The notes under the pieces are model-generated. The model was not told where the DNA came from and made no database searches. It was given only the letters and a program-made list of their open reading frames with translations. A stretch of 58,846 nucleotides of DNA from Parcubacteria group bacterium (GTDB lineage Bacteria; Patescibacteriota; Minisyncoccia; Moranbacterales; UBA11712), in NCBI GenBank assembly GCA_041659065.1, contig JBAZYY010000001.1, forward strand, positions 1 through 58,846, read 5' to 3'. Shown here piece after piece: positions 1 to 58,846 of this stretch; within the stretch, counting starts at the first letter, position 1, and every line of letters begins with the position of its first letter. Made by a program: the position numbers and the translations under genes.

Positions 1-632
<632 letters not shown>

Positions 633-728
633 TCGTTCTTCTTCATCGGCAATACTTCAGTATTTCGGTGAAGAAAAAAGGCCAGCAATTAACAATTACT
701 AATGAAATATGATCGCGAGTTGCAAATC

Positions 729-757
729 TTGACATATTACGCAATGAGCAGGATAAT
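729..757 (+). promoter_or_regulatory. Candidate sigma70-type promoter in the 23S-5S spacer
   Basis: TTGACA (729-734), a 17-nt spacer, then GATAAT (752-757). Confidence 0.3.
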
Positions 758-765
758 AATAACCG

Positions 766-885
766 ATGACAGAGAAGATTAAAAAATATAAGAGCAGTTT
801 CGCGTTAGCGTCTGTGGTTTTGCTCGCGGCAATCATTGCAGTAGTATTTTTTATGTTTACTGCCCCGGTAATTAACGCGTTTTAA
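766..885 (+). CDS. Possible 39-aa single-TM peptide (MTEKIKKYKSSFALASVVLLAAIIAVVFFMFTAPVINAF)
   Basis: The ATG lies 9 nt after the candidate -10 box, so the transcript would be leaderless. The core is hydrophobic. It is too short for the ORF track and has no SD. Confidence 0.2.
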   Translation: MTEKIKKYKSSFALASVVLLAAIIAVVFFMFTAPVINAF

Positions 886-906
886 AAAAAGTATTTTCAG
901 TTTATA

Positions 907-1018
907 GTTCTCGGTGTCTCTAGCGACAGGGGTACACCTGTTCCCATCCCGAACACAGCAGTTAAGCCTGTCAGCGCCGATGGTAGCCTCCGGGCAAGAG
1001 TAGGTCGGTGCCGAGAAC
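907..1018 (+). rRNA. rrf: 5S rRNA
   Basis: Conserved CCCATCCCGAACACAG...GCGCCGATGGTAGC...AGAGTAGGTC strings are present. The helix I ends pair, and an extended 14-bp precursor stem joins 901-914 with 1011-1024. Confidence 0.9.
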
Positions 1019-1078
1019 TATAAACTTAAATACATAGAGTGCGCCGACTTGTCCGTCCGAAGCTTTAGCGTAGGAGGG

Positions 1079-1112
1079 TGGTAGCCTCCGGGCAAGAGTA
1101 GGTCGGTGCCGA
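1079..1112 (+). repeat. Exact 34-nt duplicate of the 5S 3' segment (5S fragment)
   Basis: TGGTAGCCTCCGGGCAAGAGTAGGTCGGTGCCGA at 981-1014 recurs identically at 1079-1112. Confidence 0.9.
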
Positions 1113-1141
1113 CAATATTGTATTTAAATGTGTTGCAAGAT

Positions 1142-1175
1142 AAAAAATCCCTTCGACGGGATTTTTATTTTTTAT
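1142..1175. terminator. Bidirectional rho-independent terminator between the rRNA operon and the cupin gene
   Basis: AAAAAATCCC-TTCGAC-GGGATTTTT hairpin with an A-run upstream and a T-run downstream. Confidence 0.7.
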
Positions 1176-1208
1176 AAGATGATTGAGGGATATTACCCTC
1201 AGGCGATA

Positions 1209-1568
1209 TCAAGAGATTTCCTTATCTTCAAGCTTCCAGGCTGGATCGACAATACATAAAAATTTCAATTCGGATGAGCCTGTGTTTTCAATCCATTGTT
1301 CTGAATTTGGGGGAATATAAATTGCTTGTTTTTTTTGAACGCTGGCATATTCACCATTGATAAATACCATACCCTCGCCTTCAATAATGTAGTAAATTTC
1401 GCTGGACTTGAGTTTATGCGGAAGTGATTTTTCACCTGGTTTCACTATGGCATGAGCGATACTATATCTGATCTTATTTCCTGTCTCTCTGGCGTGAATA
1501 ATTTCTCGAAGAAGTGTTCCGTCTCCAGCGATTATTTCTTTGCAATTTTTGAAATCTTTTATTAACAC
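1209..1568 (-). CDS. Cupin domain protein
   Basis: 119-aa ORF with a cupin-like beta-barrel pattern (VKPGEKSLPHKLKSSEIYYIIEGEG ... IYIPPNSEQWIENTG). Confidence 0.8.
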   Translation of the reverse strand: MLIKDFKNCKEIIAGDGTLLREIIHARETGNKIRYSIAHAIVKPGEKSLPHKLKSSEIYYIIEGEGMVFINGEYASVQKKQAIYIPPNSEQWIENTGSSELKFLCIVDPAWKLEDKEIS

Positions 1569-1604
1569 TGGTTCGTAAACTTTACAAATGTTTATCCTTA
1601 AAAA

Positions 1605-2774
1605 TCAATTCGTCCTAATCTCAAATCCCACCTGACTTTCAAAACTCGGAACGGATTTGATCCAAAACGGAAAGAATTTTACATCAATTGAATCGATTTC
1701 CGGAAATTTAGCGTAGCGCTCCAAGAGGGCATTTTGGTTGTACCCCATAATTGATTTTTTATCGAGAGTCTTGCTGGGCAGTTTGGACATCAGGACTGCC
1801 GGGACAGATACTTTCACTTCGACTTTGCCATCATTATTGCTGATATCCGATAACTCATAGGTGATGTTATCTTCATTGATGCTTTCAATTTCCTGGTTAT
1901 CGCCGGTTTTTTCCTTGAATTTATCGACAGCTGCGTCTTTCAAATCATTTTCATTAAACACGATTGCAGAAACTTTCCCGCGGACGGTTACTCGAAAATT
2001 ATCAGCCTGCGTTTCGGACGCGACATTCGCATGGCTCTCGATAATTTCAACTCGAGTCAAGGCGGGAGAAACCTTGTCATCAGCCGGGATTGTAGATTTT
2101 ATTTTTTCCATCTCTGACTTTCCCAAATTTTCAGCCGTCTTCTGGATGGCTTTATTGACATCATCCTCAGTCACGAATTTTTTTTCAGTTTCTCCTCCCG
2201 TAAATTCATCAGAATTTTCCGCCCAAATTCTTTCGCGGTTCCATTTGCTCATGCGCAGAAAATAAAATTTTCCGGGAGGAACATTGCCGGACAAACCCTT
2301 GTTTTTTGCGGTCACGGTTGTGTCAACTTCGCCGCCTGCTGGCACGTTAACTTCCTGATCAAGTAAAAAGATATTTTTTGGAGCGTCACCGATTGCTTCG
2401 GGTGATTCTCCCTGAACGAGTTGCGCTCCAGCTTGCAAGAAGAAATCCTTTTTCCAGATATTCTTGATTTTGACCGATCCCTTTGCGAAATCTTCTATCT
2501 TTCGTGTAGTGACCTCTGTGATATTTTCCGTGCGTTCATTTTGCGTCTTGGCTATTTTTCCTGGCAGAATTCCACTCACGGGGTCGGGTTTTTCCGCCCT
2601 TGCGTCAATTAGAAGATTTATTTCTCCCGTTCTATGTTCGATTTTGGGATGAATAAAAATTGTAACTCGAGCAAGAGTAAGATTGGCAATAGTCAAAGCG
2701 GCTGCGAATGTCAAGAAGATAAACAGCCAAAAGAATTTCCGATGCGGAGAGTTGTCGTAGCGACCTAGATGCAT
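1605..2774 (-). CDS. Membrane-anchored hypothetical protein
   Basis: 389-aa ORF with an N-terminal TM helix (FFWLFIFLTFAAALTIANLTL) followed by a soluble domain. No family recognised. Confidence 0.7.
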   Translation of the reverse strand: MHLGRYDNSPHRKFFWLFIFLTFAAALTIANLTLARVTIFIHPKIEHRTGEINLLIDARAEKPDPVSGILPGKIAKTQNERTENITEVTTRKIEDFAKGSVKIKNIWKKDFFLQAGAQLVQGESPEAIGDAPKNIFLLDQEVNVPAGGEVDTTVTAKNKGLSGNVPPGKFYFLRMSKWNRERIWAENSDEFTGGETEKKFVTEDDVNKAIQKTAENLGKSEMEKIKSTIPADDKVSPALTRVEIIESHANVASETQADNFRVTVRGKVSAIVFNENDLKDAAVDKFKEKTGDNQEIESINEDNITYELSDISNNDGKVEVKVSVPAVLMSKLPSKTLDKKSIMGYNQNALLERYAKFPEIDSIDVKFFPFWIKSVPSFESQVGFEIRTN

Positions 2775-2819
2775 AATATTTTACGCTTACCTGCTATGGA
2801 AAAAATTTCAGATATGAGT

Positions 2820-5800
2820 TTAAGCAAACTTAACATCTACTTCTTTGAGCACGCCCTGGAGCTCACGAGCGACATTCTTGTCATAATCGATGCAAAAGGG
2901 CGTTTCCAACCTACTTGCGGAGCCTGATAAATTTCTTTTAATCTCAAGGAAGACCTTGTAATTTCCTTTCTGGGCCTTATTCAGCACGGCCGAAATTTTT
3001 CTCAATAATCCGGAATCCGTGTGGTTCGGCAGGCTGATAAAAACTTTGCGGATATTTTTTTCTCTTTCCTCTTCAATCTGTCTTTGTTTTTCCAAGTTTT
3101 GATATCTTTCGATTTCGTCTTGGTTTACGATCCGAACTTCGTCGCAAATCAACTTAAGCTCGCCGTCTTTGTTTGAAACTTTTCCCGTTGCCAGGATAAT
3201 ATTGCCTTCCTCCCAAAGCGCCGCGTATTTTTCGAGTGTTTTGGGAAAAACTATCACCTCGATTCTTTTTCCACTTGCGTCTTCAACTCCCACAAAGCAC
3301 ATCGTTTTCTGGCTTTTCAGAAATATTTTTTTGATAGTTTCGATTATCCCGCCAATAGTAATTGATTGGTTGATATGGCTTTCGTCAATTTGCGCCACTG
3401 TTATCGAAAATCGCTTGAAAAAATCGAGATATTCCGCCAAAGGATGGTCGGTAATGTAGAGACCTAGGAGTTCCTTTTCCCAATTCAAGCGCTGGCGTTT
3501 GGCGGCCGACTCGGCTGGCGCCAGCGTTATTTCCGGAAGATGCAGCGTGTCTCCCGAGGATCCGAAAAGGCTGATTTGATTGGAGCACTGTATTTTTTGG
3601 AAATCTTTGGAATAATTCAAAATATTCTCGACATTTTCGAGCAGTTGGTTTCGTTCTCCCAGATCATCCATAGCTCCGCATTTAATCAGGCTTTCCAATG
3701 ATTTTTTATTGAAATCCTTGGTCTGGATTCTTTCTATGAAGTCGGTTAAGTTTTTATATTTGCCGTTCTTTTTTCTTTCTTCGACAATTATATTAGCGAC
3801 GTTCTTGCCGACGTTTTTGATGGCTCCCAGTCCGAAACGAATTTTCTCGGGTTCTCCCAGCCGGCAAATAGCGGCAAAAGTTACAAAACTTTCGTTGATG
3901 TTTGGGGGCATGACTTCGATATTCATGGCCCGGCTCTCTTCAACTTCAATAGCAATGCGGTCAATATTCTGCTGATCGGAAGTCAAAAGAGCAGCCATGA
4001 ACTCAGTGGGAAAATGAGCCTTGAGATAAGCGGTTTGGTAGCCGATCATTGCGTAGCAAGCCGCATGCGACCGGTTGAATCCGTATCCCGCGAAAGGCTC
4101 GATAAATGCGAAAACTTTTTCGGCTATTTTCCGATCAATTCCGTTTTTAACGCATCCGTCAATAAACTTAATTTTTTCCTCACGAATAAGTTCCGGGATT
4201 TTTTTCCCCATGGCTTTACGCAAGATATCCGCTTCGGAAAGGGAAAAGCCGGCGAGTGCTTGGGATATCTGCATGACTTGCTCCTGATAAACTGCGACGC
4301 CATAAGTGTTTTTCAAAATTAACTCAAGCTTTGGATGGATGTAAACTATTTTTTTTCGGCCATGTTTTCGGGAGATGAAGTCCGGAATCCAATCCATCGG
4401 ACCCGGGCGATAGAGAGCGACCATAGCGATGATATCTTCGAAGGTTGTCGGCTTGAGTTGTTTCAGGTATCTTTTCATGCCGCCGGATTCCAGCTGGAAC
4501 ACTCCAGTCGTATCCGCCCGCTGCAAAAGCTCGAAAGTTTTTGCTTCGTCGAGCGGGATATCATCAATATTGATTTCAACTTTCTTGGTCTTTCGGATGA
4601 TGTTTAACGTGTCCTGAATGATGGTCAAGTTTTTCAGGCCCAGGAAATCCATCTTAAGGAGACCTATTTTTTCGACATAACTTGATTTAGTCGAAGATGA
4701 GTATTGCGTCACTACGTTTTCCGTGTCACCGGACACATATTGGAGCGGGGAATAATTAACTACCGGCTCCGGGGTGATCACGACTCCGCAAGCGTGCATG
4801 GAAGCGTGACGGGCTACTCCTTCCAAGCGCGCGGCGCTGTCAAGCAGCTTTTTAGCGGCCGGATCGGTACCATAAAGGCTTCGCAGCTCGGACACGCCGT
4901 CAAGTGCGTCGCGGATGGGTATTTGCATAGGAATCATCTTCGCCACCTGGTCACAAAAGCTGTAGGGATATCCTAGCGCGCGGCCGGCGTCTCGAACGGC
5001 GGCTCTGGCCGCCATTGTTCCAAAGGTGATGATTTGAGCAACATGATCTGACCCATATTTTTGTCTTACATAAGCTAAAACTTCATCCCGACGGGTATCG
5101 GCAAAATCAAGATCAATATCCGGCATTGATATGCGATCCGGATTGAGAAAACGTTCAAAAAGGAGATTGTATTTAATCGGATCTATATTCGTTATGTTGG
5201 TTAGGTAGGCAATGATACTACCGGCTGCGCTTCCGCGGCCAGGACCGACAACGATACCTTGTTCTTTCGCCCAATTGACAAAATCCGACACGATTAAAAA
5301 ATACGACGCAAAGCCGGTTTTTTTAATGACCGCGAGCTCAAATTCCATCCGATCGCGGTGTTCTTGGCTCAGGGATTCGCCATAGCGGTTCACAAGCCCT
5401 TTCTCACAAAGTTCGTGCAGAAACGTATCAGGCGTGTAGGTATCCGGAACATTGAAGTAGGGGAGTTTGGTTTTTCCAAGTTCTATTTCCAGATTACACA
5501 TTTCGGCGATACGAGCGGTATTTTCTATCGCTTCAGGGATGTGCCCGAAAGATTCGAAAATTTCGGCGTGATCCCGCATATGCAAGTTGAAATCGAGAAG
5601 ATTGAGACGGTTGGACTCGGTCACCTTCCGGTTTGTTTGGACGCAAAGCAAGATATCCTGTATCGGTGCGTCATCAAGATTGACGTAATGCAGATCGGTA
5701 GTTGCGACCAGCGGCAGACCGGTTTTTTTGGAAAGCGCTATCAGTCCGTCGGTCGCGATTTTTTGCTGGTTGTATTTGGGATGGTCTTGGATCTCGAGGA

Positions 5801-6335
5801 AAAAATTTCCTTTGCCAAAGATGCTTTCGTACTCGCGGGCCATTTTTTCGGCTTCATCAACTTTACCACTGATGATTAGGGAGGGGATTTCGCCCTCGAC
5901 GCACGCAGAGAGGCCGATAAGTCCGTCCGCGTATTCGCGCAGGACCTCTTTATCGATACGAGGCTTATAATAAAACCCTTCGAGATGGGCGATAGTCACC
6001 AATTTCATCAGGTTTTTATAGCCAATCTCATTTTTTGCCAAGAGGATCAGGTGATATCTTTGATCGTCGATCCTTGGCCGCTTATTCTCCCGTCCGTTTG
6101 GTGCCAGATACATCTCGCAGCCGATGATGGGCTTAATTCCCCTGGCTTTGGCCTTTTGGTAGAACTCTATGGCGCCGTAGAGGACTCCATGGTCGGTCAG
6201 TGCCAGCGCTTTCATGCCCAATGCTTGGGCGCGGTCGAGCAGTTCGTCGATTTTTGCCAAGCCGTCCAAAAGAGAATAGTGGGAATGCACGTGCAAGTGG
6301 ACAAAAGGCGATTTTTCCTGATTATTTTTGGGCAT
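2820..6335 (-). CDS. dnaE: DNA polymerase III alpha subunit
   Basis: 1171 aa. N-terminal PHP motif HLHVHSHYSLLDG, polymerase core strings (GPGRGSAAGS, MPDIDLDF, YRPGPM) and a C-terminal OB-like region. Confidence 0.97.
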   Translation of the reverse strand: MPKNNQEKSPFVHLHVHSHYSLLDGLAKIDELLDRAQALGMKALALTDHGVLYGAIEFYQKAKARGIKPIIGCEMYLAPNGRENKRPRIDDQRYHLILLAKNEIGYKNLMKLVTIAHLEGFYYKPRIDKEVLREYADGLIGLSACVEGEIPSLIISGKVDEAEKMAREYESIFGKGNFFLEIQDHPKYNQQKIATDGLIALSKKTGLPLVATTDLHYVNLDDAPIQDILLCVQTNRKVTESNRLNLLDFNLHMRDHAEIFESFGHIPEAIENTARIAEMCNLEIELGKTKLPYFNVPDTYTPDTFLHELCEKGLVNRYGESLSQEHRDRMEFELAVIKKTGFASYFLIVSDFVNWAKEQGIVVGPGRGSAAGSIIAYLTNITNIDPIKYNLLFERFLNPDRISMPDIDLDFADTRRDEVLAYVRQKYGSDHVAQIITFGTMAARAAVRDAGRALGYPYSFCDQVAKMIPMQIPIRDALDGVSELRSLYGTDPAAKKLLDSAARLEGVARHASMHACGVVITPEPVVNYSPLQYVSGDTENVVTQYSSSTKSSYVEKIGLLKMDFLGLKNLTIIQDTLNIIRKTKKVEINIDDIPLDEAKTFELLQRADTTGVFQLESGGMKRYLKQLKPTTFEDIIAMVALYRPGPMDWIPDFISRKHGRKKIVYIHPKLELILKNTYGVAVYQEQVMQISQALAGFSLSEADILRKAMGKKIPELIREEKIKFIDGCVKNGIDRKIAEKVFAFIEPFAGYGFNRSHAACYAMIGYQTAYLKAHFPTEFMAALLTSDQQNIDRIAIEVEESRAMNIEVMPPNINESFVTFAAICRLGEPEKIRFGLGAIKNVGKNVANIIVEERKKNGKYKNLTDFIERIQTKDFNKKSLESLIKCGAMDDLGERNQLLENVENILNYSKDFQKIQCSNQISLFGSSGDTLHLPEITLAPAESAAKRQRLNWEKELLGLYITDHPLAEYLDFFKRFSITVAQIDESHINQSITIGGIIETIKKIFLKSQKTMCFVGVEDASGKRIEVIVFPKTLEKYAALWEEGNIILATGKVSNKDGELKLICDEVRIVNQDEIERYQNLEKQRQIEEEREKNIRKVFISLPNHTDSGLLRKISAVLNKAQKGNYKVFLEIKRNLSGSASRLETPFCIDYDKNVARELQGVLKEVDVKFA

Positions 6336-6406
6336 ATCTAAACCGCTTCCCCTTGAAGGATTTAATTGGTTTCTATCTCAATATTATAGCAGATCTTAGC
6401 GATTTG

Positions 6407-6437
6407 ATAAAAGCCCGAAATTTAGCATCTCGGGCTT
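6407..6437 (-). terminator. Candidate terminator of the 6470-7090 gene
   Basis: On the minus strand, an AGCCCGA/TCGGGCT 7-bp stem is followed by TTTTAT. Confidence 0.5.
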
Positions 6438-6469
6438 TGGACTTTTATGTGAATCAATGCAGGCACGCG

Positions 6470-7090
6470 CTAGTCATCCAAGTCTGAATAGTCATCATCA
6501 TTCAGGATATCTATAGTTTGAGTTTTTGTGATAGTGTTTTTCTTGCGGCTCCATTTGCCTTTAACTAAGACACGGTCGTCCTCTTTGAGGTCGGCTAGTT
6601 TTATTTTTTTTCCATTCTCATTTTTTATTTTAGTCGAGCTGAGGATTGAAACCGCTTGGTCATCCCGGTCTATGGTGTTAATTTTGAGAGTGCTGGTTGT
6701 TGCGTTGGTCGAGTCTATTGTTCCGTAGAAAGTTACGGTTTTTTTGTCATAATAGCTCAAATCTCTGATTTTAGTGGCGGTCACTTTTTTACCGTCAAAT
6801 GAGCCTTCGACCGTTATTACATCACCCTCTTTTATAGTGGAAAATTTCATACTGTTGCTGCTGGTAGCGCCTTTTCTATATTTTGCGGAAGAGGCATAAA
6901 TCGTGTAAGTATCACCTTCTTTGATAGCCTTAATGACCTTCGTATCCTTATTAATGTCCTTAATGATAGCCTTCTTTAATATTTTAGTCTTGGCTTCCAC
7001 TGCTTTTATCCCTGCACTAAAGGCGCAGAAGCTGATTGTGAGAAAGAGAATCCCGAGGAGAATATTTCTTTTTGTATTCATTTTTTCCAA
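6470..7090 (-). CDS. Secreted or anchored hypothetical protein with repeated beta-rich modules (DUF5666-like, tentative)
   Basis: 206 aa with an N-terminal hydrophobic signal (ILLGILFLTISFCAFSAG), a recurring KEGD-x-(I/V)-x-V-x-G pattern and an acidic C-terminus. Confidence 0.7.
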   Translation of the reverse strand: MEKMNTKRNILLGILFLTISFCAFSAGIKAVEAKTKILKKAIIKDINKDTKVIKAIKEGDTYTIYASSAKYRKGATSSNSMKFSTIKEGDVITVEGSFDGKKVTATKIRDLSYYDKKTVTFYGTIDSTNATTSTLKINTIDRDDQAVSILSSTKIKNENGKKIKLADLKEDDRVLVKGKWSRKKNTITKTQTIDILNDDDYSDLDD

Positions 7091-7142
7091 TTAATTTTTA
7101 GTGGCGCTTTTAATTATAACATCTCGCGCATATAATGAAAGC

Positions 7143-7796
7143 ATGATCTATCCACATTTCGATTTGGAAAATGAGTGTTGGCAAAAAGGTTATAAGCGCG
7201 TAGCGGGAATCGATGAGGCCGGAAGAGGCCCTTTGGCCGGGCCGGTGGTCGCCGCGGCTGTTTTGGTTGAGCCAAGCCAGATGGAGTCCATCAAAGGGCA
7301 AAAAGAGCACAAGCTTGTTCGCGACTCTAAAACTTTGTCGGCGAAGCAACGGGAACGCGCGTTTGATTTTATCACGAGCAATTTTTCTTTTGGTATCGGA
7401 TGGTCAAGCGAAATCACGATTGATAGGATTAATATCCTGCAGGCAACCTATCTGGCTATGAAAAAAGCACTTTCGGACGCCAGAAGCAAGCTTAAGGAGG
7501 AGCCGGACTTCATCTTGATTGATGGCCGAGCTCCATTGCCGAATATCTCCATAAAGCAGAAATATGTAGTGAGAGGGGATAGTATCGTATTCTCGATTGC
7601 GGCTGCATCCGTTTTGGCAAAAGTTTCGCGGGACCGGCAAATGCTTCGCTATCATGCAGAATTTCCGGATTACGGCTTTGATAGACATAAGGGCTATGGG
7701 ACAAAAGCGCATTTTGAAATGCTGAAGGAATTTGGTCCCTGCAAAATTCATAGGAAATCATTTAACTTGGGATTAAGGACGAATCATTCTCGTTGA
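7143..7796 (+). CDS. rnhB: Ribonuclease HII
   Basis: AGIDEAGRGPLAGPVVAAAV catalytic motif and DSK. The ATG at 7143 is preferred over the upstream GTG at 7101 given by the ORF track. Confidence 0.92.
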   Translation: MIYPHFDLENECWQKGYKRVAGIDEAGRGPLAGPVVAAAVLVEPSQMESIKGQKEHKLVRDSKTLSAKQRERAFDFITSNFSFGIGWSSEITIDRINILQATYLAMKKALSDARSKLKEEPDFILIDGRAPLPNISIKQKYVVRGDSIVFSIAAASVLAKVSRDRQMLRYHAEFPDYGFDRHKGYGTKAHFEMLKEFGPCKIHRKSFNLGLRTNHSR

Positions 7797-7848
7797 AATT
7801 ATCAAAACTTTTTTGCAATCAAGCGAAAAGTGCAATTTTCGGAAAGTC

Positions 7849-7877
7849 TTGTCAAACGTCACATTTTAAGCTATTAT
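7849..7877 (+). promoter_or_regulatory. Candidate promoter of rpmF
   Basis: TTGTCA (7849-7854), a 17-nt spacer, then TATTAT (7872-7877), 35 nt before the ATG. Confidence 0.4.
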
Positions 7878-7911
7878 CAGCCTTAGTGATTAATTATATT
7901 AAATAACTGCT

Positions 7912-8142
7912 ATGTCAGTACCAAAACAGCGTCATACAAAGGGGAGGCGGGATAGAAAACGAGCCAGGTTCAAGATTGTCACCAAAGAACTTGTGGCATG
8001 TTCGCATTGCAAAAAAATGATCAAGCAGCATGAGGCTTGTCCAAATTGCGGATATTACAAAGGCAAGGCAGCCATTAAATTGGCTGACAAAAAGGTGAAA
8101 GGAAAAGCCAAGAAAAAAGAACAGGAAAAGCCGAAGAAGTAA
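7912..8142 (+). CDS. rpmF: 50S ribosomal protein L32 with a Lys-rich C-terminal tail
   Basis: MSVPKQRHTKGRRDRKRA N-terminus and a CxxC...CxxC zinc ribbon, both typical of bL32. Confidence 0.92.
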   Translation: MSVPKQRHTKGRRDRKRARFKIVTKELVACSHCKKMIKQHEACPNCGYYKGKAAIKLADKKVKGKAKKKEQEKPKK

Positions 8143-8170
8143 TTTTCCATTCTTCGAGAGGCGCATTCTC

Positions 8171-8950
8171 ATGGCAAAAAAACATGAAAATTATTGGGAG
8201 CTCGTTTGGGCGCTGGCCCGAACTGACTTCAAGTTGAGATACCACGGTTCCGTCCTGGGTTATGTGTGGGCACTGCTTAAACCGCTCCTGACTTTTTTGA
8301 TACTCAATTTTGTTTTTTCCTCCATTTTCAATACCCGAAATTCCGGTATTCAGCATTTTTCTCTTCAGCTCCTGACTTCCATAATGCTCTTCAACTTTTT
8401 TTCCGAGGGTACTATGGCAGGACTGACTTCGCTGCTTAACAAAGCCCAGCTGGTGACTAAAATCTATGTTCCGCGCTGGACAATTGTTTTGGCTTCCACC
8501 CTCAACGCGGCGCTTATTTTCACGATGAACTTGATAATCATCGCCGTCTTTTTCGCCTGGTATGGATTTTGGCCCGGCATCCCATCCATTCTAGCTTTCG
8601 TTTTTTACATCTTTCTCACTGTCTTGCTTATTCTCGCCTTCGCGTTTATTTCCGCTCCGCTTTATGTAAGATTCAGGGACTTGTCTCAGATCTGGGAAGT
8701 TGCCGTGCAAGCTCTTTTTTACGGTTCACCAATCGTTTACCCTTTGTCGATTATTCCTGATAAATATCACTCAATTCTTCTGGCAAATCCGATCGGATTC
8801 ATTATCCACTTTAATAAGACCTCTTTGATTGAGCACCACTTCGCCACCTTTGCCCAAAATGGAGTATTTTTCGTTATCGTGGTTGCGCTTTTCATTGCCA
8901 GCCTTTATATTTTCAAAAAACTCGAACCGAAAGTCGCGGAAAACATCTAG
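8171..8950 (+). CDS. ABC-2 type polysaccharide/teichoic-acid export permease (Wzm/TagG-like)
   Basis: 259 aa with about 6 TM helices. The N-terminal LARTDFKLRYHGSVLGYVWALLKPL string is typical of ABC-2 permeases. Confidence 0.88.
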   Translation: MAKKHENYWELVWALARTDFKLRYHGSVLGYVWALLKPLLTFLILNFVFSSIFNTRNSGIQHFSLQLLTSIMLFNFFSEGTMAGLTSLLNKAQLVTKIYVPRWTIVLASTLNAALIFTMNLIIIAVFFAWYGFWPGIPSILAFVFYIFLTVLLILAFAFISAPLYVRFRDLSQIWEVAVQALFYGSPIVYPLSIIPDKYHSILLANPIGFIIHFNKTSLIEHHFATFAQNGVFFVIVVALFIASLYIFKKLEPKVAENI

Positions 8951-8954
8951 AATA

Positions 8955-9070
8955 AAAATCCAAAAATCAAAGCTCAAATGACAAATAAAATCTAAAATCC
9001 CAATGTCAAAGTTTTGAATTTTGAGCTTTGAGTTTGATTTGATATTTGGATTTTGACATTTGGATTTCGA
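8955..9070. repeat. AT-rich imperfect palindrome of the same word family as the 23S insertion
   Basis: TCAAAGCTCAAA (left arm) pairs with TTTGAGCTTTGA (9020-9031). AAAATCCAAA-type words are mirrored by TTTGGATTTT-type words. Confidence 0.6.
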
Positions 9071-9074
9071 AAAA

Positions 9075-10937
9075 ATGCTAAAACACAAATACAAAATCGC
9101 CGCAATTTTTATCTGCCTTTTATTTTTCTTTCTGGCGCTTTTTTCCAGCGCCGGTTTTGACTGGAAACACCTGAAATTTTCCGGCAACGGAATCATAGCT
9201 GACGAAATACCTCATATCTCCAGTGGATATTACTATCTGAAAACCCACCGGTACTTTATAAATCCGGAGCACCCGCCGCTCGTGAAAGATATCGGGGGAT
9301 TAGGGCAGCTTCTCATCCACCCGGCTTTTCCTGATATTTCGGATCAGGAGACGCTGCTGGACAGCTATCAAAGGCCGACTTATCCTTTTCAAAATACGGT
9401 CTTTCCCAAGGCTCTGGAGTGGCAGAATAACCAGGATCATTTCGGAGTGATGTATCTCTTTCATCCTGGCAATAATCCCGATCTCATCGCGTTCTGGGCG
9501 CGTCTTGGAATAATTCTCGCCAATACGCTGCTTCTATATCTTGTATATTTTTTTCTTTCAAAAATTTGGACCCCGAGATCGGCTCTCGCGGGGCTGTTTT
9601 TTATGGCTGTGTCGCAATTCAGCATCGCGCACGGATCTTTCGTCGTGATAGATTTTATGTCGGGGTTGCTGCTGGTTCTGGCTCTGATAATATTTGCCAT
9701 TTACCTCAAAAATTATGCCGACGGGAAGAAAAATTCACTGATGTTTTTTCTAGCCGCGCTTTTTTTCGCGCTGGCGCTTCTCTCAAAGTTCTCTTCCGTG
9801 GTGTTGGTGCTGGCGGCTTTTTTGGGCGGACTTCTGTTCATCATTTTCCACAAAAGGACAGTTAAGGATTCGCTAAAATATATTTTTGCTTACGCAGCAC
9901 TAATGATTGTGGCTTTCTCTTTCGTCTCGATCTTTTACGCTTTTCATGTCGCTCGGATGGAAGATGATATGCTGGCCAAGCAACTTCATGATACTTTTCC
10001 GTATGAACAACTGCCGGCAATTGGCACTAAAGTGTTGGATGTCATGGTCTATGGCAATGTTTTCACGAAAGGCCTGGCTGAATATTTTAACGGGGTTTTT
10101 ATGGTCATGAGCCGCATGATTGTGTCTGCGCAAAACACCTATTTTCTCGGCCATGTCTATGGCAACGAGGGCGCGGGAATTTGGTATTTTCCGGTACTCT
10201 ATCTGACAAAGCTTTCTCTCGGTCTCCACTTTTTCACGCTACTGACACTGACGATCCTTGTCGCGGGGTTTTTCCGCGGAAAAGAAAAAATTTTGCCGCG
10301 CCTCCGAAAATTCATCTCCAATCCTTTGCCCTGTATTTTTGCGATCTTCATCGTTGCCTATATGCTGGTTACCTTTTCCTCCACTTTCCAAATCGGACTG
10401 CGGCATATCATGCCCGTCATCTTGGCAGCGGCGATTCTCACCGGGAGAGGCGTGGATGTTTTTTGGGAGAAAAATATCTGGAAAACAGTCAAGCTGAAAC
10501 ACGCCTTCATGGTTGTATCGGTGCTGATGTTTTTTTCGGTGATTTGCAGCTTTCCATATTACCTGAGCTACTACAACGCCTTGGCCGGGGGGACCGACAA
10601 TGGCTATCTGGTCGCGACGGATTCGAATTATGACTGGGGCGGATCTGACGTCCGGCGGCTTGCGAAATGGATGCGGGATAATAACGTGCGCGAAATTTAC
10701 ACGCAGATGTTCGCTGACGTTCCGCTCAAATATTATCTTGGCGACGGACAAAGCAATTTTAATCTTCAAGACGCGGGCCAGCTGCCCCCGTCCGGATCGC
10801 TGATCGCGGTCTCAGTCTTTGAATATATGAACAATGTCTATTCCGACTCGATTCCGCCGGAGAGGAAATATACCATTCTCGACGGCCATCAAATCGCGCG
10901 GGTAGGCAAAACCATCTTCATCTTCCAAGTGCCATAG
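9075..10937 (+). CDS. GT-C fold glycosyltransferase (PMT_2/ArnT-like, polyprenol-phosphate-sugar dependent)
   Basis: Polytopic membrane protein. The loop motif ADEIPHISSGYYY...NPEHPPLVK is typical of GT39/GT83-like enzymes. The ATG at 9075 is preferred over the TTG at 9060, which lies inside the repeat. Confidence 0.8.
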   Translation: MLKHKYKIAAIFICLLFFFLALFSSAGFDWKHLKFSGNGIIADEIPHISSGYYYLKTHRYFINPEHPPLVKDIGGLGQLLIHPAFPDISDQETLLDSYQRPTYPFQNTVFPKALEWQNNQDHFGVMYLFHPGNNPDLIAFWARLGIILANTLLLYLVYFFLSKIWTPRSALAGLFFMAVSQFSIAHGSFVVIDFMSGLLLVLALIIFAIYLKNYADGKKNSLMFFLAALFFALALLSKFSSVVLVLAAFLGGLLFIIFHKRTVKDSLKYIFAYAALMIVAFSFVSIFYAFHVARMEDDMLAKQLHDTFPYEQLPAIGTKVLDVMVYGNVFTKGLAEYFNGVFMVMSRMIVSAQNTYFLGHVYGNEGAGIWYFPVLYLTKLSLGLHFFTLLTLTILVAGFFRGKEKILPRLRKFISNPLPCIFAIFIVAYMLVTFSSTFQIGLRHIMPVILAAAILTGRGVDVFWEKNIWKTVKLKHAFMVVSVLMFFSVICSFPYYLSYYNALAGGTDNGYLVATDSNYDWGGSDVRRLAKWMRDNNVREIYTQMFADVPLKYYLGDGQSNFNLQDAGQLPPSGSLIAVSVFEYMNNVYSDSIPPERKYTILDGHQIARVGKTIFIFQVP

Positions 10938-11000
10938 CTGCGTTATTTGAGCTTAAAGATAAAAAATAGATAGAATCATAAAAAATATTTAATGTAAATG

Positions 11001-11024
11001 CTACCATCATTGGTAGGATGGTAG
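11001..11024 (+). repeat. 24-nt three-hexamer motif, copy 1 (CTACCATCATTGGTAGGATGGTAG)
   Basis: Layout is CTACCA-N4-TGGTAG-N2-TGGTAG. It lies 39 nt upstream of the TrpR-like gene and 64 nt after the GT-C stop. Confidence 0.9.
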
Positions 11025-11062
11025 TATATGCCAAAAATTAAATTATTTTTTACATAGAATCA

Positions 11063-11593
11063 ATGAATAATAAAGAGGGTATACCGAAAGATGAGGTTTC
11101 AAAACTATTTTATAAACTCTGTGTTGCAATAGCGGAGATGAAAAACCCGCAGGAATCAGCAGAGCTTTTGCGTGATTTACTCTCCTATTCCGAATCCAAG
11201 ATGATAGCTAAAAGACTAAAGATCGCAGAGTTGATTTTGATCGGGAAAACCTATGAGGAAATAAGAGAAAAGCTAAAAGTTGGTTATGGAAAAATTGCAC
11301 GAGTTCAGGAATGGCTAAATATCTCAGGCGGGGGATATCGAAAAGCGGTTAATAGATCAAAAGAAAAAGACTATCCTCATGAGAATAATTCATCTGGAGA
11401 CTCGGAGGGTTGGAGAATGTTAAAAAAGAAATACCCAATGTATTATTGGCCGGAAATGCTTTTGGAAGAAATGATAAGAAATTCCGGTAAAAAACAAAAA
11501 GAAAAAATAATGAGAGCGATGGGGGAAATGGAGAAAGCGAAACAAAAAACGGAACTTTTTCTCAAAATCAATAGGTTGCTTACTAGAAAATAG
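11063..11593 (+). CDS. TrpR-related YerC/YecD family DNA-binding protein with a K/E-rich C-terminal extension
   Basis: The LFYKLCVAIAEMKNPQESAELLRDLLSYSESKMIAKRLKIAELILIGKTYEEIREKLKVGYGKIARVQEWL stretch is collinear with YerC-type Trp-repressor-fold proteins. Confidence 0.82.
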   Translation: MNNKEGIPKDEVSKLFYKLCVAIAEMKNPQESAELLRDLLSYSESKMIAKRLKIAELILIGKTYEEIREKLKVGYGKIARVQEWLNISGGGYRKAVNRSKEKDYPHENNSSGDSEGWRMLKKKYPMYYWPEMLLEEMIRNSGKKQKEKIMRAMGEMEKAKQKTELFLKINRLLTRK

Positions 11594-11601
11594 CGGAAAT
11601 G

Positions 11602-11625
11602 CTACCACGCTACCAAGGATGGTAG
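11602..11625 (-). repeat. 24-nt motif, copy 2, inverted orientation (CTACCACGCTACCAAGGATGGTAG)
   Basis: The reverse complement, CTACCATCCTTGGTAGCGTGGTAG, matches copies 1 and 4 except in spacer bases. It starts 9 nt after the TrpR-like stop. Confidence 0.9.
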
Positions 11626-11731
11626 TAATTGCAAAATTAGAGTATAGGATGGGGTGTGGATAAGTGGTGGTGGCGGGAGCGAAATTTGTTATATATAATA
11701 GGAATATTAAGACTTAGGGAGGTGGGTAGAA

Positions 11732-11809
11732 ATGAAGATTTTTATTAAGTATCTGGAGTCTATTTATAAAGTAAGCCGCAATCTCACCGCTTTATGGTGG
11801 GGTTTTTAA
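11732..11809 (+). CDS. Leader-peptide-like mini-ORF (MKIFIKYLESIYKVSRNLTALWWGF) with tandem Trp codons
   Basis: A GGGAGG SD (11717-11722) sits 9 nt before the ATG. TGG TGG is at 11795-11800. The ORF ends inside a hairpin plus T-run. Confidence 0.3.
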   Translation: MKIFIKYLESIYKVSRNLTALWWGF

Positions 11810-11947
11810 TACCCGATAAAAATTAAAAATAAAAAAATATACCGTAATACGGGTTTATTACGGTTAAGCGGTGTAAATTTATATAAGAATTAATCAAAAA
11901 CAATCTCCGCGAAGTTTGAAACTGCGCGGGGTTGTGGAAAGAAAAAA

Positions 11948-12226
11948 ATGTTTTTTGGACCAAATCCAGAATTAGAAATTAATATAAACATTGTTATCAT
12001 AGTCACACTGTTTGTCATATCCGTTATTTTATTCGCATTTTCTAAAAAATTCTTAGTTTCAGTGCTATTTTTTTCACTTCTCGAAAATATTGTTATGGTT
12101 TTTAATATGTATACTAGATCCTTTCTGTTTATAAACGCTAGCTTTTTATTAATATATTTTGTGCTTCTTCTTTGGCCCCTGTTTAATATTGCTTTAATTT
12201 ATAAATTAATAACACGCAGAAAATGA
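11948..12226 (+). CDS. Small hydrophobic membrane protein
   Basis: 92 aa with about 3 TM helices. Its stop overlaps the next start (ATGA), which suggests translational coupling. Confidence 0.6.
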   Translation: MFFGPNPELEININIVIIVTLFVISVILFAFSKKFLVSVLFFSLLENIVMVFNMYTRSFLFINASFLLIYFVLLLWPLFNIALIYKLITRRK

Positions 12227-15129
12227 AAAAAACAAAAAGAGTTTTCATCGGAATATTGATTTTTGCATTTGTCATAGCTCCGATTAAGCCAAGCGGGCTG
12301 ATAAATTATCTTTCCAGTAGGGCCATCGCGCAAGACAACGAGATAACGGAGGGTGAAACGTTTTGGAATGAAGACATCACTGTCACAGGTGATTTTTTTG
12401 TAGGTCCGGATGCGTTTCTCACGATAAAAAAAGGAGTAACTGTGACTCTTGATAACTCTAATTTTATAGTCGAAGGCGGACTTTTCGTTGAAGGTACGGT
12501 GAAAGATCCTGTGAAATTTAAGAAGGCTAATGAAAATAGTGTATATTTCCTCACAATAAGAGATGGTGCTTGGGCAGAATTTAAAAATTTTGACATAAGC
12601 GAAGCTGGCTATTTTGATGACGGTGGAATCCCCCCTGTTCAGGTTAGGAATTCAACTGTTAGCCGAGCTTATGCCGAGGAGCTGATTCCAGCAATTCAGA
12701 TTGACGAATCCTCTTTTCTTTGCGACGCTTGCGCTTTTCATTCCAATGCTGCCGGAATTTCTCTAAAAAATTTGAAATTCTATTCGGAAATTAAAGTAAA
12801 TCGCTCTAAATTTTTTGATAATGAAAAATACGATGTGAATTATGATAACAGCAAAGATTTATCTAGCTTGCTTGATTTTCAGCATAACTGGTGGGGGAGT
12901 AGGTCTGGTCCGGAAAAAACAGCTGGAAATATTAATACTTCAAATTTTACGGTCAAAGAAGATTTTCGTGACCCCGTTATTGTTATCCCTGGGATTATGG
13001 GTTCTTGGAAGGTCGGTGATAAATGGGAGCTAGATCCCATAACTCATTCATATGACAATTTAATTTTCGAGCTTGATAACGAGGGTTATACTCCAGGCTA
13101 TGATCTTTTTGAATTTCCGTACCAATGGCGAAACAGCAACGTAGAAAACGCTGAATATCTGGGAAATTATATAGACGCTATCGAAACCCAAAAAAGTTGG
13201 CCGAAAGTTGACATTGTGGCGCATTCAATGGGCGGACTTCTAGCGCGACAGTACATCGAATCCTTTGAAAATGAATATGAGATTGATGTTGACCAGCTAA
13301 TTACCCTTGGAACACCACATAACGGTTCCTTAGTTGCATATCTGATGCGGGAAGCAGGGGAGGGTTTTTCAGGTATTGATGGTTATGCAGCAAAAAAAAT
13401 ATTTACTCGTGAGGCTGAAAAGGCAAGCGAAGAGAATCTATTCTACTATATCCGTAATCGGCCGATGTCATCGGTCCAAGAATTATTACCTACAAATAAT
13501 TATCTGTTTAACTTGGATTCTAATTCGCCAAAAATATATCCAACTGGCTATCCGCGAAATGAATTTCTGGAAAAATTAAATAGCGAAGACGGGATGATAA
13601 AATTGAACATGGTCGAATTCGACAATATTTATGGAGAATATTCAGGAGAAAAAACTCTAGGAGGGTTTAAAACTATCAATGCGCCAGCTTTCGGCGATTA
13701 TTGGGAGCATGGCTATCCCAAAAATTACAATTTTCTTGGAAGCAAAGAAGGACTTGTCTATGTTGAAGGAGACGGAACTGTGCCGAAAGATTCGGCAATT
13801 TCCGTGCCGAGCGATGAAAGGAGGGGCGTCCCGTCTTCTCATAATAAATTACCAACCGAGGCTCAAAAAGATGTACTTGAATATTTGACAGGCATAAGGC
13901 CTGCTAACGAAATCAGGGATGCCGGAATGGATATACGAGAGATATTGCTGATTCAGGTTTATTGCCCTATTGATATTCAAGTGACCGATCCGAATGGAAA
14001 TATCAGTGGAACAAATTTTGCGAATGGATCTTCTATTAATAATATCGAGGGGGCCGCTTATATAAAAAATGGCGACAACGAAGAATTTATCACGATTCCA
14101 AATCCGGTTAAAGATGAGCAGTATATAATCAAAACCAAGGGGACGGGTGAGGGTGGAGACTATAAGATTGAAGTCGCGAAAATAACTGAGAATAATTCAA
14201 ATCCAGATCAAACCGAAGAACCGCCCGTGATAATCGAAGGAAATATTCAGTCCGGTGATTTTGACGAAACGGCGATAAAAATAGAAAATGATGAGATCTT
14301 AATTTCTGACCAGCCAGCGGACACCACGCCTCCCACCATTATCGGGTATGCGACAACTCAGCCGAATGCGAGTGGTTGGTATAATACCGATGTGGTTGTG
14401 CGGTTTGAGGCGGCGGACAGCGAATCGGGAATCGAGAGTGTGACGCCGGATGTTGTAATTTCCACGGAAGGAGCGAATCAATCTGTCACTGGCACGGCGA
14501 TTGATAAGGCGGGAAACAGCGCGACGTATGCGGTATCGGGCATAAATATCGATAAAGCTCCTCCCGCAATCTCAATTACTTCCCCGAAACCCATAAAATA
14601 TCAAAATAATCAAATTCTGCCGATAAATCTTCAAGTGGCGGACAATTTCAGCTCGCGGGATAAAATAGCAAGCGCTGCCGTCTATGACAAGGCGGATTTT
14701 CCAAAAAATAACATCGATCTGTCTCTTGAGCGTCTCGGGCCTCACAATCTAAAAATCACGGCCGGAGACGAAGCGGGAAATAATTCCGAGACAAAAGTTG
14801 ATTTTTTTGTCGTGACGAATCTTGACGCGATCAGGAGTAATGTTGCGCATTACTGGAATCTCAAATTAATCAAGAGGAAAGTTGAGAAAAGTTATCTTGA
14901 AATGCAGATAAAAATTCTCAAGGAGCAATTCGGAGTTTTGGAGCGGACAAAATCAATGCGAATAAACCCGAGAATCAAGGAATTATTCATCCAATCCCAA
15001 AAGCAACTGATTAATTTCAGAATCAAAGCGCTCGTCAATCAGCTGAGACATAATTCTCCGCGCTGGATCGAAGAAAAAGCAGCCGCAGCCTTGATAGAGA
15101 GTTTGAATTCGATAAGAATACTCCAATAG
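12223..15129 (+). CDS. Secreted multidomain lipase/esterase-like protein (beta-helix-like N-terminal region, alpha/beta-hydrolase, Ig-like C-terminal domains)
   Basis: Signal peptide. PGAP1/LCAT-like strings VIVIPGIMGSW and VAHSMGGLLARQY (GxSxG) followed by GTPHNGS. A C-terminal DTTPPT...GWYNTDVVV...DSESGI Ig-like module. Confidence 0.8.
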   Translation: MKKTKRVFIGILIFAFVIAPIKPSGLINYLSSRAIAQDNEITEGETFWNEDITVTGDFFVGPDAFLTIKKGVTVTLDNSNFIVEGGLFVEGTVKDPVKFKKANENSVYFLTIRDGAWAEFKNFDISEAGYFDDGGIPPVQVRNSTVSRAYAEELIPAIQIDESSFLCDACAFHSNAAGISLKNLKFYSEIKVNRSKFFDNEKYDVNYDNSKDLSSLLDFQHNWWGSRSGPEKTAGNINTSNFTVKEDFRDPVIVIPGIMGSWKVGDKWELDPITHSYDNLIFELDNEGYTPGYDLFEFPYQWRNSNVENAEYLGNYIDAIETQKSWPKVDIVAHSMGGLLARQYIESFENEYEIDVDQLITLGTPHNGSLVAYLMREAGEGFSGIDGYAAKKIFTREAEKASEENLFYYIRNRPMSSVQELLPTNNYLFNLDSNSPKIYPTGYPRNEFLEKLNSEDGMIKLNMVEFDNIYGEYSGEKTLGGFKTINAPAFGDYWEHGYPKNYNFLGSKEGLVYVEGDGTVPKDSAISVPSDERRGVPSSHNKLPTEAQKDVLEYLTGIRPANEIRDAGMDIREILLIQVYCPIDIQVTDPNGNISGTNFANGSSINNIEGAAYIKNGDNEEFITIPNPVKDEQYIIKTKGTGEGGDYKIEVAKITENNSNPDQTEEPPVIIEGNIQSGDFDETAIKIENDEILISDQPADTTPPTIIGYATTQPNASGWYNTDVVVRFEAADSESGIESVTPDVVISTEGANQSVTGTAIDKAGNSATYAVSGINIDKAPPAISITSPKPIKYQNNQILPINLQVADNFSSRDKIASAAVYDKADFPKNNIDLSLERLGPHNLKITAGDEAGNNSETKVDFFVVTNLDAIRSNVAHYWNLKLIKRKVEKSYLEMQIKILKEQFGVLERTKSMRINPRIKELFIQSQKQLINFRIKALVNQLRHNSPRWIEEKAAAALIESLNSIRILQ

Positions 15130-15144
15130 TAAAAAATGCACATA

Positions 15145-15168
15145 CTACCACGCTACCAATGATGGTAG
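15145..15168 (-). repeat. 24-nt motif, copy 3, inverted orientation (CTACCACGCTACCAATGATGGTAG)
   Basis: Its reverse complement matches copy 1 at 22/24 positions. It starts 16 nt after the lipase-like gene stop. Confidence 0.9.
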
Positions 15169-15319
15169 GATATGCATGTTTTAAAAAAGTAAAGAGGGCG
15201 GGAAGGGAGAAGCGCTGGTCTGGCTCAGAAGCACCAATTAAAGGAACGCTCCCTGCCTGGGGCAGGGAGCAAAGGGCCAAATATGGCAATTTTAAAATAT
15301 TGGCTAAAGATCTGGCGGT

Positions 15320-15580
15320 TTATGCCGGCGCTGCTTGGGCTTCTGAACCGCCTTGAGGCCGGTCTAGCAAGTAGTCATTCGCCAAGCGCAACGCCTCGCC
15401 TCTCGCGTGCATTTGGCATCCGACATCAGTGCAAGAATCCGGAACCTCAACGGGGAGCAACTTCTTCCCCGAATAAACTGCATACTGGACTTCCGGTACG
15501 CCGCCGCAGTCCTCTGAAATGCACTTTTCCTGCCGGGGTGTTATTTTTGTTGCCTCCACCTTGATGTTATCCGTTGTCAT
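15320..15580 (-). CDS. Hypothetical 86-aa Cys-containing protein in the GC-rich island
   Basis: A strong SD (AAGGAGG) ends 7 nt upstream of the ATG on the minus strand. Contains CISEDC ... CTDVGC. No family recognised. Confidence 0.55.
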   Translation of the reverse strand: MTTDNIKVEATKITPRQEKCISEDCGGVPEVQYAVYSGKKLLPVEVPDSCTDVGCQMHARGEALRLANDYLLDRPQGGSEAQAAPA

Positions 15581-15786
15581 ACACCTTCCTCCTTTATTCT
15601 TCCCATTTTTGGGAGATATGTCATTTTGTCATGAAATAAATCAAGGGTCAAGAGCGGAAAATATTTAGATTGCGGCTGCAATGCCTGTTTTTTCAGGCAA
15701 ACGGCATAAATATTCACAAGCTGTGTATTGAGTAGCAATGGGAAGTCTTGGCGCTTCTCAAAAATCTAAGTGGGAGGTGGCCAGTC

Positions 15787-16176
15787 ATGGCCGAGGCAAA
15801 CCGGGAAATAATGGAATTATTGGGAACCTTGGCCATCGCAATCGGGCCAATTGTGGACGAGGAAAACCTTAAGGTTGAATATTACAACGTCCAGGACTCC
15901 TCGCTCAAAAACGAGCCGTCATATTTTTTGGCCAGCAGGCGGAGCGCGGAGCCGACTCTGCCGCTGTTTTCTCCCGAGAATTATATTTTGCGTTTTCCGG
16001 ATCCGGCGCGGGAGGGAAGGCTACTGGCATCGAAATCGGTGCCGGTTCGGCTCATAAATATCCCAAAGTTAGCTTTTTGGGTAGAGGCCGCCCTCAAAGC
16101 TATGAAAGCTATCTATGCCAAGGAAGGCCTCATAGTCGACTTCAAGATCGAATATTTTGAGCCTCCAACATGCTAA
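15787..16176 (+). CDS. Hypothetical 129-aa protein in the GC-rich island
   Basis: A GGGAGG SD sits 9 nt before the ATG at 15787, which is preferred over the TTG at 15748. No family recognised. Confidence 0.55.
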   Translation: MAEANREIMELLGTLAIAIGPIVDEENLKVEYYNVQDSSLKNEPSYFLASRRSAEPTLPLFSPENYILRFPDPAREGRLLASKSVPVRLINIPKLAFWVEAALKAMKAIYAKEGLIVDFKIEYFEPPTC

Positions 16177-16202
16177 GTCAGGGCATCGGAGAGTCGAAAA
16201 AA

Positions 16203-16241
16203 GGGACGGACACAAGGCGCCATCTTGCATCCGCCCCTTTT
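16203..16241 (+). terminator. Candidate terminator after the 15787-16176 gene
   Basis: GGGACGGA ... TCCGCCCC stem followed by TTTT, with an A-run upstream. Confidence 0.5.
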
Positions 16242-16357
16242 AAATTTGCTGCTTCACGGAAAGATTGAAAAAATGCGCCAGTAGGGGTATAATTTGACTC
16301 ATGAGTCCGGTAGCGAAAATTTGAAAAACACTATGTTTTACGATAGGTCAATAGAAG

Positions 16358-16386
16358 TTGACTTTCTGAATAGTTTTAAGTATACT
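16358..16386 (+). promoter_or_regulatory. Near-consensus promoter of the AAA+ ATPase gene
   Basis: TTGACT (16358-16363), a 17-nt spacer, then TATACT (16381-16386), 36 nt before the ATG. Confidence 0.5.
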
Positions 16387-16421
16387 TAAAATATATCAAT
16401 AAATTATAAATAGTTTTAAGT

Positions 16422-17636
16422 ATGACTAAAATATATCAAAAACGCCCATATTATCTCGATAAAATCGCTCCTTTTATTGGAGTTGATCTTATTAAGGTGC
16501 TTGTCGGCCAAAGGCGCGTTGGCAAAAGCTATATTTTATTGCAGTTGATGGACGTGATAAAATCCAAGGACAAGAAGGCGAATATCGTTTATATCAACAA
16601 AGAAGAGAATGAATATGACGCGATTATTAATTATCGCGATTTAATTGTTTATGCTGAAAAGCGCGTTGTTGCTAAAGTTAATAACTATCTGTTCGTTGAT
16701 GAAATTCAGGATATCGAAAACTTTGAAAAAGCACTAAGGCATCTTTTCGCAAAAAAAACTTTTGATCTTTATTGCACCGGTAGCAACGCGCGACTCCTCT
16801 CCTCGGAAATTGCCACCGGCTTGTCCGGCCGCTATATCGAAATTTCCATACACCCCTTGTCGTATCGTGAATTTTTGCAATTTCAAAAATTGCCGTCTGG
16901 CGAAAAATCATTGATGAAGTATATCCGTTATGGAGGATTACCCTTTCTTGCCAATTTGGAACTCACTGATGAAATTGCATACGGTTATTTACAAAGCGTA
17001 TATAATACAATCATATTGAATGATGTGGTGGCGCGATTCAATATCAGAAACATCAATTTTCTTAATCGTCTCTTGGAATATTTGGCGGACAATATTGGAT
17101 CCCTGGTTTCTGCTAATCGGATTAGTGAATTTTTGAAATCACAAAAAATAAAAACTACGCCTAATATTGTTTTGGATTATTTGTCATTTTTAACTTCCAG
17201 TTTTATCATTCGCGAAGTCAACCGGGCGAATATCAAAGGAAAAAAGATCTTTGAAATCAATGAAAAATATTATTGGGAAGATCTGGGGCTAAGAAATTCA
17301 CTAGTTGGCTATAAAGCGATGGAGATCGGGCAGATTTTGGAAAATTTGGTTTTCTCGCACTTGTCGCGATTGGGATTTACAATTCATGTCGGCCAATTGG
17401 GAAATAAAGAAATTGATTTTGTCGCCGAGAAAGAAGGAAAAAAAATATATATCCAGGTGGCTTATTTAATAAATGACAATGTGACTAAAAATCGGGAATT
17501 TGGCAATTTGCTAGCTATATCGGATAATTATCAAAAGATCGTGGTTTCTATGGATAAAATGGTCGGTAGCGATTATCAAGGCATAAAACATTGGCAAATC
17601 GTTGATTTTTTGCTAAATGATAAGCTGTTGGATTAG
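16422..17636 (+). CDS. AAA+ ATPase (AAA_14 plus DUF4143-type)
   Basis: Walker A GQRRVGKS and Walker B LFVDEIQ. The overall layout is typical of the predicted-ATPase family with a C-terminal DUF4143 domain. Confidence 0.85.
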   Translation: MTKIYQKRPYYLDKIAPFIGVDLIKVLVGQRRVGKSYILLQLMDVIKSKDKKANIVYINKEENEYDAIINYRDLIVYAEKRVVAKVNNYLFVDEIQDIENFEKALRHLFAKKTFDLYCTGSNARLLSSEIATGLSGRYIEISIHPLSYREFLQFQKLPSGEKSLMKYIRYGGLPFLANLELTDEIAYGYLQSVYNTIILNDVVARFNIRNINFLNRLLEYLADNIGSLVSANRISEFLKSQKIKTTPNIVLDYLSFLTSSFIIREVNRANIKGKKIFEINEKYYWEDLGLRNSLVGYKAMEIGQILENLVFSHLSRLGFTIHVGQLGNKEIDFVAEKEGKKIYIQVAYLINDNVTKNREFGNLLAISDNYQKIVVSMDKMVGSDYQGIKHWQIVDFLLNDKLLD

Positions 17637-17689
17637 TTATGACTATTTATACGCTCAATGCCCAAATAGTTATATAATTGGACAAGTAT

Positions 17690-19066
17690 ATGCAAAACGA
17701 AACAGCCGCTAAATCCAAAAACACCAAGCCGGCGGAAACGGCCATTAGGGTTGAAAATCTCTCTAAAACCTTCAGGATTCCGCATGAGAAAATATCCACA
17801 TTGCGGGGGGCTTTTGTGAACCTGTTCCGGACTAACGGGTACGAAGAATTCAACGCGCTCGACAATGTTTCTTTCGAGGTCAAGAAGGGGGAATTTTTCG
17901 GGATCATCGGGCGGAACGGCAGCGGGAAATCAACGCTCCTCAAGATTCTCGCAGGCATTTATAAGCCCGGGAAAGGAAAGGTGAAAGTAAACGGGCTTAT
18001 CTCGCCGTTTCTCGAACTTGGCATCGGTTTCAACCCCGAACTTTCCGGGCGGGACAATATTTATCTCAACGCATCAGTCCTGGGCCTTTCCCAAAAACAA
18101 ATCAACGAAAAATTTGACGATATTGTGAATTTTTCCGAACTCCATCGCTTCATCGATCAAAAAGTCAAAAATTATTCATCAGGGATGCAGGTACGTCTGG
18201 CGTTTTCTGTTGCCATCCACGCGAACCGGGATATCCTTCTTATGGATGAGGTACTGGCAGTAGGAGACACAAACTTCCAGAGCAAATGCATGGATGAATT
18301 TCGGAATTACAGAAATGCCGGGAAAACCATTATTTTAGTTACGCATGATATTGAAACTGTCCGGCAATATTGCGATAGAGCCGTGCTTCTTCGCAGCGGT
18401 AAAATTGAGATGATAGGCGATTCGGATAAAGTGGGAGACAAATATATATATCAAAATATGTCAGATGAAGAAAAGCGACTCCTGGAAGAGGAAAAAAGAC
18501 AGAGAATTAAAGCTGAAAAAGAAGCTGCACGACTGATTCGAGAGCAAAAAATCGCTGAACAACGACAGCAAACGGAAGAAGAAAAAAAACAAGCAGAGGA
18601 GGAAAAAAAGCAAGAGATAGAAAAAATAAAGCAAGAAGAAAAAGAAAAAAACAAGCCGGTTAAAATTATAAAAATAGAGTTTTTAAACTCAGAGGGTATT
18701 CCAGTAAATGCCATAAAGACGCATGATAAGTTAGAAATAAAAATTTATTTCGATGCCGCGAATACCTTTCAAAAAGAGGTGAATATAGGGGTCTCGATAG
18801 AAAATAGAGAAGGCCAGTATCTTTTTGGATACAATACGCTGATGGATAATTATTCGCCTCAAATAAATAAAGGATACATCTCTATTGTCTATCCAGAAGT
18901 GCTTCTGCTCTCAGGCAATTATTTTATTAACGTTACGATTGCAAAAAAAGACGATGGATCGACCTTGGATTATCAGCCAAGGACTAGGAATTTTAGAGTA
19001 TTCTCCATTGGCAAAGAGAATTCGTATAAAGGAACCTTCAGTCTAAAGCATAAATGGAACCAGTAA
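17690..19066 (+). CDS. Polysaccharide/teichoic-acid export ABC ATPase (Wzt/TagH-like) with a charged helical linker and a C-terminal Wzt_C-like beta domain
   Basis: Walker A GRNGSGKST, signature YSSGMQVRL and Walker B LLMDEVLAVGD. A K/E-rich segment is followed by a beta-rich domain of about 130 aa. The ATG at 17690 is preferred over the TTG at 17678. Confidence 0.9.
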   Translation: MQNETAAKSKNTKPAETAIRVENLSKTFRIPHEKISTLRGAFVNLFRTNGYEEFNALDNVSFEVKKGEFFGIIGRNGSGKSTLLKILAGIYKPGKGKVKVNGLISPFLELGIGFNPELSGRDNIYLNASVLGLSQKQINEKFDDIVNFSELHRFIDQKVKNYSSGMQVRLAFSVAIHANRDILLMDEVLAVGDTNFQSKCMDEFRNYRNAGKTIILVTHDIETVRQYCDRAVLLRSGKIEMIGDSDKVGDKYIYQNMSDEEKRLLEEEKRQRIKAEKEAARLIREQKIAEQRQQTEEEKKQAEEEKKQEIEKIKQEEKEKNKPVKIIKIEFLNSEGIPVNAIKTHDKLEIKIYFDAANTFQKEVNIGVSIENREGQYLFGYNTLMDNYSPQINKGYISIVYPEVLLLSGNYFINVTIAKKDDGSTLDYQPRTRNFRVFSIGKENSYKGTFSLKHKWNQ

Positions 19067-19075
19067 ATAGCGCAT

Positions 19076-19669
19076 ATGAACTTGGCAAATCCAAAAAAAC
19101 ATATACCCTGGATTGTTTACGAAGCCAAAGATTGGCTGGATGAATTTTTAAAAAAGGATATGAGGGTATTTGAATGGGGATCAGGAGGCTCGACATTTTA
19201 TTTTAGCAAGAGGACAAAAAAAGTTGTGTCGGTTGAACATGATGATTCCTGGCATAAGAAAGTCGAGGAGACTTTGCTTAAAGAAAAAATAAACAATTGT
19301 GAATATCACTTGATAGCGCCTTATAAAAATTATCTGTCAAGAATCTTGCCGCTGGCTTGGAGAATGTATAAATCTGAAGTGTTCACGGAGTATAAAAATT
19401 ACACATTCAAAAAATATGTTAAAAAGATTAGTGATTACCCCGACAACTTCTTTGATCTAATTTTCGTGGATGGAAGGGCGAGAGCCGCTTGTATGCGGCA
19501 TGCCGTGAGAAAGATAAAGAAGGGCGGTTTTCTGATGCTGGACAATTCAGAGAGAAAATCATACAGAAATGCAATGGGGAAGTTAAGGAATTTTCAGCGG
19601 AGGGATTTTTTTGGGCACGGTCCTTATTCAGAAGATAAATGGCAAACTTCCGTGTGGCATATTAATTAA
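19076..19669 (+). CDS. Class I SAM-dependent methyltransferase-like protein
   Basis: FEWGSGGSTFYF (motif I-like), then FDLIFVDG and GGFLMLDN. Confidence 0.65.
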   Translation: MNLANPKKHIPWIVYEAKDWLDEFLKKDMRVFEWGSGGSTFYFSKRTKKVVSVEHDDSWHKKVEETLLKEKINNCEYHLIAPYKNYLSRILPLAWRMYKSEVFTEYKNYTFKKYVKKISDYPDNFFDLIFVDGRARAACMRHAVRKIKKGGFLMLDNSERKSYRNAMGKLRNFQRRDFFGHGPYSEDKWQTSVWHIN

Positions 19670-19694
19670 AATATTAATCTCGCACTCTAAATAA

Positions 19695-20504
19695 ATGGAA
19701 GAACTAAAACTCCTACGCTATAAGAATCCGGACTTTAAGATGTACATAGAACCTGTATTTGAAATAGCTTATGATCCAGAAAGATTTGAATTGGCGACAA
19801 GGAAAATTTTCTCAAACCTAATAAAACCAGAGAGTAACTTTGTTGATGTTGGGGCTCATTTCGGTTTTTATTCACTTCTGGTATCCAAAATAATATCAAG
19901 TGGGAATATCTTTTCCTTCGAGCCAGTTGAAAGAAGCGTCGATATTTTCAAGAGAAATATCGTTCTTAACGGTTTTAAAGGGATAAAGATATTTAACTTT
20001 GCAATCTCAGACAAAAAAGGAAAAAAAGATTTTTATATCTCCGCGTTATCCGATTCATGTGGTTTTACCCAGCATCCGCGAGCGGGTTCGATAAGAAAAA
20101 TTAAGATAGAAACGAATTCTCTTGATAATGTAATTGGTGATGAGAAAATTGACGTTGTGAAAATTGATACAGAAGGTCATGAGGTTGGGGTTATTCTCGG
20201 AATGAAAAAAATAATAGCAAATAATCCAAAAATAAAAATAATACTTGAATTTAATCCAAAATGCATAAGAAGTGCGGGAATAAAAATTTCACAATTTGCT
20301 GAAGTGCTCAAGGCTGCCAATCTTGAAATACATATGATTAAAGATTCAGGACCCTTTTTAATAAACCTCACTGAAAATTTTAACAAATGGGAAGATTATT
20401 TGGATGAGATATCATACGCAAACTTACTCTGCCTTAAAAAGGAAGAGAGAGACAGATTAATTAAGAAGAGCGAATTTTTTGGAAATATTTTTAAGGGAAA
20501 TTAA
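19695..20504 (+). CDS. FkbM family methyltransferase
   Basis: VDVGAHFGFYS ... FSFEP ... VKIDTEGHE pattern typical of Methyltransf_21/FkbM. Confidence 0.85.
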   Translation: MEELKLLRYKNPDFKMYIEPVFEIAYDPERFELATRKIFSNLIKPESNFVDVGAHFGFYSLLVSKIISSGNIFSFEPVERSVDIFKRNIVLNGFKGIKIFNFAISDKKGKKDFYISALSDSCGFTQHPRAGSIRKIKIETNSLDNVIGDEKIDVVKIDTEGHEVGVILGMKKIIANNPKIKIILEFNPKCIRSAGIKISQFAEVLKAANLEIHMIKDSGPFLINLTENFNKWEDYLDEISYANLLCLKKEERDRLIKKSEFFGNIFKGN

Positions 20505-20703
20505 AAGCACCCCATTGTCAAGATAAGAATTCTTTGATATCAGTTATAATTCCAGCGGGAGTGACAGAGAGGCGCTTGAAATCTCTCAATATTTCGCAAA
20601 ACAAGATAATCAAAATTTCAGGGCGGCTTTTTCACAGAAGACGATAATCGTGAAATAGTAGGCGTAGTGAAAGATAAAGAGTATTTTTTCTATTAATGAC
20701 AGC

Positions 20704-21630
20704 ATGAATAAAAGAAATGAAAAAATTGGTAAATTCTGGTCAGCAGTTAGTAAGCAATCGGAGAGCAATGATTTAAAGTTAAGATGGTGGCAAAGTCCTC
20801 TTATAATTAGGCATGTCAATAAGCTAGTGGAGGGTGAATATTCGGACGGTCTCTCTCAGGGGCTTGTGAATAAAATTAAAAAAAATTACGGACATCTAAT
20901 TCCGTTTAAAAAAGGAATATCTGTGGGTTGTGGAAATGGGCAAAAGGAAATTAATCTAATAAAGCAAGGAATTGTCGAAGAATTTGATTTATTTGAATTA
21001 AGTCAGACGCGAGTTAATCAAGGCAATGCATTAATTAAGAAAAATTCGCTTGCTAACCAGATGCGATATATTAAAGGTAACGCTTTTGAGATTATTACTA
21101 AACCAGAACAATATGATATTGTCCATTGGAATAACTCTCTGCACCATATGTTGAATGTTTTTGATTCTGTAAAGTGGAGTAGGGATATACTAAAGAAGGG
21201 GGGACTTTTCTATATGGATGATTTTATAGGGTCTTCTCGTTTTCAGTGGTCGGATAAGCAATTGGAAATTGCCTCTAGGGTTCGGAACGTCTTTTGTGAG
21301 AGCAAATATGTAAGAGACCCTGACAAAAATTCCTCCTCAGGAGAACTAAATATCAATCTCAGCAGACCAGATATAGAAGCTATGATTAGTGGTGATCCTT
21401 CGGAAGCGGCCGATTCGGAGAGAATAATTGATGCCGTAGGGAGGTACTTTCACGATGTGAAAATTATAAAAACCGGAGGGGTAATTTATCACCTAGCGTT
21501 ATCTGATATGATAAATAATTTTGACGAAGTAGAAGATAGGCTTATACTTGATCTATTGATGCTCGTTGATGAGTTATGTATAGATCTGAATGAAACTCAC
21601 TACGCCACAGCGATAGCCATTAAGAACTAA
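20704..21630 (+). CDS. Class I SAM-dependent methyltransferase
   Basis: ISVGCGNGQKE glycine-rich motif, plus IVHWNNSLHHM and LKKGGLFYMDD. Confidence 0.78.
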   Translation: MNKRNEKIGKFWSAVSKQSESNDLKLRWWQSPLIIRHVNKLVEGEYSDGLSQGLVNKIKKNYGHLIPFKKGISVGCGNGQKEINLIKQGIVEEFDLFELSQTRVNQGNALIKKNSLANQMRYIKGNAFEIITKPEQYDIVHWNNSLHHMLNVFDSVKWSRDILKKGGLFYMDDFIGSSRFQWSDKQLEIASRVRNVFCESKYVRDPDKNSSSGELNINLSRPDIEAMISGDPSEAADSERIIDAVGRYFHDVKIIKTGGVIYHLALSDMINNFDEVEDRLILDLLMLVDELCIDLNETHYATAIAIKN

Positions 21631-21634
21631 TAAT

Positions 21635-22675
21635 ATGCAAGACTCACGAAAAACCTCAGTTGTTATAACCTGTCACAATTACGGAAAATTTTTGAAAGAG
21701 GCAATTGACTCAGCGCTAAATCAATCAGTCAAACCAAAAGAAGTAATAGTTGTGAATGACGCAAGCGCAGATGATTCGGAAAAAATCGCGAAAAGCTATA
21801 GGGATAAGATAAAGTATTTTCAAGTCGAGTTTAAAAATGCACAGAAGGCTAGGAACCTTGGGCTACAAAAAAGTTCCGGAGAGTTCGTTGTTTTTCTTGA
21901 TGCAGATGACTATTTCGACAATAATTTTCTAAAATATACTCAAGTGGAATTAGAGGGAGACAAAGAATTAGATCTGGTATACACCGATAGATCACATATT
22001 GGGGAAAAGAAATTCCTGGAAGATTTAGGATTTAAGTCATGCTGGAAAACGGAAGAATTCGACTATGATAAATTGACTCAATATAATTATATCTCTCTCC
22101 CGTCGCTAATACGAAAGAAAAAATTTAAAGGATTCGATGAGGAAATTAAAAGATTCCAAGACTGGGATGCATGGCTAACGCTATTAAAAAACGGCGAGGC
22201 AAAAAGAATTGCGGAATCATTATTTACCGTTAGGTTTCACGGGGAAAATAAAACCTTTACGGTTGATAGCATCCTTGAAAGGATAAAGGTGCTGGCAAAA
22301 CATAAGCTTTATGATATTTTAGCTAATGATTATAGGAAAGTTGTCTTGGAATTAGGTGATTTGCGCAAAACTATCCAGCAGAAAGATCAGGAAATCCAGC
22401 AAAAAGACCAAGAGCTTCAGCAGAAAGATCAGGAAATCCAGCAAAAAGACCAAGAGCTTCAGCAGAAAGATCAGGAAATCCAGCAAAAAGACCAAGAGCT
22501 TCAGCAGAAAGATCAGGAAATCCAGCAGGAAAGAAATGTTATCGCAGTAAGAGAAAGTATTATTCGACAAAAAAACGCCGAAATAAAAATGATGAAATCT
22601 TCGAGATTTTGGAAAATGAGAGAAGTATACTATCGAATAAACAGCAAGATAGCACGGAAAAAGAAGCATGGATAA
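21635..22675 (+). CDS. GT2 glycosyltransferase with a C-terminal repeat-built coiled coil
   Basis: SVVITCHNYGKFL ... VNDASADDS ... FLDADD (DxD). The C-terminus has (QQKDQEIQQKDQEL)n followed by an SSRFWKMR motif. Confidence 0.88.
   Translation: MQDSRKTSVVITCHNYGKFLKEAIDSALNQSVKPKEVIVVNDASADDSEKIAKSYRDKIKYFQVEFKNAQKARNLGLQKSSGEFVVFLDADDYFDNNFLKYTQVELEGDKELDLVYTDRSHIGEKKFLEDLGFKSCWKTEEFDYDKLTQYNYISLPSLIRKKKFKGFDEEIKRFQDWDAWLTLLKNGEAKRIAESLFTVRFHGENKTFTVDSILERIKVLAKHKLYDILANDYRKVVLELGDLRKTIQQKDQEIQQKDQELQQKDQEIQQKDQELQQKDQEIQQKDQELQQKDQEIQQERNVIAVRESIIRQKNAEIKMMKSSRFWKMREVYYRINSKIARKKKHG
22376..22527 (+). repeat. Perfect 42-bp tandem repeat, about 3.6 copies, in frame within the GT2 gene
   Basis: The unit CAGCAGAAAGATCAGGAAATCCAGCAAAAAGACCAAGAGCTT occurs at 22376-22417, 22418-22459 and 22460-22501, plus 26 nt of a fourth copy. 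Confidence 0.95.
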
Positions 22676-23858
22676 AACGACTGGAAAAATACTATTCGTA
22701 AGTCATGACGCTTCCAGGACTGGGGCGCCTTTTGTCCTCTTGCATTTATTAAAGTGGCTAAAGGAAAACACTGAAGTTGAGTTTGAAGTTTTGTTAAAAA
22801 ATGGCGGAGAGCTAGAGAGTGAGTTTGAAGCTCTTGCTCCAACTTACATATGGTATAAGCCTGGCAATCCGAAGAATTTATTTGAAAAAATATTGCTCTA
22901 CTATAATCTATCAAGCTTATCTCCAAATAGTCACAAAGATAAATTATCAAGGTTGTTTTTGCAAAAAAAATTCAACGTAATTTTTACAAATTCAGTGGCG
23001 AGCTGTGATGCTATTAATGAATTGAAACAGAGATTGGATATTCCAATAATATGTTATTTGCATGAGTTGGAAATAAGCATCCGCCAATTTTGCGGGCTAG
23101 ATGTATTTAAAGAAGCTCAAAAAAATATAGATCTCTATATTGGGAGCTCCAAGATGGTTGTAGATAATCTTAAGATAAATCATGGATTAAGTGATAAAAA
23201 AATTGATCTCGTCTACGATTATATTCCCGCGAAGGAATATCATGAAGCAAGAAACGAATATGATACGCAAGAATTGAGAATGAAAATTGGCGTTCCCGAT
23301 GGTTCCTTTGTCGTTGGGTCATGCGGGACTATTGACTGGCGAAAAGGAGTTGATTTGATACCTCAAATATCCAGGCTAGTGAGACAGAAATCGGATCTTC
23401 CTATATACTTCGTTTGGATTGGGGGAGTTCAGTCAGGCGTGGACTTCGAAAAATTTTTACAAGATGTTGATAAGCTAAATTTGAAGGACAAGGTAATTTT
23501 TATTGACTACGCACTTGACTATTTTGCGGCTATAGATGTTTTCCTGTTGCCCTCAAGGGAAGACCCCTTCCCGCTTGTTTGCTTGCAAGCTGCAGCATTC
23601 GAAAAGCCGGTTATTTGTTTTGAACTTTCCGGAGGCATTCCTGACTTCGTGGAAAAAGATTGTGGTTTCGTGGTTCCTTATCTTGATATAGAAGCGGCAG
23701 CAGAAAAGATTATCGAACTGGCGCAGAATCGGGAGCTATGCAGTAGACTAGGAAAAAACGCTGCTCAGAAAGCAATGAAAAGGCACGATGTGTCAATTGC
23801 TGGAAGGCAGATTATGGATATAATTAAAAAAGTTTTGGCAAAAAGTAGGGTAGTCTAA
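22668..23858 (+). CDS. GT4 (group 1) glycosyltransferase
   Basis: GT-B pattern with a C-terminal EDPFPLVCLQAAAFEKPVI (E-x7-E). It overlaps the previous gene by 8 nt. Confidence 0.87.
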   Translation: MDKTTGKILFVSHDASRTGAPFVLLHLLKWLKENTEVEFEVLLKNGGELESEFEALAPTYIWYKPGNPKNLFEKILLYYNLSSLSPNSHKDKLSRLFLQKKFNVIFTNSVASCDAINELKQRLDIPIICYLHELEISIRQFCGLDVFKEAQKNIDLYIGSSKMVVDNLKINHGLSDKKIDLVYDYIPAKEYHEARNEYDTQELRMKIGVPDGSFVVGSCGTIDWRKGVDLIPQISRLVRQKSDLPIYFVWIGGVQSGVDFEKFLQDVDKLNLKDKVIFIDYALDYFAAIDVFLLPSREDPFPLVCLQAAAFEKPVICFELSGGIPDFVEKDCGFVVPYLDIEAAAEKIIELAQNRELCSRLGKNAAQKAMKRHDVSIAGRQIMDIIKKVLAKSRVV

Positions 23859-23862
23859 TTTA

Positions 23863-24777
23863 ATGGTAAAAAAGGCAGAAATATCAATTATATTCCTGAC
23901 ATTCGACGGAATCACCGATTATTTCAAAGAAACGCTTAAAAGTGTCTTGTCCCAATCCACGAAGCGTAGCTACGAAATAATTACTATAGACTCTGGTTCC
24001 ACTGATGGCACAGTCGAATTTGTGAAGCGCTATGGGAATGTTAGGCTTTATGAAATACCTAACTCTGAATTCAGCCACAGCCGCACGCGGCAGATGGGAG
24101 CTGAATTGGCAAATGGCGATTATCTCGTTTTTTTGACGCAGGATGCTACGCCGGCGGGAAATCAATGGCTGGATAACCTGGTAAGGAATTTCAATGATCC
24201 TGAAGTGGTCGGAGTATGCGGTCGGATTATTCCAAGAAAAGACGCCTTTGTGTTAAGAAAAATAAATGTAGAGAATGACTTGTCAGGCAGAATAAAACGA
24301 ATTGAAGCGCAAATTGAGGATAAGGAGAAATTTGAAAAATTAAGTTATCTGGAAAAAAGGCTTCATTACTATTTTTTTTATAATATATCTTCTGCAGTCA
24401 GGAAGAATTTTATTTTGGAAAATCCGTTTCCTGATGTTCCCTTCGCTGAGGATTTAGAATTTGCAAGAGTAGCCCTGGCCAAAGGGAAAAAAATTGTGTA
24501 TGAGCCTGATTCTGTTGTATATCATTCACATAATTATTCATTGAAAAAAACCTATCAAAGGAACTTGATTGATGCTCGATATCACAAAGTTTATTTAAAC
24601 ATTCGTAATGTCCCAACACTATTTCAGCTTTGGAAAAATGTCAGAGAATATGTCAGTCGGGACTGGATATCCCTTGCAAGCTATGATTTATCGAAGTTTG
24701 ATAAAACTATCGCTATGCTGTATAGTCCAATAATTCACTTCGCTGAACAATTGGGGCAATATAGAGGAGGAAAATAA
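23863..24777 (+). CDS. GT2 glycosyltransferase
   Basis: ISIIFLTFDG ... ITIDSGSTDGT ... TQDA pattern. Confidence 0.83.
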   Translation: MVKKAEISIIFLTFDGITDYFKETLKSVLSQSTKRSYEIITIDSGSTDGTVEFVKRYGNVRLYEIPNSEFSHSRTRQMGAELANGDYLVFLTQDATPAGNQWLDNLVRNFNDPEVVGVCGRIIPRKDAFVLRKINVENDLSGRIKRIEAQIEDKEKFEKLSYLEKRLHYYFFYNISSAVRKNFILENPFPDVPFAEDLEFARVALAKGKKIVYEPDSVVYHSHNYSLKKTYQRNLIDARYHKVYLNIRNVPTLFQLWKNVREYVSRDWISLASYDLSKFDKTIAMLYSPIIHFAEQLGQYRGGK

Positions 24778-24813
24778 GACAGCTAAGAGATAATCTAAAG
24801 ATGTGAAAAGTAT

Positions 24814-25773
24814 ATGACAAAGAAAAAAGACAGCATTTTGATACTTGGCGCGGACGGGTTTTTAGGCAGTAATCTTGCCTTGTCGCTCGCGAAAGAGGAA
24901 AGATTCAACCTGAGGGCGTTTGATCTATTTAAAAACGGATTATCAAATAACCTGGAATCAATTCGGAACGACATAAAATTAATTCAGGGGAATTTTTTAA
25001 ACAAGGAGGATTTAAAAACATCTCTTAATGGTATTGATTATGTTTTTCATTTTATATCCCTTACGACTCCGAGCTCTTCATCTGACGATCCCTTCATAGA
25101 AATCGATACGAATATCCGTAGCACTTTAGAATTATTGGATGAGTGCGTGAAAGCTGGAATAAAAAGAATAATTTTTGCTTCAACTGGCGGAGCGATCTAC
25201 GGAGACCAAGCAAAAAGTATTTATTCGGAAAGAGATGTTACGAATCCCATCTCACCTTATGCGATCTCAAAGTTGGCGATAGAAAAATATTTAGAGTACT
25301 ACAGGATACGCCATGGGTTATCTTATTTAATACTTCGTTATTCGAATCCCTATGGTCCACACCAAAACTTAGTCGGAAGCCAGGGCATAATTCCGATCTT
25401 TTTAAATCAAATATTTGAAGGTCGTCCTGTTACGATTTTTGGGGACGGAGAGAATATTAGGGACTATATTTTTGTTGATGATATTATTGATATTACAAAA
25501 AAAATATTCAAGAAAAAAACAGAGCACAATCTGTATAATATAGGGAATGGAAAAGGAATAACGATAAATATGCTTTTGGATGCAATGAGGGATATTACCG
25601 GCAAGAAGATAAAAATAAAATGGCAGCCAAAACGTGAAATTGACATCAGGAAAATTGTTCTCGATACGAAAAGGATCAAAATGGAGATGGGAGATTTTAA
25701 ATTAACATCGCTGGGTGAAGGGATTAAAAAAACATGGGAGTGGATCTCGCAACAAAAATCTCTTAAAAGATAA
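24814..25773 (+). CDS. NAD-dependent sugar epimerase/dehydratase (extended SDR)
   Basis: GADGFLGSNL Rossmann motif and a YAISK catalytic YxxxK. Confidence 0.87.
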   Translation: MTKKKDSILILGADGFLGSNLALSLAKEERFNLRAFDLFKNGLSNNLESIRNDIKLIQGNFLNKEDLKTSLNGIDYVFHFISLTTPSSSSDDPFIEIDTNIRSTLELLDECVKAGIKRIIFASTGGAIYGDQAKSIYSERDVTNPISPYAISKLAIEKYLEYYRIRHGLSYLILRYSNPYGPHQNLVGSQGIIPIFLNQIFEGRPVTIFGDGENIRDYIFVDDIIDITKKIFKKKTEHNLYNIGNGKGITINMLLDAMRDITGKKIKIKWQPKREIDIRKIVLDTKRIKMEMGDFKLTSLGEGIKKTWEWISQQKSLKR

Positions 25774-25834
25774 GTTAGAAATAGTTTGCAATCTACACGC
25801 TAATTCTTATTAATAACCTAAAATTAATTAAGTA

Positions 25835-28465
25835 ATGATTGTTTGCACTTCAGTTTGCTCAAATTACATACCAAAAGCTAAGGTGTTGGCTAAATCCTTA
25901 AAGATGACGAATCCTAAGGTAAAATTCGTCGTCTGTCTCGCGGAGCGCAAGATTCCTGATTTTGCTAAGGATTTTGAATTTTTTGATGAGGTCGTACTCG
26001 CTAAGGATCTTGGTTTTGAAAATTTTGACAAATATATTTTTAAGCATTCAATCGTTGAGGCCTCCACTTCAGTTAAAGGCCAACTCTTCAAATACTTGTT
26101 TAAAAAATACGAAACCGAAAGTAAATTTGTATATCTTGATCCGGACATAGAGGTGTTTAGTGAATTAAGAGAGCTGGATACCTTACTTAATGAAAAATCT
26201 ATCGTTTTAATTCCTCATATTACTGCGCCGGAAGACAGTATTGAAGCGGTGATTGACAATGAGTTATGCGCGTTGAGGCACGGCACTTATAATCTTGGAT
26301 TTCTTGCCGTTCGAAATGACACAGAGGGTAATAAATTTATAAATTGGTGGACAGATAGACTTCGTATGTTTTGCTACGATAATATTCCAATGGGCATTTT
26401 CACCGATCAGCGTTGGGTTGATCTGGCTCCAAGTTTTTTTGATGTGTTTGTTCTCAAACATCCTGGTTATGACATTGCACCTTGGAATATTTCACATAGA
26501 AAGATTACAGAGACGAATGAAGATATATATTTAGTAAATGGAGAACCGCTAAGATTTTTTCACTTTTCAGGTTTCGACTCTGGCGCGAATGAGGCGATGG
26601 TGAAAAAGTATGTTCCAAACAAGAAAGATCCAATCTATAAGATTAGAAAAGAATATATTGCAGAGTTGGACATGGCGGGCCAGGTTGAATATGGGAAGTA
26701 TCCATGGGATTACGCTTATTTTACAAGTGGGGAAAAAATTTCCGATAAAATTCGGTTGATATACAGATCAGACGAAAAACTTCAAGAAAAAATTAATTTT
26801 CCCTTCAATGTTTCAAGCGGGGTAATTACGTCTTTCTCTGAGAATATTGATTCCAGCGGCGTATATTCAGCGATTTCAAGTAACTTTGAAGATGAGAACT
26901 TAAGGGAACATTTGGGTAGGCTGGAGCGCGAAATACAATATTTTAAAAACTCTAAGTTTTGGAAGGCAAGGAATATCTATCTGAAATTGAAATTTGTTGT
27001 GCTTTCACCGCGCAAATTTATAAAAAAATATTACTCCAAAGCAAAATATCTTTTTTTCTCATACCACTCCTTTTTTAAACAAGAAGGCTTTATAAAAGCC
27101 AATCATAGACTTTCAAATTATGTTAGGCATGGCAAAGGATTTCTTGAAAAAACCACGGGCATGGACAATATATATTCCAATAAATCTCTCTCTGAGGCTG
27201 TTGGGTATTTAAATATTGTTTTAAGGAAAAATAGCCATTTTGGTGAAGCTCTGAAAGTAGCATCTGAAAAAAATGAAGAATATGACGATTCTATTGAAAA
27301 ACAAATTTCTTCCGATTCATCGAGAAAGATACGGGATTTATTGCGAATGATTATTTCTGCAAATGGCGCCAAAAAAGGCCACCCGATACTTTTTTTCGAC
27401 CATGAAATTGGAGGCGGCACAAATTTGTTTCGTGAAAATTTTATTAAGGAAAATATTTCTTTGGGTAAAAAAATTATTCTTGCCACTTATAATATGTCAG
27501 AAGGAATATATCACCTGAGATATTGCGAGGATCGGGCAGTTTTTGAATTTGTGTTCAACGACTTAAGCGAATTGAGGGATTTATTAAAGTTGATAAAGAT
27601 CGACAGAATAGTTTTGAGCAGTATAGTGTCGTTTCCAGATCCTTTTCAGCTATTAAAACTAGCTAATGAGATGAAAGAAGTTTCAGAAATTAACCTGGAA
27701 ATCTTGATGCATGACTATTTTTGCGTTTGTCCCAATTTTGTACTAGTGAATCAGGATGACAAATTTTGTGGGTTGCCTGATTTAAAAGAATGCGCGACGT
27801 GCATAAAAGATAATCAAGGCGACTTCAGATTATTTACAAAAGAAAGGGATGTAAAGTCATGGCGACAACATTGGCAAAAAACACTGAAATTGGCGAATCA
27901 AGTAATTTGTTTTTCAAATTCTTCAAAAAGCATATTGAAAAGTGCCTATCCAGAATTAAATGATAACAATATAAAAGTCAGGCCGCACAAAGTCGAGTAT
28001 ATCGAAACACTTCAAAAGAAGAAAGGGATCAACAAAAAAAATATTATTATCGGGGTTCCTGGCAGAATAAGCCATGTAAAGGGAGCGAGTGTAATTCAGG
28101 AAGTGCTCAAAATAATCGAAAGAGAAAAACTAAATATAATAATCGTGATTATCGGTGAGTATAGTAGCCCCTTTGAAAGCAAAAATTTAATAGTTCATGG
28201 AGCTTACGAGCGCAAAAGATTACCAAAGCTAGCGCAAAGATACGAAGTTGATATTTTTTTCATTCCTTCAATCTGTCCGGAGACTTTTTCATATACCACT
28301 GAGGAGATCATGCAAATGGATTACCCATTGGCTGTTTTTGACCTTGGCGCTCCAGCCGAAAGGGTAAAATCATACAAAAAGGGAGTGATCATTCCCCGCA
28401 TAGATGCGAGAGAGGCGTTAGAATCAATAATTAGGATAAGTAAAGACAAATCGCAATGGGAGTAA
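25835..28465 (+). CDS. Large multidomain glycosyltransferase (GT-A-like N-terminal domain, coiled-coil/spacer, GT-B C-terminal domain)
   Basis: 876 aa. YLDPDIEVF (DxD) in the N-terminal domain, a central LEREIQYFKNSKFWKARN motif and a C-terminal GT4-like region. Confidence 0.78.
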   Translation: MIVCTSVCSNYIPKAKVLAKSLKMTNPKVKFVVCLAERKIPDFAKDFEFFDEVVLAKDLGFENFDKYIFKHSIVEASTSVKGQLFKYLFKKYETESKFVYLDPDIEVFSELRELDTLLNEKSIVLIPHITAPEDSIEAVIDNELCALRHGTYNLGFLAVRNDTEGNKFINWWTDRLRMFCYDNIPMGIFTDQRWVDLAPSFFDVFVLKHPGYDIAPWNISHRKITETNEDIYLVNGEPLRFFHFSGFDSGANEAMVKKYVPNKKDPIYKIRKEYIAELDMAGQVEYGKYPWDYAYFTSGEKISDKIRLIYRSDEKLQEKINFPFNVSSGVITSFSENIDSSGVYSAISSNFEDENLREHLGRLEREIQYFKNSKFWKARNIYLKLKFVVLSPRKFIKKYYSKAKYLFFSYHSFFKQEGFIKANHRLSNYVRHGKGFLEKTTGMDNIYSNKSLSEAVGYLNIVLRKNSHFGEALKVASEKNEEYDDSIEKQISSDSSRKIRDLLRMIISANGAKKGHPILFFDHEIGGGTNLFRENFIKENISLGKKIILATYNMSEGIYHLRYCEDRAVFEFVFNDLSELRDLLKLIKIDRIVLSSIVSFPDPFQLLKLANEMKEVSEINLEILMHDYFCVCPNFVLVNQDDKFCGLPDLKECATCIKDNQGDFRLFTKERDVKSWRQHWQKTLKLANQVICFSNSSKSILKSAYPELNDNNIKVRPHKVEYIETLQKKKGINKKNIIIGVPGRISHVKGASVIQEVLKIIEREKLNIIIVIIGEYSSPFESKNLIVHGAYERKRLPKLAQRYEVDIFFIPSICPETFSYTTEEIMQMDYPLAVFDLGAPAERVKSYKKGVIIPRIDAREALESIIRISKDKSQWE

Positions 28466-28650
28466 AAACTGCATTTAAATGAAATTTTAAAGAATTAGAG
28501 TTTATTAGTGTTCCTGATAAACTCAACTCGGTTGAAGTAGTAAGCTATTACAAGGGTTATAGGGCAAAATTTTGCTCAAGCATAGTGCTAGAAGGCTGGA
28601 TAAAAAAGGATGCTGACCTCTGAAAAGATCCTGTCGCGAGCAGAAGAGAA

Positions 28651-29301
28651 TTGATTACAAACTTATACATAAAGGGCAAAGGCATTGAAATAGGCGCTCT
28701 TCATAATCCTCTAATTGTGCCAGAATCGGCCAAAGTAAAATATGTTGACCGAATGACTGTTTTTGATCTGCGGGAACACTACTCAGAATTGAGTTCTCTG
28801 GATTTAGTTATTGTGGATATAATTTGCGATGGCGAAAAACTTGAAAAAATAGAAAATGATTCCCAGGATTTCGTAATTGCCAATCATTTTTTTGAACATT
28901 GCTAAAATCCATTATTAGCCCTGAAGAATATGTTGAGAGCAATTAAAGCTGGAGGAGTAGTATATCTCGCCGTTCCAGATAAACGATATACCTTTGATGT
29001 TGACAGACCAGTTACCAATTTTAGACATCTTGAAAATGACTTTTTGAATGATCCGGAAATTTCAAAAAAGATTCATTTTGAAGAATGGGTAGAACGTGTC
29101 AAAAAAATAAAAGATGAGAAAGTAAAAAAGAATAGGGTATTCGAACTTATGAATATGGATTACAGCATTCATTTCCACGTCTAGGCACAGCACGAGATCT
29201 TGGATTTTTTAGTCAAGGCAAAAAAATTCTTTGATTTTGAAGTTGAGATGTTTTGCAAGAACGGACACGAAATTATTGTCATTCTGTCTAAGTCGATTTA
29301 G
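28651..29301 (+). pseudogene. Decayed class I SAM methyltransferase gene with two in-frame stops
   Basis: Three ORF pieces share one frame and read as one methyltransferase (GIEIGAL ... HFFEHC*NPLLALKNMLRAIKAGGVVYLAVPD ... YSIHFHV*AQHEIL). The in-frame stops are TAA at 28903-28905 and TAG at 29182-29184. Confidence 0.75.
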
Positions 29302-29484
29302 CTTCTACTATTTATTATGATACTTACGCTTCTATTAAATATCCTAAAATTGTTTATTTGAAAGCTTTCCATTTTATCGGTGGGATTAATTCTTGGTTTT
29401 TTAAGATTCTCTTACCCATAAATATATCCGAAAAATACTTTAAGGCAATAAGCAATTATAATTTTTTAATACGGTGAGAGCATT

Positions 29485-30861
29485 ATGAATGCACGACAAA
29501 GAGTAATTTTTTACTTAGCGAAAGGAAATAAATATTGTTTTTTAGCGATTCCTTTGTTTATTTCTCTAGGGGTCGCCGCGTTATTCTATCCAGGATTTAT
29601 GTCGTATGACACTTTGCATGCACTTCGCAGCGCAAGAAATGGAGTAACAGATTCCATGTGGCCACCGATGGTTAGCTATGTTTGGCGTGCTGTTGATTTG
29701 ATATCATTAAATCCATCAGCAATGCATTTTACACAAGTTTTTCTATCATTAGGGTCTATTTTTTATATAATATTTTATTTTACAAAAAAAATAAGTATAG
29801 CAACATTGTTTTTACTTATTTATTTAAGTATTCCTGTAATATTAGGTACGATAGCTGTTATCTGGAAGGATGTATTAATGGCATCTTTCTTTTTTGCTAG
29901 TTTTTCAATTATTTTATTGATGAGGAAAATAGAAAAGAAATGGCAGTTTATTTTATTATCTATTTTAGTTGTTTTTTTGATATTTTTAGGAGTTTGTTCA
30001 CGACATAATGCTATTACTGCAGCTATCCCAATAATATTTTATTTCACATTTATTATATGCTCTCGTAAATTTTATCGCCCTATACATTTGTGGTTGGGTA
30101 TTATTGTATTGGGTTCAATATTAACTGGTTCTATTTATTTTACAAAAACATTACTAGATAATTATTCTCTTCCTAGTTTTAATAAAATCAATAATAGCAC
30201 TGATGTCTTTATTCAATCCGTGAGAGTTCTTGATGTTGCTGGAGCAAGTGTTTGTGTTGGTAGTAATCTTTTTGCTGAGATGGCACCAAATTTATCTCTT
30301 GCTGAAATTCGTAGCCTGTATAATCCAAAGCATATAAATCTGTCGGCGGGGCTGTTAGAAAAGATAGGAGTCGATAATAGAATCAATAGAATATGGTTTA
30401 ATAGCGCTGTTCATCATCCGATTTGTTTTTTAAATAACAAATTTCAACTAACTGAATATTTAATTGGTGCTAATAAAGGAGATCAATTTCTAATTACATC
30501 TGCGGCTATTGATAATAATGAATATGGTTATAGTTTGTCAAAATCACCCCAGCGGGATAACGTGGTGGCTTACATAATTAAAGCTTCTGCGTTGCCATTT
30601 TTCAGGCCTTGGTTTATATATTTAATTTCGATCGCGGCTTTAATTTATATGATTAGGTCTAAATTGTTAACGGGTGCCTACTTGACGATTCTCCTATCAG
30701 CCTTCTTTTATTTAGCCAGTCTTGTATTAATGGGGAATGCGGCTGATGCTAGACTGCCTTTCTATACAACGACCGTTCTTTTAATATTCATATTCGTTTC
30801 TGTTTCAGAATTCATAAAAAGGTATAAATTAAAAAGAGCCATCAGGGGTGGGTGCAAATAA
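29485..30861 (+). CDS. Polytopic membrane protein (possible GT-C or polymerase-type enzyme)
   Basis: 458 aa with at least 9 hydrophobic helices, in a very AT-rich block. Family not recognised. Confidence 0.65.
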   Translation: MNARQRVIFYLAKGNKYCFLAIPLFISLGVAALFYPGFMSYDTLHALRSARNGVTDSMWPPMVSYVWRAVDLISLNPSAMHFTQVFLSLGSIFYIIFYFTKKISIATLFLLIYLSIPVILGTIAVIWKDVLMASFFFASFSIILLMRKIEKKWQFILLSILVVFLIFLGVCSRHNAITAAIPIIFYFTFIICSRKFYRPIHLWLGIIVLGSILTGSIYFTKTLLDNYSLPSFNKINNSTDVFIQSVRVLDVAGASVCVGSNLFAEMAPNLSLAEIRSLYNPKHINLSAGLLEKIGVDNRINRIWFNSAVHHPICFLNNKFQLTEYLIGANKGDQFLITSAAIDNNEYGYSLSKSPQRDNVVAYIIKASALPFFRPWFIYLISIAALIYMIRSKLLTGAYLTILLSAFFYLASLVLMGNAADARLPFYTTTVLLIFIFVSVSEFIKRYKLKRAIRGGCK

Positions 30862-30974
30862 TAATCAGGCTAATCGATTAGAGGTTATACGTTAAACTAT
30901 ATTGCAGATTTTAAATATGATAAATTATAAATTAATAAGTGTGTAATAGCTGAATGAGTAAAATCTAAAAATTA

Positions 30975-32573
30975 ATGGAAAATAAATATTTTTCTTATAT
31001 TACAGAAATAAAATATTGGAAAAAGATAATCTTACTTGTTATAATTATTGCTGTTTGCTATTATATTTCTTTAAGGTTTATTTTTCCTGGTCATTTTGAT
31101 CCTCTGATACCGCAAAATTATGATTACTTTTGGACATACAATGGGGTATCTTCTTTGCCTTGGGCAAAAGTATTCACATGCCCTAGGCCCATTGGTTTTT
31201 TTATGCTCAAAATTGTTGGCATCCTAGGGATGAGTGGAGCGATTATTTTTTTAATACTATTTAATTTTCTTAATATCTTGCTGACAATTATTTTTGTAAA
31301 AAAGATAAGTAATATTAAAATTTATTGGCCCATCATTCTTATTTATTTATTTTTAATATTTTCTCAGCCAGGATTTTATTTCAATTATACATATGATTTT
31401 TTTGATACGATAGCGTATTTTTTTGTAATAGCAACAATGCTAATCTGGTTAGGAATAGGGGAAAAATTAACTCCAATTCTCTTGGCTTTTCTGTCTATTT
31501 TAATAGGACTAAGCTTTTTTTCAAAAGAAACATATGTTGTTACGCTGCTGATTTTTTGGGCATATCAGTTTACTTTCAAAAAAAATAAAATACGGAGAAA
31601 TGCAGCAATTATGTTCCTTATTACCTCAAGTATTTTCATTACGGTATTAATTCATGGTCGTCTTTCCCAAAGTATTTGGATTGATTTCGCTTCAAGTGCA
31701 GACAGCCCATACTTTACTAATTTTAATCCGTTTTCAATATGGGAAACCTTTTGTTTTTATATGGGTGGGTGGGGAAATGCAGGAGCGATATCCATAATTG
31801 CACTTTCTCTGCTTATAGTAGTTTTTAATAAGAAATATTTAAAGGAATTTTTATTGCTTTTGTTTATGGGTATTGCGGCATATGTACCTTATTCTATTTT
31901 GCCTAACCATAAATACGGATTTTATTTTTGGCTGGGAATTCCATTGAGTTACGGCGTTATTATGTTGGCGCATCCTGATATGATTAACACCTTTTTGATA
32001 AAAGTAAAAAATAAAAAAACAGCCGCTATTTTTAATGCTGTTTTTATTATTGTATTTATAGTTCTAGCTGTTTTTTCTTTGAAAAAAAACATGAATCAAA
32101 AGAAAGGTATATTTTGGGCACCTAGTATGGAAATGGAACAAGTTAACAAAAATGTTATGTCTAGTTTTCCTATTTTAAAAAATAATATTGAAGATAATGA
32201 TAAAATTTTAATTACAGGAATGGATGTTGCGCGGCATCCATTCTCATGTCAACATGATCTGGTAGATGTTTATTTCAATAGAAAAAATGATTTTATTGAA
32301 AATTATTTTGGCAATAACCACGACTGGACTATTTTTAAACACACACAAAATTTAGATAAAAGTTGTGGTTCGATTAGCTATACTAATGATAGTAACTTAG
32401 ATTTGACTAGCTATGATAAAATATTTATTTTCGAGAATGATGAAAAGCTTATGAAAATAGTAAGCAAAGACGAAGTAATGTCACGAAAGGATTCCAAAAT
32501 TGGCAACGTATCTTATTATGAAGCAATTCTGAATCCTGAGTTATTTAATAACAATAGTCGGGTCTCAAATTAG
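30975..32573 (+). CDS. Polytopic membrane protein (possible GT-C type) with a C-terminal soluble domain
   Basis: 532 aa with at least 10 hydrophobic helices followed by a soluble tail of about 170 aa, a layout typical of GT-C enzymes. Family not recognised. Confidence 0.65.
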   Translation: MENKYFSYITEIKYWKKIILLVIIIAVCYYISLRFIFPGHFDPLIPQNYDYFWTYNGVSSLPWAKVFTCPRPIGFFMLKIVGILGMSGAIIFLILFNFLNILLTIIFVKKISNIKIYWPIILIYLFLIFSQPGFYFNYTYDFFDTIAYFFVIATMLIWLGIGEKLTPILLAFLSILIGLSFFSKETYVVTLLIFWAYQFTFKKNKIRRNAAIMFLITSSIFITVLIHGRLSQSIWIDFASSADSPYFTNFNPFSIWETFCFYMGGWGNAGAISIIALSLLIVVFNKKYLKEFLLLLFMGIAAYVPYSILPNHKYGFYFWLGIPLSYGVIMLAHPDMINTFLIKVKNKKTAAIFNAVFIIVFIVLAVFSLKKNMNQKKGIFWAPSMEMEQVNKNVMSSFPILKNNIEDNDKILITGMDVARHPFSCQHDLVDVYFNRKNDFIENYFGNNHDWTIFKHTQNLDKSCGSISYTNDSNLDLTSYDKIFIFENDEKLMKIVSKDEVMSRKDSKIGNVSYYEAILNPELFNNNSRVSN

Positions 32574-32645
32574 AAAGAAAAAAGGAAGTCACGGTTTTGC
32601 AAAAACATTTTTTTAAAAAGAAGAAGATTGTAAAAATTCGTGTAA

Positions 32646-33062
32646 TTAAAAGACAAGTTTTTTGTTTAGTAAGAAGGAAGTGATTCCTATTGGTAAAGTC
32701 ATAATTGCTCCTGCAATGTAAGCGCTTATGTGAAAATGGATTAAAATGCCAACGCTAGTCGTGAATAATAAATAGGTTATCGCATAAACTCCGATAAAGC
32801 GGAAAATCAAGGTACTGTTTTTATTCAAGAATACAAATCTTCCTATAGTTTGAAAATTGAATAATATTCCACATATTGTTGCGAATAATATTGCTATTGG
32901 ATAACGGAATCCTATAAATATAAAAAGAGAAAAAACTAAATAACCAAATATAGTATTTGCTCCGCTGGCAATAATAAATCTTATAAATTGTTTATTAATC
33001 AGCTTAATTATGTATATTTTAGAATTTTTATAAAAAGTATAATTATCATTTATTTCTATCAT
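32646..33062 (-). CDS. GtrA family membrane protein (polyprenol-phosphate-sugar flippase-like)
   Basis: 138 aa with 4 TM helices and the FIRFIIASGANTIFGY motif. Confidence 0.8.
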   Translation of the reverse strand: MIEINDNYTFYKNSKIYIIKLINKQFIRFIIASGANTIFGYLVFSLFIFIGFRYPIAILFATICGILFNFQTIGRFVFLNKNSTLIFRFIGVYAITYLLFTTSVGILIHFHISAYIAGAIMTLPIGITSFLLNKKLVF

Positions 33063-33066
33063 AATT

Positions 33067-34005
33067 TTAAAAATTTATTCTTTCTTTTTCAATGACTAAT
33101 GGTTGATTTTTTACCTGTGTATATATGGATGCTATATATTCTCCTATTATTCCGGTAAATAGAAGTTGAATAGATGAAACAAAGAAAAATCCAATAACAA
33201 GGGGTGCAACCCCCACTTCAAAACTTCTCCAATAAATTATTTTATATATAAAATAAATAGTTGCCACGGTGAAACTAATAAAAGCTCCAATAAACCCAAT
33301 GAAACTTGCTAGTCTGATAGGGAGTTTGGAGTGATTTACAAAAGCAAGCATAGCTATATCATAAAGAGTATAGAAATTATTGTTTGTCTTTCCAGCTTTT
33401 CGTTTAGGTTGAGTAAATTCGATTTCTTTTATGTTGGAACCAAACTTAGCGACTAATCCTCTGAAATAAGGATATGGTTCATTTAAACTTCGCAGAATAT
33501 CAATAAATTTCTTATCATATAGACCAAAGCCAGTAAAGTTTTTGATATATTCTGTTTCAGACATCTTTTCGCTCAACCAATAAAATAATTTACGAACAAG
33601 AAACATTAATGGATTTTCTTTACTCTTATTCTTAATACCGATAACAATATCGAATCCATTTTCCCACTCCTTAATAAAATTACTAATCATATCTGGAGGA
33701 TCCTGAAAATCAGCAGCCATCAAAACAATTGCGTCACCTTCTGCTTGAAGTAGACCATAAAAAGGGGAACAAATATGACCAAAGTTTTTCATATTTACAA
33801 TAATCTTTATTCTTTTATCTTCACTAGCCATTTTTTTTAGAATATTAACAGTTGAATCTGTTGAAGCATTATCAATAAAGATATGCTCAAATAAATATTC
33901 TGGATTATCTTGAAATACTTTTTCTACACTATCAAATAGATTTTGAACATTACCCTCCTCATTGAAACATGGTGTTACTACTGAAATAATTTTTTTATCG
34001 TTCAT
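33067..34005 (-). CDS. Polyprenol-phosphate glycosyltransferase, GT2 (GtrB/DPM1/ArnC-like)
   Basis: ISVVTPCFNEEGNV ... IDNASTDST ... MAADFQDPP, plus two C-terminal TM helices. Confidence 0.87.
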   Translation of the reverse strand: MNDKKIISVVTPCFNEEGNVQNLFDSVEKVFQDNPEYLFEHIFIDNASTDSTVNILKKMASEDKRIKIIVNMKNFGHICSPFYGLLQAEGDAIVLMAADFQDPPDMISNFIKEWENGFDIVIGIKNKSKENPLMFLVRKLFYWLSEKMSETEYIKNFTGFGLYDKKFIDILRSLNEPYPYFRGLVAKFGSNIKEIEFTQPKRKAGKTNNNFYTLYDIAMLAFVNHSKLPIRLASFIGFIGAFISFTVATIYFIYKIIYWRSFEVGVAPLVIGFFFVSSIQLLFTGIIGEYIASIYTQVKNQPLVIEKERINF

Positions 34006-34254
34006 GATGCATATTATGGCTCTAAACCAATAGGATAGAGCTATGATTAATGATACTTTAATAATATCATTTTAGGCCATATTTGGATAGGATAGGGGAT
34101 TTGACGCAATGTGTATTCTGCTGATAAAATAAAAAAAGAATATAGCGTGTTTCAGAAAAAAGATGCTTGGTTCTTGTATCCTTTTATGTGTTTTTTTACT
34201 TTGAGTTGCTGGTGGTTTTTTATAAAAAAATATTTAATTAAATAATATTATATT

Positions 34255-35040
34255 ATGAAGACAATAATTCTTTGCGGAGGACAGGGGACGAGGATGAAAG
34301 AAGAAACGGAATTTAAACCGAAGCCATTGGTAAATGTTGGCGGTAAGCCAATTTTATGGCACATCATGAAAATCTACGCCCATTACGGATATAATGAATT
34401 CATACTAGCGCTCGGTTATCGTGGTGACATGCTCAAAGAATGGTTTCTTCACTGGCGGACTCTTTCTGATAATTTTACCTTAAGTACGAAAGATAACGAA
34501 ATAACTTTTCACAACAATGGTTGCGATGACTTCAAAATAACATTTGTGGAAACCGGCTTAGAAACTCTAACCGGAGAAAGGGTTAGAAGATTAAAGGAAT
34601 ATATTGGTGATGAAGACTTTATGGTAACTTATGGCGATGGTGTGGCTGATATTGATATTGCTGAGCTAGTAGCTTTCCATAATAATCAAAATACGATTGG
34701 CACAATAACTGGGGTGAGAAAAGAGGGGCGTTTCGGATTACTTGATTATAATAAGGAATCTAAAAAAATTAATGATTTTTATCAGGCTAATATCTCTGAC
34801 GCCCTTGAGGCTCAATCGCAGGATTTAATCAATGGTGGTTTCATGGTTTTTAAGAATGAATTTTTAAGCCTTATTAAACCAGATACGATGATTGAACAAG
34901 CTTTTGATCCAATGGCAACCAAGGGGGAATTATCAATGTTTGAACATACAGGGAAGTGGCAGTGCATGGATACTTATAAAGAAGTCGAAGAACTCAATAA
35001 GAGCTGGATTAACGATCCTTTCTGGAAAATTTGGGAGTAA
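34255..35040 (+). CDS. rfbF: Glucose-1-phosphate cytidylyltransferase
   Basis: MKTIILCGGQGTRMKEETEFKPKPLVNVGGKPILWHIMKIYAHYG is collinear with RfbF/DdhA. Confidence 0.92.
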   Translation: MKTIILCGGQGTRMKEETEFKPKPLVNVGGKPILWHIMKIYAHYGYNEFILALGYRGDMLKEWFLHWRTLSDNFTLSTKDNEITFHNNGCDDFKITFVETGLETLTGERVRRLKEYIGDEDFMVTYGDGVADIDIAELVAFHNNQNTIGTITGVRKEGRFGLLDYNKESKKINDFYQANISDALEAQSQDLINGGFMVFKNEFLSLIKPDTMIEQAFDPMATKGELSMFEHTGKWQCMDTYKEVEELNKSWINDPFWKIWE

Positions 35041-35072
35041 ACATTCTTCCAAGAATAATTAGTTACAAAAAT

Positions 35073-36035
35073 ATGAAAAACTATTTTAAGGGGAAAAATG
35101 TACTGATTACCGGCGCAACAGGCTTGGTAGGTGGGCATATTGCTGAAAAATTAGTGGAGCAAGGAGCAGTGGTTTTTATTACCAGGCGGGCAAGAGACCC
35201 CCGTTCTTATTTTGCTGAAAAAAAATTAGATAAAAAGACTGTATCTGCCATCTGCGATATTAAAGATTATGATCGTGTCTTCGATATTATTTCTAAATAT
35301 GAAATTGAATATATTTTTCATGTTGCCGCTCAGCCAATAGTTCCAACCGCTTTTATTAATCCCAAAGAAGCTTTAGGAACTAATATCATGGGAACGGTAA
35401 ATGTCCTGGAGGCGGCACGGCATTGTTCAAACATCAAGGGAATAGTGGTCGCTTCAAGCGATAAAGCATATGGAAAGAAATGTGATAACGCAACTGAAGA
35501 TGCGCCGATGGCAGGGGATCATCCGTATGATGTTTCCAAGTCGTGTGCTGATTTGATCGCCAGGACTTATGCTAAAACTTATGGATTGCCAACAGCTGTG
35601 AGCCGTTTTGGAAATATTTATGGTCCAGGAGATTTAAATATTAATCGTATTATTCCGGGAATGATGAGGGCTCTTGTTCTTGATGAAACTTTAGAATTAA
35701 GGAGCGACGGAACTTTTATCCGGGATTATGTTTATGTGAAAGATGTTGCTGACGGGTATATCTTGTTGATGGAAAATATTGACAAATTCAAAGGTGAGGC
35801 TTTTAATTTCAGTACCGGATATAATTTTTCAGTTTTAGAGTTAATAGAAAAAGTTTCAAAAGTCGTTGGAGCCGAATGTAAATACACAATAATCGATAAC
35901 CAAAAGAACGAGATTCCTTCTCAGAGCTTGAATTATGAAAAGGCGACCAATGTCCTGGGTTGGAAATCCACATATACTTTTGAAGAGGGAATAAGGGAAA
36001 CTTTTGAATGGTATAAGAAATATTTGAGAATGTGA
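35073..36035 (+). CDS. rfbG: CDP-glucose 4,6-dehydratase
   Basis: Extended SDR with GATGLVGGH and YDVSK, placed directly after rfbF. The ATG at 35073 is preferred over the TTG at 35031. Confidence 0.88.
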   Translation: MKNYFKGKNVLITGATGLVGGHIAEKLVEQGAVVFITRRARDPRSYFAEKKLDKKTVSAICDIKDYDRVFDIISKYEIEYIFHVAAQPIVPTAFINPKEALGTNIMGTVNVLEAARHCSNIKGIVVASSDKAYGKKCDNATEDAPMAGDHPYDVSKSCADLIARTYAKTYGLPTAVSRFGNIYGPGDLNINRIIPGMMRALVLDETLELRSDGTFIRDYVYVKDVADGYILLMENIDKFKGEAFNFSTGYNFSVLELIEKVSKVVGAECKYTIIDNQKNEIPSQSLNYEKATNVLGWKSTYTFEEGIRETFEWYKKYLRM

Positions 36036-36038
36036 TTT

Positions 36039-37784
36039 ATGAAATGTTCTGATTTCATTGCTGAATTCTTAAAGACCCAAGGTATTGGAGTGGTTTTTGA
36101 TTTTACTGGTGGCATGATAACGAATATAGAAGATTCAATCAGTCGGTTGCAAGGAATTGAATGCTTGCCAGTAAGACATGAACAGGCGGCTGGATTTGCG
36201 GCCGAAGGTTATGCTCGCGCCAATAAAAACTTTGGTGTTGCTATTTCCACAAGCGGTCCGGGAGCGACTAATATGATTACTGCGATTGGGAGTTGTTATT
36301 TTGATTCAACTCCAACTTTATTTATTACCGGACAAGTCAATTCGAAGGAACTACGCAGTAGTAAAGACATCAGACAAAACGGTTTTCAAGAATTAGATAT
36401 TGTTGAAATGGTTAAAGAGGTTACTAAATACGCAAAATTAATCTTAGATCCAAATGATATTTTGTACGAATTGGGGAAAGCATTATTTTTAATGAAAAAT
36501 GGTCGTCCGGGTCCAATCTTATTAGACATACCTTTTAATGTTCAATCAGCTGAAATAGAGCCATCAACGCTCAAAAAATTCAATGAATCAAAAGAGTATA
36601 AAAAAACTTATAAAGAGGAATTTTGTAGCTTTCCTGATTTCAATAAATTGTCGGAATTGTTGGAAAAATCCAACGCTCCGATTGTTTTATTTGGTAATGG
36701 AATAAAGCTTTCTAAGACAAGTAGTAAGTTAAAAAATTTTTTAAATAAAAATAATTTACCATCAGTGAGTTCGCTTTTGGGTTTAGGTGAGATTACAACC
36801 GAGCAAAGAAATTACTTGGGTTTTATTGGTACTTATGGTAATCGGAGTGCAAATATTATCCTCGCTAATGCTGATTTAATAATCGTTCTTGGTTCGAGAT
36901 TAGACTTGAGACAGACTGGCAATCCAAGTTTATTTGCCAATAATGCAAAAATTTTTCATGTCGATATTGATGAGTTTTCAAAAAAAGATAGTTTTAAGGA
37001 TTATTTTTTTATTAACTCTGATTTGAATAATTTTTTTGATGAGATAGGTGCCTTAGAAGTTCCGACTAATTTAAAATGGTTAAACTTCATTGAGTCAGTT
37101 AAGAAAAACTTTAATGATGAATATTTAGAGACAGATGAATATTGTAACCCAAATTTATTTTTTGAGAATTTTTCTAGCATGGCATCTAAAAATTCTGTAA
37201 TTATAGCTGACGTCGGACAAAATCAAATGTGGTTAGCACAGTCATGGAAAATTAAGGATGGACAAAGCCTACTGTTTAGCGGTGGCATGGGGGCAATGGG
37301 ATTTTCTTTGCCAACGTCAATTGGTGCTTATTGTGCTGATAAGTCCAAGTCGGTTTGTTCATTTATGGGTGACGGTGGTGTCCAAATTAATATCCAAGAA
37401 CTTGAGACAATAAAATATAATAATTTGCCAATTAAAATTTTTGTTTTAAATAATAACTCGCTAGGAATGGTTCGGGAATTTCAAGATCAGTATTTTAATA
37501 AAAATTATCAGTCAACAGTTATCGGTTATTCTTGCCCTAATTTAGAAAAAATTGCTGATGCTTATGGAATAAAATATTTTAAAATTAGTAAATCAGATAA
37601 TTTTGATTTGTATACTGAAATAATTGATTATAATGGTCCAGCTATTATTGAAGTTAAATTAAGTCCCCAATCAACACTTCAGCCAAAGGTTGTTTATGGG
37701 GAATCAATTGAGAATCAGGCGCCATTTCTCAGTGATGAAAAAAAAGAAATATTGCGAATATTAAAAGAGAGGTTTTTGGATTAA
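36039..37784 (+). CDS. Thiamine-pyrophosphate enzyme of the acetolactate-synthase large-subunit family (YerE-like branching enzyme candidate)
   Basis: N-terminal TPP-pyrimidine domain (VRHEQAAGFAAEGYAR ... STSGPGATN) and a C-terminal GDG-x(24-27)-NN TPP motif (MGDGGVQ...VLNNNSLGMV). Confidence 0.87.
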   Translation: MKCSDFIAEFLKTQGIGVVFDFTGGMITNIEDSISRLQGIECLPVRHEQAAGFAAEGYARANKNFGVAISTSGPGATNMITAIGSCYFDSTPTLFITGQVNSKELRSSKDIRQNGFQELDIVEMVKEVTKYAKLILDPNDILYELGKALFLMKNGRPGPILLDIPFNVQSAEIEPSTLKKFNESKEYKKTYKEEFCSFPDFNKLSELLEKSNAPIVLFGNGIKLSKTSSKLKNFLNKNNLPSVSSLLGLGEITTEQRNYLGFIGTYGNRSANIILANADLIIVLGSRLDLRQTGNPSLFANNAKIFHVDIDEFSKKDSFKDYFFINSDLNNFFDEIGALEVPTNLKWLNFIESVKKNFNDEYLETDEYCNPNLFFENFSSMASKNSVIIADVGQNQMWLAQSWKIKDGQSLLFSGGMGAMGFSLPTSIGAYCADKSKSVCSFMGDGGVQINIQELETIKYNNLPIKIFVLNNNSLGMVREFQDQYFNKNYQSTVIGYSCPNLEKIADAYGIKYFKISKSDNFDLYTEIIDYNGPAIIEVKLSPQSTLQPKVVYGESIENQAPFLSDEKKEILRILKERFLD

Positions 37785-37789
37785 TTTAT

Positions 37790-38659
37790 ATGAAGGTTTT
37801 CTTAACTGGAGGAAATGGATTTATCGGTAAAAATATAATAGAACAGCTCGGTGATAAATATGAGATATTATCACCTGTGCGGCAGGAGCTTAATCTTTTA
37901 GATTCTTGTGCCGTTTTTGAATATTTAAAAATTAATAAACCGGAAATAGTTTTACATGTCGCCGCCGCTGGAGCCAACAGGAAAGATAATTTAAAACCAA
38001 ATATATTAAAAAATAACTTAATTATTTTTTATAACCTATTGGCCGCCAAAGAATATTTTAATAGGATGATCGTTTTTGGTTCAGGAGCGGAATACGATAA
38101 ACGTAATAATCTGCATCTTGTCGGAGAAAAAGACTTTGGTCGCAGTATTCCGGAAGATGAATATGGTTTAGCGAAATTTACCATGGCTAAGTTGGCAGTT
38201 AATTTGGATTTCATTACTCATCTAAGGTTTTTTGGTGTATTTGGTGAGCATGAAGATTTTCAAACTAGATTTATCTCTAATTCAATCTGCAAAGTTTTAT
38301 TTGACCTTCCGATAACAATGAATCAAAATGTTTATTTTGATTATATTTATGTTAAAGATGCTGTTAATATAATAGATAGATTTATAGAAAATAAATCAAG
38401 AGATATTTTTTATAATGTCGGTAGCGGGAAACAGATTGATCTTTTGACTATAGCAAAAATTATTTTAGATATAACTAAAAAAGATTTACCGATTAAAATA
38501 GCCAAGAGAGGTCTCAATAATGAATATACATGCGATATAAGTAAGCTTAAAAACGAATTTTCAGAATTGGAATTTATTGATGTAAAAAATGCGATAACAG
38601 AAATGGTGGAATACTATAAGACGATCTTACCGAGTTTAAATAAGAAATCATTTATTTAA
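37790..38659 (+). CDS. NAD(P)-dependent sugar epimerase/reductase (extended SDR)
   Basis: TGGNGFIGKN Rossmann motif and a YGLAK YxxxK. Confidence 0.8.
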   Translation: MKVFLTGGNGFIGKNIIEQLGDKYEILSPVRQELNLLDSCAVFEYLKINKPEIVLHVAAAGANRKDNLKPNILKNNLIIFYNLLAAKEYFNRMIVFGSGAEYDKRNNLHLVGEKDFGRSIPEDEYGLAKFTMAKLAVNLDFITHLRFFGVFGEHEDFQTRFISNSICKVLFDLPITMNQNVYFDYIYVKDAVNIIDRFIENKSRDIFYNVGSGKQIDLLTIAKIILDITKKDLPIKIAKRGLNNEYTCDISKLKNEFSELEFIDVKNAITEMVEYYKTILPSLNKKSFI

Positions 38660-38666
38660 TATTATC

Positions 38667-39971
38667 ATGGAAATATTGCATTCCGAGATAAGGAAAATAT
38701 TTAATTCTAAATTTTCCGTCAAGCCTTTCATTTCTGGAGAATCTTCAGTTCCTGTTTCTGGAAAAGTTTTTGACGAGAAAGAATTGGTAATGATGGTTGA
38801 GGCAGTTATGGATGGTTGGTGGACAGAAGGAAAATATGCGGCTAAATTCGAAAAAAAACTGGCTAATTTTTTTGGTCTGAAGTTTTGCGCCGCTGTTAAT
38901 TCTGGTTCATCTGCAAATTTATTGGCGATAAGCGCCTTGACTTCTTTCAGATTATCCGATGAGAAGCGTCTTAAAAAAGGTGATGAAATAATCACTGTTG
39001 CCGCTGGTTTTCCAACTACGATTAATCCAATTATTCAAAACGGACTCGTTCCGGTTTTTGTAGATGTTGCTTTGGGAAATTATAATGCGTCGCTAGAGAA
39101 TATTAAAAAAGCTATCACTAAAAAAACTAAGGCAGTCTTTATCGCCCATACCCTTGGCAATCCTTCTGAGGTGGCAGAATTAAGGAAGCTTTGCGATAAA
39201 AATAAGCTTTGGCTTATTGAAGATAATTGTGATGCGCTTGGTTCAATGTATGAGGGACAGCTCACCGGAACTTTCGGGCACATATCAACATGTAGCTTTT
39301 ATCCCGCGCACCACATCACTATGGCCGAGGGCGGTGCAGTTTTAACTAACGATCCAGTATTAAGTAAGGTTATAAGATCATTGCGAGATTGGGGGCGCGA
39401 TTGTGTTTGTCCAACTGGGGTTGATAATTTTTGCAGAAATCGTTTTGGTTGGAAACTTGGAGATTTGCCACAAGGTTATGATCATAAATATATTTATAGC
39501 GAAATTGGATATAATTTGAAAATCACCGATATTCAAGCATCATTAGGCTTGGCTCAGCTCGATAAACTTCCTGGATTTATTCAAAAAAGAAAAGATAATT
39601 TTTCTTATCTATATTCTGCTTTTAGAAAAATGGATAAATATTTTATTTTACCGGAATGGAGCAGTAAGGCTGATCCGAGTTGGTTTGGGTTTTTATTAAC
39701 AATTAGGCATGGAGCTGGATTTTCCAGGGAAGATCTGTTGAGATATTTGAATGATAAAAAAATTGGTGTGCGCTTGTTGTTTGCTGGGAATATAACAAAA
39801 CAACCGTATTTCAAGAATTACGATATTGATTATAGAATTTCTGGTGATTTGAAAAATACCGATGAAATTATGAAGAATACTTTCTGGATCGGCGTCTATC
39901 CTGGTCTAAATAAGGCGATGTTGGATTATGTCGTTAAGTCTTTTGAGGAATTTTTAGAAACAGTTAATTGA
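38667..39971 (+). CDS. rfbH: CDP-6-deoxy-L-threo-D-glycero-4-hexulose-3-dehydrase (E1; RfbH/DdhC)
   Basis: Long collinear strings shared with RfbH: VITVAAGFPTT, FYPAHHITM.EGGAV, RDWGRDC.C, LPQGYDHKY.YS..GYNLK, DPSWFGF, RLLFAGN and TFWIG.YPGL. Confidence 0.94.
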   Translation: MEILHSEIRKIFNSKFSVKPFISGESSVPVSGKVFDEKELVMMVEAVMDGWWTEGKYAAKFEKKLANFFGLKFCAAVNSGSSANLLAISALTSFRLSDEKRLKKGDEIITVAAGFPTTINPIIQNGLVPVFVDVALGNYNASLENIKKAITKKTKAVFIAHTLGNPSEVAELRKLCDKNKLWLIEDNCDALGSMYEGQLTGTFGHISTCSFYPAHHITMAEGGAVLTNDPVLSKVIRSLRDWGRDCVCPTGVDNFCRNRFGWKLGDLPQGYDHKYIYSEIGYNLKITDIQASLGLAQLDKLPGFIQKRKDNFSYLYSAFRKMDKYFILPEWSSKADPSWFGFLLTIRHGAGFSREDLLRYLNDKKIGVRLLFAGNITKQPYFKNYDIDYRISGDLKNTDEIMKNTFWIGVYPGLNKAMLDYVVKSFEEFLETVN

Positions 39972-40066
39972 TAGGGAACTCAGCGAGAACCGTCCTCGGA
40001 AAAGCTGTTTTCTCAAGTTAATGGTTTTATCAATGATATAGATCGGCCGTAGCTAAATTTATTACT

Positions 40067-42199
40067 ATGAGCGCGGTTTCACAATACTTATATAAATTCT
40101 ATCAGGTGCGCGTAAAAAAATATATTCCTCGCTCTTTTTTCAGGGCGATGAACAGTGTTTTTGGTTCGCTGAATTGGCAGCAGCACAAGTTCATCGGCGC
40201 AAGGCGAAAAAGCATCAGGGGGCGCTATCTTTTTGACTTAAAAAAAATCGAGAATTTGGAATTTTCAAATATTCAGGAGATTAAATTCGAAAAACAAGAT
40301 GCTCCCGAAATTTCCATAATAATTCCGGCGTTCAATAAGTGGAGGTTCACCTATAATTGTCTGTCTTCGATCAGAAAAAATGCGCGTGGAGCGGCGTACG
40401 AAATAATCATTGTGGACAATGCTTCGACTGACGAAACCTCGGACCTCTTTCGAGATAAGATTAAAAACGTAAAATATCTGAGGCAGGAGGAAAATCTTAA
40501 TTTTGTGGGAGGCAACAACGAAGGACTGAAACAGGCTAGTGGAAAATATATAGCTTTCTTGAACAACGATACCTTCGTGTTTCCCGGATGGCTTGAAAAC
40601 CTGAAAGCCGTTTTAGACAGGGACGAAAAGATTGGCCTGGTGGGATCCAAGCTGATTTATCCCGATGGGGCGCTTCAGGAAGCGGGCGGAATTGTTTGGA
40701 AAAATGGGAATGCCTGGAATTACGGGCACTGCGAAGATCCCAATGATTTCGAGTTCAATTACGTGAAAGACGTTGATTATTGCTCGGCGGCTTCGATAAT
40801 GGTCCGAGCGGAGTTGCTCCAACAGTTGGGCGGTTTTGACGCGCTGTATCAACCGGCCTATTTCGAGGATACGGATCTGGCGTTCAGGGTGAGACAATCG
40901 GGTTTCAGGACGGTTTATCAGCCCGCATCAGAGGTTATTCATTTTGAGGGCGTGACTGCCGGGAAAAACGCCAAAGAGGGATTCAAAAAATATCAGGAAA
41001 AAAACAAACATAAGTTTTTTGGGCGCTGGAAGGAGGTTTTACTGGGTGAGAATCCTGAAGAGGGAAAAGAGAATGCTTATCTGGCCAGAGACCGCTCCCA
41101 GTTGAAAAAAATTCTGCTATTCGTGGATAATGAAGTTCCCAGCTATGACAAGGATGCCGGATCTTATATTGTTCTTGAATATCTGAAAATATTTATCGAC
41201 TTAGGCTATAAAATTGTTTTCTGGCCGCATAGCTTGAGCAAAAATGAACCCTATGTTTCGAATTTGCAGCAAATGGGCATCGAAGTTGTCTATGGCGGAG
41301 AAAACTTTTCAAGTTATATCAAAAGATATGGAAAGCACTTGGATTTGGCCGTCCTGTCGCGCCCTAATATAGCCGAAAATTATCTTAATAAAATTAGAAA
41401 AAATTCGAGGGCAAAAATATTATATTTGGCGCATGATCTGCACTTCCTGAGAGAGATGAGAGAAAGCCAAATCGGAAATAAGAATGGGCTGCAGGAAAAA
41501 TATTCCGGAACTCGCGAAAGAGAAATTGATATAATGAAAAAAAGCGACCTGTCACTTGTCTTCAGCGGCGAGGAAGAAAAAATTATCAGAAAAGATTATC
41601 CAGAAATTAAGATTGAAACAATTCCCTGGATTGAAAAGGTGGATGAAAGAATAGTCAAAAAAGATTTTAGGGAAAGAACGGGCCTGTTATTTCTAGGGGG
41701 ATTTGGTCATCCGCCGAATGTCGACGCGGTCAAATGGCTTCAGGATGAAATACTTCCAATGCTGAAACAGAAAATACCCGGCATTTTTGCCACGGTCGTA
41801 GGCAGCAAATCGCCCAAAGAAATTTTGGCTTTGAATTCGGAAGATTTTAGGATTGCCGGCTTTGTTGAAGACGAAGATTTAACGAAATATTTCGCGCGTC
41901 ACCGGGTTTTCATCAGTCCGCTGCGTTTCGGCGCGGGGTTCAAAGGAAAGATTGCCAGATCCATGGCATGTGGCCTCCCAGTCGTGACTACTTCCCTAGG
42001 CGCGGAGGGAATGGGCCTTACGGACGGGGAAACCGCGTTAATTGCGGACACTGCGGAAGGGCTGGTGGAAAAGATAAGTAATCTATATAAAAACGAAGCT
42101 TTGTGGAACGCTATTTCAAAAAATTCTCTTGAGTACATAAAAAATAACTGTTCCGTAGAGAATGCCAAGAAAGTGATGAGTAAAATTCTAGCGGAGTGA
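40067..42199 (+). CDS. Bifunctional glycosyltransferase (N-terminal GT2, C-terminal GT4)
   Basis: ISIIIPAFN ... IIVDNASTDET in the N-terminal half and FGAGFKGKIARSMACGLPVVTT in the C-terminal half. Confidence 0.87.
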   Translation: MSAVSQYLYKFYQVRVKKYIPRSFFRAMNSVFGSLNWQQHKFIGARRKSIRGRYLFDLKKIENLEFSNIQEIKFEKQDAPEISIIIPAFNKWRFTYNCLSSIRKNARGAAYEIIIVDNASTDETSDLFRDKIKNVKYLRQEENLNFVGGNNEGLKQASGKYIAFLNNDTFVFPGWLENLKAVLDRDEKIGLVGSKLIYPDGALQEAGGIVWKNGNAWNYGHCEDPNDFEFNYVKDVDYCSAASIMVRAELLQQLGGFDALYQPAYFEDTDLAFRVRQSGFRTVYQPASEVIHFEGVTAGKNAKEGFKKYQEKNKHKFFGRWKEVLLGENPEEGKENAYLARDRSQLKKILLFVDNEVPSYDKDAGSYIVLEYLKIFIDLGYKIVFWPHSLSKNEPYVSNLQQMGIEVVYGGENFSSYIKRYGKHLDLAVLSRPNIAENYLNKIRKNSRAKILYLAHDLHFLREMRESQIGNKNGLQEKYSGTREREIDIMKKSDLSLVFSGEEEKIIRKDYPEIKIETIPWIEKVDERIVKKDFRERTGLLFLGGFGHPPNVDAVKWLQDEILPMLKQKIPGIFATVVGSKSPKEILALNSEDFRIAGFVEDEDLTKYFARHRVFISPLRFGAGFKGKIARSMACGLPVVTTSLGAEGMGLTDGETALIADTAEGLVEKISNLYKNEALWNAISKNSLEYIKNNCSVENAKKVMSKILAE

Positions 42200-42289
42200 G
42201 GATTTTTAAGCGTCAAAAAACAATAAAAAAACCGGCACTTGGTCGGAAATCTACTTGAGTTTCAACAGGCTAGGCAAATTTTTTTTCCA
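42164..42289 (+). repeat. Direct repeat A (3' end of the GT gene, terminator region and a relic of the 3' end of a convergent gene)
   Basis: Ungapped alignment with 44185-44310 gives 106/126 identical positions by hand count. Confidence 0.9.
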
Positions 42290-42520
42290 GTTTTTTGCAA
42301 TATTTCAGCCAAACCTTAAATTTGGCTATTTCCTATGAATTGTTTGAGATGTACCTTAAACAATCGGAAGAGCCAAAAGCGGGTTTTTCTTGAATTTGGG
42401 CATTTTTCGGACTATTCGAAGATTACTCTTCTATAATATCCCATTTTCTGATAAAATTCAATTGTCGGACGGTTCGTTCGGACATATTTGACAAGATGCA
42501 GGCTTCTGGTATCATATAGA

Positions 42521-42564
42521 TGCGTTTCCGTGCATTATAATATTTTATAAAATAAAGAAACGCA
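42521..42564 (+). promoter_or_regulatory. Candidate AbiEi operator: an inverted repeat bracketing a TATAAT box
   Basis: TGCGTTTC (42521-42528) and GAAACGCA (42557-42564) flank ...GCATTATAATATTTTATAAAATAAA..., 24 nt upstream of the ATG. Confidence 0.4.
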
Positions 42565-42587
42565 AATTATCGAACTAAGCCTTATAT

Positions 42588-43208
42588 ATGCATTTTTTCG
42601 ACTTTGAGAAAAAAATGGTTGATTATCCTGTTTTTACCGTTCAAGAGGTGAAAAATATATTTTTTGACGAAACAAATTTGTCCGTTCAAACTTCACAGTG
42701 GGTCAAAAAAGGCTATCTTGAGAGAATCAAAAAAGGCTTGTATATTCTTTCGAATCGCAAAAAAGAAATCAATCCGATGGTTTTGGCGGAAAAAATTTAT
42801 TCGCCTTCCTATTTGAGCCTTGAATTCGCACTGAACCACTATGGAATCATTCCGGATATTCCCGGGACATACACATCCGTGAGTTCGCGAAAAACCATGA
42901 ATTTCAAAACAAACTTTGGCTATTTTTCCTATCAAAAAATCAAGCCGGAATTTTTCATTGGCTATCAACCCCTTATCGAAAAAGATGTTTCTTTTAGCCT
43001 GGCCTATCCGGAAAAGGCGATTTTGGATTTTCTTTATCTCAACAAACGCCGATTGAAAGCTGATCCGGCTTTTTGGAATGAAATGAGAATCGATGAGGAC
43101 TTCAGGTTTGACAAAAAACAAATTGAATTCTATAAGAGAATTTTCCGGGACAAGAAAGTGGATATTTTGATTGACAGTTTATTGGAATATCAAAAAAATG
43201 CTCGATAA
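42588..43208 (+). CDS. AbiEi family antitoxin-like transcriptional regulator
   Basis: N-terminal FTVQEVKNIF...WVKKGYLERIKKGLYIL winged-helix pattern typical of the AbiEi_4 domain, located upstream of an AbiEii gene. Confidence 0.83.
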   Translation: MHFFDFEKKMVDYPVFTVQEVKNIFFDETNLSVQTSQWVKKGYLERIKKGLYILSNRKKEINPMVLAEKIYSPSYLSLEFALNHYGIIPDIPGTYTSVSSRKTMNFKTNFGYFSYQKIKPEFFIGYQPLIEKDVSFSLAYPEKAILDFLYLNKRRLKADPAFWNEMRIDEDFRFDKKQIEFYKRIFRDKKVDILIDSLLEYQKNAR

Positions 43209-44004
43209 AAATTTTTTGGAAGATTACAACAAAAGAAACGCGATTCCGGTGAATCCGCGCCGCAATTTGACCGAATATCTGCAATCGGAAATTCTGGCTG
43301 CGCTATACGAATCGAAATATGGCCGCCATTTTTCGTTTATGGGAGGGACATGCTTGCGTTTCGTGCACAAAATAGACCGGTTCTCGGAAGATTTGGATTT
43401 TGATTTGATTTTGAAACAAGGAAATCCGGATATCAAGGGTGTGGCGGATTATATCGAGAAAAAACTCAAAGAGTTGGGGTTCGCGGCGGAAACGCGCCTC
43501 AAGGAACGGCAAAATATTTTCGTTATTTATGTAAAATTTTCTTCGGTGATGAAGGAAATGGGCTTGAGCGGCATGGCCGGTCAGAAGTTGACAGTGAAAT
43601 TCGAAGTTGATCCAAATCCGCCGAAAAAAATTGAAATTGAATCAAAAGAAATTTCAGCTTACGGAAAGACTTTCAATCTTGCTTGCAACGCGCTAGAGAC
43701 TCTTTTCGCGCAAAAAATTATCGCGGCGTCTTTCAGGCCATTCCAGAAGGGGAGAGATTTTTATGACCTCGTCTGGTTTTTACTGCAAAAAGATCTGGAG
43801 CCGAATTATGATCTTTTGCTTGAAAAGAAAATCAAGGCGCAAAATCGCGAACAACTGGTTCAAGTTTTGAAAAAAACAATCGCCAAGGCAAATCTCCCCG
43901 AAGCTGTCGCAGATGTTGAGAGATTTCTTTTTCGAAAAGAAAAAGCCAAGTGGATTTTGAATTTGCCGAAATATCTCGATGATTACGCGAAAGCAGGGAA
44001 ATAG
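43198..44004 (+). CDS. AbiEii/AbiGii family nucleotidyltransferase toxin (DUF1814)
   Basis: FMGGTCLRFVHKIDRFSEDLDFD motif. The ATG at 43198 overlaps the antitoxin stop by 11 nt. Confidence 0.86.
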   Translation: MLDKNFLEDYNKRNAIPVNPRRNLTEYLQSEILAALYESKYGRHFSFMGGTCLRFVHKIDRFSEDLDFDLILKQGNPDIKGVADYIEKKLKELGFAAETRLKERQNIFVIYVKFSSVMKEMGLSGMAGQKLTVKFEVDPNPPKKIEIESKEISAYGKTFNLACNALETLFAQKIIAASFRPFQKGRDFYDLVWFLLQKDLEPNYDLLLEKKIKAQNREQLVQVLKKTIAKANLPEAVADVERFLFRKEKAKWILNLPKYLDDYAKAGK

Positions 44005-44184
44005 GCGAAATTATAAAACTAAAAAGCCTGCAACGCAAAGCGGTTCTCTGATATAAATTTGCTTCCGTTTTACACCCAACTCCGATAATGTGTCAAGATT
44101 TTTCTACTTCGGTAGAAAAAGACAGATTTGGACAAAAGAGTCAAATGAATACCGCCGGCTCGTCTAGGCGGTTCAGCTGGGAAC

Positions 44185-44310
44185 GCCAAGAAAGTGATGA
44201 GCGAAATTTTAGCAGAGTGAGGATTCTAAAGGGATAAAAAACAACAAAAAAACCGGCGCTTGGCCGGAAATCGGAGTGAGTTTCGATAGGTTAGGCGAAT
44301 TTTTTTTCCA
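44185..44310 (+). repeat. Direct repeat B (relic of the GT gene 3' end, terminator region and the true 3' end of the 82-aa gene)
   Basis: Contains a non-functional copy of ...AKKVMSEILAE-stop, versus AKKVMSKILAE-stop at the real GT gene end. Confidence 0.9.
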
Positions 44311-44539
44311 CTTTCTCAACGCGATACTTAAGATCATTGTGGGTGAATATATCAACCTTTTTATTCAGTTCAGCTTTTATATATTCCGTATCCGACTTTA
44401 CTCCTTTGACATCGGTTTCGATCTTTTTAAATCTTCCCTCCATGTCTAAAAAACCTTCCTGAACAATTCTTGCCAAGTCGTCCATTGTCACCTCTTCTTT
44501 CTTCTCACTATTTTTTTCTTCCATCTTTTTTAGTTTCAA
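44291..44539 (-). CDS. Hypothetical coiled-coil protein
   Basis: 82-aa ORF with a TTG start. An alternative ATG at 44524 would give MEEKNSEKK.... No family recognised. Confidence 0.5.
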   Translation of the reverse strand: MKLKKMEEKNSEKKEEVTMDDLARIVQEGFLDMEGRFKKIETDVKGVKSDTEYIKAELNKKVDIFTHNDLKYRVEKVEKKFA

Positions 44540-44705
44540 CTTTTATCAGCTTGTTATCCTTGAGCATTTTAATTAGGGGCTTACTGCAAGCAAAACAAAT
44601 CTCATAAGAAGCGAACGTCATAATGTTGCCGTTGCGTGTCAGGTGAAAACGTTCCGAGCTCGAGGCTATTGTCTTTTTGCAAATATCGCATTTGGTAATT
44701 GTCAT
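44508..44705 (-). CDS. Hypothetical zinc-ribbon protein
   Basis: 65 aa with CDICKK ... CFACSK (CxxC...CxxC). Confidence 0.5.
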   Translation of the reverse strand: MTITKCDICKKTIASSSERFHLTRNGNIMTFASYEICFACSKPLIKMLKDNKLIKVETKKDGRKK

Positions 44706-44736
44706 AATCGAATTATACTGTTTGGCTTTTGTAGTG

Positions 44737-45705
44737 TCAATTTTTTTGCTCCCACGCCCAAGCGTCGCGGATAATATCTTTGAGGCTATATTTTGCTTTC
44801 CAACCTAAAATTTTTCTAATTTTTTGGCTGCTGGCAACCAGAACCGGCGGATCTCCCGGCCGGCGATCAGTTTCTTCAACTTTGAAATCAATCCCGGTGA
44901 TTTCTTGGCATTTCGCGATCACTTCTTTCACGGAATATCCATTCTCGCTGCCTAAATTGAACCTTTCGGATTTGTTTTCTTTTTCAAGGTAATCGAGCGC
45001 CAGGATGTGGGCATCAATCAAATCTTCCACATGGATATAGTCCCGGACGCAGGTGCCGTCGGGGGTTGGATAATCGGTGCCATATATTTGGATGCCCTCA
45101 CGCGTGCCTTTGGCGGCTTTGAGCGCCAGGGGGATGAGGTGGGTTTCCGGATTATGCATTTCCCCGAAATTGCCTTCCGGATCGGCGCCAGCCGCATTAA
45201 AATAGCGCAGGCAAATCGATTTCAGACCATAAGCATGGTCATAGGCGTCCAGAATGTTTTCAATCGCGAGCTTAGATACTCCATAGGGATTAGTCGGATT
45301 CTTTGGGTCGTTTTCTTCAATGGGAACTTTTTCCGGCTCGCCAAAAATGGCGGCGGTTGAGCTGAAAATAAACTTTTTCACGCCGCTTGCCAGCATAGCC
45401 CGGAAAAGACCAAGGCTTCCGGAAATATTATTTGTGAAATATTTCTGCGGATTTTCGACTGATTCGCCGACCAAAGAATAGGCTGCGAAATGCATTACAA
45501 CGTCGATTTCATTACTTTTGAAAACTGTTTCGAGGTCTCGGGGATTCAGTAAGTCGCCCTTTATGAATTCGGCGTTTTTATTGATTAGTCTTTCAAATCC
45601 GGTGGAAAGATTGTCAAAAATAACCACCTCGTGATTGTTCGCCAATAAGTTTTTTACCGCAATGGAACCTATGTATCCCGCGCCACCGACAACTAAAATT
45701 TTCAT
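44737..45705 (-). CDS. galE: UDP-glucose 4-epimerase family protein
   Basis: VVGGAGYIGS and YGVSK. At 322 aa it is collinear with GalE. Confidence 0.9.
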   Translation of the reverse strand: MKILVVGGAGYIGSIAVKNLLANNHEVVIFDNLSTGFERLINKNAEFIKGDLLNPRDLETVFKSNEIDVVMHFAAYSLVGESVENPQKYFTNNISGSLGLFRAMLASGVKKFIFSSTAAIFGEPEKVPIEENDPKNPTNPYGVSKLAIENILDAYDHAYGLKSICLRYFNAAGADPEGNFGEMHNPETHLIPLALKAAKGTREGIQIYGTDYPTPDGTCVRDYIHVEDLIDAHILALDYLEKENKSERFNLGSENGYSVKEVIAKCQEITGIDFKVEETDRRPGDPPVLVASSQKIRKILGWKAKYSLKDIIRDAWAWEQKN

Positions 45706-45754
45706 ATTTTTTTCAAAGCTAAGCTTTTGGATTCTCCCAAAACCTAGCTTTTTG

Positions 45755-46696
45755 CTAAATATCTAATAAATTCCTGAAATATTCGATTGTTTCTTTCAAT
45801 CCTTCCTCAAGTTTTATCTTTGGTTCCCAGTCGAGTTTTTCTTTCGAGAGCCTGATATCGGGTTTTCTTCGCTTGGGATCATCCGCGGGCAGCGGCCGGA
45901 AAGTTATTTTGCTGGCGCTTTCGGGGACTAGTTTGAGAATTTCTTCCGCCAACTCTTTTATGGTAAATTCTTCGGGATTTCCCAAATTTACTGGGCCGGC
46001 GAAGTCTTCCTCATTATTCATCATTTTTATCATCCCAGCAACAAGATCGTCAATATATTGGAAGCTACGGGCTTGGGATCCGTCGCCGTTGATCGTCAGA
46101 TCCACATTGCGGAGCGCTTGCACTGCAAAATTAGAAACAACCCGACCGTCGCCAGGATCCATGCCGGGACCGTACGTGTTAAAAATTCTGGCTATCCTGA
46201 TTGGAACGCCGTATTCGCGTTGGTAATCAAAAAACAGCGTCTCTGCCGCGCGCTTGCCCTCGTCATAGCAAGCGCGAATTCCAATTGGATTCACGTTTCC
46301 GAAATATGACTCGGGCTGGGGATGAACCAGCGGGTCGCCGTAGACTTCGCTGGTTGAAGCCTGAAAAATTACCGCCTTATTCTTTTTGGCGAGTTCGAGG
46401 AGATTGAGCGATCCCAAAATAGAAGTTTTCCAAGTTTCGATCGGGTCTTTTTGATAACGCGGAGGGGAAGCGGGGCAGGCGAGATTATAAATTTGATCCA
46501 GTCCGCTTATTTCCAAAGGATGAATAATATCATGCCCTATGAAACTGAATTGGGGATTATTGAGCAATTTCTCAATATTGGCTTTCCGGCCGGTGGATAA
46601 ATTATCCGAGCAGACAACCTCGTCTCCATTTTCGATAAGTTTTTCGCAAAGATGTGATCCGATAAATCCGGCGCCACCAGTAACTAAAATTTTCAT
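45755..46696 (-). CDS. UDP-glucuronate decarboxylase (UDP-xylose synthase; like the ArnA C-terminal domain)
   Basis: [12 protein letters not shown] ... [13 protein letters not shown] ... YDEGKR strings typical of the UXS family. Confidence 0.88.
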
Positions 46697-46706
46697 AGCA
46701 TTACAT

Positions 46707-48461
46707 CTACTTAAGTTTCCAAACTCCGTCGGATGTTTTTACTTGGGCGTTGACGGATAATTTCAAAAGGCCCTCCGAAGGTTCGAGAAAATTATTTTCA
46801 ATCAGGAAGGAATTGACCGGAGGTTTGCCTTTTATCAGCGCGCTATACCACGCGGAACCATCGGCAAAAGGAGCAATTAGGTAAATATTTTTATAGCGCG
46901 ATTCGTCGATCAATCCCAAGTCATCCGCGTTGAAAAAATAAACCGCTTGTTTTCCGTAAAGCGAGCTTAAGGGCTCGCTCATGAGTGACCAGCCGCTCCC
47001 GCTTGCTAGGCGGTCGATCAGGATCAAGTCGTCCGGCCCGAAATTTTGCGAAATTTTTTCAATTTGGGGAAGAAGATTTTGATTTTCGGACAGCCCGATG
47101 TATCTGGCACTGATGAATCCGTTGGCCAAAACCAAAAATACAAGGCAAAAATACAGAAAAAGGCGGTGGTAGAAAAATTTATAAAAAGCAAAAACGCTGT
47201 AGAAGATGAGAAGAGGAAAGACCGCGAACGCGTAGCGCCGGAACATCCAGGGGTCATCGAGAGATATGAGGGGCAGGATAAGATAAATAAAAGAGGGAAA
47301 TAGCAGGAGAAGCGGGGCCGTTTTCGGTTTCTGCAAATTCTTCCTCAGGCCAATCAGGAGAAAAATGGCGCCGGCCAGGCCCGCAACGACATAAACGATA
47401 AAATTATAATTAAGGAAAAGTATCAGGAGATTTTTATAAGTGCCGGACGATACGGCGGAACTGTTTTGCGAGACGGAGGGCAAAAAAACTTTGGCGATAT
47501 TTTTGAGGCTGTCATATAGGGCGGGAAAATTGAGGTACAGATAGAGCGCCAGAATAACAAAAAACCCGAGATAAACGAATTTAATCTTTTTCGGCCGGAG
47601 GCCGGGCTCCCTCCGGCTGCGAATCGCCAAATAAATTACGGCCAGTGCCAAAAACGCAATGCCTTCAATGCGGCAGAAAGAAGCCAGGGCAAATCCGAAA
47701 AGGGACATATAGAGCAAAATTTCTTTTTTGTCCTTGAGATAGGCGATGAAAAAGGAAAGACTCGCCCAAACCAGAAAAAGCATGTAAGTCTCCGTGAGGG
47801 CGTATTTAGCAAACCATAGGAAGGGAAAAAAAGTGGCTGCGAGTAGAAATCCGAGAAGAGAGACGGATTTTGGGAAAAAATTTCTGAGAATCAGCCAAAA
47901 GGAAATGAAAAATAAAAATAAGAACGGCAAATTGGCGTAGCGGATTCCATTCAGGCCGAACAACTCATAACTCGCGGCGAGGTATGAAGTATACGCGACC
48001 GGAAAACGCGAAAGCAGTTTGCCGCTGGCCGTATAGTCAAAGCCCGGATAATTAAGGGCTTTTCCAGGCCCGTATTTTTGAAACAAGTCTGCGGAAAGGG
48101 GAGTTTCGAATTTCAGCTGATGGTTCCTTGCAAGATCCAGGGCCGCGGTTGCGATTGCACCCTGGTCGCGTCCTCCGAACGCGGAAGGGGTGGCAAAGTA
48201 GCAAGTGACAGCGCTCACTGCCAGCGATATCAATATGACAGCCAAAAACCACCTAAATTCTTTCTTCAAATCGGGCTTATCGGGGATGTATTTTGCTATA
48301 AGTAAGGCTAAAATAGCACTTATGACAATTGACAAAACTGCTGTTTCCCGGTAGAATAAACCAGCGGATGAGAGCAGCAGAATCAGCCATCCAAAAAAGA
48401 AAAAAAACATGACTAATCCGCAAAATCCTCTGAAATTCAGACCAATATTATTTTTCATCAA
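46707..48461 (-). CDS. GT-C fold membrane glycosyltransferase (ArnT/PMT_2-like)
   Basis: 584 aa, polytopic. It is divergent from a polyprenol-phosphate GT2 and adjacent to sugar-nucleotide genes. Confidence 0.72.
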
Positions 48462-48509
48462 ATAGATTTATTTTTTGCTTAAAAACTTACTTTAAGATAC
48501 CATAAAAAC

Positions 48510-49460
48510 ATGGAAAATTCCAGCAGTTACAAGCCCCATCTATCAATCATAGCGCCTCTCTACAACGAAGAGGGGAATGCTTCCGAGCTGCATCGAAAAA
48601 TTGTGAATGCGTGCCGGGAACTCGCTAAATCATTCGAAATAATCTTTATCGACGACGGAAGCGATGACAAGACAAACGAGGTTTGTCGGGGGCTTGGTCC
48701 ACTGCGACTGATCACTTTTCGCAAGAATTTCGGGCAAACAGCCGCGCTTGACGCGGGCATAAAAAACTCAAAGGGAGAGATTATTATAACGATGGACGGG
48801 GATCTTCAAAATGATCCGGCTGACATCAAATTACTGCTCGAGAAATTAGATGAAGGATATGATGTGGTGTCGGGATGGAGAAACGAGCGAAAAGATTCGA
48901 TAATGAAAAGAGTATTTTCACGGACGGCAAATATTTTGCGAAAATTTTTGATCAATGACGGAATCCAGGATTCGGGCTGCAGCCTGAAAGCTTACCGGCG
49001 GGAATGTTTCGACGATTTGGACTTGTTCGGCGAAATGCACCGTTTTATTCCGGCGCTTCTCAAAGTGCAGGGGTTCAAGGTCGCTGAAGTTAAAGTCAGC
49101 CATCATCCGAGAACGCATGGAGTTTCAAAATACAACTGGAAAAGAGGAGTCAAAGGGTTTGTGGATATGATCAGCGTCTGGTTTTGGAAAAAATATGCCA
49201 ATCGGCCCCTGCATTTGTTCGGCGCCGGCGGGCTGATAATTTTCACGGCAGGAGTAGCATTCGGCCTTGCCTTGATAATCGCCAGAATATTTTATGCCGT
49301 ACCGCTCTCCAATAAAATCTGGCCCCTGATTGCCGTTTTTTTGGTCTTGATGGGCGTTCAACTTTTTATTTTCGGGCTTCTCGGCGATATACTCGTCAAA
49401 AACTACTATAAGGCGCAAGGCAAAATGAATTATAAGATCAAGGAGATCATAGATAATTGA
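48510..49460 (+). CDS. Polyprenol-phosphate glycosyltransferase, GT2 (ArnC/GtrB/DPM1-like)
   Basis: LSIIAPLYNEEGN ... FIDDGSDD ... MDGDLQNDP, plus two C-terminal TM helices. Confidence 0.87.
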   Translation: MENSSSYKPHLSIIAPLYNEEGNASELHRKIVNACRELAKSFEIIFIDDGSDDKTNEVCRGLGPLRLITFRKNFGQTAALDAGIKNSKGEIIITMDGDLQNDPADIKLLLEKLDEGYDVVSGWRNERKDSIMKRVFSRTANILRKFLINDGIQDSGCSLKAYRRECFDDLDLFGEMHRFIPALLKVQGFKVAEVKVSHHPRTHGVSKYNWKRGVKGFVDMISVWFWKKYANRPLHLFGAGGLIIFTAGVAFGLALIIARIFYAVPLSNKIWPLIAVFLVLMGVQLFIFGLLGDILVKNYYKAQGKMNYKIKEIIDN

Positions 49461-49515
49461 AAATGAAAAATTTAAAAGACTAATTTAAAATTGAGATTTA
49501 CGTCTAATATTACTT

Positions 49516-49968
49516 ATGAAGATTGCGATTTGCGCCAGCTTGTCTTTCACGGATCAGGTGGCGAAAGTAGCCAAAGAATTGGAAAATATAGGCTTTGCCG
49601 TTGAGATTCCTATCAGTTCAAGAAAAATATTGAAGGGACAAGTGACGCTTGCCGACATAGACAAGCTTAAGAAGCAAGATACCGCTTTTTCAGAATATAT
49701 TATCCAAAACGATTCGATTCGGGCGTATTGGGAAATAATTAAGGGTTCAGACGCAATCTTAGTGCTCAATTTCACTAAAAACGGAGTCAAAAATTATGTT
49801 GGGCCGAACGTTTTTTTGGAAATCGGCTTTGCACATGTTCTAGGGAAGCCTATTTTTCTTTATAACAATCTGCCGGACGGGCAATTTACGGCGGAGATTC
49901 TGTCCATGCAACCGATCGTGATCAATAAAAATTTAGCAAGAATTAAAAATTTCGAAAGAGAAGGATGA
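49516..49968 (+). CDS. Nucleoside 2-deoxyribosyltransferase-like fold protein (tentative)
   Basis: 150 aa. MKIAICASLSF ... GPNVFLEIGFAHVLGKPIFL resembles the NDT/Rcl-type G-x-x-x-E-x-G-x-A-x-x-x-G-K-P pattern. Confidence 0.45.
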   Translation: MKIAICASLSFTDQVAKVAKELENIGFAVEIPISSRKILKGQVTLADIDKLKKQDTAFSEYIIQNDSIRAYWEIIKGSDAILVLNFTKNGVKNYVGPNVFLEIGFAHVLGKPIFLYNNLPDGQFTAEILSMQPIVINKNLARIKNFEREG

Positions 49969-51089
49969 AAGTACTAACCATTGCCGCGACGCCTTTCTTT
50001 TCCGATCGCGGCTGCCATATCCGAATTTATAACGAAGCAAAATATCTCGAGAAACTGGGCGCCAAAGTGCGCCTCTGCACTTATTATCTTGGCGAAAATC
50101 CAGCAGGACTGGACATCCAACGAACCGGAAAAACTTTTTGGTACAAAAAAATTTCACCCGGATTCTCGTGGGCAAAAATCTGGTTGGATTTCAAGCTTCT
50201 TTTTCTCGTCCGGCGGGAAATAAAAAAATTTCATCCGGATGTGATTCACGCGCACCTGTTTGAGGGCTTGGCTGTTGGGCGCTTGGCCAGCCTGTTGGCA
50301 TTCAAAAGGATTCCGATTGTCTTTGATCTTCAGGGAGATCTGATGGAAGAGTTTGAGAGCTACAATGGGAAAAATAATTTAGCCAAAAAGCTATTTGTAG
50401 CCATATCGAATCGGGTCGCGAGCTGGGCCGATAGAGCGGTAGTCAGCAGCGAAAATGCAAAGTTTTGGAAACCAGGTTTCCAAAACGTGGGAGACGGGGT
50501 GGACTTGGAACTATTCAAAAATCCGGTGGAGCTCGGAGAGGATGAGAAGTCAAAAATTGAGAAAATCAAGGATTGGAAGAAAGACGCCAGGCTGTTGGTC
50601 TACATAGGTGGATTGAGCGATAATAAGGGTGTTGGGGGTCTACTTGAATCTTTCGGCAGGTGGGGAGAAAATAACCAATGGAAGTTGCTGTTGGGAGGGT
50701 TCGGAAAGAATGAAAAAAAATACAGAAAATATATCCAGGAAAACAATCTCGCGGACAAGGTGCATCTCGCGGGCAGGGTAAAATATTTTTCTTTACCGGC
50801 CTATCTGGTTCTCGCTGACGCGGCGATTGACCCCAAAAACGAAAGCGCGGAATCCAGCGGCAAGCTTATGGGCTATATGGCGGCCGGCCTTCCGATAATT
50901 TGTTTTGGAAATGAATTCAATAAAAAAAGATTAGGCGAGGAAGGTGTTTATATAAATTCAATGAGCGAGATAAGAGGCGCGCTTTTGAATTTGTCGGAGC
51001 GGAGCAGACGGGAATATGAATCGCAGGAGTTTTCCGAAGAGAAAGAAGTTTCGAAATTATTTTCAATTATCCAATCGTTAACAAAATAA
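49965..51089 (+). CDS. GT4 (group 1) glycosyltransferase
   Basis: GT-B pattern with a C-terminal ESSGKLMGYMAAGLPII. Overlaps the previous gene by 4 nt. Confidence 0.84.
   Translation: MKVLTIAATPFFSDRGCHIRIYNEAKYLEKLGAKVRLCTYYLGENPAGLDIQRTGKTFWYKKISPGFSWAKIWLDFKLLFLVRREIKKFHPDVIHAHLFEGLAVGRLASLLAFKRIPIVFDLQGDLMEEFESYNGKNNLAKKLFVAISNRVASWADRAVVSSENAKFWKPGFQNVGDGVDLELFKNPVELGEDEKSKIEKIKDWKKDARLLVYIGGLSDNKGVGGLLESFGRWGENNQWKLLLGGFGKNEKKYRKYIQENNLADKVHLAGRVKYFSLPAYLVLADAAIDPKNESAESSGKLMGYMAAGLPIICFGNEFNKKRLGEEGVYINSMSEIRGALLNLSERSRREYESQEFSEEKEVSKLFSIIQSLTK
50462..50486. repeat. 25-nt perfect palindrome GTTTTGGAAACCAGGTTTCCAAAAC inside the GT4 gene
   Basis: Arms GTTTTGGAAACC and GGTTTCCAAAAC around a central A. 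Read as F-W-K-P-G-F-Q-N. Confidence 0.95.
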
Positions 51090-51126
51090 AATCTATCGGT
51101 ATTCTAGTAGACTGATAGAAAATAAG

Positions 51127-51363
51127 ATGGCAAATAAAATTAATTGCAAAACGGGGCTAAAGAAAAACGTAATTGGCGAAAAAGTTTTTGTTCGGGAGAT
51201 TTCGTTATGCAAAACGCTCTCAGAAGAAAATAAAGGTAAATGTGGATGGGGAAAGTGCGCAAGCTGTGGCGTAATTCCGCTACTGATTAAGCTGCACAAA
51301 GGAAAGCTGTTGGAGGATCCGCGGGAAATTAAACTGGCCAAAGAAAAATATCTCGAAAAATGA
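51127..51363 (+). CDS. Small Cys-rich hypothetical protein
   Basis: 78 aa containing ...KGKCGWGKCASCGV.... No family recognised. Confidence 0.45.
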   Translation: MANKINCKTGLKKNVIGEKVFVREISLCKTLSEENKGKCGWGKCASCGVIPLLIKLHKGKLLEDPREIKLAKEKYLEK

Positions 51364-51400
51364 TTTGAGCTTTGGAATCCTGGCGCATGAATCAAAAATT

Positions 51401-52576
51401 ATGAAAACTTTTTTAATAAAAATCGGCAAGGCGTTTAATGTCCTGAAGCGGGACGGGATTATCCGGGGAGGCAGGCGAGTAGCAACCGCTTTTTTCGCGC
51501 TTTTTCGGCGGGTTGGATCGGGTGATATTCTTTTTATCACCGGCGGTGTCGGGGACAGCGCGCTTTATCGGGCCCACCACCAAGCGGAGGAACTGAATTT
51601 GCGTGGCTTTCGCTGTTCAGTCACTGTTCAGGATAATCCGTTGCTTGCAAGATACGCGGACAGATTCAAGATATTTATTTTTCATAGAACTCTATACACG
51701 CCACTGCTGAAAAAAATGATAGAAGAAATTAAGAAGCAGAAAAAAGAGATAATCTTCGAAACTGACGATCTTGTTTTTGATCCGAAATATCTCGAGTATA
51801 TGGATTATTTCCAGCATATGAATTCGCTGGAGAAGAAACTTTATGAAAAGGGTGTAGGTGGAGAAATTCTCAGCGATCCGTACCTCAAAACTTGCGTTGC
51901 GACAACATCTTTTTTGGCGGAGAAACTTCGTGAATACGGCAAGAAAGTTTTTATTTCAAAGAATAAACTATCCAATAAGGATTTGGAGACAGCTAACCAG
52001 ATTTTGGAAACCAGGTTTCCAAAAAGCAGTAATATAGTGAAAATAGGCTATTTGAGCGGCACTATCAGTCATAACAAAGACTTCGCGGCCGTCGAAGGCG
52101 CGCTGCTCAAAGTTATGCGGAAATTTCCGGAGGTAGTTCTTTTTCTCGCGGGGCCGCTCGATATCGGTCCGGCTTTTGACCCCATGAAAGAGCGGGTAGA
52201 AAGATCGAAATTTGTTTCCCGAAAAAAGCATTTTGAAAATATTTCCGGATTGGACATAAATATCGCTCCGCTCGAAGAAGGAAATCCGTACTGCGAGGCA
52301 AAGTCTGAGCTCAAATTTTTCGAAGCTGGAATTCTTGGCGTGCCGACAGTCGCGACGGCGACCCAGACCTTTCGTGAAACCATTCGTGACGGCGAAGACG
52401 GATTTGTGGCAAGCGGCAATGAGGAATGGGCGGAGAAGCTCGAAAAACTTATCCAAGACGAAGATCTGAGAAAAGAGATGGGCGCGAAAGCACGAGAAAA
52501 AACTCTTGCCGAGCACGTAACCAAGAACAGCCATAACGAAGAATATTATGTTTACTTAAGGTCTAAATTGGCATAG
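51401..52576 (+). CDS. GT4-like (GT-B) glycosyltransferase
   Basis: IGYLSGTISHNKDF and EAKSELKFFEAGILGVPTVAT strings. The ATG at 51401 is preferred over the TTG at 51365. Confidence 0.78.
   Translation: MKTFLIKIGKAFNVLKRDGIIRGGRRVATAFFALFRRVGSGDILFITGGVGDSALYRAHHQAEELNLRGFRCSVTVQDNPLLARYADRFKIFIFHRTLYTPLLKKMIEEIKKQKKEIIFETDDLVFDPKYLEYMDYFQHMNSLEKKLYEKGVGGEILSDPYLKTCVATTSFLAEKLREYGKKVFISKNKLSNKDLETANQILETRFPKSSNIVKIGYLSGTISHNKDFAAVEGALLKVMRKFPEVVLFLAGPLDIGPAFDPMKERVERSKFVSRKKHFENISGLDINIAPLEEGNPYCEAKSELKFFEAGILGVPTVATATQTFRETIRDGEDGFVASGNEEWAEKLEKLIQDEDLRKEMGAKAREKTLAEHVTKNSHNEEYYVYLRSKLA
52002..52024. repeat. 23-nt perfect palindrome TTTTGGAAACCAGGTTTCCAAAA inside the second GT4-like gene
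   Basis: Identical to the core of the 50462-50486 palindrome but read in a different frame (I-L-E-T-R-F-P-K). Confidence 0.95.
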
Positions 52577-52622
52577 ATAGTTGGTAAAATAGGCGCATAA
52601 AATTTGTAAAAAAATGTAAAAA

Positions 52623-52646
52623 CTACCATCCTCGGTAGGATGGTAG
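52623..52646 (+). repeat. 24-nt motif, copy 4 (CTACCATCCTCGGTAGGATGGTAG)
   Basis: Same three-hexamer layout as copy 1. Like copy 1 it is preceded by AATGTAAA. It lies between the GT4-like stop and the GT2 start. Confidence 0.9.
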
Positions 52647-52688
52647 TGAGTGTTATGGTTTTTCAAAACATATTTTATAGATAAGCTA

Positions 52689-53741
52689 ATGTGTATGATT
52701 GAAGCGGCGGTAATCATAGTAAATTGGAACGGAAAAAATTTTTTGAAGGAATGCTTTGATTCTTTGGCTTTTCAGGCGCTCATGAATTTCAAAATATTTT
52801 TTGTCGATAACGGATCGGACGACGGCTCGGTCGAATTTTTGGAAGAAAATTATATCGGGAAGAATAAAATAGAAATCGAAGTCATAAAGTTGGAAAATAA
52901 CACGGGCTTTTCTTTCGCGAACAACCTGGGAATCCAAAAAGCCTTTGCTGATGAAAATATAAAATGGGTTTTGATCTTAAATAATGATGCTAAGCTTGAC
53001 CAAAACTTTTTCGCCGAATTATCAAAGTGCGCGAAAAGCTATCCGGGCGCAGGCTCCATCCAGCCCAAGGTTCTGAGCTATTATAACCCGGAAAAGGTAG
53101 ACTGCGCCGGCATCTTAACGAGCTATGACGGTGTTTCGACTAACCGGGGATTCGGAGCGGATGCTAGCGAATTTAATAAGGAAAAAGAAATCTTCGGCGC
53201 AAACGCGACGGCCGGACTGTACGCGAGAGAAGCGCTGGAAGCGGTAAAGATAAAAGTAGGTGAATATTTCGACAATGATTTTCGGATGTATTACGAAGAT
53301 GCCGACCTGGCTTGGCGGATGCGGCTGGCCGGGTTCAAATCATTTTATTGCCCGCGAGCCGAAGTCTTTCATCTGCATAGCGCCACAGCCAAGAGAGTGT
53401 CGGGGCTCAAGGCGTACTATTTGAATCGCAACCGTTTCTACGTAATATTCAAAAACTTTCCGCTAAAATATCTATTATTGGCTTTGCTTTTGACTCCGGC
53501 TCGCTATTTGATTGCGCCATTCCGCCGGCCAAAGGAAGCAAAAAAAACGGGTGAAGCCGGGAAGATAAGAAAAAAAGCCGGCTCGGCCGGAATGATTTTG
53601 AAAGCCTGGCTTGATGTCCTCGGAAATTTGTCGAGTATTCTTGCGAAAAGGCGAATAATCAGGGATAATAGACGAGTAAGCGGCAAAGAAATCAATTCCT
53701 GGTTTCAAAAATACGGCGCTAAGTTTAAAAAAACATTTTAA
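52689..53741 (+). CDS. GT2 glycosyltransferase (rhamnosyltransferase-like)
   Basis: AAVIIVNWNGKNFL ... FFVDNGSDDGS ... YYEDADL. The start at 52689 or 52695 is preferred over 52650. Confidence 0.84.
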   Translation: MCMIEAAVIIVNWNGKNFLKECFDSLAFQALMNFKIFFVDNGSDDGSVEFLEENYIGKNKIEIEVIKLENNTGFSFANNLGIQKAFADENIKWVLILNNDAKLDQNFFAELSKCAKSYPGAGSIQPKVLSYYNPEKVDCAGILTSYDGVSTNRGFGADASEFNKEKEIFGANATAGLYAREALEAVKIKVGEYFDNDFRMYYEDADLAWRMRLAGFKSFYCPRAEVFHLHSATAKRVSGLKAYYLNRNRFYVIFKNFPLKYLLLALLLTPARYLIAPFRRPKEAKKTGEAGKIRKKAGSAGMILKAWLDVLGNLSSILAKRRIIRDNRRVSGKEINSWFQKYGAKFKKTF

Positions 53742-53771
53742 AGATAAATTTATATTGTTAAAGGAAAAATC

Positions 53772-54662
53772 TTGAAAAATAAAAATCAAAAATCACCGAT
53801 AAAAAAAATCTTCCTGGCTTCGCTGCTATTATTCTTTTTTTGTTTTATGGGGGCGAAGATGGCGGAAGCCCAAACTCTCAAGATTGGATTCGTGGCGGAC
53901 TGGGAGTATGGCAGCCAAAGAAAATATGACCACAAATCTCCTTCCAAGGCCAAGAAATACCTGAAGCGCGCGGTGAATTATTATAATTCAATTTATAAGC
54001 CGGACCTGGCGATTGGCGGGGGGGATTATATTCTCAGCCGAAAAATTAGCAAGAAAAAAGCAAAAAAGCAGTTGAAGGAAGTAACTAAAATATTTAACGG
54101 AGTCAACGCGCCCAAGATGTACTGCATCGGCAATCATGATCTTTTTGATTTAAAAAAGCCGGAGGCGATGGGAATCCTGGGTTTGGAATATAATTATAAT
54201 TCAAAAGACATTGGGGGCGTGAGAGTTATCACCTTGGACACCAATGAAGACGACAGCGACGGGGCAGCAGGCAGAGTGTCGCAAGCCCAGCTTGACTGGC
54301 TGGAAAAACAGCTCGAAACCGAGCTTCCCGTGATTGTTTTTTCGCATCATAGCCCGGTTTTGACTCCAAATGGGAAAAAATTCAGGATGAATTTATATCA
54401 ACCCGAGCAGTTGATGTCAGTTCTTGAAAAAAACGGAAATGTGGTGGCAATGTTCAGCGGCCATCGAAACGTGAATTATATGACGGAGGTGAACGGAATC
54501 AGCTATGTGATAATAAACAATCTCGGTGACACAAAAGCCTTGGGGAGTTTCGCGAAAATTAATATCGAGACTTCAGAGGATAATCAGGTGACTGTGCATG
54601 TGGAACAACTCGGGAAAAAGCCGACAAGCTACGATTTTTCAAAAATATTAAAATCAAATTAA
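53772..54662 (+). CDS. Secreted metallophosphoesterase (calcineurin-like)
   Basis: Signal peptide, then GGGDY, GNHD, SHHSP and SGHRN motifs. TTG start with AAGGA 7 nt upstream. Confidence 0.83.
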   Translation: MKNKNQKSPIKKIFLASLLLFFFCFMGAKMAEAQTLKIGFVADWEYGSQRKYDHKSPSKAKKYLKRAVNYYNSIYKPDLAIGGGDYILSRKISKKKAKKQLKEVTKIFNGVNAPKMYCIGNHDLFDLKKPEAMGILGLEYNYNSKDIGGVRVITLDTNEDDSDGAAGRVSQAQLDWLEKQLETELPVIVFSHHSPVLTPNGKKFRMNLYQPEQLMSVLEKNGNVVAMFSGHRNVNYMTEVNGISYVIINNLGDTKALGSFAKINIETSEDNQVTVHVEQLGKKPTSYDFSKILKSN

Positions 54663-54670
54663 AATAAAAA

Positions 54671-55873
54671 ATGAAAAAAACGTTGGTAAAATCTATCCTC
54701 TTAGCGACATTGCTTTGTCTAATGGCTAGCTTTTGCGTCTCAAGCGCATTAGCAAATACCTCGCAATGGAAAAACCTTTCCGGGAAAAATGGAAAGGGAG
54801 GTATCATCAATAAAAAGAAAGGAACAGAAACGAATATTTGCGCGGGATCCAACGGAAGAATATATGCCACTTTCCAGGATAATTCCAAGCAAGCGCGTGT
54901 TAAAGCTTACAGTAGCGGCGTATGGTCGGATTTGGCTGATCAAAATAGTCCGAATGGGCATATAAGCCAGGGAGAGGCTGCAAATTCATATTTAGAAACC
55001 AGAGGGGAAGAAACTTACGCCGCTTTTACGGATTACAGCCAGGGTGGAAAAATCAGGGTTAGAAAATGGGGTGGGAGTAATTGGGCGGATTTGGCAGATT
55101 ATAAATTTTCTCAAGGACTGATAAGTACCGGGGAGGGAGTCGAGCCAATCCTGGCCTTTGACAAGGCGCAGCAAAATTTGTATGCTGCCTTTTTGGACAA
55201 GGGACTTGAGGGGCGAACAAAAATAATGAAGTGGAGCATTTTACGGTTAGACTGGAGCGACGTGGGAAGTGGAGGCATCTTAGGCGATTTGACTTCTGCC
55301 GAGGTTGATCTTGCTGCCTCAAAGAAGGACGACAGTATTTATGCCGCATTTGAAGATTTTTCGATGGGTGGCAGGATCAGGGTTCAAAAATGGAACGGAA
55401 CTAGCTGGCAGAATATATCTGACAAAAACCATATGGATGGGATCATAAGTCCAAGGCAAGGATATAGCCCATCGCTCGCAGTGGATGCAAATGATAACAT
55501 CTATCTCGTCTATGGCGGAAAAAATCAAAAAGGAACGTACGTGTGGAAATGGGATGGACAAGTCTGGAGCGAACCGGGCGGTGGAGTTTTGGTAAAAGGC
55601 AGATCAAAAGAAGGGACAGTCGAGGTGGATTCAAATGAGAACGCTTATGTAGCTTTTTCGCAAAAAGTTGGAGGCCTAAGCTGGAAGGTAGCGGTTAAAA
55701 AATGGGACGGAAGCAGCTGGTCGGATACGAAATATAGAGGCAAAAAATATTTAACCAAGGGGAAAGGAATGGGCGACCCCGCGTTAAGTTTTGCCGACGG
55801 ACGGCTTTATGTTTCATTTACCGACGCGAAGCATAAAAATAAACCAAGAGTGATGGAACTTAATACCGAGTAG
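54671..55873 (+). CDS. Secreted repeat protein, probable beta-propeller (possible lectin)
   Basis: Signal peptide plus about 7 repeats of about 50 aa with the pattern Y-A-A-F-x-D-x(3-5)-G-(K/R)-I-R-V-x-K-W-x-G-x-x-W. Confidence 0.72.
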   Translation: MKKTLVKSILLATLLCLMASFCVSSALANTSQWKNLSGKNGKGGIINKKKGTETNICAGSNGRIYATFQDNSKQARVKAYSSGVWSDLADQNSPNGHISQGEAANSYLETRGEETYAAFTDYSQGGKIRVRKWGGSNWADLADYKFSQGLISTGEGVEPILAFDKAQQNLYAAFLDKGLEGRTKIMKWSILRLDWSDVGSGGILGDLTSAEVDLAASKKDDSIYAAFEDFSMGGRIRVQKWNGTSWQNISDKNHMDGIISPRQGYSPSLAVDANDNIYLVYGGKNQKGTYVWKWDGQVWSEPGGGVLVKGRSKEGTVEVDSNENAYVAFSQKVGGLSWKVAVKKWDGSSWSDTKYRGKKYLTKGKGMGDPALSFADGRLYVSFTDAKHKNKPRVMELNTE

Positions 55874-55875
55874 AG

Positions 55876-57546
55876 ATGCTGGATTACCTGAAAAAAAACT
55901 ATAAAAGCATAATATTCGCACTTGTAATATTGATCGCGATTGGACTAAGAACCTGGCATTTTCATGACTGGCTTTTCTTTAAAATGGATCAGGCGCGGGA
56001 TTCAATGCTCGTGAACGAGGCATATCAAAAGGGGTCGGGATACCTCCCGCTCCTTGGGCCAAAGGCCGGGGGTACGCAAGCTAATGTCGGTCCGGCTTTT
56101 TATTATTTTCAGTATATCCCAACCGTGATATTCCATAGCAATCAGCCGGATGTGATGGCGTATTCCGATTTGCTTTTTTCGATACTTTCAATCTTCCTGC
56201 TTTACGCGCTCTTCAAGAAATACTTCAGTCGGGATTGGTCAATGATCCTGGTTTCCGCCTATGCTTTATGCTTTTTGGGCATCCAATATTCGCGTTTTGC
56301 CTGGAATCCAAACTCGCTTCCGTTCTTCAATATCCTTTTCTTTTACTCCTTACTTAGCGTTTTTGATGAAAAGGTAAAATACCGTTTGCGCTGGGCGCTT
56401 GCGGCGGGTTTTTCTTTCGCCATTTCCACCCAGCTTCATTTTCTTTCTTTTTTCACTTTGCCGCTTATTACCCTGATATTCCTATATTTCAACCGCAAGA
56501 ACGCGAGAAGATACCTGAATTGGAAAATTATCGCCATATTTATTTTTATTGCCGCGCTGATTTATGTGCCGGTAATTGCAAACGAAATTCATAGCCACGG
56601 CCATGCGGTAAAAGAATTTATAAAAGCGCTTCACAGCAAGCCGGATAACCATACTTTTTTCAAAAAAATAGTCCGGGACGTCAGGTACTTTGGCCAAAAC
56701 TGGTTCATTATTTTCGCAGGGTATATTAGCAAAAAGAAAGAGTTGGCCGGGTCGGCTGTAGCCTGGATAATATTTATAATTCCGGCGATAGTGTTGAACT
56801 ATCTGTCCTGGAAAAAAGAAAAAGATAACGTTAAGAAAAATTTTTTACTCATTACTTTAATCTGGTTTCCGACGTATTTACTGGCTTATATCCCAATTGC
56901 CTATGATATCCGTCCGCGTTTTTTTCTGCCGATGTTATTTCTGCCCTTCGCGTATCTGGGGTACATTGCAAATTTTTTAGCAGGCCGGAAGCAAAAGATT
57001 CTTCAGGCGCTGGCGTACTTAATAGTCATTGCGATAATCGCGGGAAATCTGATTGGAACTTGCTTATGGTTTCGGGAAATAATGGCAGCTCAAAAAAAAG
57101 GAGTTTATCCTTCGCGAACTATAATTTTAAAATCTCAGGATGGCATCGTACTGTGGCATTTGGAAAAAGCAACGGAATATATGGCCGAAAATTGCAGTTC
57201 CGAGAGGATATACTACTATTCAAATTCCGAATATAAGAGGCCAATCAAGTATCTTCTGAGTCTCAAAGGAAAGGATCCTGTTTCAGTGATGAATATGGAA
57301 AAAGGCGGTGAAAATTGCGTATTCGCCACGTATCTCACGCGGGCGAAGAAGCTAAAGCTGTCTCCGGTGCTGGCGGATAAATTCGATATTGAGAGCACCC
57401 AGAAATTCGGGGCATTAAGCGTTGACAAACTCGTTCTCAGGGAAGGATTCGTGGGTCAGGAGCTAAATCTCAAAAAACAAAAGGATGAAGATGCGGCCGA
57501 AAAAGCGGACAGGCTTTATTGGAAAGACGTAATAAAAAAATTCTAA
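55876..57546 (+). CDS. GT-C fold membrane glycosyltransferase (ArnT/PMT_2-like)
   Basis: 556 aa, polytopic. HDWLFFKMDQARD and RFAWNPNSLPFF strings. The start is 2 nt after the previous stop. Confidence 0.78.
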   Translation: MLDYLKKNYKSIIFALVILIAIGLRTWHFHDWLFFKMDQARDSMLVNEAYQKGSGYLPLLGPKAGGTQANVGPAFYYFQYIPTVIFHSNQPDVMAYSDLLFSILSIFLLYALFKKYFSRDWSMILVSAYALCFLGIQYSRFAWNPNSLPFFNILFFYSLLSVFDEKVKYRLRWALAAGFSFAISTQLHFLSFFTLPLITLIFLYFNRKNARRYLNWKIIAIFIFIAALIYVPVIANEIHSHGHAVKEFIKALHSKPDNHTFFKKIVRDVRYFGQNWFIIFAGYISKKKELAGSAVAWIIFIIPAIVLNYLSWKKEKDNVKKNFLLITLIWFPTYLLAYIPIAYDIRPRFFLPMLFLPFAYLGYIANFLAGRKQKILQALAYLIVIAIIAGNLIGTCLWFREIMAAQKKGVYPSRTIILKSQDGIVLWHLEKATEYMAENCSSERIYYYSNSEYKRPIKYLLSLKGKDPVSVMNMEKGGENCVFATYLTRAKKLKLSPVLADKFDIESTQKFGALSVDKLVLREGFVGQELNLKKQKDEDAAEKADRLYWKDVIKKF

Positions 57547-57695
57547 ATTCTAAATTCTAATTTCTAATTTTGAATCAAATTTCGGCGGCTAAAGTTTGAA
57601 TTTCGAAATTATGCAATTCAAAATTGATTAAAAATTTAAAATTCCCGCCCGCTTCGACTCGCGAAGCGAGTCGGGCAGGCAAAATTCAAAATTTC
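57541..57695. repeat. Intergenic repeat block: 7-mer tandem (ATTCTAA-like), AT-rich palindromes and a GC hairpin
   Basis: ATTCTAA is present in about 3 tandem copies plus degenerate copies. There is an AATTTCGAAATT palindrome and a CGACTCGC-GAA-GCGAGTCG hairpin. The architecture (AT-rich words ending ...AAATTC followed by a GC hairpin) resembles the right end of the 23S insertion. Confidence 0.5.
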
Positions 57696-57716
57696 AAGGA
57701 GATATTTGATTGGAAA

Positions 57717-58846
57717 TTGGGACTTTTTCTGCTGGCAATCGCAGTTGGTATATTTTTGCGGGTTTATCAATTTGGGGATTGGCTTTATTTCAAGCTCGAT
57801 CAGGCTCGGGATGCTTTTGTGATTTCGAATGCGTATTTCAACGGACCAGGGGCTCTGCCGCTGCTGGGGCCTAGGGCGGGGGGCACTACTTTACTCTTAG
57901 GGCCGGCTTACTACTACTTTCAGTATTTTGCCCTGCTGCTCACTCGTAATCTTTGTCCCACAACGTACGCATTGCCGGATATTACATTTTCTATCCTTTC
58001 GATCCCGCTGTTCTATATATTCCTAAAGAAATATTTCAGCCGGGATTGGTCTCTGGGGCTGGCTTCAGCTTACGCTGTTTGTTTTTTTGCGATTGAGTAT
58101 TCCCGTTTTGCCTGGAATCCGAATCCGCTGCCCTTTTTTACGATCTTGTACTTCTTTTCAATTCTCAACGCGCTGGATGAAAGAAGTTGCCACCCTTGGA
58201 TTTGGCTGACAATTTCCGCTGTGGCGCTGGCTATAGCCACTCAGCTCCATTTCTTGGCCTTTCTCGCATTACCGACGGTCACAATTCTTTTTCTGGTATT
58301 TTCGAGAAAGCAAGTCAAAAAGACTTTGGGCTTGGGGAAAATAATATTTTTCATCGGTATATTTTTATTTTCTTATCTGCCGTGGATCCTTAACGACCTA
58401 TCCGCGAATTGGAAAAACACGCGATTATTTTGGAAAGCGGTATTGATAAAATTATTCAGTGCAACCCTGCTTGAGGATATTATTACCGGCATGGCCAATT
58501 TTGCGCATAACTGGCTGGTGGTTCTTACCGGTTATTTGCCCGGCAGCAAGAATATTGCGATAGCCTTGGCAATTTGGATAGTTTTCGTCATTCCTGCAAT
58601 TTATGCGGGCTTCCGTTTATATCGGAGCGAAAAAGATTTCGCCAAAAAATCATTCATTTTACTCTCGATTTTGTGGATATTGGTGTTTTTGGTTATAGAT
58701 ATTCCTATCGGACACCAATTATGGCCAAGATTTTTCATGGGTACGCTTGTAATCCCTTTCATTTTCCTTGGCTATTATCTGCAGTACTTTACCGAGAGAA
58801 TCAAGAGATTCAGGGCTTATATTTTTGTGGCGGCATTAACCATCGT
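57717..58846 (+). CDS. GT-C fold membrane glycosyltransferase, tandem paralog of 55876-57546, truncated by the window end
   Basis: Open frame with no stop from 57600 to 58846, absent from the ORF track. It translates to ...GDWLYFKLDQARDAF...GPRAGG...RFAWNPNPLPFF..., collinear with the upstream paralog. The start is uncertain (TTG at 57717 assumed). Confidence 0.7.
   Translation, partial: MGLFLLAIAVGIFLRVYQFGDWLYFKLDQARDAFVISNAYFNGPGALPLLGPRAGGTTLLLGPAYYYFQYFALLLTRNLCPTTYALPDITFSILSIPLFYIFLKKYFSRDWSLGLASAYAVCFFAIEYSRFAWNPNPLPFFTILYFFSILNALDERSCHPWIWLTISAVALAIATQLHFLAFLALPTVTILFLVFSRKQVKKTLGLGKIIFFIGIFLFSYLPWILNDLSANWKNTRLFWKAVLIKLFSATLLEDIITGMANFAHNWLVVLTGYLPGSKNIAIALAIWIVFVIPAIYAGFRLYRSEKDFAKKSFILLSILWILVFLVIDIPIGHQLWPRFFMGTLVIPFIFLGYYLQYFTERIKRFRAYIFVAALTI

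Follow-up and report, generated by a model that had tools for sequence, protein, structure and literature searches.

The window analysed here, a stretch of 58,846 nucleotides from a Moranbacteria-like CPR bacterium of groundwater, contains a perfect 42-bp tandem repeat within the gene of a family 2 glycosyltransferase (GT2), and this array seems to be a naturally occurring form of the known length-setting 'molecular rulers', namely E. coli WbdD and the H. pylori fucosyltransferases. By analogy with these systems, we propose that the array is a recent in-frame expansion in the stalk of the GT2, that the stalk would set the size of the glycan reached by the catalytic head, and that gain or loss of units would shift the glycan size class. 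Taken as a whole, this explanation is given an even chance of being correct.

A perfect 42-bp repeat in the coding frame

We searched the window with Tandem Repeats Finder (TRF) and found a 42-bp repeat at positions 22376–22527 (+) with 3.6 copies, 100% matches, 0 indels and a score of 304, far above the score of 63 obtained for the next-best unrelated row. Direct reading of the sequence gave three full units plus 26 nt (3.62 copies), as an earlier sequence-only reading of this DNA had claimed, and an unbroken run of 110 period-42 matches would arise by chance somewhere in the window with a probability of ~1e-56. The array is in frame within the ORF at 21635–22675 (+; 346 aa), where it spans aa 248–298 and encodes the peptide (QQKDQEI QQKDQEL)n, with two heptads per 42-bp unit; the heptad-compatible 14-residue unit of the sequence-only reading was thereby confirmed. 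TRF and direct reading also revealed an older single-heptad periodicity of 21 bp at 22373–22534 (+; 7.7 copies, 73% identity), and the 42-bp unit consists of two diverged 21-bp heptad units that are identical at 15 of 21 nt. These half-units differ by four synonymous changes and by ATC to CTT (I to L), that is, almost only at synonymous sites, which indicates purifying selection on the heptad peptide. Unique sequences flank the array, …AAAACTATC on one side and GGAAAGAAATG… on the other. The ORFs at 22356–22550 (+) and 22352–22669 (–) were rejected as genes and regarded as by-products of the periodic sequence.

Copy number was gauged by k-mer depth in the Logan contigs (k = 31 re-assembly) of two runs, X1 and X2, which, like assembly ERZ27249449, originate from groundwater samples. 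In X1, the depth was 79.5 for the 38 k-mers that should occur three times per genome, compared with 25.8 and 26.3 in the flanks, and 60 for the four k-mers that should occur twice (flanks, ~26). These depths match a uniform n = 3 allele and independently back the 3.6-copy array of the window; n = 1 and n = 2 are rejected, and the case against n = 4 is not a firm one. The copy-number heterogeneity that had been anticipated within the population was not found in the k-mer depth of X1, which fits a uniform three-unit allele. X2 was dropped as a candidate 2.6-unit allele, as k-mer depth and simulation indicated that this run is too shallow to separate n = 2, 3 and 4. A second assembly contains a contig with 1.6 units whose DNA, flanks included, is otherwise 100% identical; it is a MEGAHIT short-read contig of only 2 kb. 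Because 1.6 units is the minimal copy number left by a collapsed loop, the contig may represent the minimal loop traversal of a de Bruijn assembler, and the shorter allele may thus be a collapsed repeat. One contig with identical flanks, itself a possible collapse, would agree with the expectation that copy number differs among strains. No further near-identical strains were present among the matches listed in scans of genome and metagenome contigs with the GT2 alignment, where the window's own genome was likewise absent.

Architecture of the glycosyltransferase and its export locus

The gene at 21635–22675 (+), supported by the ORF list, Pfam, AlphaFold2 (AF2) and Foldseek, encodes a GT2 of 346 aa that has a helical stalk and an FWK tail; the downstream GT4 gene begins in overlap with its stop codon. 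The Pfam model PF00535 (Glycos_transf_2) matched aa 8–164 (E = 1.9e-27; 96.7 bits versus a cutoff of 23.3). Residues D89, D91 and D92 (LDADD) are invariant in the closest orthologues, and across 32 relatives D91 is invariant and D92 nearly so. In a Foldseek search, the GT2 model matched the GT-A enzymes K4CP, TarP/TarS, SpsA and WrtF with a probability of 1.00. As modelled, the protein is a GT2 with a GT-A fold and a DxD-type motif, and its predicted catalytic head comprises aa 1–222 (21635–22300, +; Pfam, AF2 and Foldseek).

The AF2 monomer model (pLDDT 93.7) consists of the head (1–222), a single helix (226–322) and a second helix (324–345). The stalk is one continuous predicted α-helix of 97 residues, ~14.5 nm long (22310–22600, +; AF2 and heptad analysis), with pLDDT values of 95–98. 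Its 14 heptads share a single register; the a-positions are YYLIILILILIIII, and the d-positions read, in order, L, V, L, then seven K, then E, R, K and M. The I/L/Y register at position a runs without a break through the repeats and the unique sequence on either side, and a canonical hydrophobic a/d core is present in the first three heptads; this favours a coiled coil over a random charged helix. The repeat heptads, however, have a single hydrophobic position (a = I/L; d = K), and the monomer model fits a coiled coil and a single stable helix equally. The extended coiled coil of the sequence-only reading is retained as a continuous predicted helix, which may form an oligomeric coiled coil. 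Because the helix is continuous, each 42-bp unit would add 14 residues and ~2.1 nm, in agreement with the two heptads and ~2 nm estimated before. The array had also been placed at the C-terminus of the GT2; it does lie past the catalytic head, but 48 further residues follow, including the conserved SSRFWKMR. This FWK tail (22598–22672, +; alignments and AF2) is a conserved basic/aromatic C-terminal motif, SSRFWKMREVYY..., which forms a predicted helix past a kink at residue 323, carries a net charge of +4 to +5 and has S, F, W, K and R invariant across relatives. An amphipathic membrane helix was considered and rejected, the hydrophobic moment (0.34–0.49) being no better than that of shuffles, and we therefore term the tail only a conserved basic/aromatic motif. 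It may serve as the anchor of the GT2.

The gene sits in a Wzm/Wzt export locus with a Wzt_C module and three methyltransferases, so that the assignment of the GT2 to an ABC-transporter-dependent glycan locus was correct. The host being a CPR bacterium, the glycan product is not an LPS O-antigen. The Wzt-type ABC ATPase (17678–19066, +; Pfam ABC_tran, PF00005, and Wzt_C) carries a C-terminal Wzt_C carbohydrate-binding module (CBM; PF14524, aa 322–448, E = 1.1e-18, above cutoff), which, judged from its sequence, would be the reader of a chain-end cap. Its two domains are joined by an E/K-rich helical linker of ~62–67 aa (nt ~18464–18649) with a predicted helix H263–324, the only usable part of a poor single-sequence AF2 model (pLDDT 45.5), and TRF detected an imperfect 21/18-bp repeat at 18581–18656 in wzt. 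The Wzm-type ABC-2 permease (8171–8950, +; Pfam ABC2_membrane, PF01061) is encoded 8.7 kb upstream of wzt and matched the NCBIfam models for galactan Wzm and KpsM, both below cutoff. The methyltransferases are a small Methyltransf_24-like protein (19076–19669, +; Pfam and synteny), an FkbM/RfbT-like protein (19695–20504, +; Pfam and the P0005 fusion described below) and a class I SAM methyltransferase (20704–21630, +; Pfam), all of them separate proteins without a stalk. Many other glycosyltransferases, potential polymerisers, are encoded in the locus. An 876-aa two-module glycosyltransferase (GT8...GT4; 25835–28465, +; Pfam) contains a second, internal copy of the coil-plus-tail module, a short coil followed by NSKFWKARNIYLKLKF at aa ~373.

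Stalk length in relatives and the proposed role of the stalk

The gene order Wzt (with Wzt_C), Methyltransf_24 and GT2-stalk is kept in loci L082/L083 and L084. In L082, L083 and L084, the gene directly before that of the GT2-stalk protein is of the Methyltransf_24 type, and L087, a contig without wzt, retains a faint match to Methyltransf_24 in this place. A P-loop kinase adjoins wzt in L084 and L085, and the presence of kinase and methyltransferase genes beside the orthologues points to WbdD-type capping chemistry. The orthologue P0005 is a fusion in which an N-terminal FkbM/RfbT-like methyltransferase precedes GT2, stalk and FWK tail, so that the GT2 head is physically tied to a terminal-modification enzyme. 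From this fusion and from the synteny with Wzt and methyltransferases (with or without the kinase), we infer that the GT2 may act as a chain terminator.

Stalk length is labile among the orthologues. P0014/18/19/20 (~50% identity) have no stalk, indicating that the catalytic function needs none. Other stalks, measured from the RFH motif to the FWK motif, are 52, 66, 73, 76, 87, 94 and 122 residues long, and the range runs from no stalk up to the length found in the window. L088 contains its own perfect 21-bp array (3.7 copies) at the same protein position, and L082 a decayed 21/42-bp array. The independent perfect array in L088 and the differing orthologue stalks together point to gain and loss of repeats as the way in which stalk length evolves; this part of the sequence-only reading is thus supported among orthologues, whereas X1 fits three units throughout. 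The lengths of the Wzt linker and the GT2 spacer in four loci (67/122, 38/87, 33/76 and 25/52 aa) have the same rank order, and look-ups of P0004 and P0015 yielded no additional locus in which a Wzt gene and a GT2-stalk gene occur together, leaving the co-variation at n = 4. In the window, L087 and L088 alike, two proteins carry the FWK motif, the coil being short in one and long in the other, which fits enzymes held at different heights on a common anchor.

A tail-only profile run against a set of 5.8 billion proteins returned fragments of ≤98 aa only, and these were used as seeds for an exhaustive profile search. The coil-plus-tail module (consensus tail SS(K/R)FWK(L/M)R) formed 1003 clusters at 50% identity, with glycosyltransferases, methyltransferases and sulfotransferases as carriers and with CPR, cyanobacteria and other groups as hosts, and ~19 of 186 FWK carriers had perfect heptad arrays immediately before the motif. 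No solved structure with the FWK tail motif emerged from PDB sequence, profile and fold searches, a full-text literature search for 'FWKLR' gave nothing relevant, and Pfam has no model for the module. As far as sequences can tell, the module is widespread and so far uncharacterised; with its breadth, and with no Pfam model, PDB structure or literature mention, it would be a reasonable target for a first structural or biochemical description.

In the explanation that we prefer, the GT2 is a three-part protein (N-terminal GT-A head, 14-heptad helical stalk and FWK tail) that would belong to the CBM-bearing Wzm/Wzt glycan assembly line. The tail would anchor this protein to the membrane or to the export/polymerase complex, and the stalk would keep the head at a fixed distance from this anchor, ~14.5 nm for the allele of the window and 10.3 nm for that of 318 aa. 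A lipid-linked chain would reach the head only once it had grown to about the length of the stalk. The head would then most likely add a capping residue, the neighbouring methyltransferases would finish the cap, and recognition by the Wzt CBM would follow. Slippage or unequal recombination would add or remove 42-bp units, changing the stalk, and with it the glycan size class, in 2.1-nm steps, and such variation may be ongoing within populations. A broader version, which we offer as a long shot, is that the FWK module is an undescribed anchor of glycan-building and capping enzymes, that the stalk is an evolvable length dial by which heptad DNA repeats retune glycan size without switching a gene off, and that the Wzt linker, its length tracking that of the stalk, completes a matched two-stalk measuring device.

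Alternatively, the helix might only oligomerise and tether the enzyme, its length having no read-out and the expansions being near-neutral low-complexity drift tolerated by polar heptads. The range from no stalk to 14 heptads on the same catalytic head, the polar character of heptads with one hydrophobic position and the single dominant allele in X1 would all agree with this possibility. However, synonymous sites have diverged in a heptad peptide that is itself conserved, all 14 heptads follow one unbroken register, capping-type enzymes (methyl- and sulfotransferases) as well as glycosyltransferases carry the module, and stalk length matters in both experimentally studied analogues; we consider this explanation somewhat unlikely, and it is the most serious competitor.

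It is also conceivable, though improbable in our view, that the GT2 is not a terminator and instead decorates only chains of a particular size with a side or terminal sugar, in which case the repeat number would pick the decorated size class and not the chain length, as in H. pylori. The FutA/FutB architecture (catalytic domain, DNA-repeat heptads and basic C-terminal tail) is matched, and many other glycosyltransferases of the locus could polymerise the chain, but the tight conserved linkage to Wzt with its CBM and to methyltransferases, together with the methyltransferase–GT2 fusion, speaks for chain-end chemistry. Much less probable is a docking role, in which the stalk would pair with another helix of the machinery, such as the 62–67-residue Wzt linker or the short coil of the 876-aa glycosyltransferase, and the partner would constrain the repeat number: the like ranking of linker and spacer lengths and the predicted helicity of the linker are compatible with it, although the ranking comes from only four loci and confidence in the Wzt model is low (pLDDT 45.5). 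That the 3.6-copy array is a mis-assembly absent from the organism is hardly credible, since the independent k = 31 re-assembly of X1, with repeat depths of 79.5 and 60 versus 26 in the flanks, fits three full periods, even though short-read assemblies are error-prone at tandem repeats and a 1.6-unit version exists.

Comparison with known rulers

The notion of a glycosyltransferase with an adjustable ruler encoded by heptad DNA repeats is not new, the precedent being FutA/FutB of H. pylori, for which the 'enzymatic ruler' concept was reportedly put forward by Nilsson et al. in 2006. If stalk length sets glycan size in the window GT2 as well, the WbdD-type ruler principle would also cover GT2 enzymes and CPR/Patescibacteria, whose envelope glycans are probable mediators of epibiotic host contact and, to our knowledge, are essentially unstudied. 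The locus would then bridge the engineered WbdD rulers and the natural repeat-number variation of FutA/FutB, and tandem heptads before an SSKFWKLR tail would be a simple metagenome marker for length-tuned glycan enzymes.

The α-1,3/4-fucosyltransferases FutA/FutB (and a GT25 β-1,3-GalT) of H. pylori have C-terminal DD/NLRV/INY heptad repeats, whose number varies between strains, changes during infection and correlates with the size of the glycan acted on (PMC4205683, PMC5358919, bioRxiv 10.64898/2026.03.06.710112). The window protein resembles them in its order of catalytic domain, in-frame DNA-repeat heptads and basic C-terminal tail. It differs in its GT-A/GT2 head, without a sequence or fold match to FucT, in its unit of 42 bp (two heptads) with polar IQQKDQE instead of leucine-zipper-like heptads, in the Wzm/Wzt transporter with CBM used by its locus, and in its host, an uncultured groundwater CPR bacterium. 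Moreover, FutA/FutB repeat number changes during infection, whereas variation within a population is only a possibility for the window gene, the X1 depth fitting a uniform n = 3.

We further compared the GT2 with a functional class, the coiled-coil terminators and rulers WbdD, WbbB, K. pneumoniae O4 ORF7 and K. pneumoniae O7 ORF6. In PDB sequence, profile and Foldseek searches, the GT2 matched only generic GT-A enzymes, and WbdD, WbbB and FucT/GT10 were not among the hits. Coiled coils are described as a 'characteristic marker' of terminator proteins in the ABC-transporter-dependent pathway, and those of WbdD and WbbB are documented rulers, as the sequence-only reading had stated (PMC11231755, PMC5082667). 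WbdD (E. coli O9a and K. pneumoniae O3) is a kinase-methyltransferase terminator with a trimeric coiled-coil ruler, and engineered insertions and deletions in its coil shift the modal chain length (PMC5082667, PMC3482155, PMC11231755). In contrast to WbdD, the window protein has a GT2 head instead of a kinase/methyltransferase, with no homology between the two, a shorter stalk (~14.5 versus ~20 nm) built from perfect DNA repeats, which the cited sources do not mention for WbdD, and methyltransferases that are separate proteins. K. pneumoniae O4 ORF7 is a stand-alone terminating glycosyltransferase with a C-terminal coil (PMC11231755); it belongs to another glycosyltransferase family and uses another donor, the window GT2 is only a putative terminator, and a repeat-built coil, as in the window, is described for neither ORF7 nor WbbB. 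Like ORF7, the window GT2 is a stand-alone glycosyltransferase with a C-terminal coil. Like WbdD, it has a head, an extended helix and a C-terminal region, which serves anchoring and recruitment in WbdD and may serve anchoring here; both belong to ABC-transporter-dependent pathways, the Wzt CBM reading the chain cap in that of WbdD and the window Wzt carrying a Wzt_C module, and the kinase and methyltransferase genes that adjoin orthologous GT2-stalk genes resemble the chemistry of WbdD.

The 42-bp array and the protein that carries it

Among the tandem arrays found by TRF in the window, the array at 22376-22527 was far ahead of every other, with a period of 42 bp, 3.6 copies, 100% matches, no indels and a score of 304. 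Direct reading gave three full units plus 26 nt, in agreement with TRF and with the perfect repeat described in a sequence-only reading; the chance probability of its 110 consecutive period-42 matches is ~1e-56. The array is in frame within a 346-aa ORF (21635-22675, +), in which it encodes QQKDQEI/QQKDQEL (aa 248-298). That reading had placed it at the C-terminus of the GT2; it does lie inside the GT2 ORF, but 48 residues follow it, and it is thus not at the extreme C-terminus. Two further ORFs across the array, at 22352-22669 (-) and 22356-22550 (+), were rejected as by-products of the periodic sequence and not genes. Each unit consists of two 21-bp heptad halves that are identical at 15/21 nt; they are separated by four synonymous changes and ATC->CTT (I->L), and the heptad peptide was therefore conserved while silent sites drifted. 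The 42-bp unit thus goes back to an older doubling of a 21-bp heptad sequence, and its perfect copies stem from a later, recent expansion.

Residues 1-160 match Pfam Glycos_transf_2 (E=1.9e-27), Foldseek and PDB sequence searches with the protein returned generic GT-A enzymes only, and it is a bona fide GT2. An AlphaFold2 model built from 32 aligned sequences (pLDDT 93.7) predicts a GT-A head (aa 1-222) and, behind it, one uninterrupted helix (aa 226-322) whose repeat portion has pLDDT 95-98; a kink then leads into the final helix (aa 324-345). Along the 97-residue helix, or stalk, the a-positions read YYLIILILILIIII in one unbroken register, the d-positions are hydrophobic in the first three heptads (L, V, L) and Lys in the repeats, and the I-x-x-K pattern is kept in the orthologue heptads IQQKEQE and IEEKNKE. 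The unbroken register and canonical first heptads favour the extended coiled coil proposed from the sequence, and the predicted helix is indeed continuous; however, with Lys at d and one hydrophobic residue per heptad in the repeats, a single stable helix is a possible alternative. In either form, each 14-residue unit adds ~2.1 nm to the predicted helix, close to the ~2 nm first estimated, and the predicted stalk length is 14.5 nm for the window allele versus 10.3 nm for a 318-aa allele.

After the stalk, the protein carries the motif SSRFWKMREVYY... (22598-22672), which in relatives takes the form (S/T)SKFWKLR; its S, F, W, K and R residues do not vary. For this FWK motif we found no Pfam model, no PDB chain and no mention in a full-text literature search. 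The hydrophobic moment of the tail is no higher than in shuffled sequences, which speaks against a generic amphipathic helix and in favour of a specific, putative binding motif of basic and aromatic residues; its target may be the membrane, the lipid carrier, the transporter or a partner enzyme. At E<=1e-3, a coil-plus-tail profile matched 1003 clusters (50% identity) among 1.84 billion representatives; most matches lie at the extreme C-terminus, and some are internal. Perfect heptad arrays lie directly upstream of the motif in ~19/186 carriers, that of the window being the longest. A second copy of the motif follows a short coil in an 876-aa GT of the window (26951-27000), and two carriers per locus, one short-coil and one long-coil, were observed in the window and in the related loci L087 and L088.

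Locus, relatives and the role of the stalk

The window DnaE shares 74-78% identity with proteins labelled Candidatus Moranbacteria/Moraniibacteriota or Parcubacteria, and the named closest GT2 homologues, among the matches listed, are also from CPR lineages. The host is therefore a CPR/Patescibacteria bacterium, which rules out LPS O-antigen as the locus product. The window starts within the 3' end of a 23S rRNA gene (1-631), where model positions 2426-2925 extend over 631 nt and the ~130 extra nt suggest an insertion; the next feature is a 5S rRNA gene (910-1016).

The array-bearing gene is preceded by genes for a Wzt ABC ATPase with a Wzt_C carbohydrate-binding module (CBM; 17678-19066), a Methyltransf_24-like protein (19076-19669), an FkbM/RfbT-like methyltransferase (19695-20504) and a SAM methyltransferase (20704-21630), and is followed by those for a GT4 (22668-23858), a second GT2 (23863-24777), an epimerase (24814-25773) and the 876-aa GT8...GT4 protein (25835-28465). 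The Wzm permease gene (8171-8950) lies 8.7 kb upstream of wzt. Together, Wzt with Wzt_C, Wzm and the three methyltransferases bear out the ABC-transporter-dependent glycan context suggested earlier, and the gene content indicates a pathway of the kind with a chain-end cap read by the Wzt CBM. The nearest NCBIfam models of Wzt are teichoic-acid and galactan exporters, with scores below their cutoffs.

The wzm-wzt gap, which resembles DNA inserted into the transporter operon, holds genes for a PMT_2 GT-C (9060-10937), a TrpR-like protein (11063-11593), a 968-aa LCAT/lipase-like protein (12223-15129) and an AAA_14/DUF4143 ATPase (16422-17636); its segment at 15130-16400 has few ORFs and G+C above its surroundings, with no tRNA and no Rfam match at gathering thresholds. 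A sugar-nucleotide pathway block at 34255-39971 (nucleotidyltransferase, 4,6-dehydratase-like enzyme, TPP-dependent enzyme, epimerase/reductase and DegT aminotransferase) hints at a glycan that contains an unusual sugar of the amino or branched deoxy type. Amid the glycan genes, the segment 42588-44004 comprises a 206-aa ORF and, downstream of it, a toxin gene of the AbiEii nucleotidyltransferase type (43171-44004).

The order Wzt(+Wzt_C), Methyltransf_24, GT2-stalk is repeated in the related loci L082/L083 and L084, and in L087, on a contig without wzt, a faint Methyltransf_24 match precedes the GT2-stalk gene. A small P-loop kinase adjoins wzt in L084 and L085, and in the homologue P0005 an FkbM/RfbT-like methyltransferase is fused N-terminally to the GT2-stalk-tail protein. 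Gene order, kinase neighbours and fusion link the GT2 head with reactions at the chain end. The best explanation, held with about even confidence, is that the stalk would act as a spacer or ruler of the GT2 head with its length set in 42-bp steps, the most probable task of the GT2 being the addition of a cap residue, to be completed by the neighbouring methyltransferases. A passive tether undergoing neutral length drift is a possible but less probable account, and it is rather unlikely that the stalk is the ruler of a decorating enzyme and the GT2 not a terminator.

Measured between the RFH and FWK motifs, the stalk spans 52, 66, 73, 76, 87, 94 and 122 residues in seven proteins, and it is absent from the orthologues P0014, P0018, P0019 and P0020. 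An independent perfect array, 21 bp x 3.7 and encoding (QKEQEIQ)n, occupies the corresponding stalk position in the L088 orthologue (62% identity; 2387-2464), and L082 holds a decayed 21/42-bp array (5062-5182); with the ~19/186 carriers, repeat-driven stalk-length change is thus a recurrent trait of the module. Near the orthologous locus, L085 has a 168-bp x 2.8 tandem repeat (4643-5109; 84% identity) in a gene on the minus strand; the matches of its product to fn3, FG-GAP_3 and DUF6802 are weak or faint.

The 78 longer carriers of the module include GT2 (20/78), GT4/GT1 (17/78), class I SAM methyltransferases (~14/78), Methyltransf_24 (5/78), FkbM (4/78) and sulfotransferases (2/78).

Between its ATPase and CBM, Wzt contains a 62-67-residue E/K-rich segment (18464-18649; aa ~263-324), predicted helical (H263-324) in an otherwise poor model, with an imperfect repeat at 18581-18656. 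Its length and that of the GT2 spacer follow the same rank order in four loci (67/122, 38/87, 33/76 and 25/52 aa), an agreement that is anecdotal at n=4 and suggests that the cap reader and the enzyme that adds the cap may stand at heights that match. A docking helix pairing with this linker or another coil is highly improbable.

Copy number of the array

The exact array sequence is present in two public groundwater-metagenome runs, X1 and X2, as Logan k=31 contigs. In X1, flank word depth was 25.8 and 26.3, whereas depth over the repeat reached 79.5 for 38 k-mers with three expected occurrences per genome and 60 for four k-mers with two. These depths fit three periods; the window copy number therefore does not arise from the assembly, and mis-assembly of the array is scarcely credible. 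In a read-sampling simulation of X1, one or two full periods were rejected, three fitted and four were not firmly excluded. The sequence-only reading had proposed recent expansion or ongoing gain and loss, visible as copy-number heterogeneity: perfect copies over diverged halves agree with the former, but k-mer depth in X1 gave no sign of a mixed population. X2 (depth ~5) is compatible with 2, 3 or 4 periods, and alleles with at least two are present.

At 90% identity, the window protein clusters with a single other protein, the 318-aa P0001, whose contig (ENA ERZ27249449, MEGAHIT, 2056 bp) has both array flanks 100% identical to the window and 1.6 units versus 3.6. P0001 could be a genuine allele; alternatively, 1.6 units is exactly the yield of a collapsed de Bruijn loop, and the short contig suggests low coverage.

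Comparison with known coil-bearing enzymes

In E. coli O9a WbdD, a trimeric coiled coil places the catalytic domains ~20 nm from the membrane, and the C-terminal region serves as anchor and in polymerase recruitment; coil insertions and truncations raise or lower modal chain length (PMC5082667, PMC3482155). A 2024 study described the extended coil as a characteristic marker of the strategy, with the terminator always distal, and K. pneumoniae O4 ORF7 as a terminating GT that forms a protein of its own, with its coil at the C-terminus (PMC11231755). H. pylori FutA/FutB carry C-terminal heptad repeats in variable number (PMC4205683, PMC5358919). The window protein resembles WbdD and ORF7 in locus context and geometry, and FutA/FutB in its repeat-built stalk; in Foldseek and PDB sequence searches it is not homologous to WbdD, WbbB or FucT, and that it may work like them we infer by analogy only. 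That heptad repeats can make a glycosyltransferase an adjustable ruler is a concept already in print for H. pylori; new here are its occurrence in a GT2, in a Wzm/Wzt-CBM context and in a CPR host, the perfect two-heptad unit and the wide, undescribed coil-FWK module.

Follow-up and report, generated by a model that had tools for sequence, protein, structure and literature searches.

An AbiEi/AbiEii cassette bracketed by long direct repeats in a groundwater Patescibacteria genome: a possible insertion with long target duplication

Genes and repeats at the locus

In the window, i.e. the whole 58.8-kb stretch of DNA analysed here, a bifunctional glycosyltransferase (GT) gene on the plus strand converges with a minus-strand operon of two small genes, encoding a 65-aa protein with a CxxC..CxxC motif and an 82-aa coiled-coil protein (Table 1). 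The operon has a perfect promoter at 44740-44712 and is the right-hand neighbour of an AbiEi/AbiEii cassette; its 3' end is duplicated.

AbiEi is the predicted antitoxin and transcriptional regulator and AbiEii the predicted nucleotidyltransferase toxin. As in AbiE type IV systems, the order is abiEi-abiEii, the genes overlap (by 11 nt), profile matches are strong and AbiEii carries a Pol-beta-type nucleotidyltransferase motif (GG-x14-DLD, residues 49-67). AbiEi falls below the curated cut-offs of NCBIfam (TAA_AbiEi, 6e-12) and Pfam (AbiEi_4, 0.0015), its only strong match being to the PADLOC models. Autoregulation by AbiEi has been published, and an 8-bp inverted repeat (TGCGTTTC/GAAACGCA) just 3' of the promoter, kept in L002, L004, L014 and L018, is on this basis likely to be the AbiEi operator. 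Judged by these features, 42588-44004 is a genuine AbiEi/AbiEii type IV toxin-antitoxin (TA) and abortive-infection pair with its own promoter.

Table 1. Positions of the genes, repeats and modules in the window
Feature	Position	Strand	Basis or remarks
GT gene, 710 aa, GT2 and GT1 domains	40067..42199	+	PF00535 4e-28; PF13692 3e-24
Left repeat (J_L)	42150..42293	.	repeat search, alignment
Functional GT 3' end inside J_L	runs to 42199	+	last ~16 GT codons
Degenerate hairpin in intergenic stretch of J_L	42232-42246		CCGGC..GTCGG
82-aa-family relic in J_L	42270-42293	-	last 7 codons and stop, KLEKKFA-stop
Module S, 91-nt non-coding 3' trailer with hairpin	42289..42379	-	
GT2 gene 5' relic	42380..42403	-	first 8 codons, MPKFKKNP; intact gene in relatives
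Orphan promoter-like site, from lost GT2 gene	42433..42461	-	TTGAAT-17-TATTAT
AbiE promoter, TG-extended	42488-42515	+	TTGACA-16-TATCAT
8-bp inverted repeat	42521-42528 / 42557-42564		3' of AbiE promoter
abiEi, 206 aa	42588..43208	+	PADLOC AbiEi 6.9e-54
abiEii, 268 aa	43198..44004	+	PF08843 3.6e-25; PADLOC 2.7e-52
Tail of insert	44005..44138	.	tail1 and tail2
tail1, half terminator	44005-44051		common to L001/L018
tail2	44052-44138		hairpin 44099-44120
Short 3' relic of a minus-strand gene	44139..44170	-	..PAVFI-stop; joined to right repeat
Right repeat (J_R)	44171..44314	.	repeat search, alignment, terminator call
Relic of GT 3' end in J_R	44171-44220		GSAGNAKKVMSEILAE-stop
Functional terminator in J_R	44253-44267	-	CCGGC..GCCGG and T-run
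Functional 3' end of 82-aa gene in J_R	44291-44314	-	
Operon of 65-aa and 82-aa genes	44291..44740	-	

Two direct repeats bracket the cassette, and in each the stop regions of the GT and 82-aa genes are present together with a hairpin. The original prediction of 126-nt repeats identical at 106 positions proved exact on recount (42164-42289 against 44185-44310, ungapped), and the repeat is longer still: the best ungapped segment, 42160-42293 against 44181-44314, has 112/134 matches, and a repeat search extends the pair to 144 nt (118/144, 82%, offset 2021). The two copies match by blastn at E = 1e-37, and the window has no other long, dispersed direct repeat like them. The copies differ by 26 substitutions and no indels, with identities of 32/36 in the last 12 codons of the GT, 56/70 in the intergenic part and 21/24 at the 82-aa end; the longest run of identity is only 17 nt.

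The translations of the gene ends are as first given. The GT ends in AKKVMSKILAE-stop in the real, left copy and in AKKVMSEILAE-stop in the right-hand relic, and the 82-aa gene in LKYRVEKVEKKFA-stop (real) and WLKYCKKLEKKFA-stop (relic). A terminator-like CCGGC...GCCGG region had been predicted in both copies; it is intact only in the right one, the left being degenerate and not called as a terminator. The left-hand relic had been read to 42311. This holds as far as 42293; the LKYC beyond lies in module S, which is found elsewhere with no 82-aa gene end beside it.

Composition and mobility of the insert

The 1.9 kb between the repeats had been thought to carry only the AbiE pair with its own promoter. 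The pair and promoter stand, but there are further modules: S, a GT2 5' relic, a divergent promoter, the tail modules and the 3' relic of another gene. In relatives, S adjoins the 3' side of an RNase_T gene (L014/L015) or of a 584-aa membrane gene (L001/L003), and its boundaries are constant in at least four different flanking contexts. The divergent GT2 gene is intact beside AbiE in L003, L014, L015 and L002, and the promoter module (42385-42468), which contains the orphan GT2 promoter-like site, is conserved at ~90% in relatives. A 47-nt patch (43990-44036) covering the last abiEii codons is absent in L018, X16 and X17. In L018, copies of tail2 themselves form the direct repeats around the AbiE cassette; in L042 and L080-82, tail2 is where AAA-ATPase genes have their promoters. 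The ..PAVFI relic was not found in any other locus compared. Intact versions of the insert's relics flank AbiE copies of at least 90% identity in L003, L014 and L015. Comparison with these relatives thus shows the insert to be a mosaic, with scraps of an earlier neighbourhood.

Between the window and L004, AbiEi and AbiEii are 92% and 96% identical, and six syntenic flanking proteins just 52-79%; the cassette therefore arrived recently relative to its neighbours. Similarly, AbiEii is 96% identical in L001 but the 584-aa protein 51%. The edges of the cassette vary among relatives: that of L004 shares only window positions 42518-43991 and is bracketed by its own 67-nt repeat, the duplicated ends of a different GT gene and a PfkB gene. 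Such comparisons show, on the evidence of these identities, an AbiE cassette that is horizontally mobile.

No integrase, transposase or recombinase domain was detected in domain searches of the 38 large ORFs of the window, as the original prediction had anticipated for an integrase. The empty site, in which the GT gene would converge directly with the 82-aa gene, did not turn up in the relatives searched (74% identity for the closest GT homologue), so that duplication of a single-copy target is unproven at this locus.

Recurrent bracketing and its closest precedent

Bracketing of AbiE cassettes by direct repeats is recurrent. Same-strand flanking repeats of 40-177 nt (78-93% identity, 1.6-2.0 kb apart) were found at 20 of 61 metagenomic AbiE loci, and strong independent cases make up 12/54 compared with 2/79 for shifted control placements (Fisher p = 4e-4). 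The repeat sequence is particular to each bracketed locus; since it varies in this way, the repeats appear to be target-derived. In several loci (L042, L057, L050 and L075) arrays of TA or defence cassettes are separated by further repeat copies, one array repeat pair being 221 nt long and 98.6% identical. None of the AbiE-bracketing pairs is identical, in a sample that is biased because assemblers break contigs at long perfect repeats.

With about one third of related AbiE loci bracketed alike, the window resembles an "insertion with long target duplication" (Nobusato et al. 2000, Gene 259:99; Furuta, Abe & Kobayashi 2010, NAR 38:2428, PMC2853133). This is the closest precedent. It concerns restriction-modification units without mobility genes, flanked by target duplications of 30 to >400 bp, mostly in naturally competent species, and its molecular mechanism is not established even for the published cases (PMC2853133). 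In both systems a small "addiction" module without integrase or transposase lies between direct repeats that would be target-derived, are tens to hundreds of bases long and site-specific in length and sequence, often overlap the 3' ends of the neighbours and are significantly commoner than around average genes. The present case differs in its cargo, an AbiE toxin-antitoxin pair, and in its host, an uncultivated Patescibacteria lineage. Moreover, the repeats are 84% identical, versus typically 95-100%, several loci form cassette arrays, and there is no empty site for comparison. A literature search found no report of insertion with long target duplication for TA systems.

Origin of the duplication

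A repeat of this length had been held to be too long for a transposase target-site duplication, and it does far exceed such lengths. The reading that we tentatively prefer, with somewhat less than even confidence, is a host-made long target duplication around a captured AbiE fragment. About 1.9 kb of DNA from a related, Moranbacteria-like Patescibacteria chromosome, comprising the self-promoted AbiEi/AbiEii pair and scraps of its former neighbours, would have been captured where the plus-strand GT operon and the minus-strand 65-aa/82-aa operon converge, an element-encoded recombinase taking no part. The event would leave ~144 nt of junction on either side of the insert. With the junction duplicated, the GT retains its stop in the left copy and the 82-aa operon its stop and terminator in the right one. 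The duplication may have arisen through recombination or repair by the host during uptake of the fragment, candidate routes being the filling of gaps at staggered breaks or a template switch at microhomologies, and the non-functional halves would later have drifted to ~84% identity. The manner and timing of the duplication, like DNA uptake as the entry route, are what we infer, and the addictive TA pair may then have stabilised the insert.

Joints at microhomologies are expected in homology-facilitated illegitimate recombination during natural transformation, and the end of S (..AAAAACTGGAA) and that of the 82-aa gene (..GAAAAACTGGAAAAA) have microhomology in common. Another form of exchange after uptake is that of the minimal mobile elements of Neisseria, mobility-gene-free cassettes exchanged at fixed positions by host recombination. 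Such elements and transformation normally yield replacement or insertion-deletion, unlike the long duplication seen here.

The lack of indels in 144 nt despite 26 substitutions counts against this reading, as does the absence of any identical AbiE-bracketing pair. The nature of the substitutions also fits better with alleles that were both functional while they diverged than with decay of one copy after duplication, which is the basis of a plausible, if somewhat doubtful, alternative. A donor from a related strain, either a circle or a linear piece with homology on one side, would have carried the cassette together with its own GT/82-aa junction and integrated by RecA-type recombination within the junction. 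One repeat half would then be the donor's and the other the recipient's, with the 16% divergence mostly present at the outset. Differences between relic and functional copy should accordingly be mostly synonymous under this alternative, and 8 of the 13 in the coding parts are so (p = 0.046, under the null that one copy stays constrained), as are 5 of the 6 within the narrower 126-nt bounds (p about 0.02). Moreover, relic residues agree with the family consensus at places where the functional copy departs from it: the 82-aa relic has KLEKKFA, as in the consensus ..EKLEKKFA, and the real gene KVEKKFA; in addition, ..SA.N in relic sequence corresponds to ..SAEN in P0132 and to SVEN in the real gene. 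Within the insert the modules run S, GT2 relic, promoter, AbiE, tail; in L003, L001, X16 and a minor X1 contig the series is GT2, promoter, AbiE, tail, S. The one is a circular permutation of the other, and the joint of S to GT2 codon 8 is the product expected from circularising such a segment. L018 has the same permuted unit between two copies of the tail module, and homologous excision and re-integration are expected once direct repeats exist. Deletions could also yield the permutation, however, because S occurs in several contexts.

Campbell-type integration from a related strain had been the original prediction, and the synonymous bias (p about 0.02-0.05) agrees with it at this locus; neither the excised circle nor the empty site that were to be looked for was found. 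There is no circular contig, and that of L003 is linear, without terminal overlap. Candidate circle junctions in L003, L001, X16 and the minor X1 contig were rejected as linear alternatives with S downstream of the cassette. As a general route the proposal fails on the numerous unrelated sites bracketed by repeats of their own, which allelic recombination cannot seed. As the donor must already carry the cassette at the same junction, this recombination covers its spread and not its origin. In addition, the private differences of the three relic copies in the L042 array are interleaved and define no single point of crossover, and in published restriction-modification cases the two repeats resemble each other more than they do the empty site (PMC2853133). 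A duplication arising during insertion itself, as described for restriction-modification units, is no less likely than Campbell-type integration.

It seems unlikely that the repeats are attL and attR, acted on in trans by a recombinase encoded elsewhere, whether the cassette were a cis-mobilisable element, an Xer-dependent module or part of an integron-like array without integrase. Prophages such as e14 and phage 21 (in icd of E. coli) and tRNA-targeting islands integrate at gene 3' ends, bring a replacement 3' end and have their own integrase and a fixed att core. There too a direct duplication of the gene 3' end surrounds the insert, with the displaced copy left as a relic. Most of its differences can be synonymous, and islands may stand in tandem at one att site. 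The cassette arrays with similar repeats recall such islands or chromosomal integrons, whose small cassettes often encode TA systems; here the repeats of 60-220 nt are similar within an array. A hairpin lies within many of the repeats, and S, with its constant boundaries, is the left end of the bracketed inserts in the window, L014 and L018. Nevertheless, no integrase domain occurs in the window, both convergent genes are duplicated, and relic copies have ragged left ends. Unlike integrons or attC clusters without integrase, the repeats are locus-specific and the leftmost copy extends into flanking coding sequence, at the 3' end of the gene (window, L004 and L042). The right ends of the cassettes have no conserved motif, conservation on the left stops ~30 nt upstream of the -35 box, and the 17-nt limit on identity in the window repeat also speaks against att sites. 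Neither IntI nor paired attC-type end motifs were found at the window locus, the latter searched for by eye.

An origin in ancient segmental duplication, or in the acquisition of another complete GT/82-aa region, is equally improbable; deletions would then have trimmed the redundant gene bodies to relics, with the AbiE pair merely caught between them. The locus is indeed pieced together from gene-end relics, evolution by gene replacement is known for polysaccharide loci, and the position of AbiE next to the 82-aa, 65-aa and 584-aa genes is old (in L018, AbiE is 62-66% and the flanks 47-75% identical). Two independent deletions, each ending just past a stop codon, would however be required, the same tight bracketing occurs at a dozen unrelated sites, and the contrast between cassette and flanks in L004 points to recent arrival. 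That the repeats reflect an artefact of assembly or coverage is refuted for practical purposes: an independent 39-kb contig (run X1, Logan) is identical across the locus with even depth (~26-30), contigs of a different study (X2) are identical across 43935-45011, which takes in the right-hand junction, a 339-kb contig on record has the same protein set, and an assembler could not collapse or swap copies that differ at 16% of positions.

If the preferred reading of a host-made duplication is correct, this groundwater Patescibacteria genome would offer an example of "insertion with long target duplication", which has rarely been described.

The duplicated gene junction

The AbiEi/AbiEii pair lies in a chromosomal cell-surface polysaccharide region whose genes include DnaE, RNase HII, a Wzm/Wzt transporter, many glycosyltransferases, sugar epimerases and an aminotransferase; the runs holding the window sequence are groundwater metagenomes. 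The pair is bracketed by a left (J_L) and a right (J_R) copy of the junction at which a plus-strand bifunctional glycosyltransferase (GT) gene meets a minus-strand 82-aa gene. The original prediction had counted 106 identities in 126 ungapped positions (42164-42289 against 44185-44310); this count is exact, the translations proposed for both copies are borne out by those of J_L and J_R, and the repeat extends further on both sides (see the table; blastn E = 1e-37). Identity is 32/36 over the last 12 GT codons, 56/70 in the intergenic part and 21/24 at the end of the 82-aa gene, the longest identical run being 17 nt. A terminator-like hairpin had been described in each copy. It is intact in J_R, where together with a T-run it forms the terminator of the minus strand, whereas in J_L it is degenerate (CCGGC..GTCGG) and no terminator is called there. 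The junction repeat occurs twice in the window and in none of 99 fetched loci, and a repeat search of the 58.8-kb window returned no second dispersed repeat of this kind.

This arrangement cannot be put down to assembly. In metagenome run X1, a contig of 39 kb is identical to it and has flat depth, and contigs of a different study (X2) reproduce 43935-45011. Confusion of J_L and J_R by the assembler is ruled out because the copies differ too much.

The 82-aa coiled-coil gene forms an operon with a 65-aa gene (CxxC..CxxC) that has a perfect sigma-70 promoter and a terminator, and the gene pair is conserved in the related metagenome loci L002, L016 and L018. Members of the 82-aa family vary in internal repeat number and share a near-invariant C-terminus (..YRVEKLEKKFA); the family has no Pfam, PADLOC or NCBIfam match. 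Elsewhere in the window, another repeat-gene-repeat layout is formed by three copies (64-78% identical) of a 50-nt element with a CTACCA..TGGTAG dyad, which bracket a Trp-repressor-like gene and a gene for a 968-aa LCAT-like hydrolase. A 21-nt tandem repeat in six overlapping copies, encoding QQKDQEI-type heptads, is found within a GT2 gene.

An ordinary, mobile AbiE pair in a mosaic insert

On sequence criteria, the two genes inside the insert can be taken as a genuine AbiE pair, ordinary of its kind. AbiEi matches the PADLOC AbiEi model over residues 1-200 (6.9e-54), with matches to Pfam AbiEi_4 and NCBIfam TAA_AbiEi that both fall under the curated cut-offs. AbiEii matches Pfam PF08843 (3.6e-25; 89.7 bits, cut-off 22.5) and PADLOC AbiEii (2.7e-52), and carries the nucleotidyltransferase motif GG-x14-DLD at residues 49-67. 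As is characteristic of AbiE systems, AbiEi is encoded just upstream in the same operon, the two genes overlapping by 11 nt, and the pair has a promoter of its own, as had been predicted. In such systems the AbiEi antitoxin has an N-terminal winged helix-turn-helix and neutralises the toxic AbiEii, and the operon regulates itself at inverted repeats of its promoter; candidate features for this regulation in the window are the promoter and the 8-bp inverted repeat listed in the table. The names carried by relatives of AbiEii are those of Moranbacteria, Pacebacteria and further Patescibacteria. Because a 47-nt patch has altered the last abiEii codons, the protein ends in ..AGK* in place of ..AVL*, and half a terminator hairpin is left over; the patch is missing from L018 and from the X16 and X17 contigs.

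The insert had been thought to hold this pair only, and comparison with related loci reveals further relics and modules, arranged as in the table. The GT2 gene, reduced to a relic in the window, is intact beside AbiE in L003, L014 and L015, where AbiEii is 94-96% identical to that of the window. The leftmost module, S, lies downstream of the AbiE cassette in L001, L003, X16 and a minor X1 contig, and is the trailer of an RNase_T gene in L014 and L015. The stretch 44139-44184 was considered as an RNase_T relic, which was rejected on a translation unlike the RNase_T C-terminus; it is kept as a gene relic only, and its stop-region motif TCATTTGACTCTTT is common to L014 and L001. From this mosaic of relics and modules it follows that the insert is a chunk of another chromosome's version of the locus, and it has no fixed element ends. 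No Rfam match (E <= 1) was obtained over 41800-44800, and the window contains no tRNA.

Further rearrangements of these modules were observed in related loci. In L014 and L015, the RNase_T gene with S has entered the promoter region between the divergent GT2 and AbiE genes, with a 32-nt duplication (31/32 identical), so that GT2 and RNase_T both appear to retain a promoter copy. The module tail2 is found in reverse orientation upstream of AAA-ATPase genes in L042 and L080-L082; it has a minus-strand promoter-like TTGACA-18-TAAAAC, which in the window would point antisense into abiEii.

Features of the window and of related metagenome loci (L numbers), with coordinates
Feature	Position	Strand	Remarks
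Junction repeat, extended by repeat finder	42150-42293 / 44171-44314		144 nt, 82% identical, offset 2021
Junction repeat, best ungapped stretch	42160-42293 / 44181-44314		112/134 identical
Insert between repeats	42294-44170		1877 nt
S	42289-42379		91-nt non-coding trailer with hairpin; leftmost part of insert
GT2 relic	42380-42403	minus	first 8 codons of divergent GT2 gene, with orphan promoter
AbiE promoter	42488-42515		follows GT2 relic; TTGACA-16-TATCAT, TG-extended
8-bp inverted repeat	42521-42528/42557-42564		3' of AbiE promoter; conserved in relatives
abiEi, then abiEii			between promoter and tail
47-nt patch	43990-44036		within abiEii end
tail1	44005-44051		first tail module
tail2	44052-44138		second tail module
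32-nt relic of another gene		minus	right end of insert, after tail
Hairpin of J_R	44253-44267		
65-aa and 82-aa genes	44291-44740	minus	promoter 44740-44712
50-nt dyad element	10983-11032, 11584-11633, 15127-15176		three copies
Trp-repressor-like gene	11063-11593		
LCAT-like hydrolase gene	12223-15129		
21-nt tandem repeat	22376-22548		in GT2 gene 21635-22675
RNase_T gene with S	L014 887-1702 (= L015 875-1690)		
tail2, reversed	L042 6624-6679		
Arrays	L042 1650-9800; L057 4250-8700; L050 1-3300; L075 2100-6800		
Repeat after abiEii	L054 6788-7008 / 7739-7959		221 nt, 98.6% identical
AbiE operator relic	L064 5229-5300		
Bracketing repeats	L064 5187 and 6803; L040 5223 and 6830		positions of repeats

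Mobility of the AbiE cassette is shown by comparison with L004, which is syntenic with the window (584-aa membrane gene, then GT2, GT4, GT1, GT2 and metallophosphatase), with AbiEi 92% and AbiEii 96% identical and the syntenic flanking proteins only 52-79%; likewise, AbiEii of L001 is 96% identical to that of the window and the 584-aa protein 51%. L004 shares only window 42518-43991, located between a different GT gene (GT2 + GT9) and PfkB, and its cassette is bracketed by diverged direct repeats (67 nt, ~83%, one indel) that duplicate the ends of these two convergent genes. In a remoter relative, L018 (AbiE 62-66% and flanks 47-75% identical), the module order is that of the window: an S-like module, GT2 relic, promoter and AbiE. 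This unit is flanked by two tail2 copies and adjoins a gene of the 82-aa family.

Recurrence of bracketed cassettes and arrays

A metagenome scan provided 80 AbiEii loci, all on metagenome contigs, 61 of them with enough flank for a survey. Same-strand direct repeats of 40-177 nt, 78-93% identical and spaced by 1585-2021 nt, bracket the AbiE pair in 20 of the 61, as against 9 of 79 shifted control placements (p = 0.002). For strong cases (E < 1e-10, duplicate contigs removed) the proportions are 12 of ~54 loci and 2 of 79 controls (Fisher p = 4e-4), and control placements inside the window gave a hit in 1/33. The bracketing repeats are locus-specific in sequence and span gene 3' ends, terminators or promoters. 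Most inserts are tight, with a 57-180 nt promoter upstream of abiEi and 2-58 nt past the abiEii stop; left-side conservation of the cassettes ends ~30 nt upstream of the -35 box, and no conserved motif was found at the right end in the surveyed loci. The identity distribution of these repeats is biased, as long perfect repeats break assemblies. The absence of identical bracketing pairs was set aside as evidence that the repeats were born diverged, because assemblers break contigs at such repeats and many AbiEii hits lie on 1-3 kb contigs.

Some loci contain several cassettes. Four copies of the 3' end of an upstream 310-aa gene, with ragged left ends, are present in L042, where they are separated by a zeta-toxin-like gene, AbiE, a ParA and AAA-ATPase pair and a second AbiE-like pair. 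Similar arrays, with Fic-like and ATPase cassettes, are found in L057, L050, L075 and others. Between the cassettes of these arrays lie three or four diverged copies of a sequence of 40-240 nt that is particular to the locus.

The youngest event seen is in L054, where a direct repeat directly after abiEii encloses a decayed fragment resembling AbiEi together with the 5' portion of a gene for a 169-aa membrane protein, the relic apparently lying upstream of the functional copy. In L064, a relic of a window-type AbiE operator (TTGCGTTTC..GAAACGC and start codon) lies directly upstream of an AbiE cassette of a second type, an arrangement of sequences which suggests that one cassette may have replaced another at the same site. 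The bracketing repeats of L064 start with the DnaA-box-like TGTGGATAA; those of L040, whose AbiE insertion is unrelated, start with the DnaA-box-like TGTGCATAA.

Origin of the duplication

Insertion with long target duplication has been defined by a whole system contained in an insert of < 20 kb, a flanking direct repeat of > 30 bp that is not high-copy, no linked mobility genes, and alignment of both repeats to one empty-site copy (Furuta et al. 2010, PMC2853133). Restriction-modification units of this type, which lack mobility genes, have duplicated target sequence of 30 to more than 400 bp on either side and occur mostly in naturally competent species; their two repeats resemble each other more closely than they do the empty site (PMC2853133). 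Apart from the empty-site alignment, the window fits this pattern: a complete AbiE pair in a short insert, a 134-144-nt repeat present twice in the window, and no mobility genes, none of the 38 large ORFs having an integrase, transposase or recombinase domain, which accords with the integrase-free window described originally. The pattern is already known for restriction-modification systems; no description of long target duplication in toxin-antitoxin (TA)/AbiE systems or in Patescibacteria was found in the full-text literature. Integrons are recognised by a nearby IntI and by paired attC end motifs independent of the neighbouring genes. The window, in contrast, has no integrase, and its repeats are locus-specific and pass without a break into the coding ends of the genes on either side; no attC-type motif was seen in them by eye.

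The duplication may well have arisen as the fragment was captured, the preferred if tentative reading, in which capture would itself make a long duplication of the target junction. AbiE cassettes occupy many unrelated sites, each with its own repeat, and de novo duplication is therefore needed, at least for seeding. Alternatively, and with lower probability, the second junction copy could be an allele that arrived with the cassette, by the Campbell-type integration originally predicted or by one-sided homologous recombination. Of the 13 differences in the coding part of the repeat, which are all that this test has to draw on, eight are synonymous (p = 0.046 if one copy is assumed to have remained under selection, the fairer null, and 0.003 under pure neutrality); inside the narrower bounds first proposed the figure is five of six (about 0.02). 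Moreover, relic residues agree with the family consensus, and the modules of the insert follow the common arrangement in circularly permuted order. However, the permutation could also be obtained by deletion, because S is present in several contexts, and the arrival of a second allele presupposes a donor already holding the cassette at the same junction. Nor does the L004 repeat share the synonymous bias, having one synonymous and four non-synonymous differences and a frameshift. In L042, differences private to each of the three relic copies are intermingled along the sequence and no switch point is seen, a result that is uninformative between the two origins.

Neither the circle expected under Campbell-type integration nor an empty site was recovered. 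No circular or single-junction form was found among assembled contigs, which drop rare variants. Two candidate circle junctions, a high-depth 1825-nt contig of X4 and a 222-nt contig of X1 that apparently join the cassette end to its start, were rejected. L003, tried as a circle, has no terminal overlap and is linear, S being merely downstream of AbiE beside the 584-aa gene; L001 and X16 are likewise linear alternative arrangements. Every run holding the window strain carries the cassette. In the searched genomes and contigs, from which rare empty sites could escape assembly, no empty site was found: a scan of genome contigs with the GT protein gave at best 59% with a different downstream gene, a GT homologue search 74% on a 3-kb JGI contig (protein only), homologues of the 82-aa protein only short contigs or other contexts, and an exact look-up of that protein the same strain with the cassette present. 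As for a plasmid or phage carrier, neither PLSDB nor INPHARED contained matching DNA, and IMG/VR contained no relative. A rough estimate from 8% nucleotide divergence and 92-96% protein identity puts the distance between the cassettes of the window and of L004 at ~0.3 substitutions per synonymous site; this leaves time enough for 16% repeat drift and therefore fits both origins.

A site-specific recombinase acting in trans on the repeats is unlikely, since these are locus-specific, have ragged boundaries and run into the coding ends of the neighbours, and the window has no integrase domain. Target-site duplication by a transposase, rejected in the original prediction also, is excluded by length, such duplications being short and of fixed length (under about 15-26 bp) and accompanied by a transposase and terminal inverted repeats; the repeat search reported no inverted pair at the insert ends, and no transposase domain was found in the window ORFs.

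Duplication at capture and arrival of a second allele could also follow one another, and a life cycle in which the duplication arises de novo once, followed by excision and re-integration between strains via the repeats, is quite possible. A more general and somewhat improbable proposal is that small TA and defence cassettes of Patescibacteria (AbiE, Fic-like, zeta-like, AAA-ATPase) move without a recombinase of their own, each time duplicating 40-230 nt of target, and that repeated hits at one site give rise to integron-like arrays, the duplicated end of a neighbouring gene taking the part of the 'recombination site'. In this proposal, short modules such as S and tail2 may act as preferred break or switch points.

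What the window itself shows is a real insertion scar, old and drifted, with an ordinary AbiE pair inside, which is the more modest result; the recurrence and arrays in related loci are a more interesting by-product. These findings bear on the route by which defence and TA genes without mobility genes get to chromosomal hotspots. Restriction-modification systems inserted with long target duplication have been on record since 2000; to these the window contributes one AbiE example, and the related metagenome loci many more: about one third of related AbiE loci are bracketed by target-derived repeats, some in arrays with other TA or defence cassettes, in a lineage whose genomes are tiny and contain few classical mobile elements. 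These loci are natural insertion events, including young ones (98.6% repeats), from which junction rules could be read and the two origins of the duplication compared. If true, recombinase-free movement would be a general, host-driven route for defence genes where classical mobile elements are almost absent.

Follow-up and report, generated by a model that had tools for sequence, protein, structure and literature searches.

A perfect palindrome shared by two glycosyltransferase genes of a Patescibacterium is probably a REP-like repeat linked to a RAYT-like transposase

The window analysed in this study is a stretch of 58,846 nt (positions 1-58,846 of JBAZYY010000001.1, assembly GCA_041659065.1) that forms part of a 339-kb contig, and it contains two neighbouring glycosyltransferase genes, each of which carries the same 23-nt palindrome, TTTTGGAAACCAGGTTTCCAAAA. 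The genes and palindromes of the locus are the following.

49965..51089, + strand: host gene 1, a GT4-family GT-B glycosyltransferase of 374 aa (Pfam)
50462..50486, no strand assigned: copy 1 of the probable REP-type palindrome; the 23-mer itself is at 50463-50485, and the arms are 12 nt long if the flanking G/C pair is counted
51365..52576, + strand: host gene 2, a Glycos_transf_1 / Glyco_trans_1_2-type glycosyltransferase (Pfam)
52002..52024, no strand assigned: copy 2 of the probable REP-type palindrome, with 11-nt arms and a central A

A scan of the window finds the 23-mer at 50463-50485 and at 52002-52024, each time with 0 mismatches. In the GT4 gene the linker sequence encoded by copy 1 is F-W-K-P-G-F-Q, and copy 2, in a different frame, encodes L-E-T-R-F-P-K in the second glycosyltransferase, again in the linker; the earlier note had described the repeat, its two readings and the 25-nt extension of the first copy (50462-50486, 12-nt arms) correctly, and it was also right that recurrence by chance is negligible, as shuffled sequences lead one to expect 0.01 matches when up to 3 mismatches are allowed. 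The 23-mer consists of 11-nt arms around a single A, and because this central A is unpaired the reverse strand differs at one base only. Both copies have the central base in the same orientation and lie 1.5 kb apart in one operon. They are the longest two palindromes of the window, in which a palindrome scan detected no other recurring palindrome family, and as single-stranded DNA they fold with -10 kcal/mol (z = -4.4) for copy 1 and -8.3 kcal/mol (z = -4.3) for copy 2. The two degraded look-alikes that had been proposed in the next GT2 gene (53596-53615 and 53695-53711) are not within 3 mismatches of the 23-mer and, like a 74% match at 49814-49836, do not rise above chance as further copies; the enrichment in 11-nt half-sites (up to 1 mismatch) is mild, with 8 observed against 3.6 expected after the four matches from the real copies are removed. 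Assembly error, a concern of the earlier note, was checked in a Logan assembly of run SRR18595301 (L050, a 39-kb contig), which is 100% identical to the window over 45876-58846 and contains both copies; this separate assembly, together with an orthologue from another sample (L040, below), rules out an assembly artefact.

Several other identities of the palindrome were considered and rejected. An intrinsic terminator does not fit, as on the + strand a T-run precedes the stem and an A-run follows it, with the two runs pairing with each other; a terminator scan flags copy 1 on the minus strand only, within a gene. Rfam has no match at either palindrome site, its only matches in the window being the end of a 23S rRNA and a 5S rRNA, which rules out a known RNA family. 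We also dropped a DNA-uptake sequence or CCWGG methylation site, given a density that is far too low and a conserved unit of 21-23 nt.

The two host genes encode unrelated GT-B glycosyltransferases, and in both the palindrome lies between the N- and C-terminal Pfam domains. In host gene 1 it corresponds to residues 167-173, between Glyco_transf_4 (19-166) and Glycos_transf_1 (196-317), whereas in host gene 2, which encodes 403 aa from a TTG start at 51365 (its homologues begin at 51401), it lies directly upstream of the C-terminal domain. Homologue alignments show that the linker of host gene 1 (SSEN...DG(V/I)D) is hypervariable, as is that of host gene 2 (NKLS...IGY(F/L)SG), where other homologues have many long insertions. 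Both sites are therefore permissive interdomain linkers, as had been supposed, and protein-level conservation is indeed unable to explain a repeat that is read in two frames within hypervariable segments. The comparison with orthologous genes that the earlier note had suggested, to see whether the palindrome is an insertion, did not reveal one. Neither host gene has extra length at the palindrome site relative to its nearest homologues, and the segments replaced in the window genes are still about 50% similar in nucleotides to the orthologues; for these two reasons a simple insertion is not demonstrated, and we rejected it in view of the unchanged length of both genes at the sites.

In the GT4 orthologue L040, which shares 81.6% nucleotide identity with the window, 22 of the 23 palindrome bases are found at the same codons. 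The longest identity between the two at the palindrome is 26 nt, and other identical runs in the gene measure 32 and 31 nt; because these runs are longer, the identity at the palindrome is no proof of selection at the DNA level and counts as evidence neither way. A palindrome stands at or near the same linker codon in each of the six GT4 orthologues examined; there are four different sequences, and the linker keeps a near-constant length of 12-14 aa. Although identity between the proteins is no more than 59-80%, these palindromes are perfect, with arms of 10-16 nt, so they must be actively maintained or renewed. The palindrome shared by L042 and L044, GGACATC-S-GATGTCC, matches the internal peptide LGH[RP]MSK of other homologues of the RAYT-like transposase described below. 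A second loop of the GT4 protein contains hairpin insertions of about 45 nt in L040, L044 and L046 that are absent from the window. Among five orthologues of host gene 2, two have a palindrome; L041, L042 and L045 have none at the site, and L044 has a different perfect palindrome of 38 nt.

The wider search of genomes and metagenomes that the earlier note had recommended recovered the 21-mer TTTGGAAACCWGGTTTCCAAA at 11 loci in 4 other Patescibacteria MAGs, where chance alone would give about 1 match in the 596 Gb scanned; it also occurs in 27 metagenome contigs, and these counts are a lower bound (at least four MAGs). The family is common to a clade of Patescibacteria, a group of ultra-small bacteria. 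A phage origin was ruled out, as the 21-mer has no match among viral contigs. The core of the family is GGAAACC-W-GGTTTCC with T/A-rich feet (its palindrome sequence is also written GGAAACCWGGTTTCC). Most copies of the 21-mer are intergenic, often as doublets; at about six independent loci the central T and A always alternate, so that the doublets are inverted pairs, with a spacing of 20-25 bp. The neighbours of scattered copies (MGMT/VIT1, MurB/HPF, ParA/TopA, FtsZ, Fpg, NYN) have no common function. Further intragenic copies are read in the same frames as those of the window: in a UvrC linker in L012 (FGNLVSK-LETRFPR), in a reverse transcriptase (FGNQVSK) and in an HlyD-like protein (LETRFPN). 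The 23-mer has a stop codon in none of its six frames, which fits survival in coding linkers. With 2 copies in the 58.8-kb window and roughly ten (about 9 exact cores) in the covered parts of the best-sampled MAG, these parts of genomes suggest a copy number of tens at most per genome.

Besides its scattered copies, the palindrome is associated, in genomes that show the whole system, with an HUH/Y1 transposase gene of about 215 aa: one copy precedes the start codon by 15-27 nt, a second occupies codons ~60-66, and a third follows the stop at a distance of 3-5 nt. A Y1_Tnp gene bracketed by the palindrome and with a further copy inside was found in L005/L022/L035, L025/L039, L036 and L032; the proteins are 55-100% identical, and the outer span of the unit is 703-709 bp. 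The upstream and downstream copies are inverted, their asymmetric centres being reverse complements, in L025, L032, L047, L048 and the first L049 gene. In one MAG (PEYH01) the transposase is present at one locus (L005), and four other contigs carry the palindrome but not the gene. Pfam assigns the transposase to Y1_Tnp (E = 7.7e-7), and the HUH histidines H85 and H87 as well as Y145 are invariant in 38 homologues. Its sole NCBIfam match is REP_Tyr_transpos (NF047646), with 19.5-45.6 bits against a cut-off of 80, and it is a distant relative, not an equivalog. Because a PDB sequence search with the protein gave no match, a fold search was needed; with the AlphaFold model (pLDDT 83.5) it ranked 4ER8_A first among PDB entries (E = 1.4e-5), a complex of E. 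coli TnpA-REP with a REP hairpin, ahead of the TnpA structures of IS608 and ISDra2. The search for this RAYT-like family yielded more than 3,600 protein clusters; some members have been named RayT by JGI, and many are located on short contigs.

The gene order secA-RAYT-secD(-secF) is kept in L022/L005/L035, L047, L036 and L039, with proteins 51-65% identical to the L047 copy, and in L048 and L049 the RAYT-like gene adjoins pth. The same chromosomal place at 51-65% identity indicates vertical inheritance and not transposition. L048 and L049 hold two paralogues each, every one with its own palindrome, and the sampled genomes each show one RAYT-like copy per palindrome type. The secA-secD gap of L002/L021 contains palindromes without the Y1 gene. 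The window contains no RAYT, secA, secD or pth detectable by tblastn, and we predict that the cognate transposase is encoded elsewhere in its genome.

Palindrome and enzyme change jointly. In the diverged homologue L047, CTTAGAAAC occupies all three positions (upstream, inside and downstream of the gene), in L048 the three are occupied by CTTAGAAGC, and in the first L049 gene by CTTGGACACG, while the second L049 gene has CTTGGAAGC upstream and inside. In an alignment of 22 sequences, 8 of the 12 stem pairs have changed on both sides, and the observed score is reached in 0 of 500 shuffles. In 93 of 114 homologues, the heptapeptide encoded by the internal copy shows reverse-complement symmetry in each of its three residue pairs (random expectation 0.15 per pair). 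Between genomes whole stems are exchanged, and the three copies of one gene stay alike. A change in both arms is equally expected for the site of a symmetric dimer that binds double-stranded DNA.

REP/RAYT is the best-known case of a domesticated transposase that maintains a population of small hairpin repeats, and to our knowledge such systems have been studied almost only in Proteobacteria. As in Patescibacteria, the REP/RAYT systems ("REPtron") of Enterobacteria, Pseudomonas and Stenotrophomonas have inverted palindromes of 20-50 nt flanking a single, vertically inherited HUH/Y1 gene (PMC8266576, PMC3686654). The resemblance extends to the extra copies, which are scattered, outnumber the gene and often form inverted doublets (BIME/REPIN-like), to the joint difference of palindrome and enzyme between lineages, and to 4ER8 as the best structural match of the enzyme. 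However, most described REPs have a GTAG/CGTC tag (PMC8266576, PMC3733652), whereas beside the palindrome copies studied here we found no conserved GTAG or CGTC, the flanks being T-runs and A-runs that pair with each other. The Patescibacterial element is also fully symmetric, with one unpaired central base, its copies apparently number tens instead of the hundreds of classical REPs, its transposase ORF holds an extra copy that changes along with the flanking ones, its host phylum is Patescibacteria, and its protein falls under the NCBIfam cut-off for RAYT. In the literature searched, no paper links REPtron/TnpA-REP to Patescibacteria. The REP/RAYT kind of system is already known, and the Patescibacterial palindrome is probably a new version of such a repeat.

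Two further kinds of element invite comparison. Among the Rickettsia palindromic elements (RPEs), RPE-1 measures about 100-150 bp and adds 30-50 residues, and we know of no dedicated transposase for RPEs. The Patescibacterial unit, unlike these, is 23 nt long (7 residues) and causes no net change in length, the linkers being as long as in the nearest homologues, and its family has a candidate transposase. With IS200, whose size is about that of the 703-709-bp unit, and with IS200/IS605 elements in general (IS608, ISDra2), the unit shares the Y1 HUH fold, a length of about 700 bp and hairpin-forming ends, which in the insertion sequences are recognised on single-stranded DNA. The ends of those elements are distinct subterminal left and right hairpins, whereas the Patescibacterial unit ends in identical perfect palindromes, its gene is found at the same chromosomal position in distant relatives, and hairpins far outnumber the gene. 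Intragenic REPs, including some in uvr genes, have been documented (Di Nocera et al. 2013, PMC3733652); they and the RPEs resemble the copies described here in being in-frame palindromic repeats at permissive coding sites that are translated as loops, and the DNA-repair hosts of intragenic REPs have a counterpart in the UvrC of L012.

To account for these observations, we propose that the 23-mer most probably belongs to a Patescibacterial RAYT system as one of its REP-like hairpin repeats, here tolerated inside coding DNA. The earlier note had offered four options without choosing among them. Our results support two of these in combination: the palindrome as a small element that colonises coding DNA, and as the target of a recombinase or nuclease, which here would be the RAYT-like HUH/Y1 transposase. 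The other two, the site of a dimeric binder of double-stranded DNA and a functional mRNA hairpin, do not explain the link to the transposase gene. The hairpin might instead serve the host within the glycosylation operon, at the mRNA or DNA level, for example by blocking exonucleases, by marking a site of processing or by pausing translation between the two Rossmann domains. REPs are known as RNA elements downstream of genes (PMC3733652), and a strong palindrome near the same codon in six of six GT4 orthologues, in four sequences, with a linker of 12-14 aa and perfect pairing at 59-80% protein identity, would fit such a function. We nevertheless consider it unlikely, because only two of five orthologues of the second gene have a palindrome, the hairpins of the second GT4 loop come and go even among close relatives, Rfam has no match, and the 21-mer occurs elsewhere in unrelated settings, both intergenic and in the UvrC, reverse transcriptase and HlyD-like genes. 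A host function would be compatible with a REP origin, as a REP co-opted by the host, and the resemblance to the transposase-linked repeat would then merely record where the hairpin came from. Less plausible still is an operator of a symmetric regulator or nucleoid protein binding double-stranded DNA, with the glycosyltransferase copies as internal operators that possibly loop the intervening 1.5 kb. The perfect two-fold symmetry of the site, the symmetric change of its half-sites, the doublet spacing of about two helical turns and the copy shortly upstream of the Y1 start codon would all suit an operator, but copies just past the stop codon and inside the ORF are in the wrong places for one. 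Furthermore, the only consistently linked gene encodes no regulator but an HUH/Y1 enzyme of single-stranded DNA that resembles the REP-hairpin complex, the genes beside scattered copies lack a common function, and stems are swapped whole between genomes while the three copies of one gene match.

The unit of about 705 bp, palindrome-Y1 gene-palindrome, could also be read as an autonomous IS200-like insertion sequence, with the solo palindromes as footprints of deletions by recombination or slippage between its ends. Its size is that of IS200, its ends are identical 21-23-mers, so that a single copy would survive an end-to-end deletion, many family members are found on short contigs, which is typical of repeats, and the palindromes without a Y1 gene in the secA-secD gap of L002/L021 have the appearance of such footprints. 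This reading is very unlikely, as the gene has been inherited vertically in the same chromosomal place (between secA and secD, or by pth), each sampled genome has one copy per palindrome type, a second identical full unit was seen in none of them, and a footprint in coding DNA would cause a frameshift by inserting about 23 nt, but the window genes are unchanged in length. As for an event private to this genome, be it gene conversion or duplication between the glycosyltransferase genes, chance or an assembly artefact, the window has just two copies, close together in the same operon and with the same central-base orientation. Such an event can be set aside with near certainty, and the isolated gene conversion raised in the earlier note is excluded, because many other genomes have the 21-mer too, in a range of settings; the palindrome at the same codons in L040, the independent assembly with both copies and the low chance expectation are further evidence against it.

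If the palindrome is a REP-like repeat of a RAYT system, it would most likely extrude as a hairpin on single-stranded DNA, and the RAYT-like enzyme would recognise, cut and rejoin this hairpin; in this way the element would spread while its copies continued to match the enzyme. The window copies would then persist thanks to the permissive linkers, the lack of stops in six frames and the short, loop-compatible peptides. They would have entered these linkers or taken the place of linker sequence. One rather doubtful version is that the RAYT-like enzyme swaps hairpins in place with the length unchanged: it would cut out the old hairpin on either side and join another in its stead, or reach the same result through some form of conversion, so that all copies, including those in coding linkers and in its own ORF, stay matched to its specificity. 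Swapping in place would explain the joint change of the three copies around each RAYT gene, the lineage-specific perfect palindromes of the GT4 linker, whose position and length stay fixed, and the unchanged length of the window genes. Intragenic copies may also have been co-opted to regulate or diversify the surface-glycan genes.

A REP/RAYT-like system in Patescibacteria would mean that a large transposase family follows the same logic in bacteria with very small genomes and little non-coding DNA. The mechanism may be easier to study here, with a symmetric palindrome that lacks a tag, an obligatory copy in the transposase ORF that changes together with the flanking ones, and turnover in coding linkers at fixed positions while protein length stays constant. 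The hypervariable linkers of surface-glycan genes would then be landing sites of repeats rather than a product of protein adaptation, and for annotation, the repeat would account for odd peptides that recur in Patescibacterial proteins, such as FGNLVSK, LETRFPK and FWKPGFQ.

The 23-nt palindrome TTTTGGAAACCAGGTTTCCAAAA (11 + 1 + 11) occurs twice in the window with 0 mismatches, at a shuffle expectation of 0.01 matches for ≤3 mismatches, and its two copies are the longest palindromes of the window, in which our palindrome search found no second recurrent family. They lie in two glycosyltransferase (GT) genes and, as the earlier note had stated, are read in different frames:

Copies of the 23-mer in the window
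50463-50485 (arms of 12 nt when extended, 50462-50486): copy 1, in the GT4-family glycosyltransferase 49965-51089, translated F-W-K-P-G-F-Q
52002-52024: copy 2, in the Glycos_transf_1-type enzyme 51365/51401-52576, translated L-E-T-R-F-P-K

The proposed position near an inter-domain linker also holds, in that each copy falls between the two Rossmann-like halves of its host protein, in a segment that is hypervariable among the several dozen homologues compared. Assembly error had been a concern; both copies are real, because a Logan assembly (L050, run SRR18595301) is identical to window 45876-58846, both copies included, and an orthologue (L040, taken from a different sample, 81.6% nucleotide identity) keeps 22 of the 23 bases in the same codons. 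The degraded look-alikes suggested for the next GT2 gene are at chance level. In the orthologous locus L046, the GT2 gene equivalent to window 52650-53741 contains a near relative of the window palindrome, ACTTGGAAAC-TAA-GTTTCCAAGT (L046:5166-5188), at a position different from that of the look-alikes.

The wider search of genomes and metagenomes that the earlier note had proposed was productive. Scanning one genome per species, we found TTTGGAAACCWGGTTTCCAAA in 12 loci, 11 of them in four Patescibacteria MAGs, with five contigs of a single MAG carrying it; a metagenome scan added 27 stretches with the palindrome, and a scan of viral contigs returned 0 matches. The sole match outside the Patescibacteria (L009:3530-3566, Microvirga sp., GC 0.62) may be a chance match to the core, about one being expected for a pattern of this length in the one-genome-per-species scan; its 21-mer sits within a longer palindrome, CCGCATGA-TTTGGAAACCTGGTTTCCAAA-TCATGCGG, and the extension is odd. 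Most copies are intergenic and have functionally unrelated neighbours (MGMT/VIT1, MurB/HPF, ParA/TopA, ftsZ and NYN-domain genes with the copy upstream, fpg with the copy downstream). Many are paired as doublets with a spacing of 20-46 bp. Since the central base, the sole asymmetric one, alternates T/A at every one of about six independent doublet loci, the members of a doublet are mutually inverted, as in BIME/REPIN structures. At L016:1190-4313, the same inverted doublet (spacing 46 bp) precedes each of the tandem NYN-domain genes, with six copies in 11 kb.

At several loci (L005/L022/L035, L025/L039, L036 and L032) the palindrome stands directly upstream of, within and directly downstream of a gene of about 215 aa, with an outer span of 703-709 bp. 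The protein matches Pfam Y1_Tnp, its sole NCBIfam match, far under the cut-off, is the model for REP-associated tyrosine transposases (RAYT, or TnpA-REP), and neither the HUH histidines nor the tyrosine vary among its homologues. Its AlphaFold model (pLDDT 83.5) best matches PDB entry 4ER8, the E. coli TnpA-REP with bound REP hairpin, and next the transposases of IS608 and ISDra2. This RAYT-like family comprises >3,600 clusters, comes from Patescibacteria in every case where the source names an organism, and includes members labelled RayT by JGI. The gene's position between secA and secD is conserved among copies that are 51-65% identical to one another; it adjoins pth in two other genomes, and in one genome palindromes stand in the secA-secD gap without it. 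Palindrome and gene bear the hallmarks of a REPtron, a domesticated, vertically inherited RAYT and its cognate REPs (PMC8266576; PMC3686654). Two further palindrome families, TGTTAGGGTCGCACCCTAACA (4-5 copies, L004:540-780 / L031:4210-4388, adjoining a RAYT paralogue only 37% identical) and ACGAGGCCGGGCCTCGT (2 copies, L002:7430-7530 and 7591-7671), occur in the same genomes as the palindrome, so that a single genome holds several REP families.

The palindrome varies with the gene. Its three positions are 15-27 nt ahead of the ATG, codons ~60-66, and 3-5 nt past the stop. In homologues of 55-65% identity other palindromes occupy them, and every RAYT-like gene examined holds an internal copy of its own flanking palindrome:

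Palindromes of RAYT-like genes
L025: internal copy at 1525-1543
L032: internal copy at 2597-2617
L047: CTTAGAAAC at all three positions; internal copy at 4180-4202
L048: CTTAGAAGC at all three positions; internal copy at 269-289
L049, first gene: CTTGGACACG at all three positions
L049, second gene: CTTGGAAGC, upstream and internal copies seen
L049, internal copies: 10178-10210 and 11065-11089

In an alignment of 22 sites, 8 of the 12 stem pairs are altered on both sides, and no shuffle reached the observed score. The upstream and downstream copies are mutually inverted. The internal copy, whose sequence varies between genomes in step with the flanking copies, codes for a loop (residues ~59-73) that is modelled with low confidence; the residues of the internal heptapeptide, [FL]G[NHSD]x[VAM]SK, pair as reverse-complement codons in 93 of 114 homologues, the random expectation being 0.15 per pair. 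No earlier account of a RAYT gene with a cognate REP inside it is known to us. At L049:10472-10498, the type of the second tandem paralogue is also found within the ORF of the first.

A plain insertion into the GT genes, which comparison with orthologues could have revealed, is not demonstrated, because neither gene has extra length at the site relative to its nearest homologues and about half of the bases are retained in the orthologous segments. At the GT4 linker (SSEN...DG(V/I)D), a strong palindrome is present in all six orthologues with DNA, in four different sequences:

Palindromes at the GT4 linker
Window and L040: TTTTGGAAACC-A-GGTTTCCAAA
L042: GGACATC-G-GATGTCC
L044: 33 nt, centred on GGACATC-C-GATGTCC
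L045: TGTAGACGTC-C-GACGTCTACA
L046: ATCGTAGCGGT-TTA-ATCGCTACGAT

The linker is near-constant at 12-14 residues across the six, the palindrome centre is the same nucleotide in the window, L040, L042 and L044, and the L042/L044 version differs from that of the window in two compensated pairs. Judged at the protein level, the L042/L044 palindrome in the RAYT frame would correspond to the LGH[RP]MSK of other RAYT-like family members (P0328, P0343 and P0357). Turnover at this first GT4 site is length-neutral and parallels the RAYT internal copy, in which sequence changes at fixed length. In the second GT gene, palindromes are confined to the window and L044, that of L044 being a different, perfect one of 38 nt (TTGGAGACTAAGTCCCCAATTGGGGACTTAGTCTCCAA, L044:4278-4315). 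A second hypervariable GT4 loop, flanked by NKGVG and WKLL (window ~50630-50700; L044:3211-3233, L045:3192-3214, L046:3221-3243), carries ~45-nt insertions (13-15 aa) with compound hairpins (-29 to -40 kcal/mol) in L040, L044 and L046, a palindrome with no added length in L045, and neither palindrome nor hairpin insertion in the window and L042. Given the differing palindromes at the linker and this presence and absence among close relatives, the GT linkers repeatedly host hairpin repeats that turn over. An inverted doublet, CCTAACATC-S-GATGTTAGG (L044:2447-2491), lies in the 50-nt gap directly upstream of the L044 GT4 gene. In the protein alignment for 51401-52576, numerous homologues carry, at the same linker, long insertions resembling translated GC-rich repeats (KKCHSERSEESQ..., CHPERSRGI..., RSLD.ARDD).

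On the best-supported reading, the palindrome would extrude as a hairpin on single-stranded DNA, for which computed folding gives -8 to -10 kcal/mol (z near -4). A RAYT-like enzyme would then recognise the hairpin, cut it and join it again, steps that E. coli TnpA-REP has been shown to carry out in vitro (PMC8266576). We infer a cognate RAYT-like gene in the window's own genome, as well as the route by which copies enter or replace a linker; speculatively, replacement might occur in place, via cuts on both hairpin sides or short-patch conversion, which would account for the length-neutral turnover. In the GT operon the hairpin might also serve the host; the data are compatible with this, and the universal presence of a palindrome at the GT4 linker speaks for it. 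That the palindrome is an operator on double-stranded DNA is unlikely in view of the enzyme type and the copy positions, and conserved synteny makes an autonomous IS200-like element leaving footprints unlikely as well. A private conversion event or artefact is excluded.

The 23-mer is free of stop codons in all six frames, which encode FWKPGFQ, FGN[QL]VSK and LET[RW]FPK, and this would let it reside within genes; stops do occur in sister palindromes such as CTTAGAAAC. The same frames are used by intragenic copies at other loci:

Intragenic copies elsewhere
UvrC linker, doublet: FGNLVSK-LETRFPR
Reverse transcriptase: FGNQVSK
HlyD-like protein: LETRFPN

REPs inside genes, notably uvr genes, are already documented (PMC3733652). 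The present case is a REP/RAYT-type system and an example of intragenic REPs, which are both of known kinds. What differs is the phylum, the palindrome, which has no tag and full symmetry, the third, obligatory copy in the transposase ORF that varies with the flanking copies, and the length-neutral turnover at fixed coding-linker positions. Our literature search found no paper joining REPtrons or TnpA-REP to Patescibacteria, an absence that is no proof of novelty.

The window, part of a 339-kb contig, is chromosomal, as indicated by three features:

1-631: 3' end of the 23S rRNA
910-1016: 5S rRNA gene
2820-6335, minus strand: dnaE

It holds a long region of surface-polysaccharide genes, among them those for a Wzt-type ABC transporter and numerous glycosyltransferases, and the named homologues of both GT genes are from Candidatus Moranbacteria, Parcubacteria and other Patescibacteria. 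Within this region, GC falls to 0.28-0.34 at 28000-34000 (against ~0.42), where two large ORFs (29485-30861 and 30975-32573) have no Pfam match; this stretch is possibly a variable or acquired portion of the glycan cluster. In the 73 nt that separate the second GT gene from the GT2 gene after it lies a hairpin with an 11-bp stem, ACTACCATCC-TCGG-TAGGATGGTAGT (52622-52647), which has no sequence kinship to the 23-mer and a terminator-like T-run on the minus strand.
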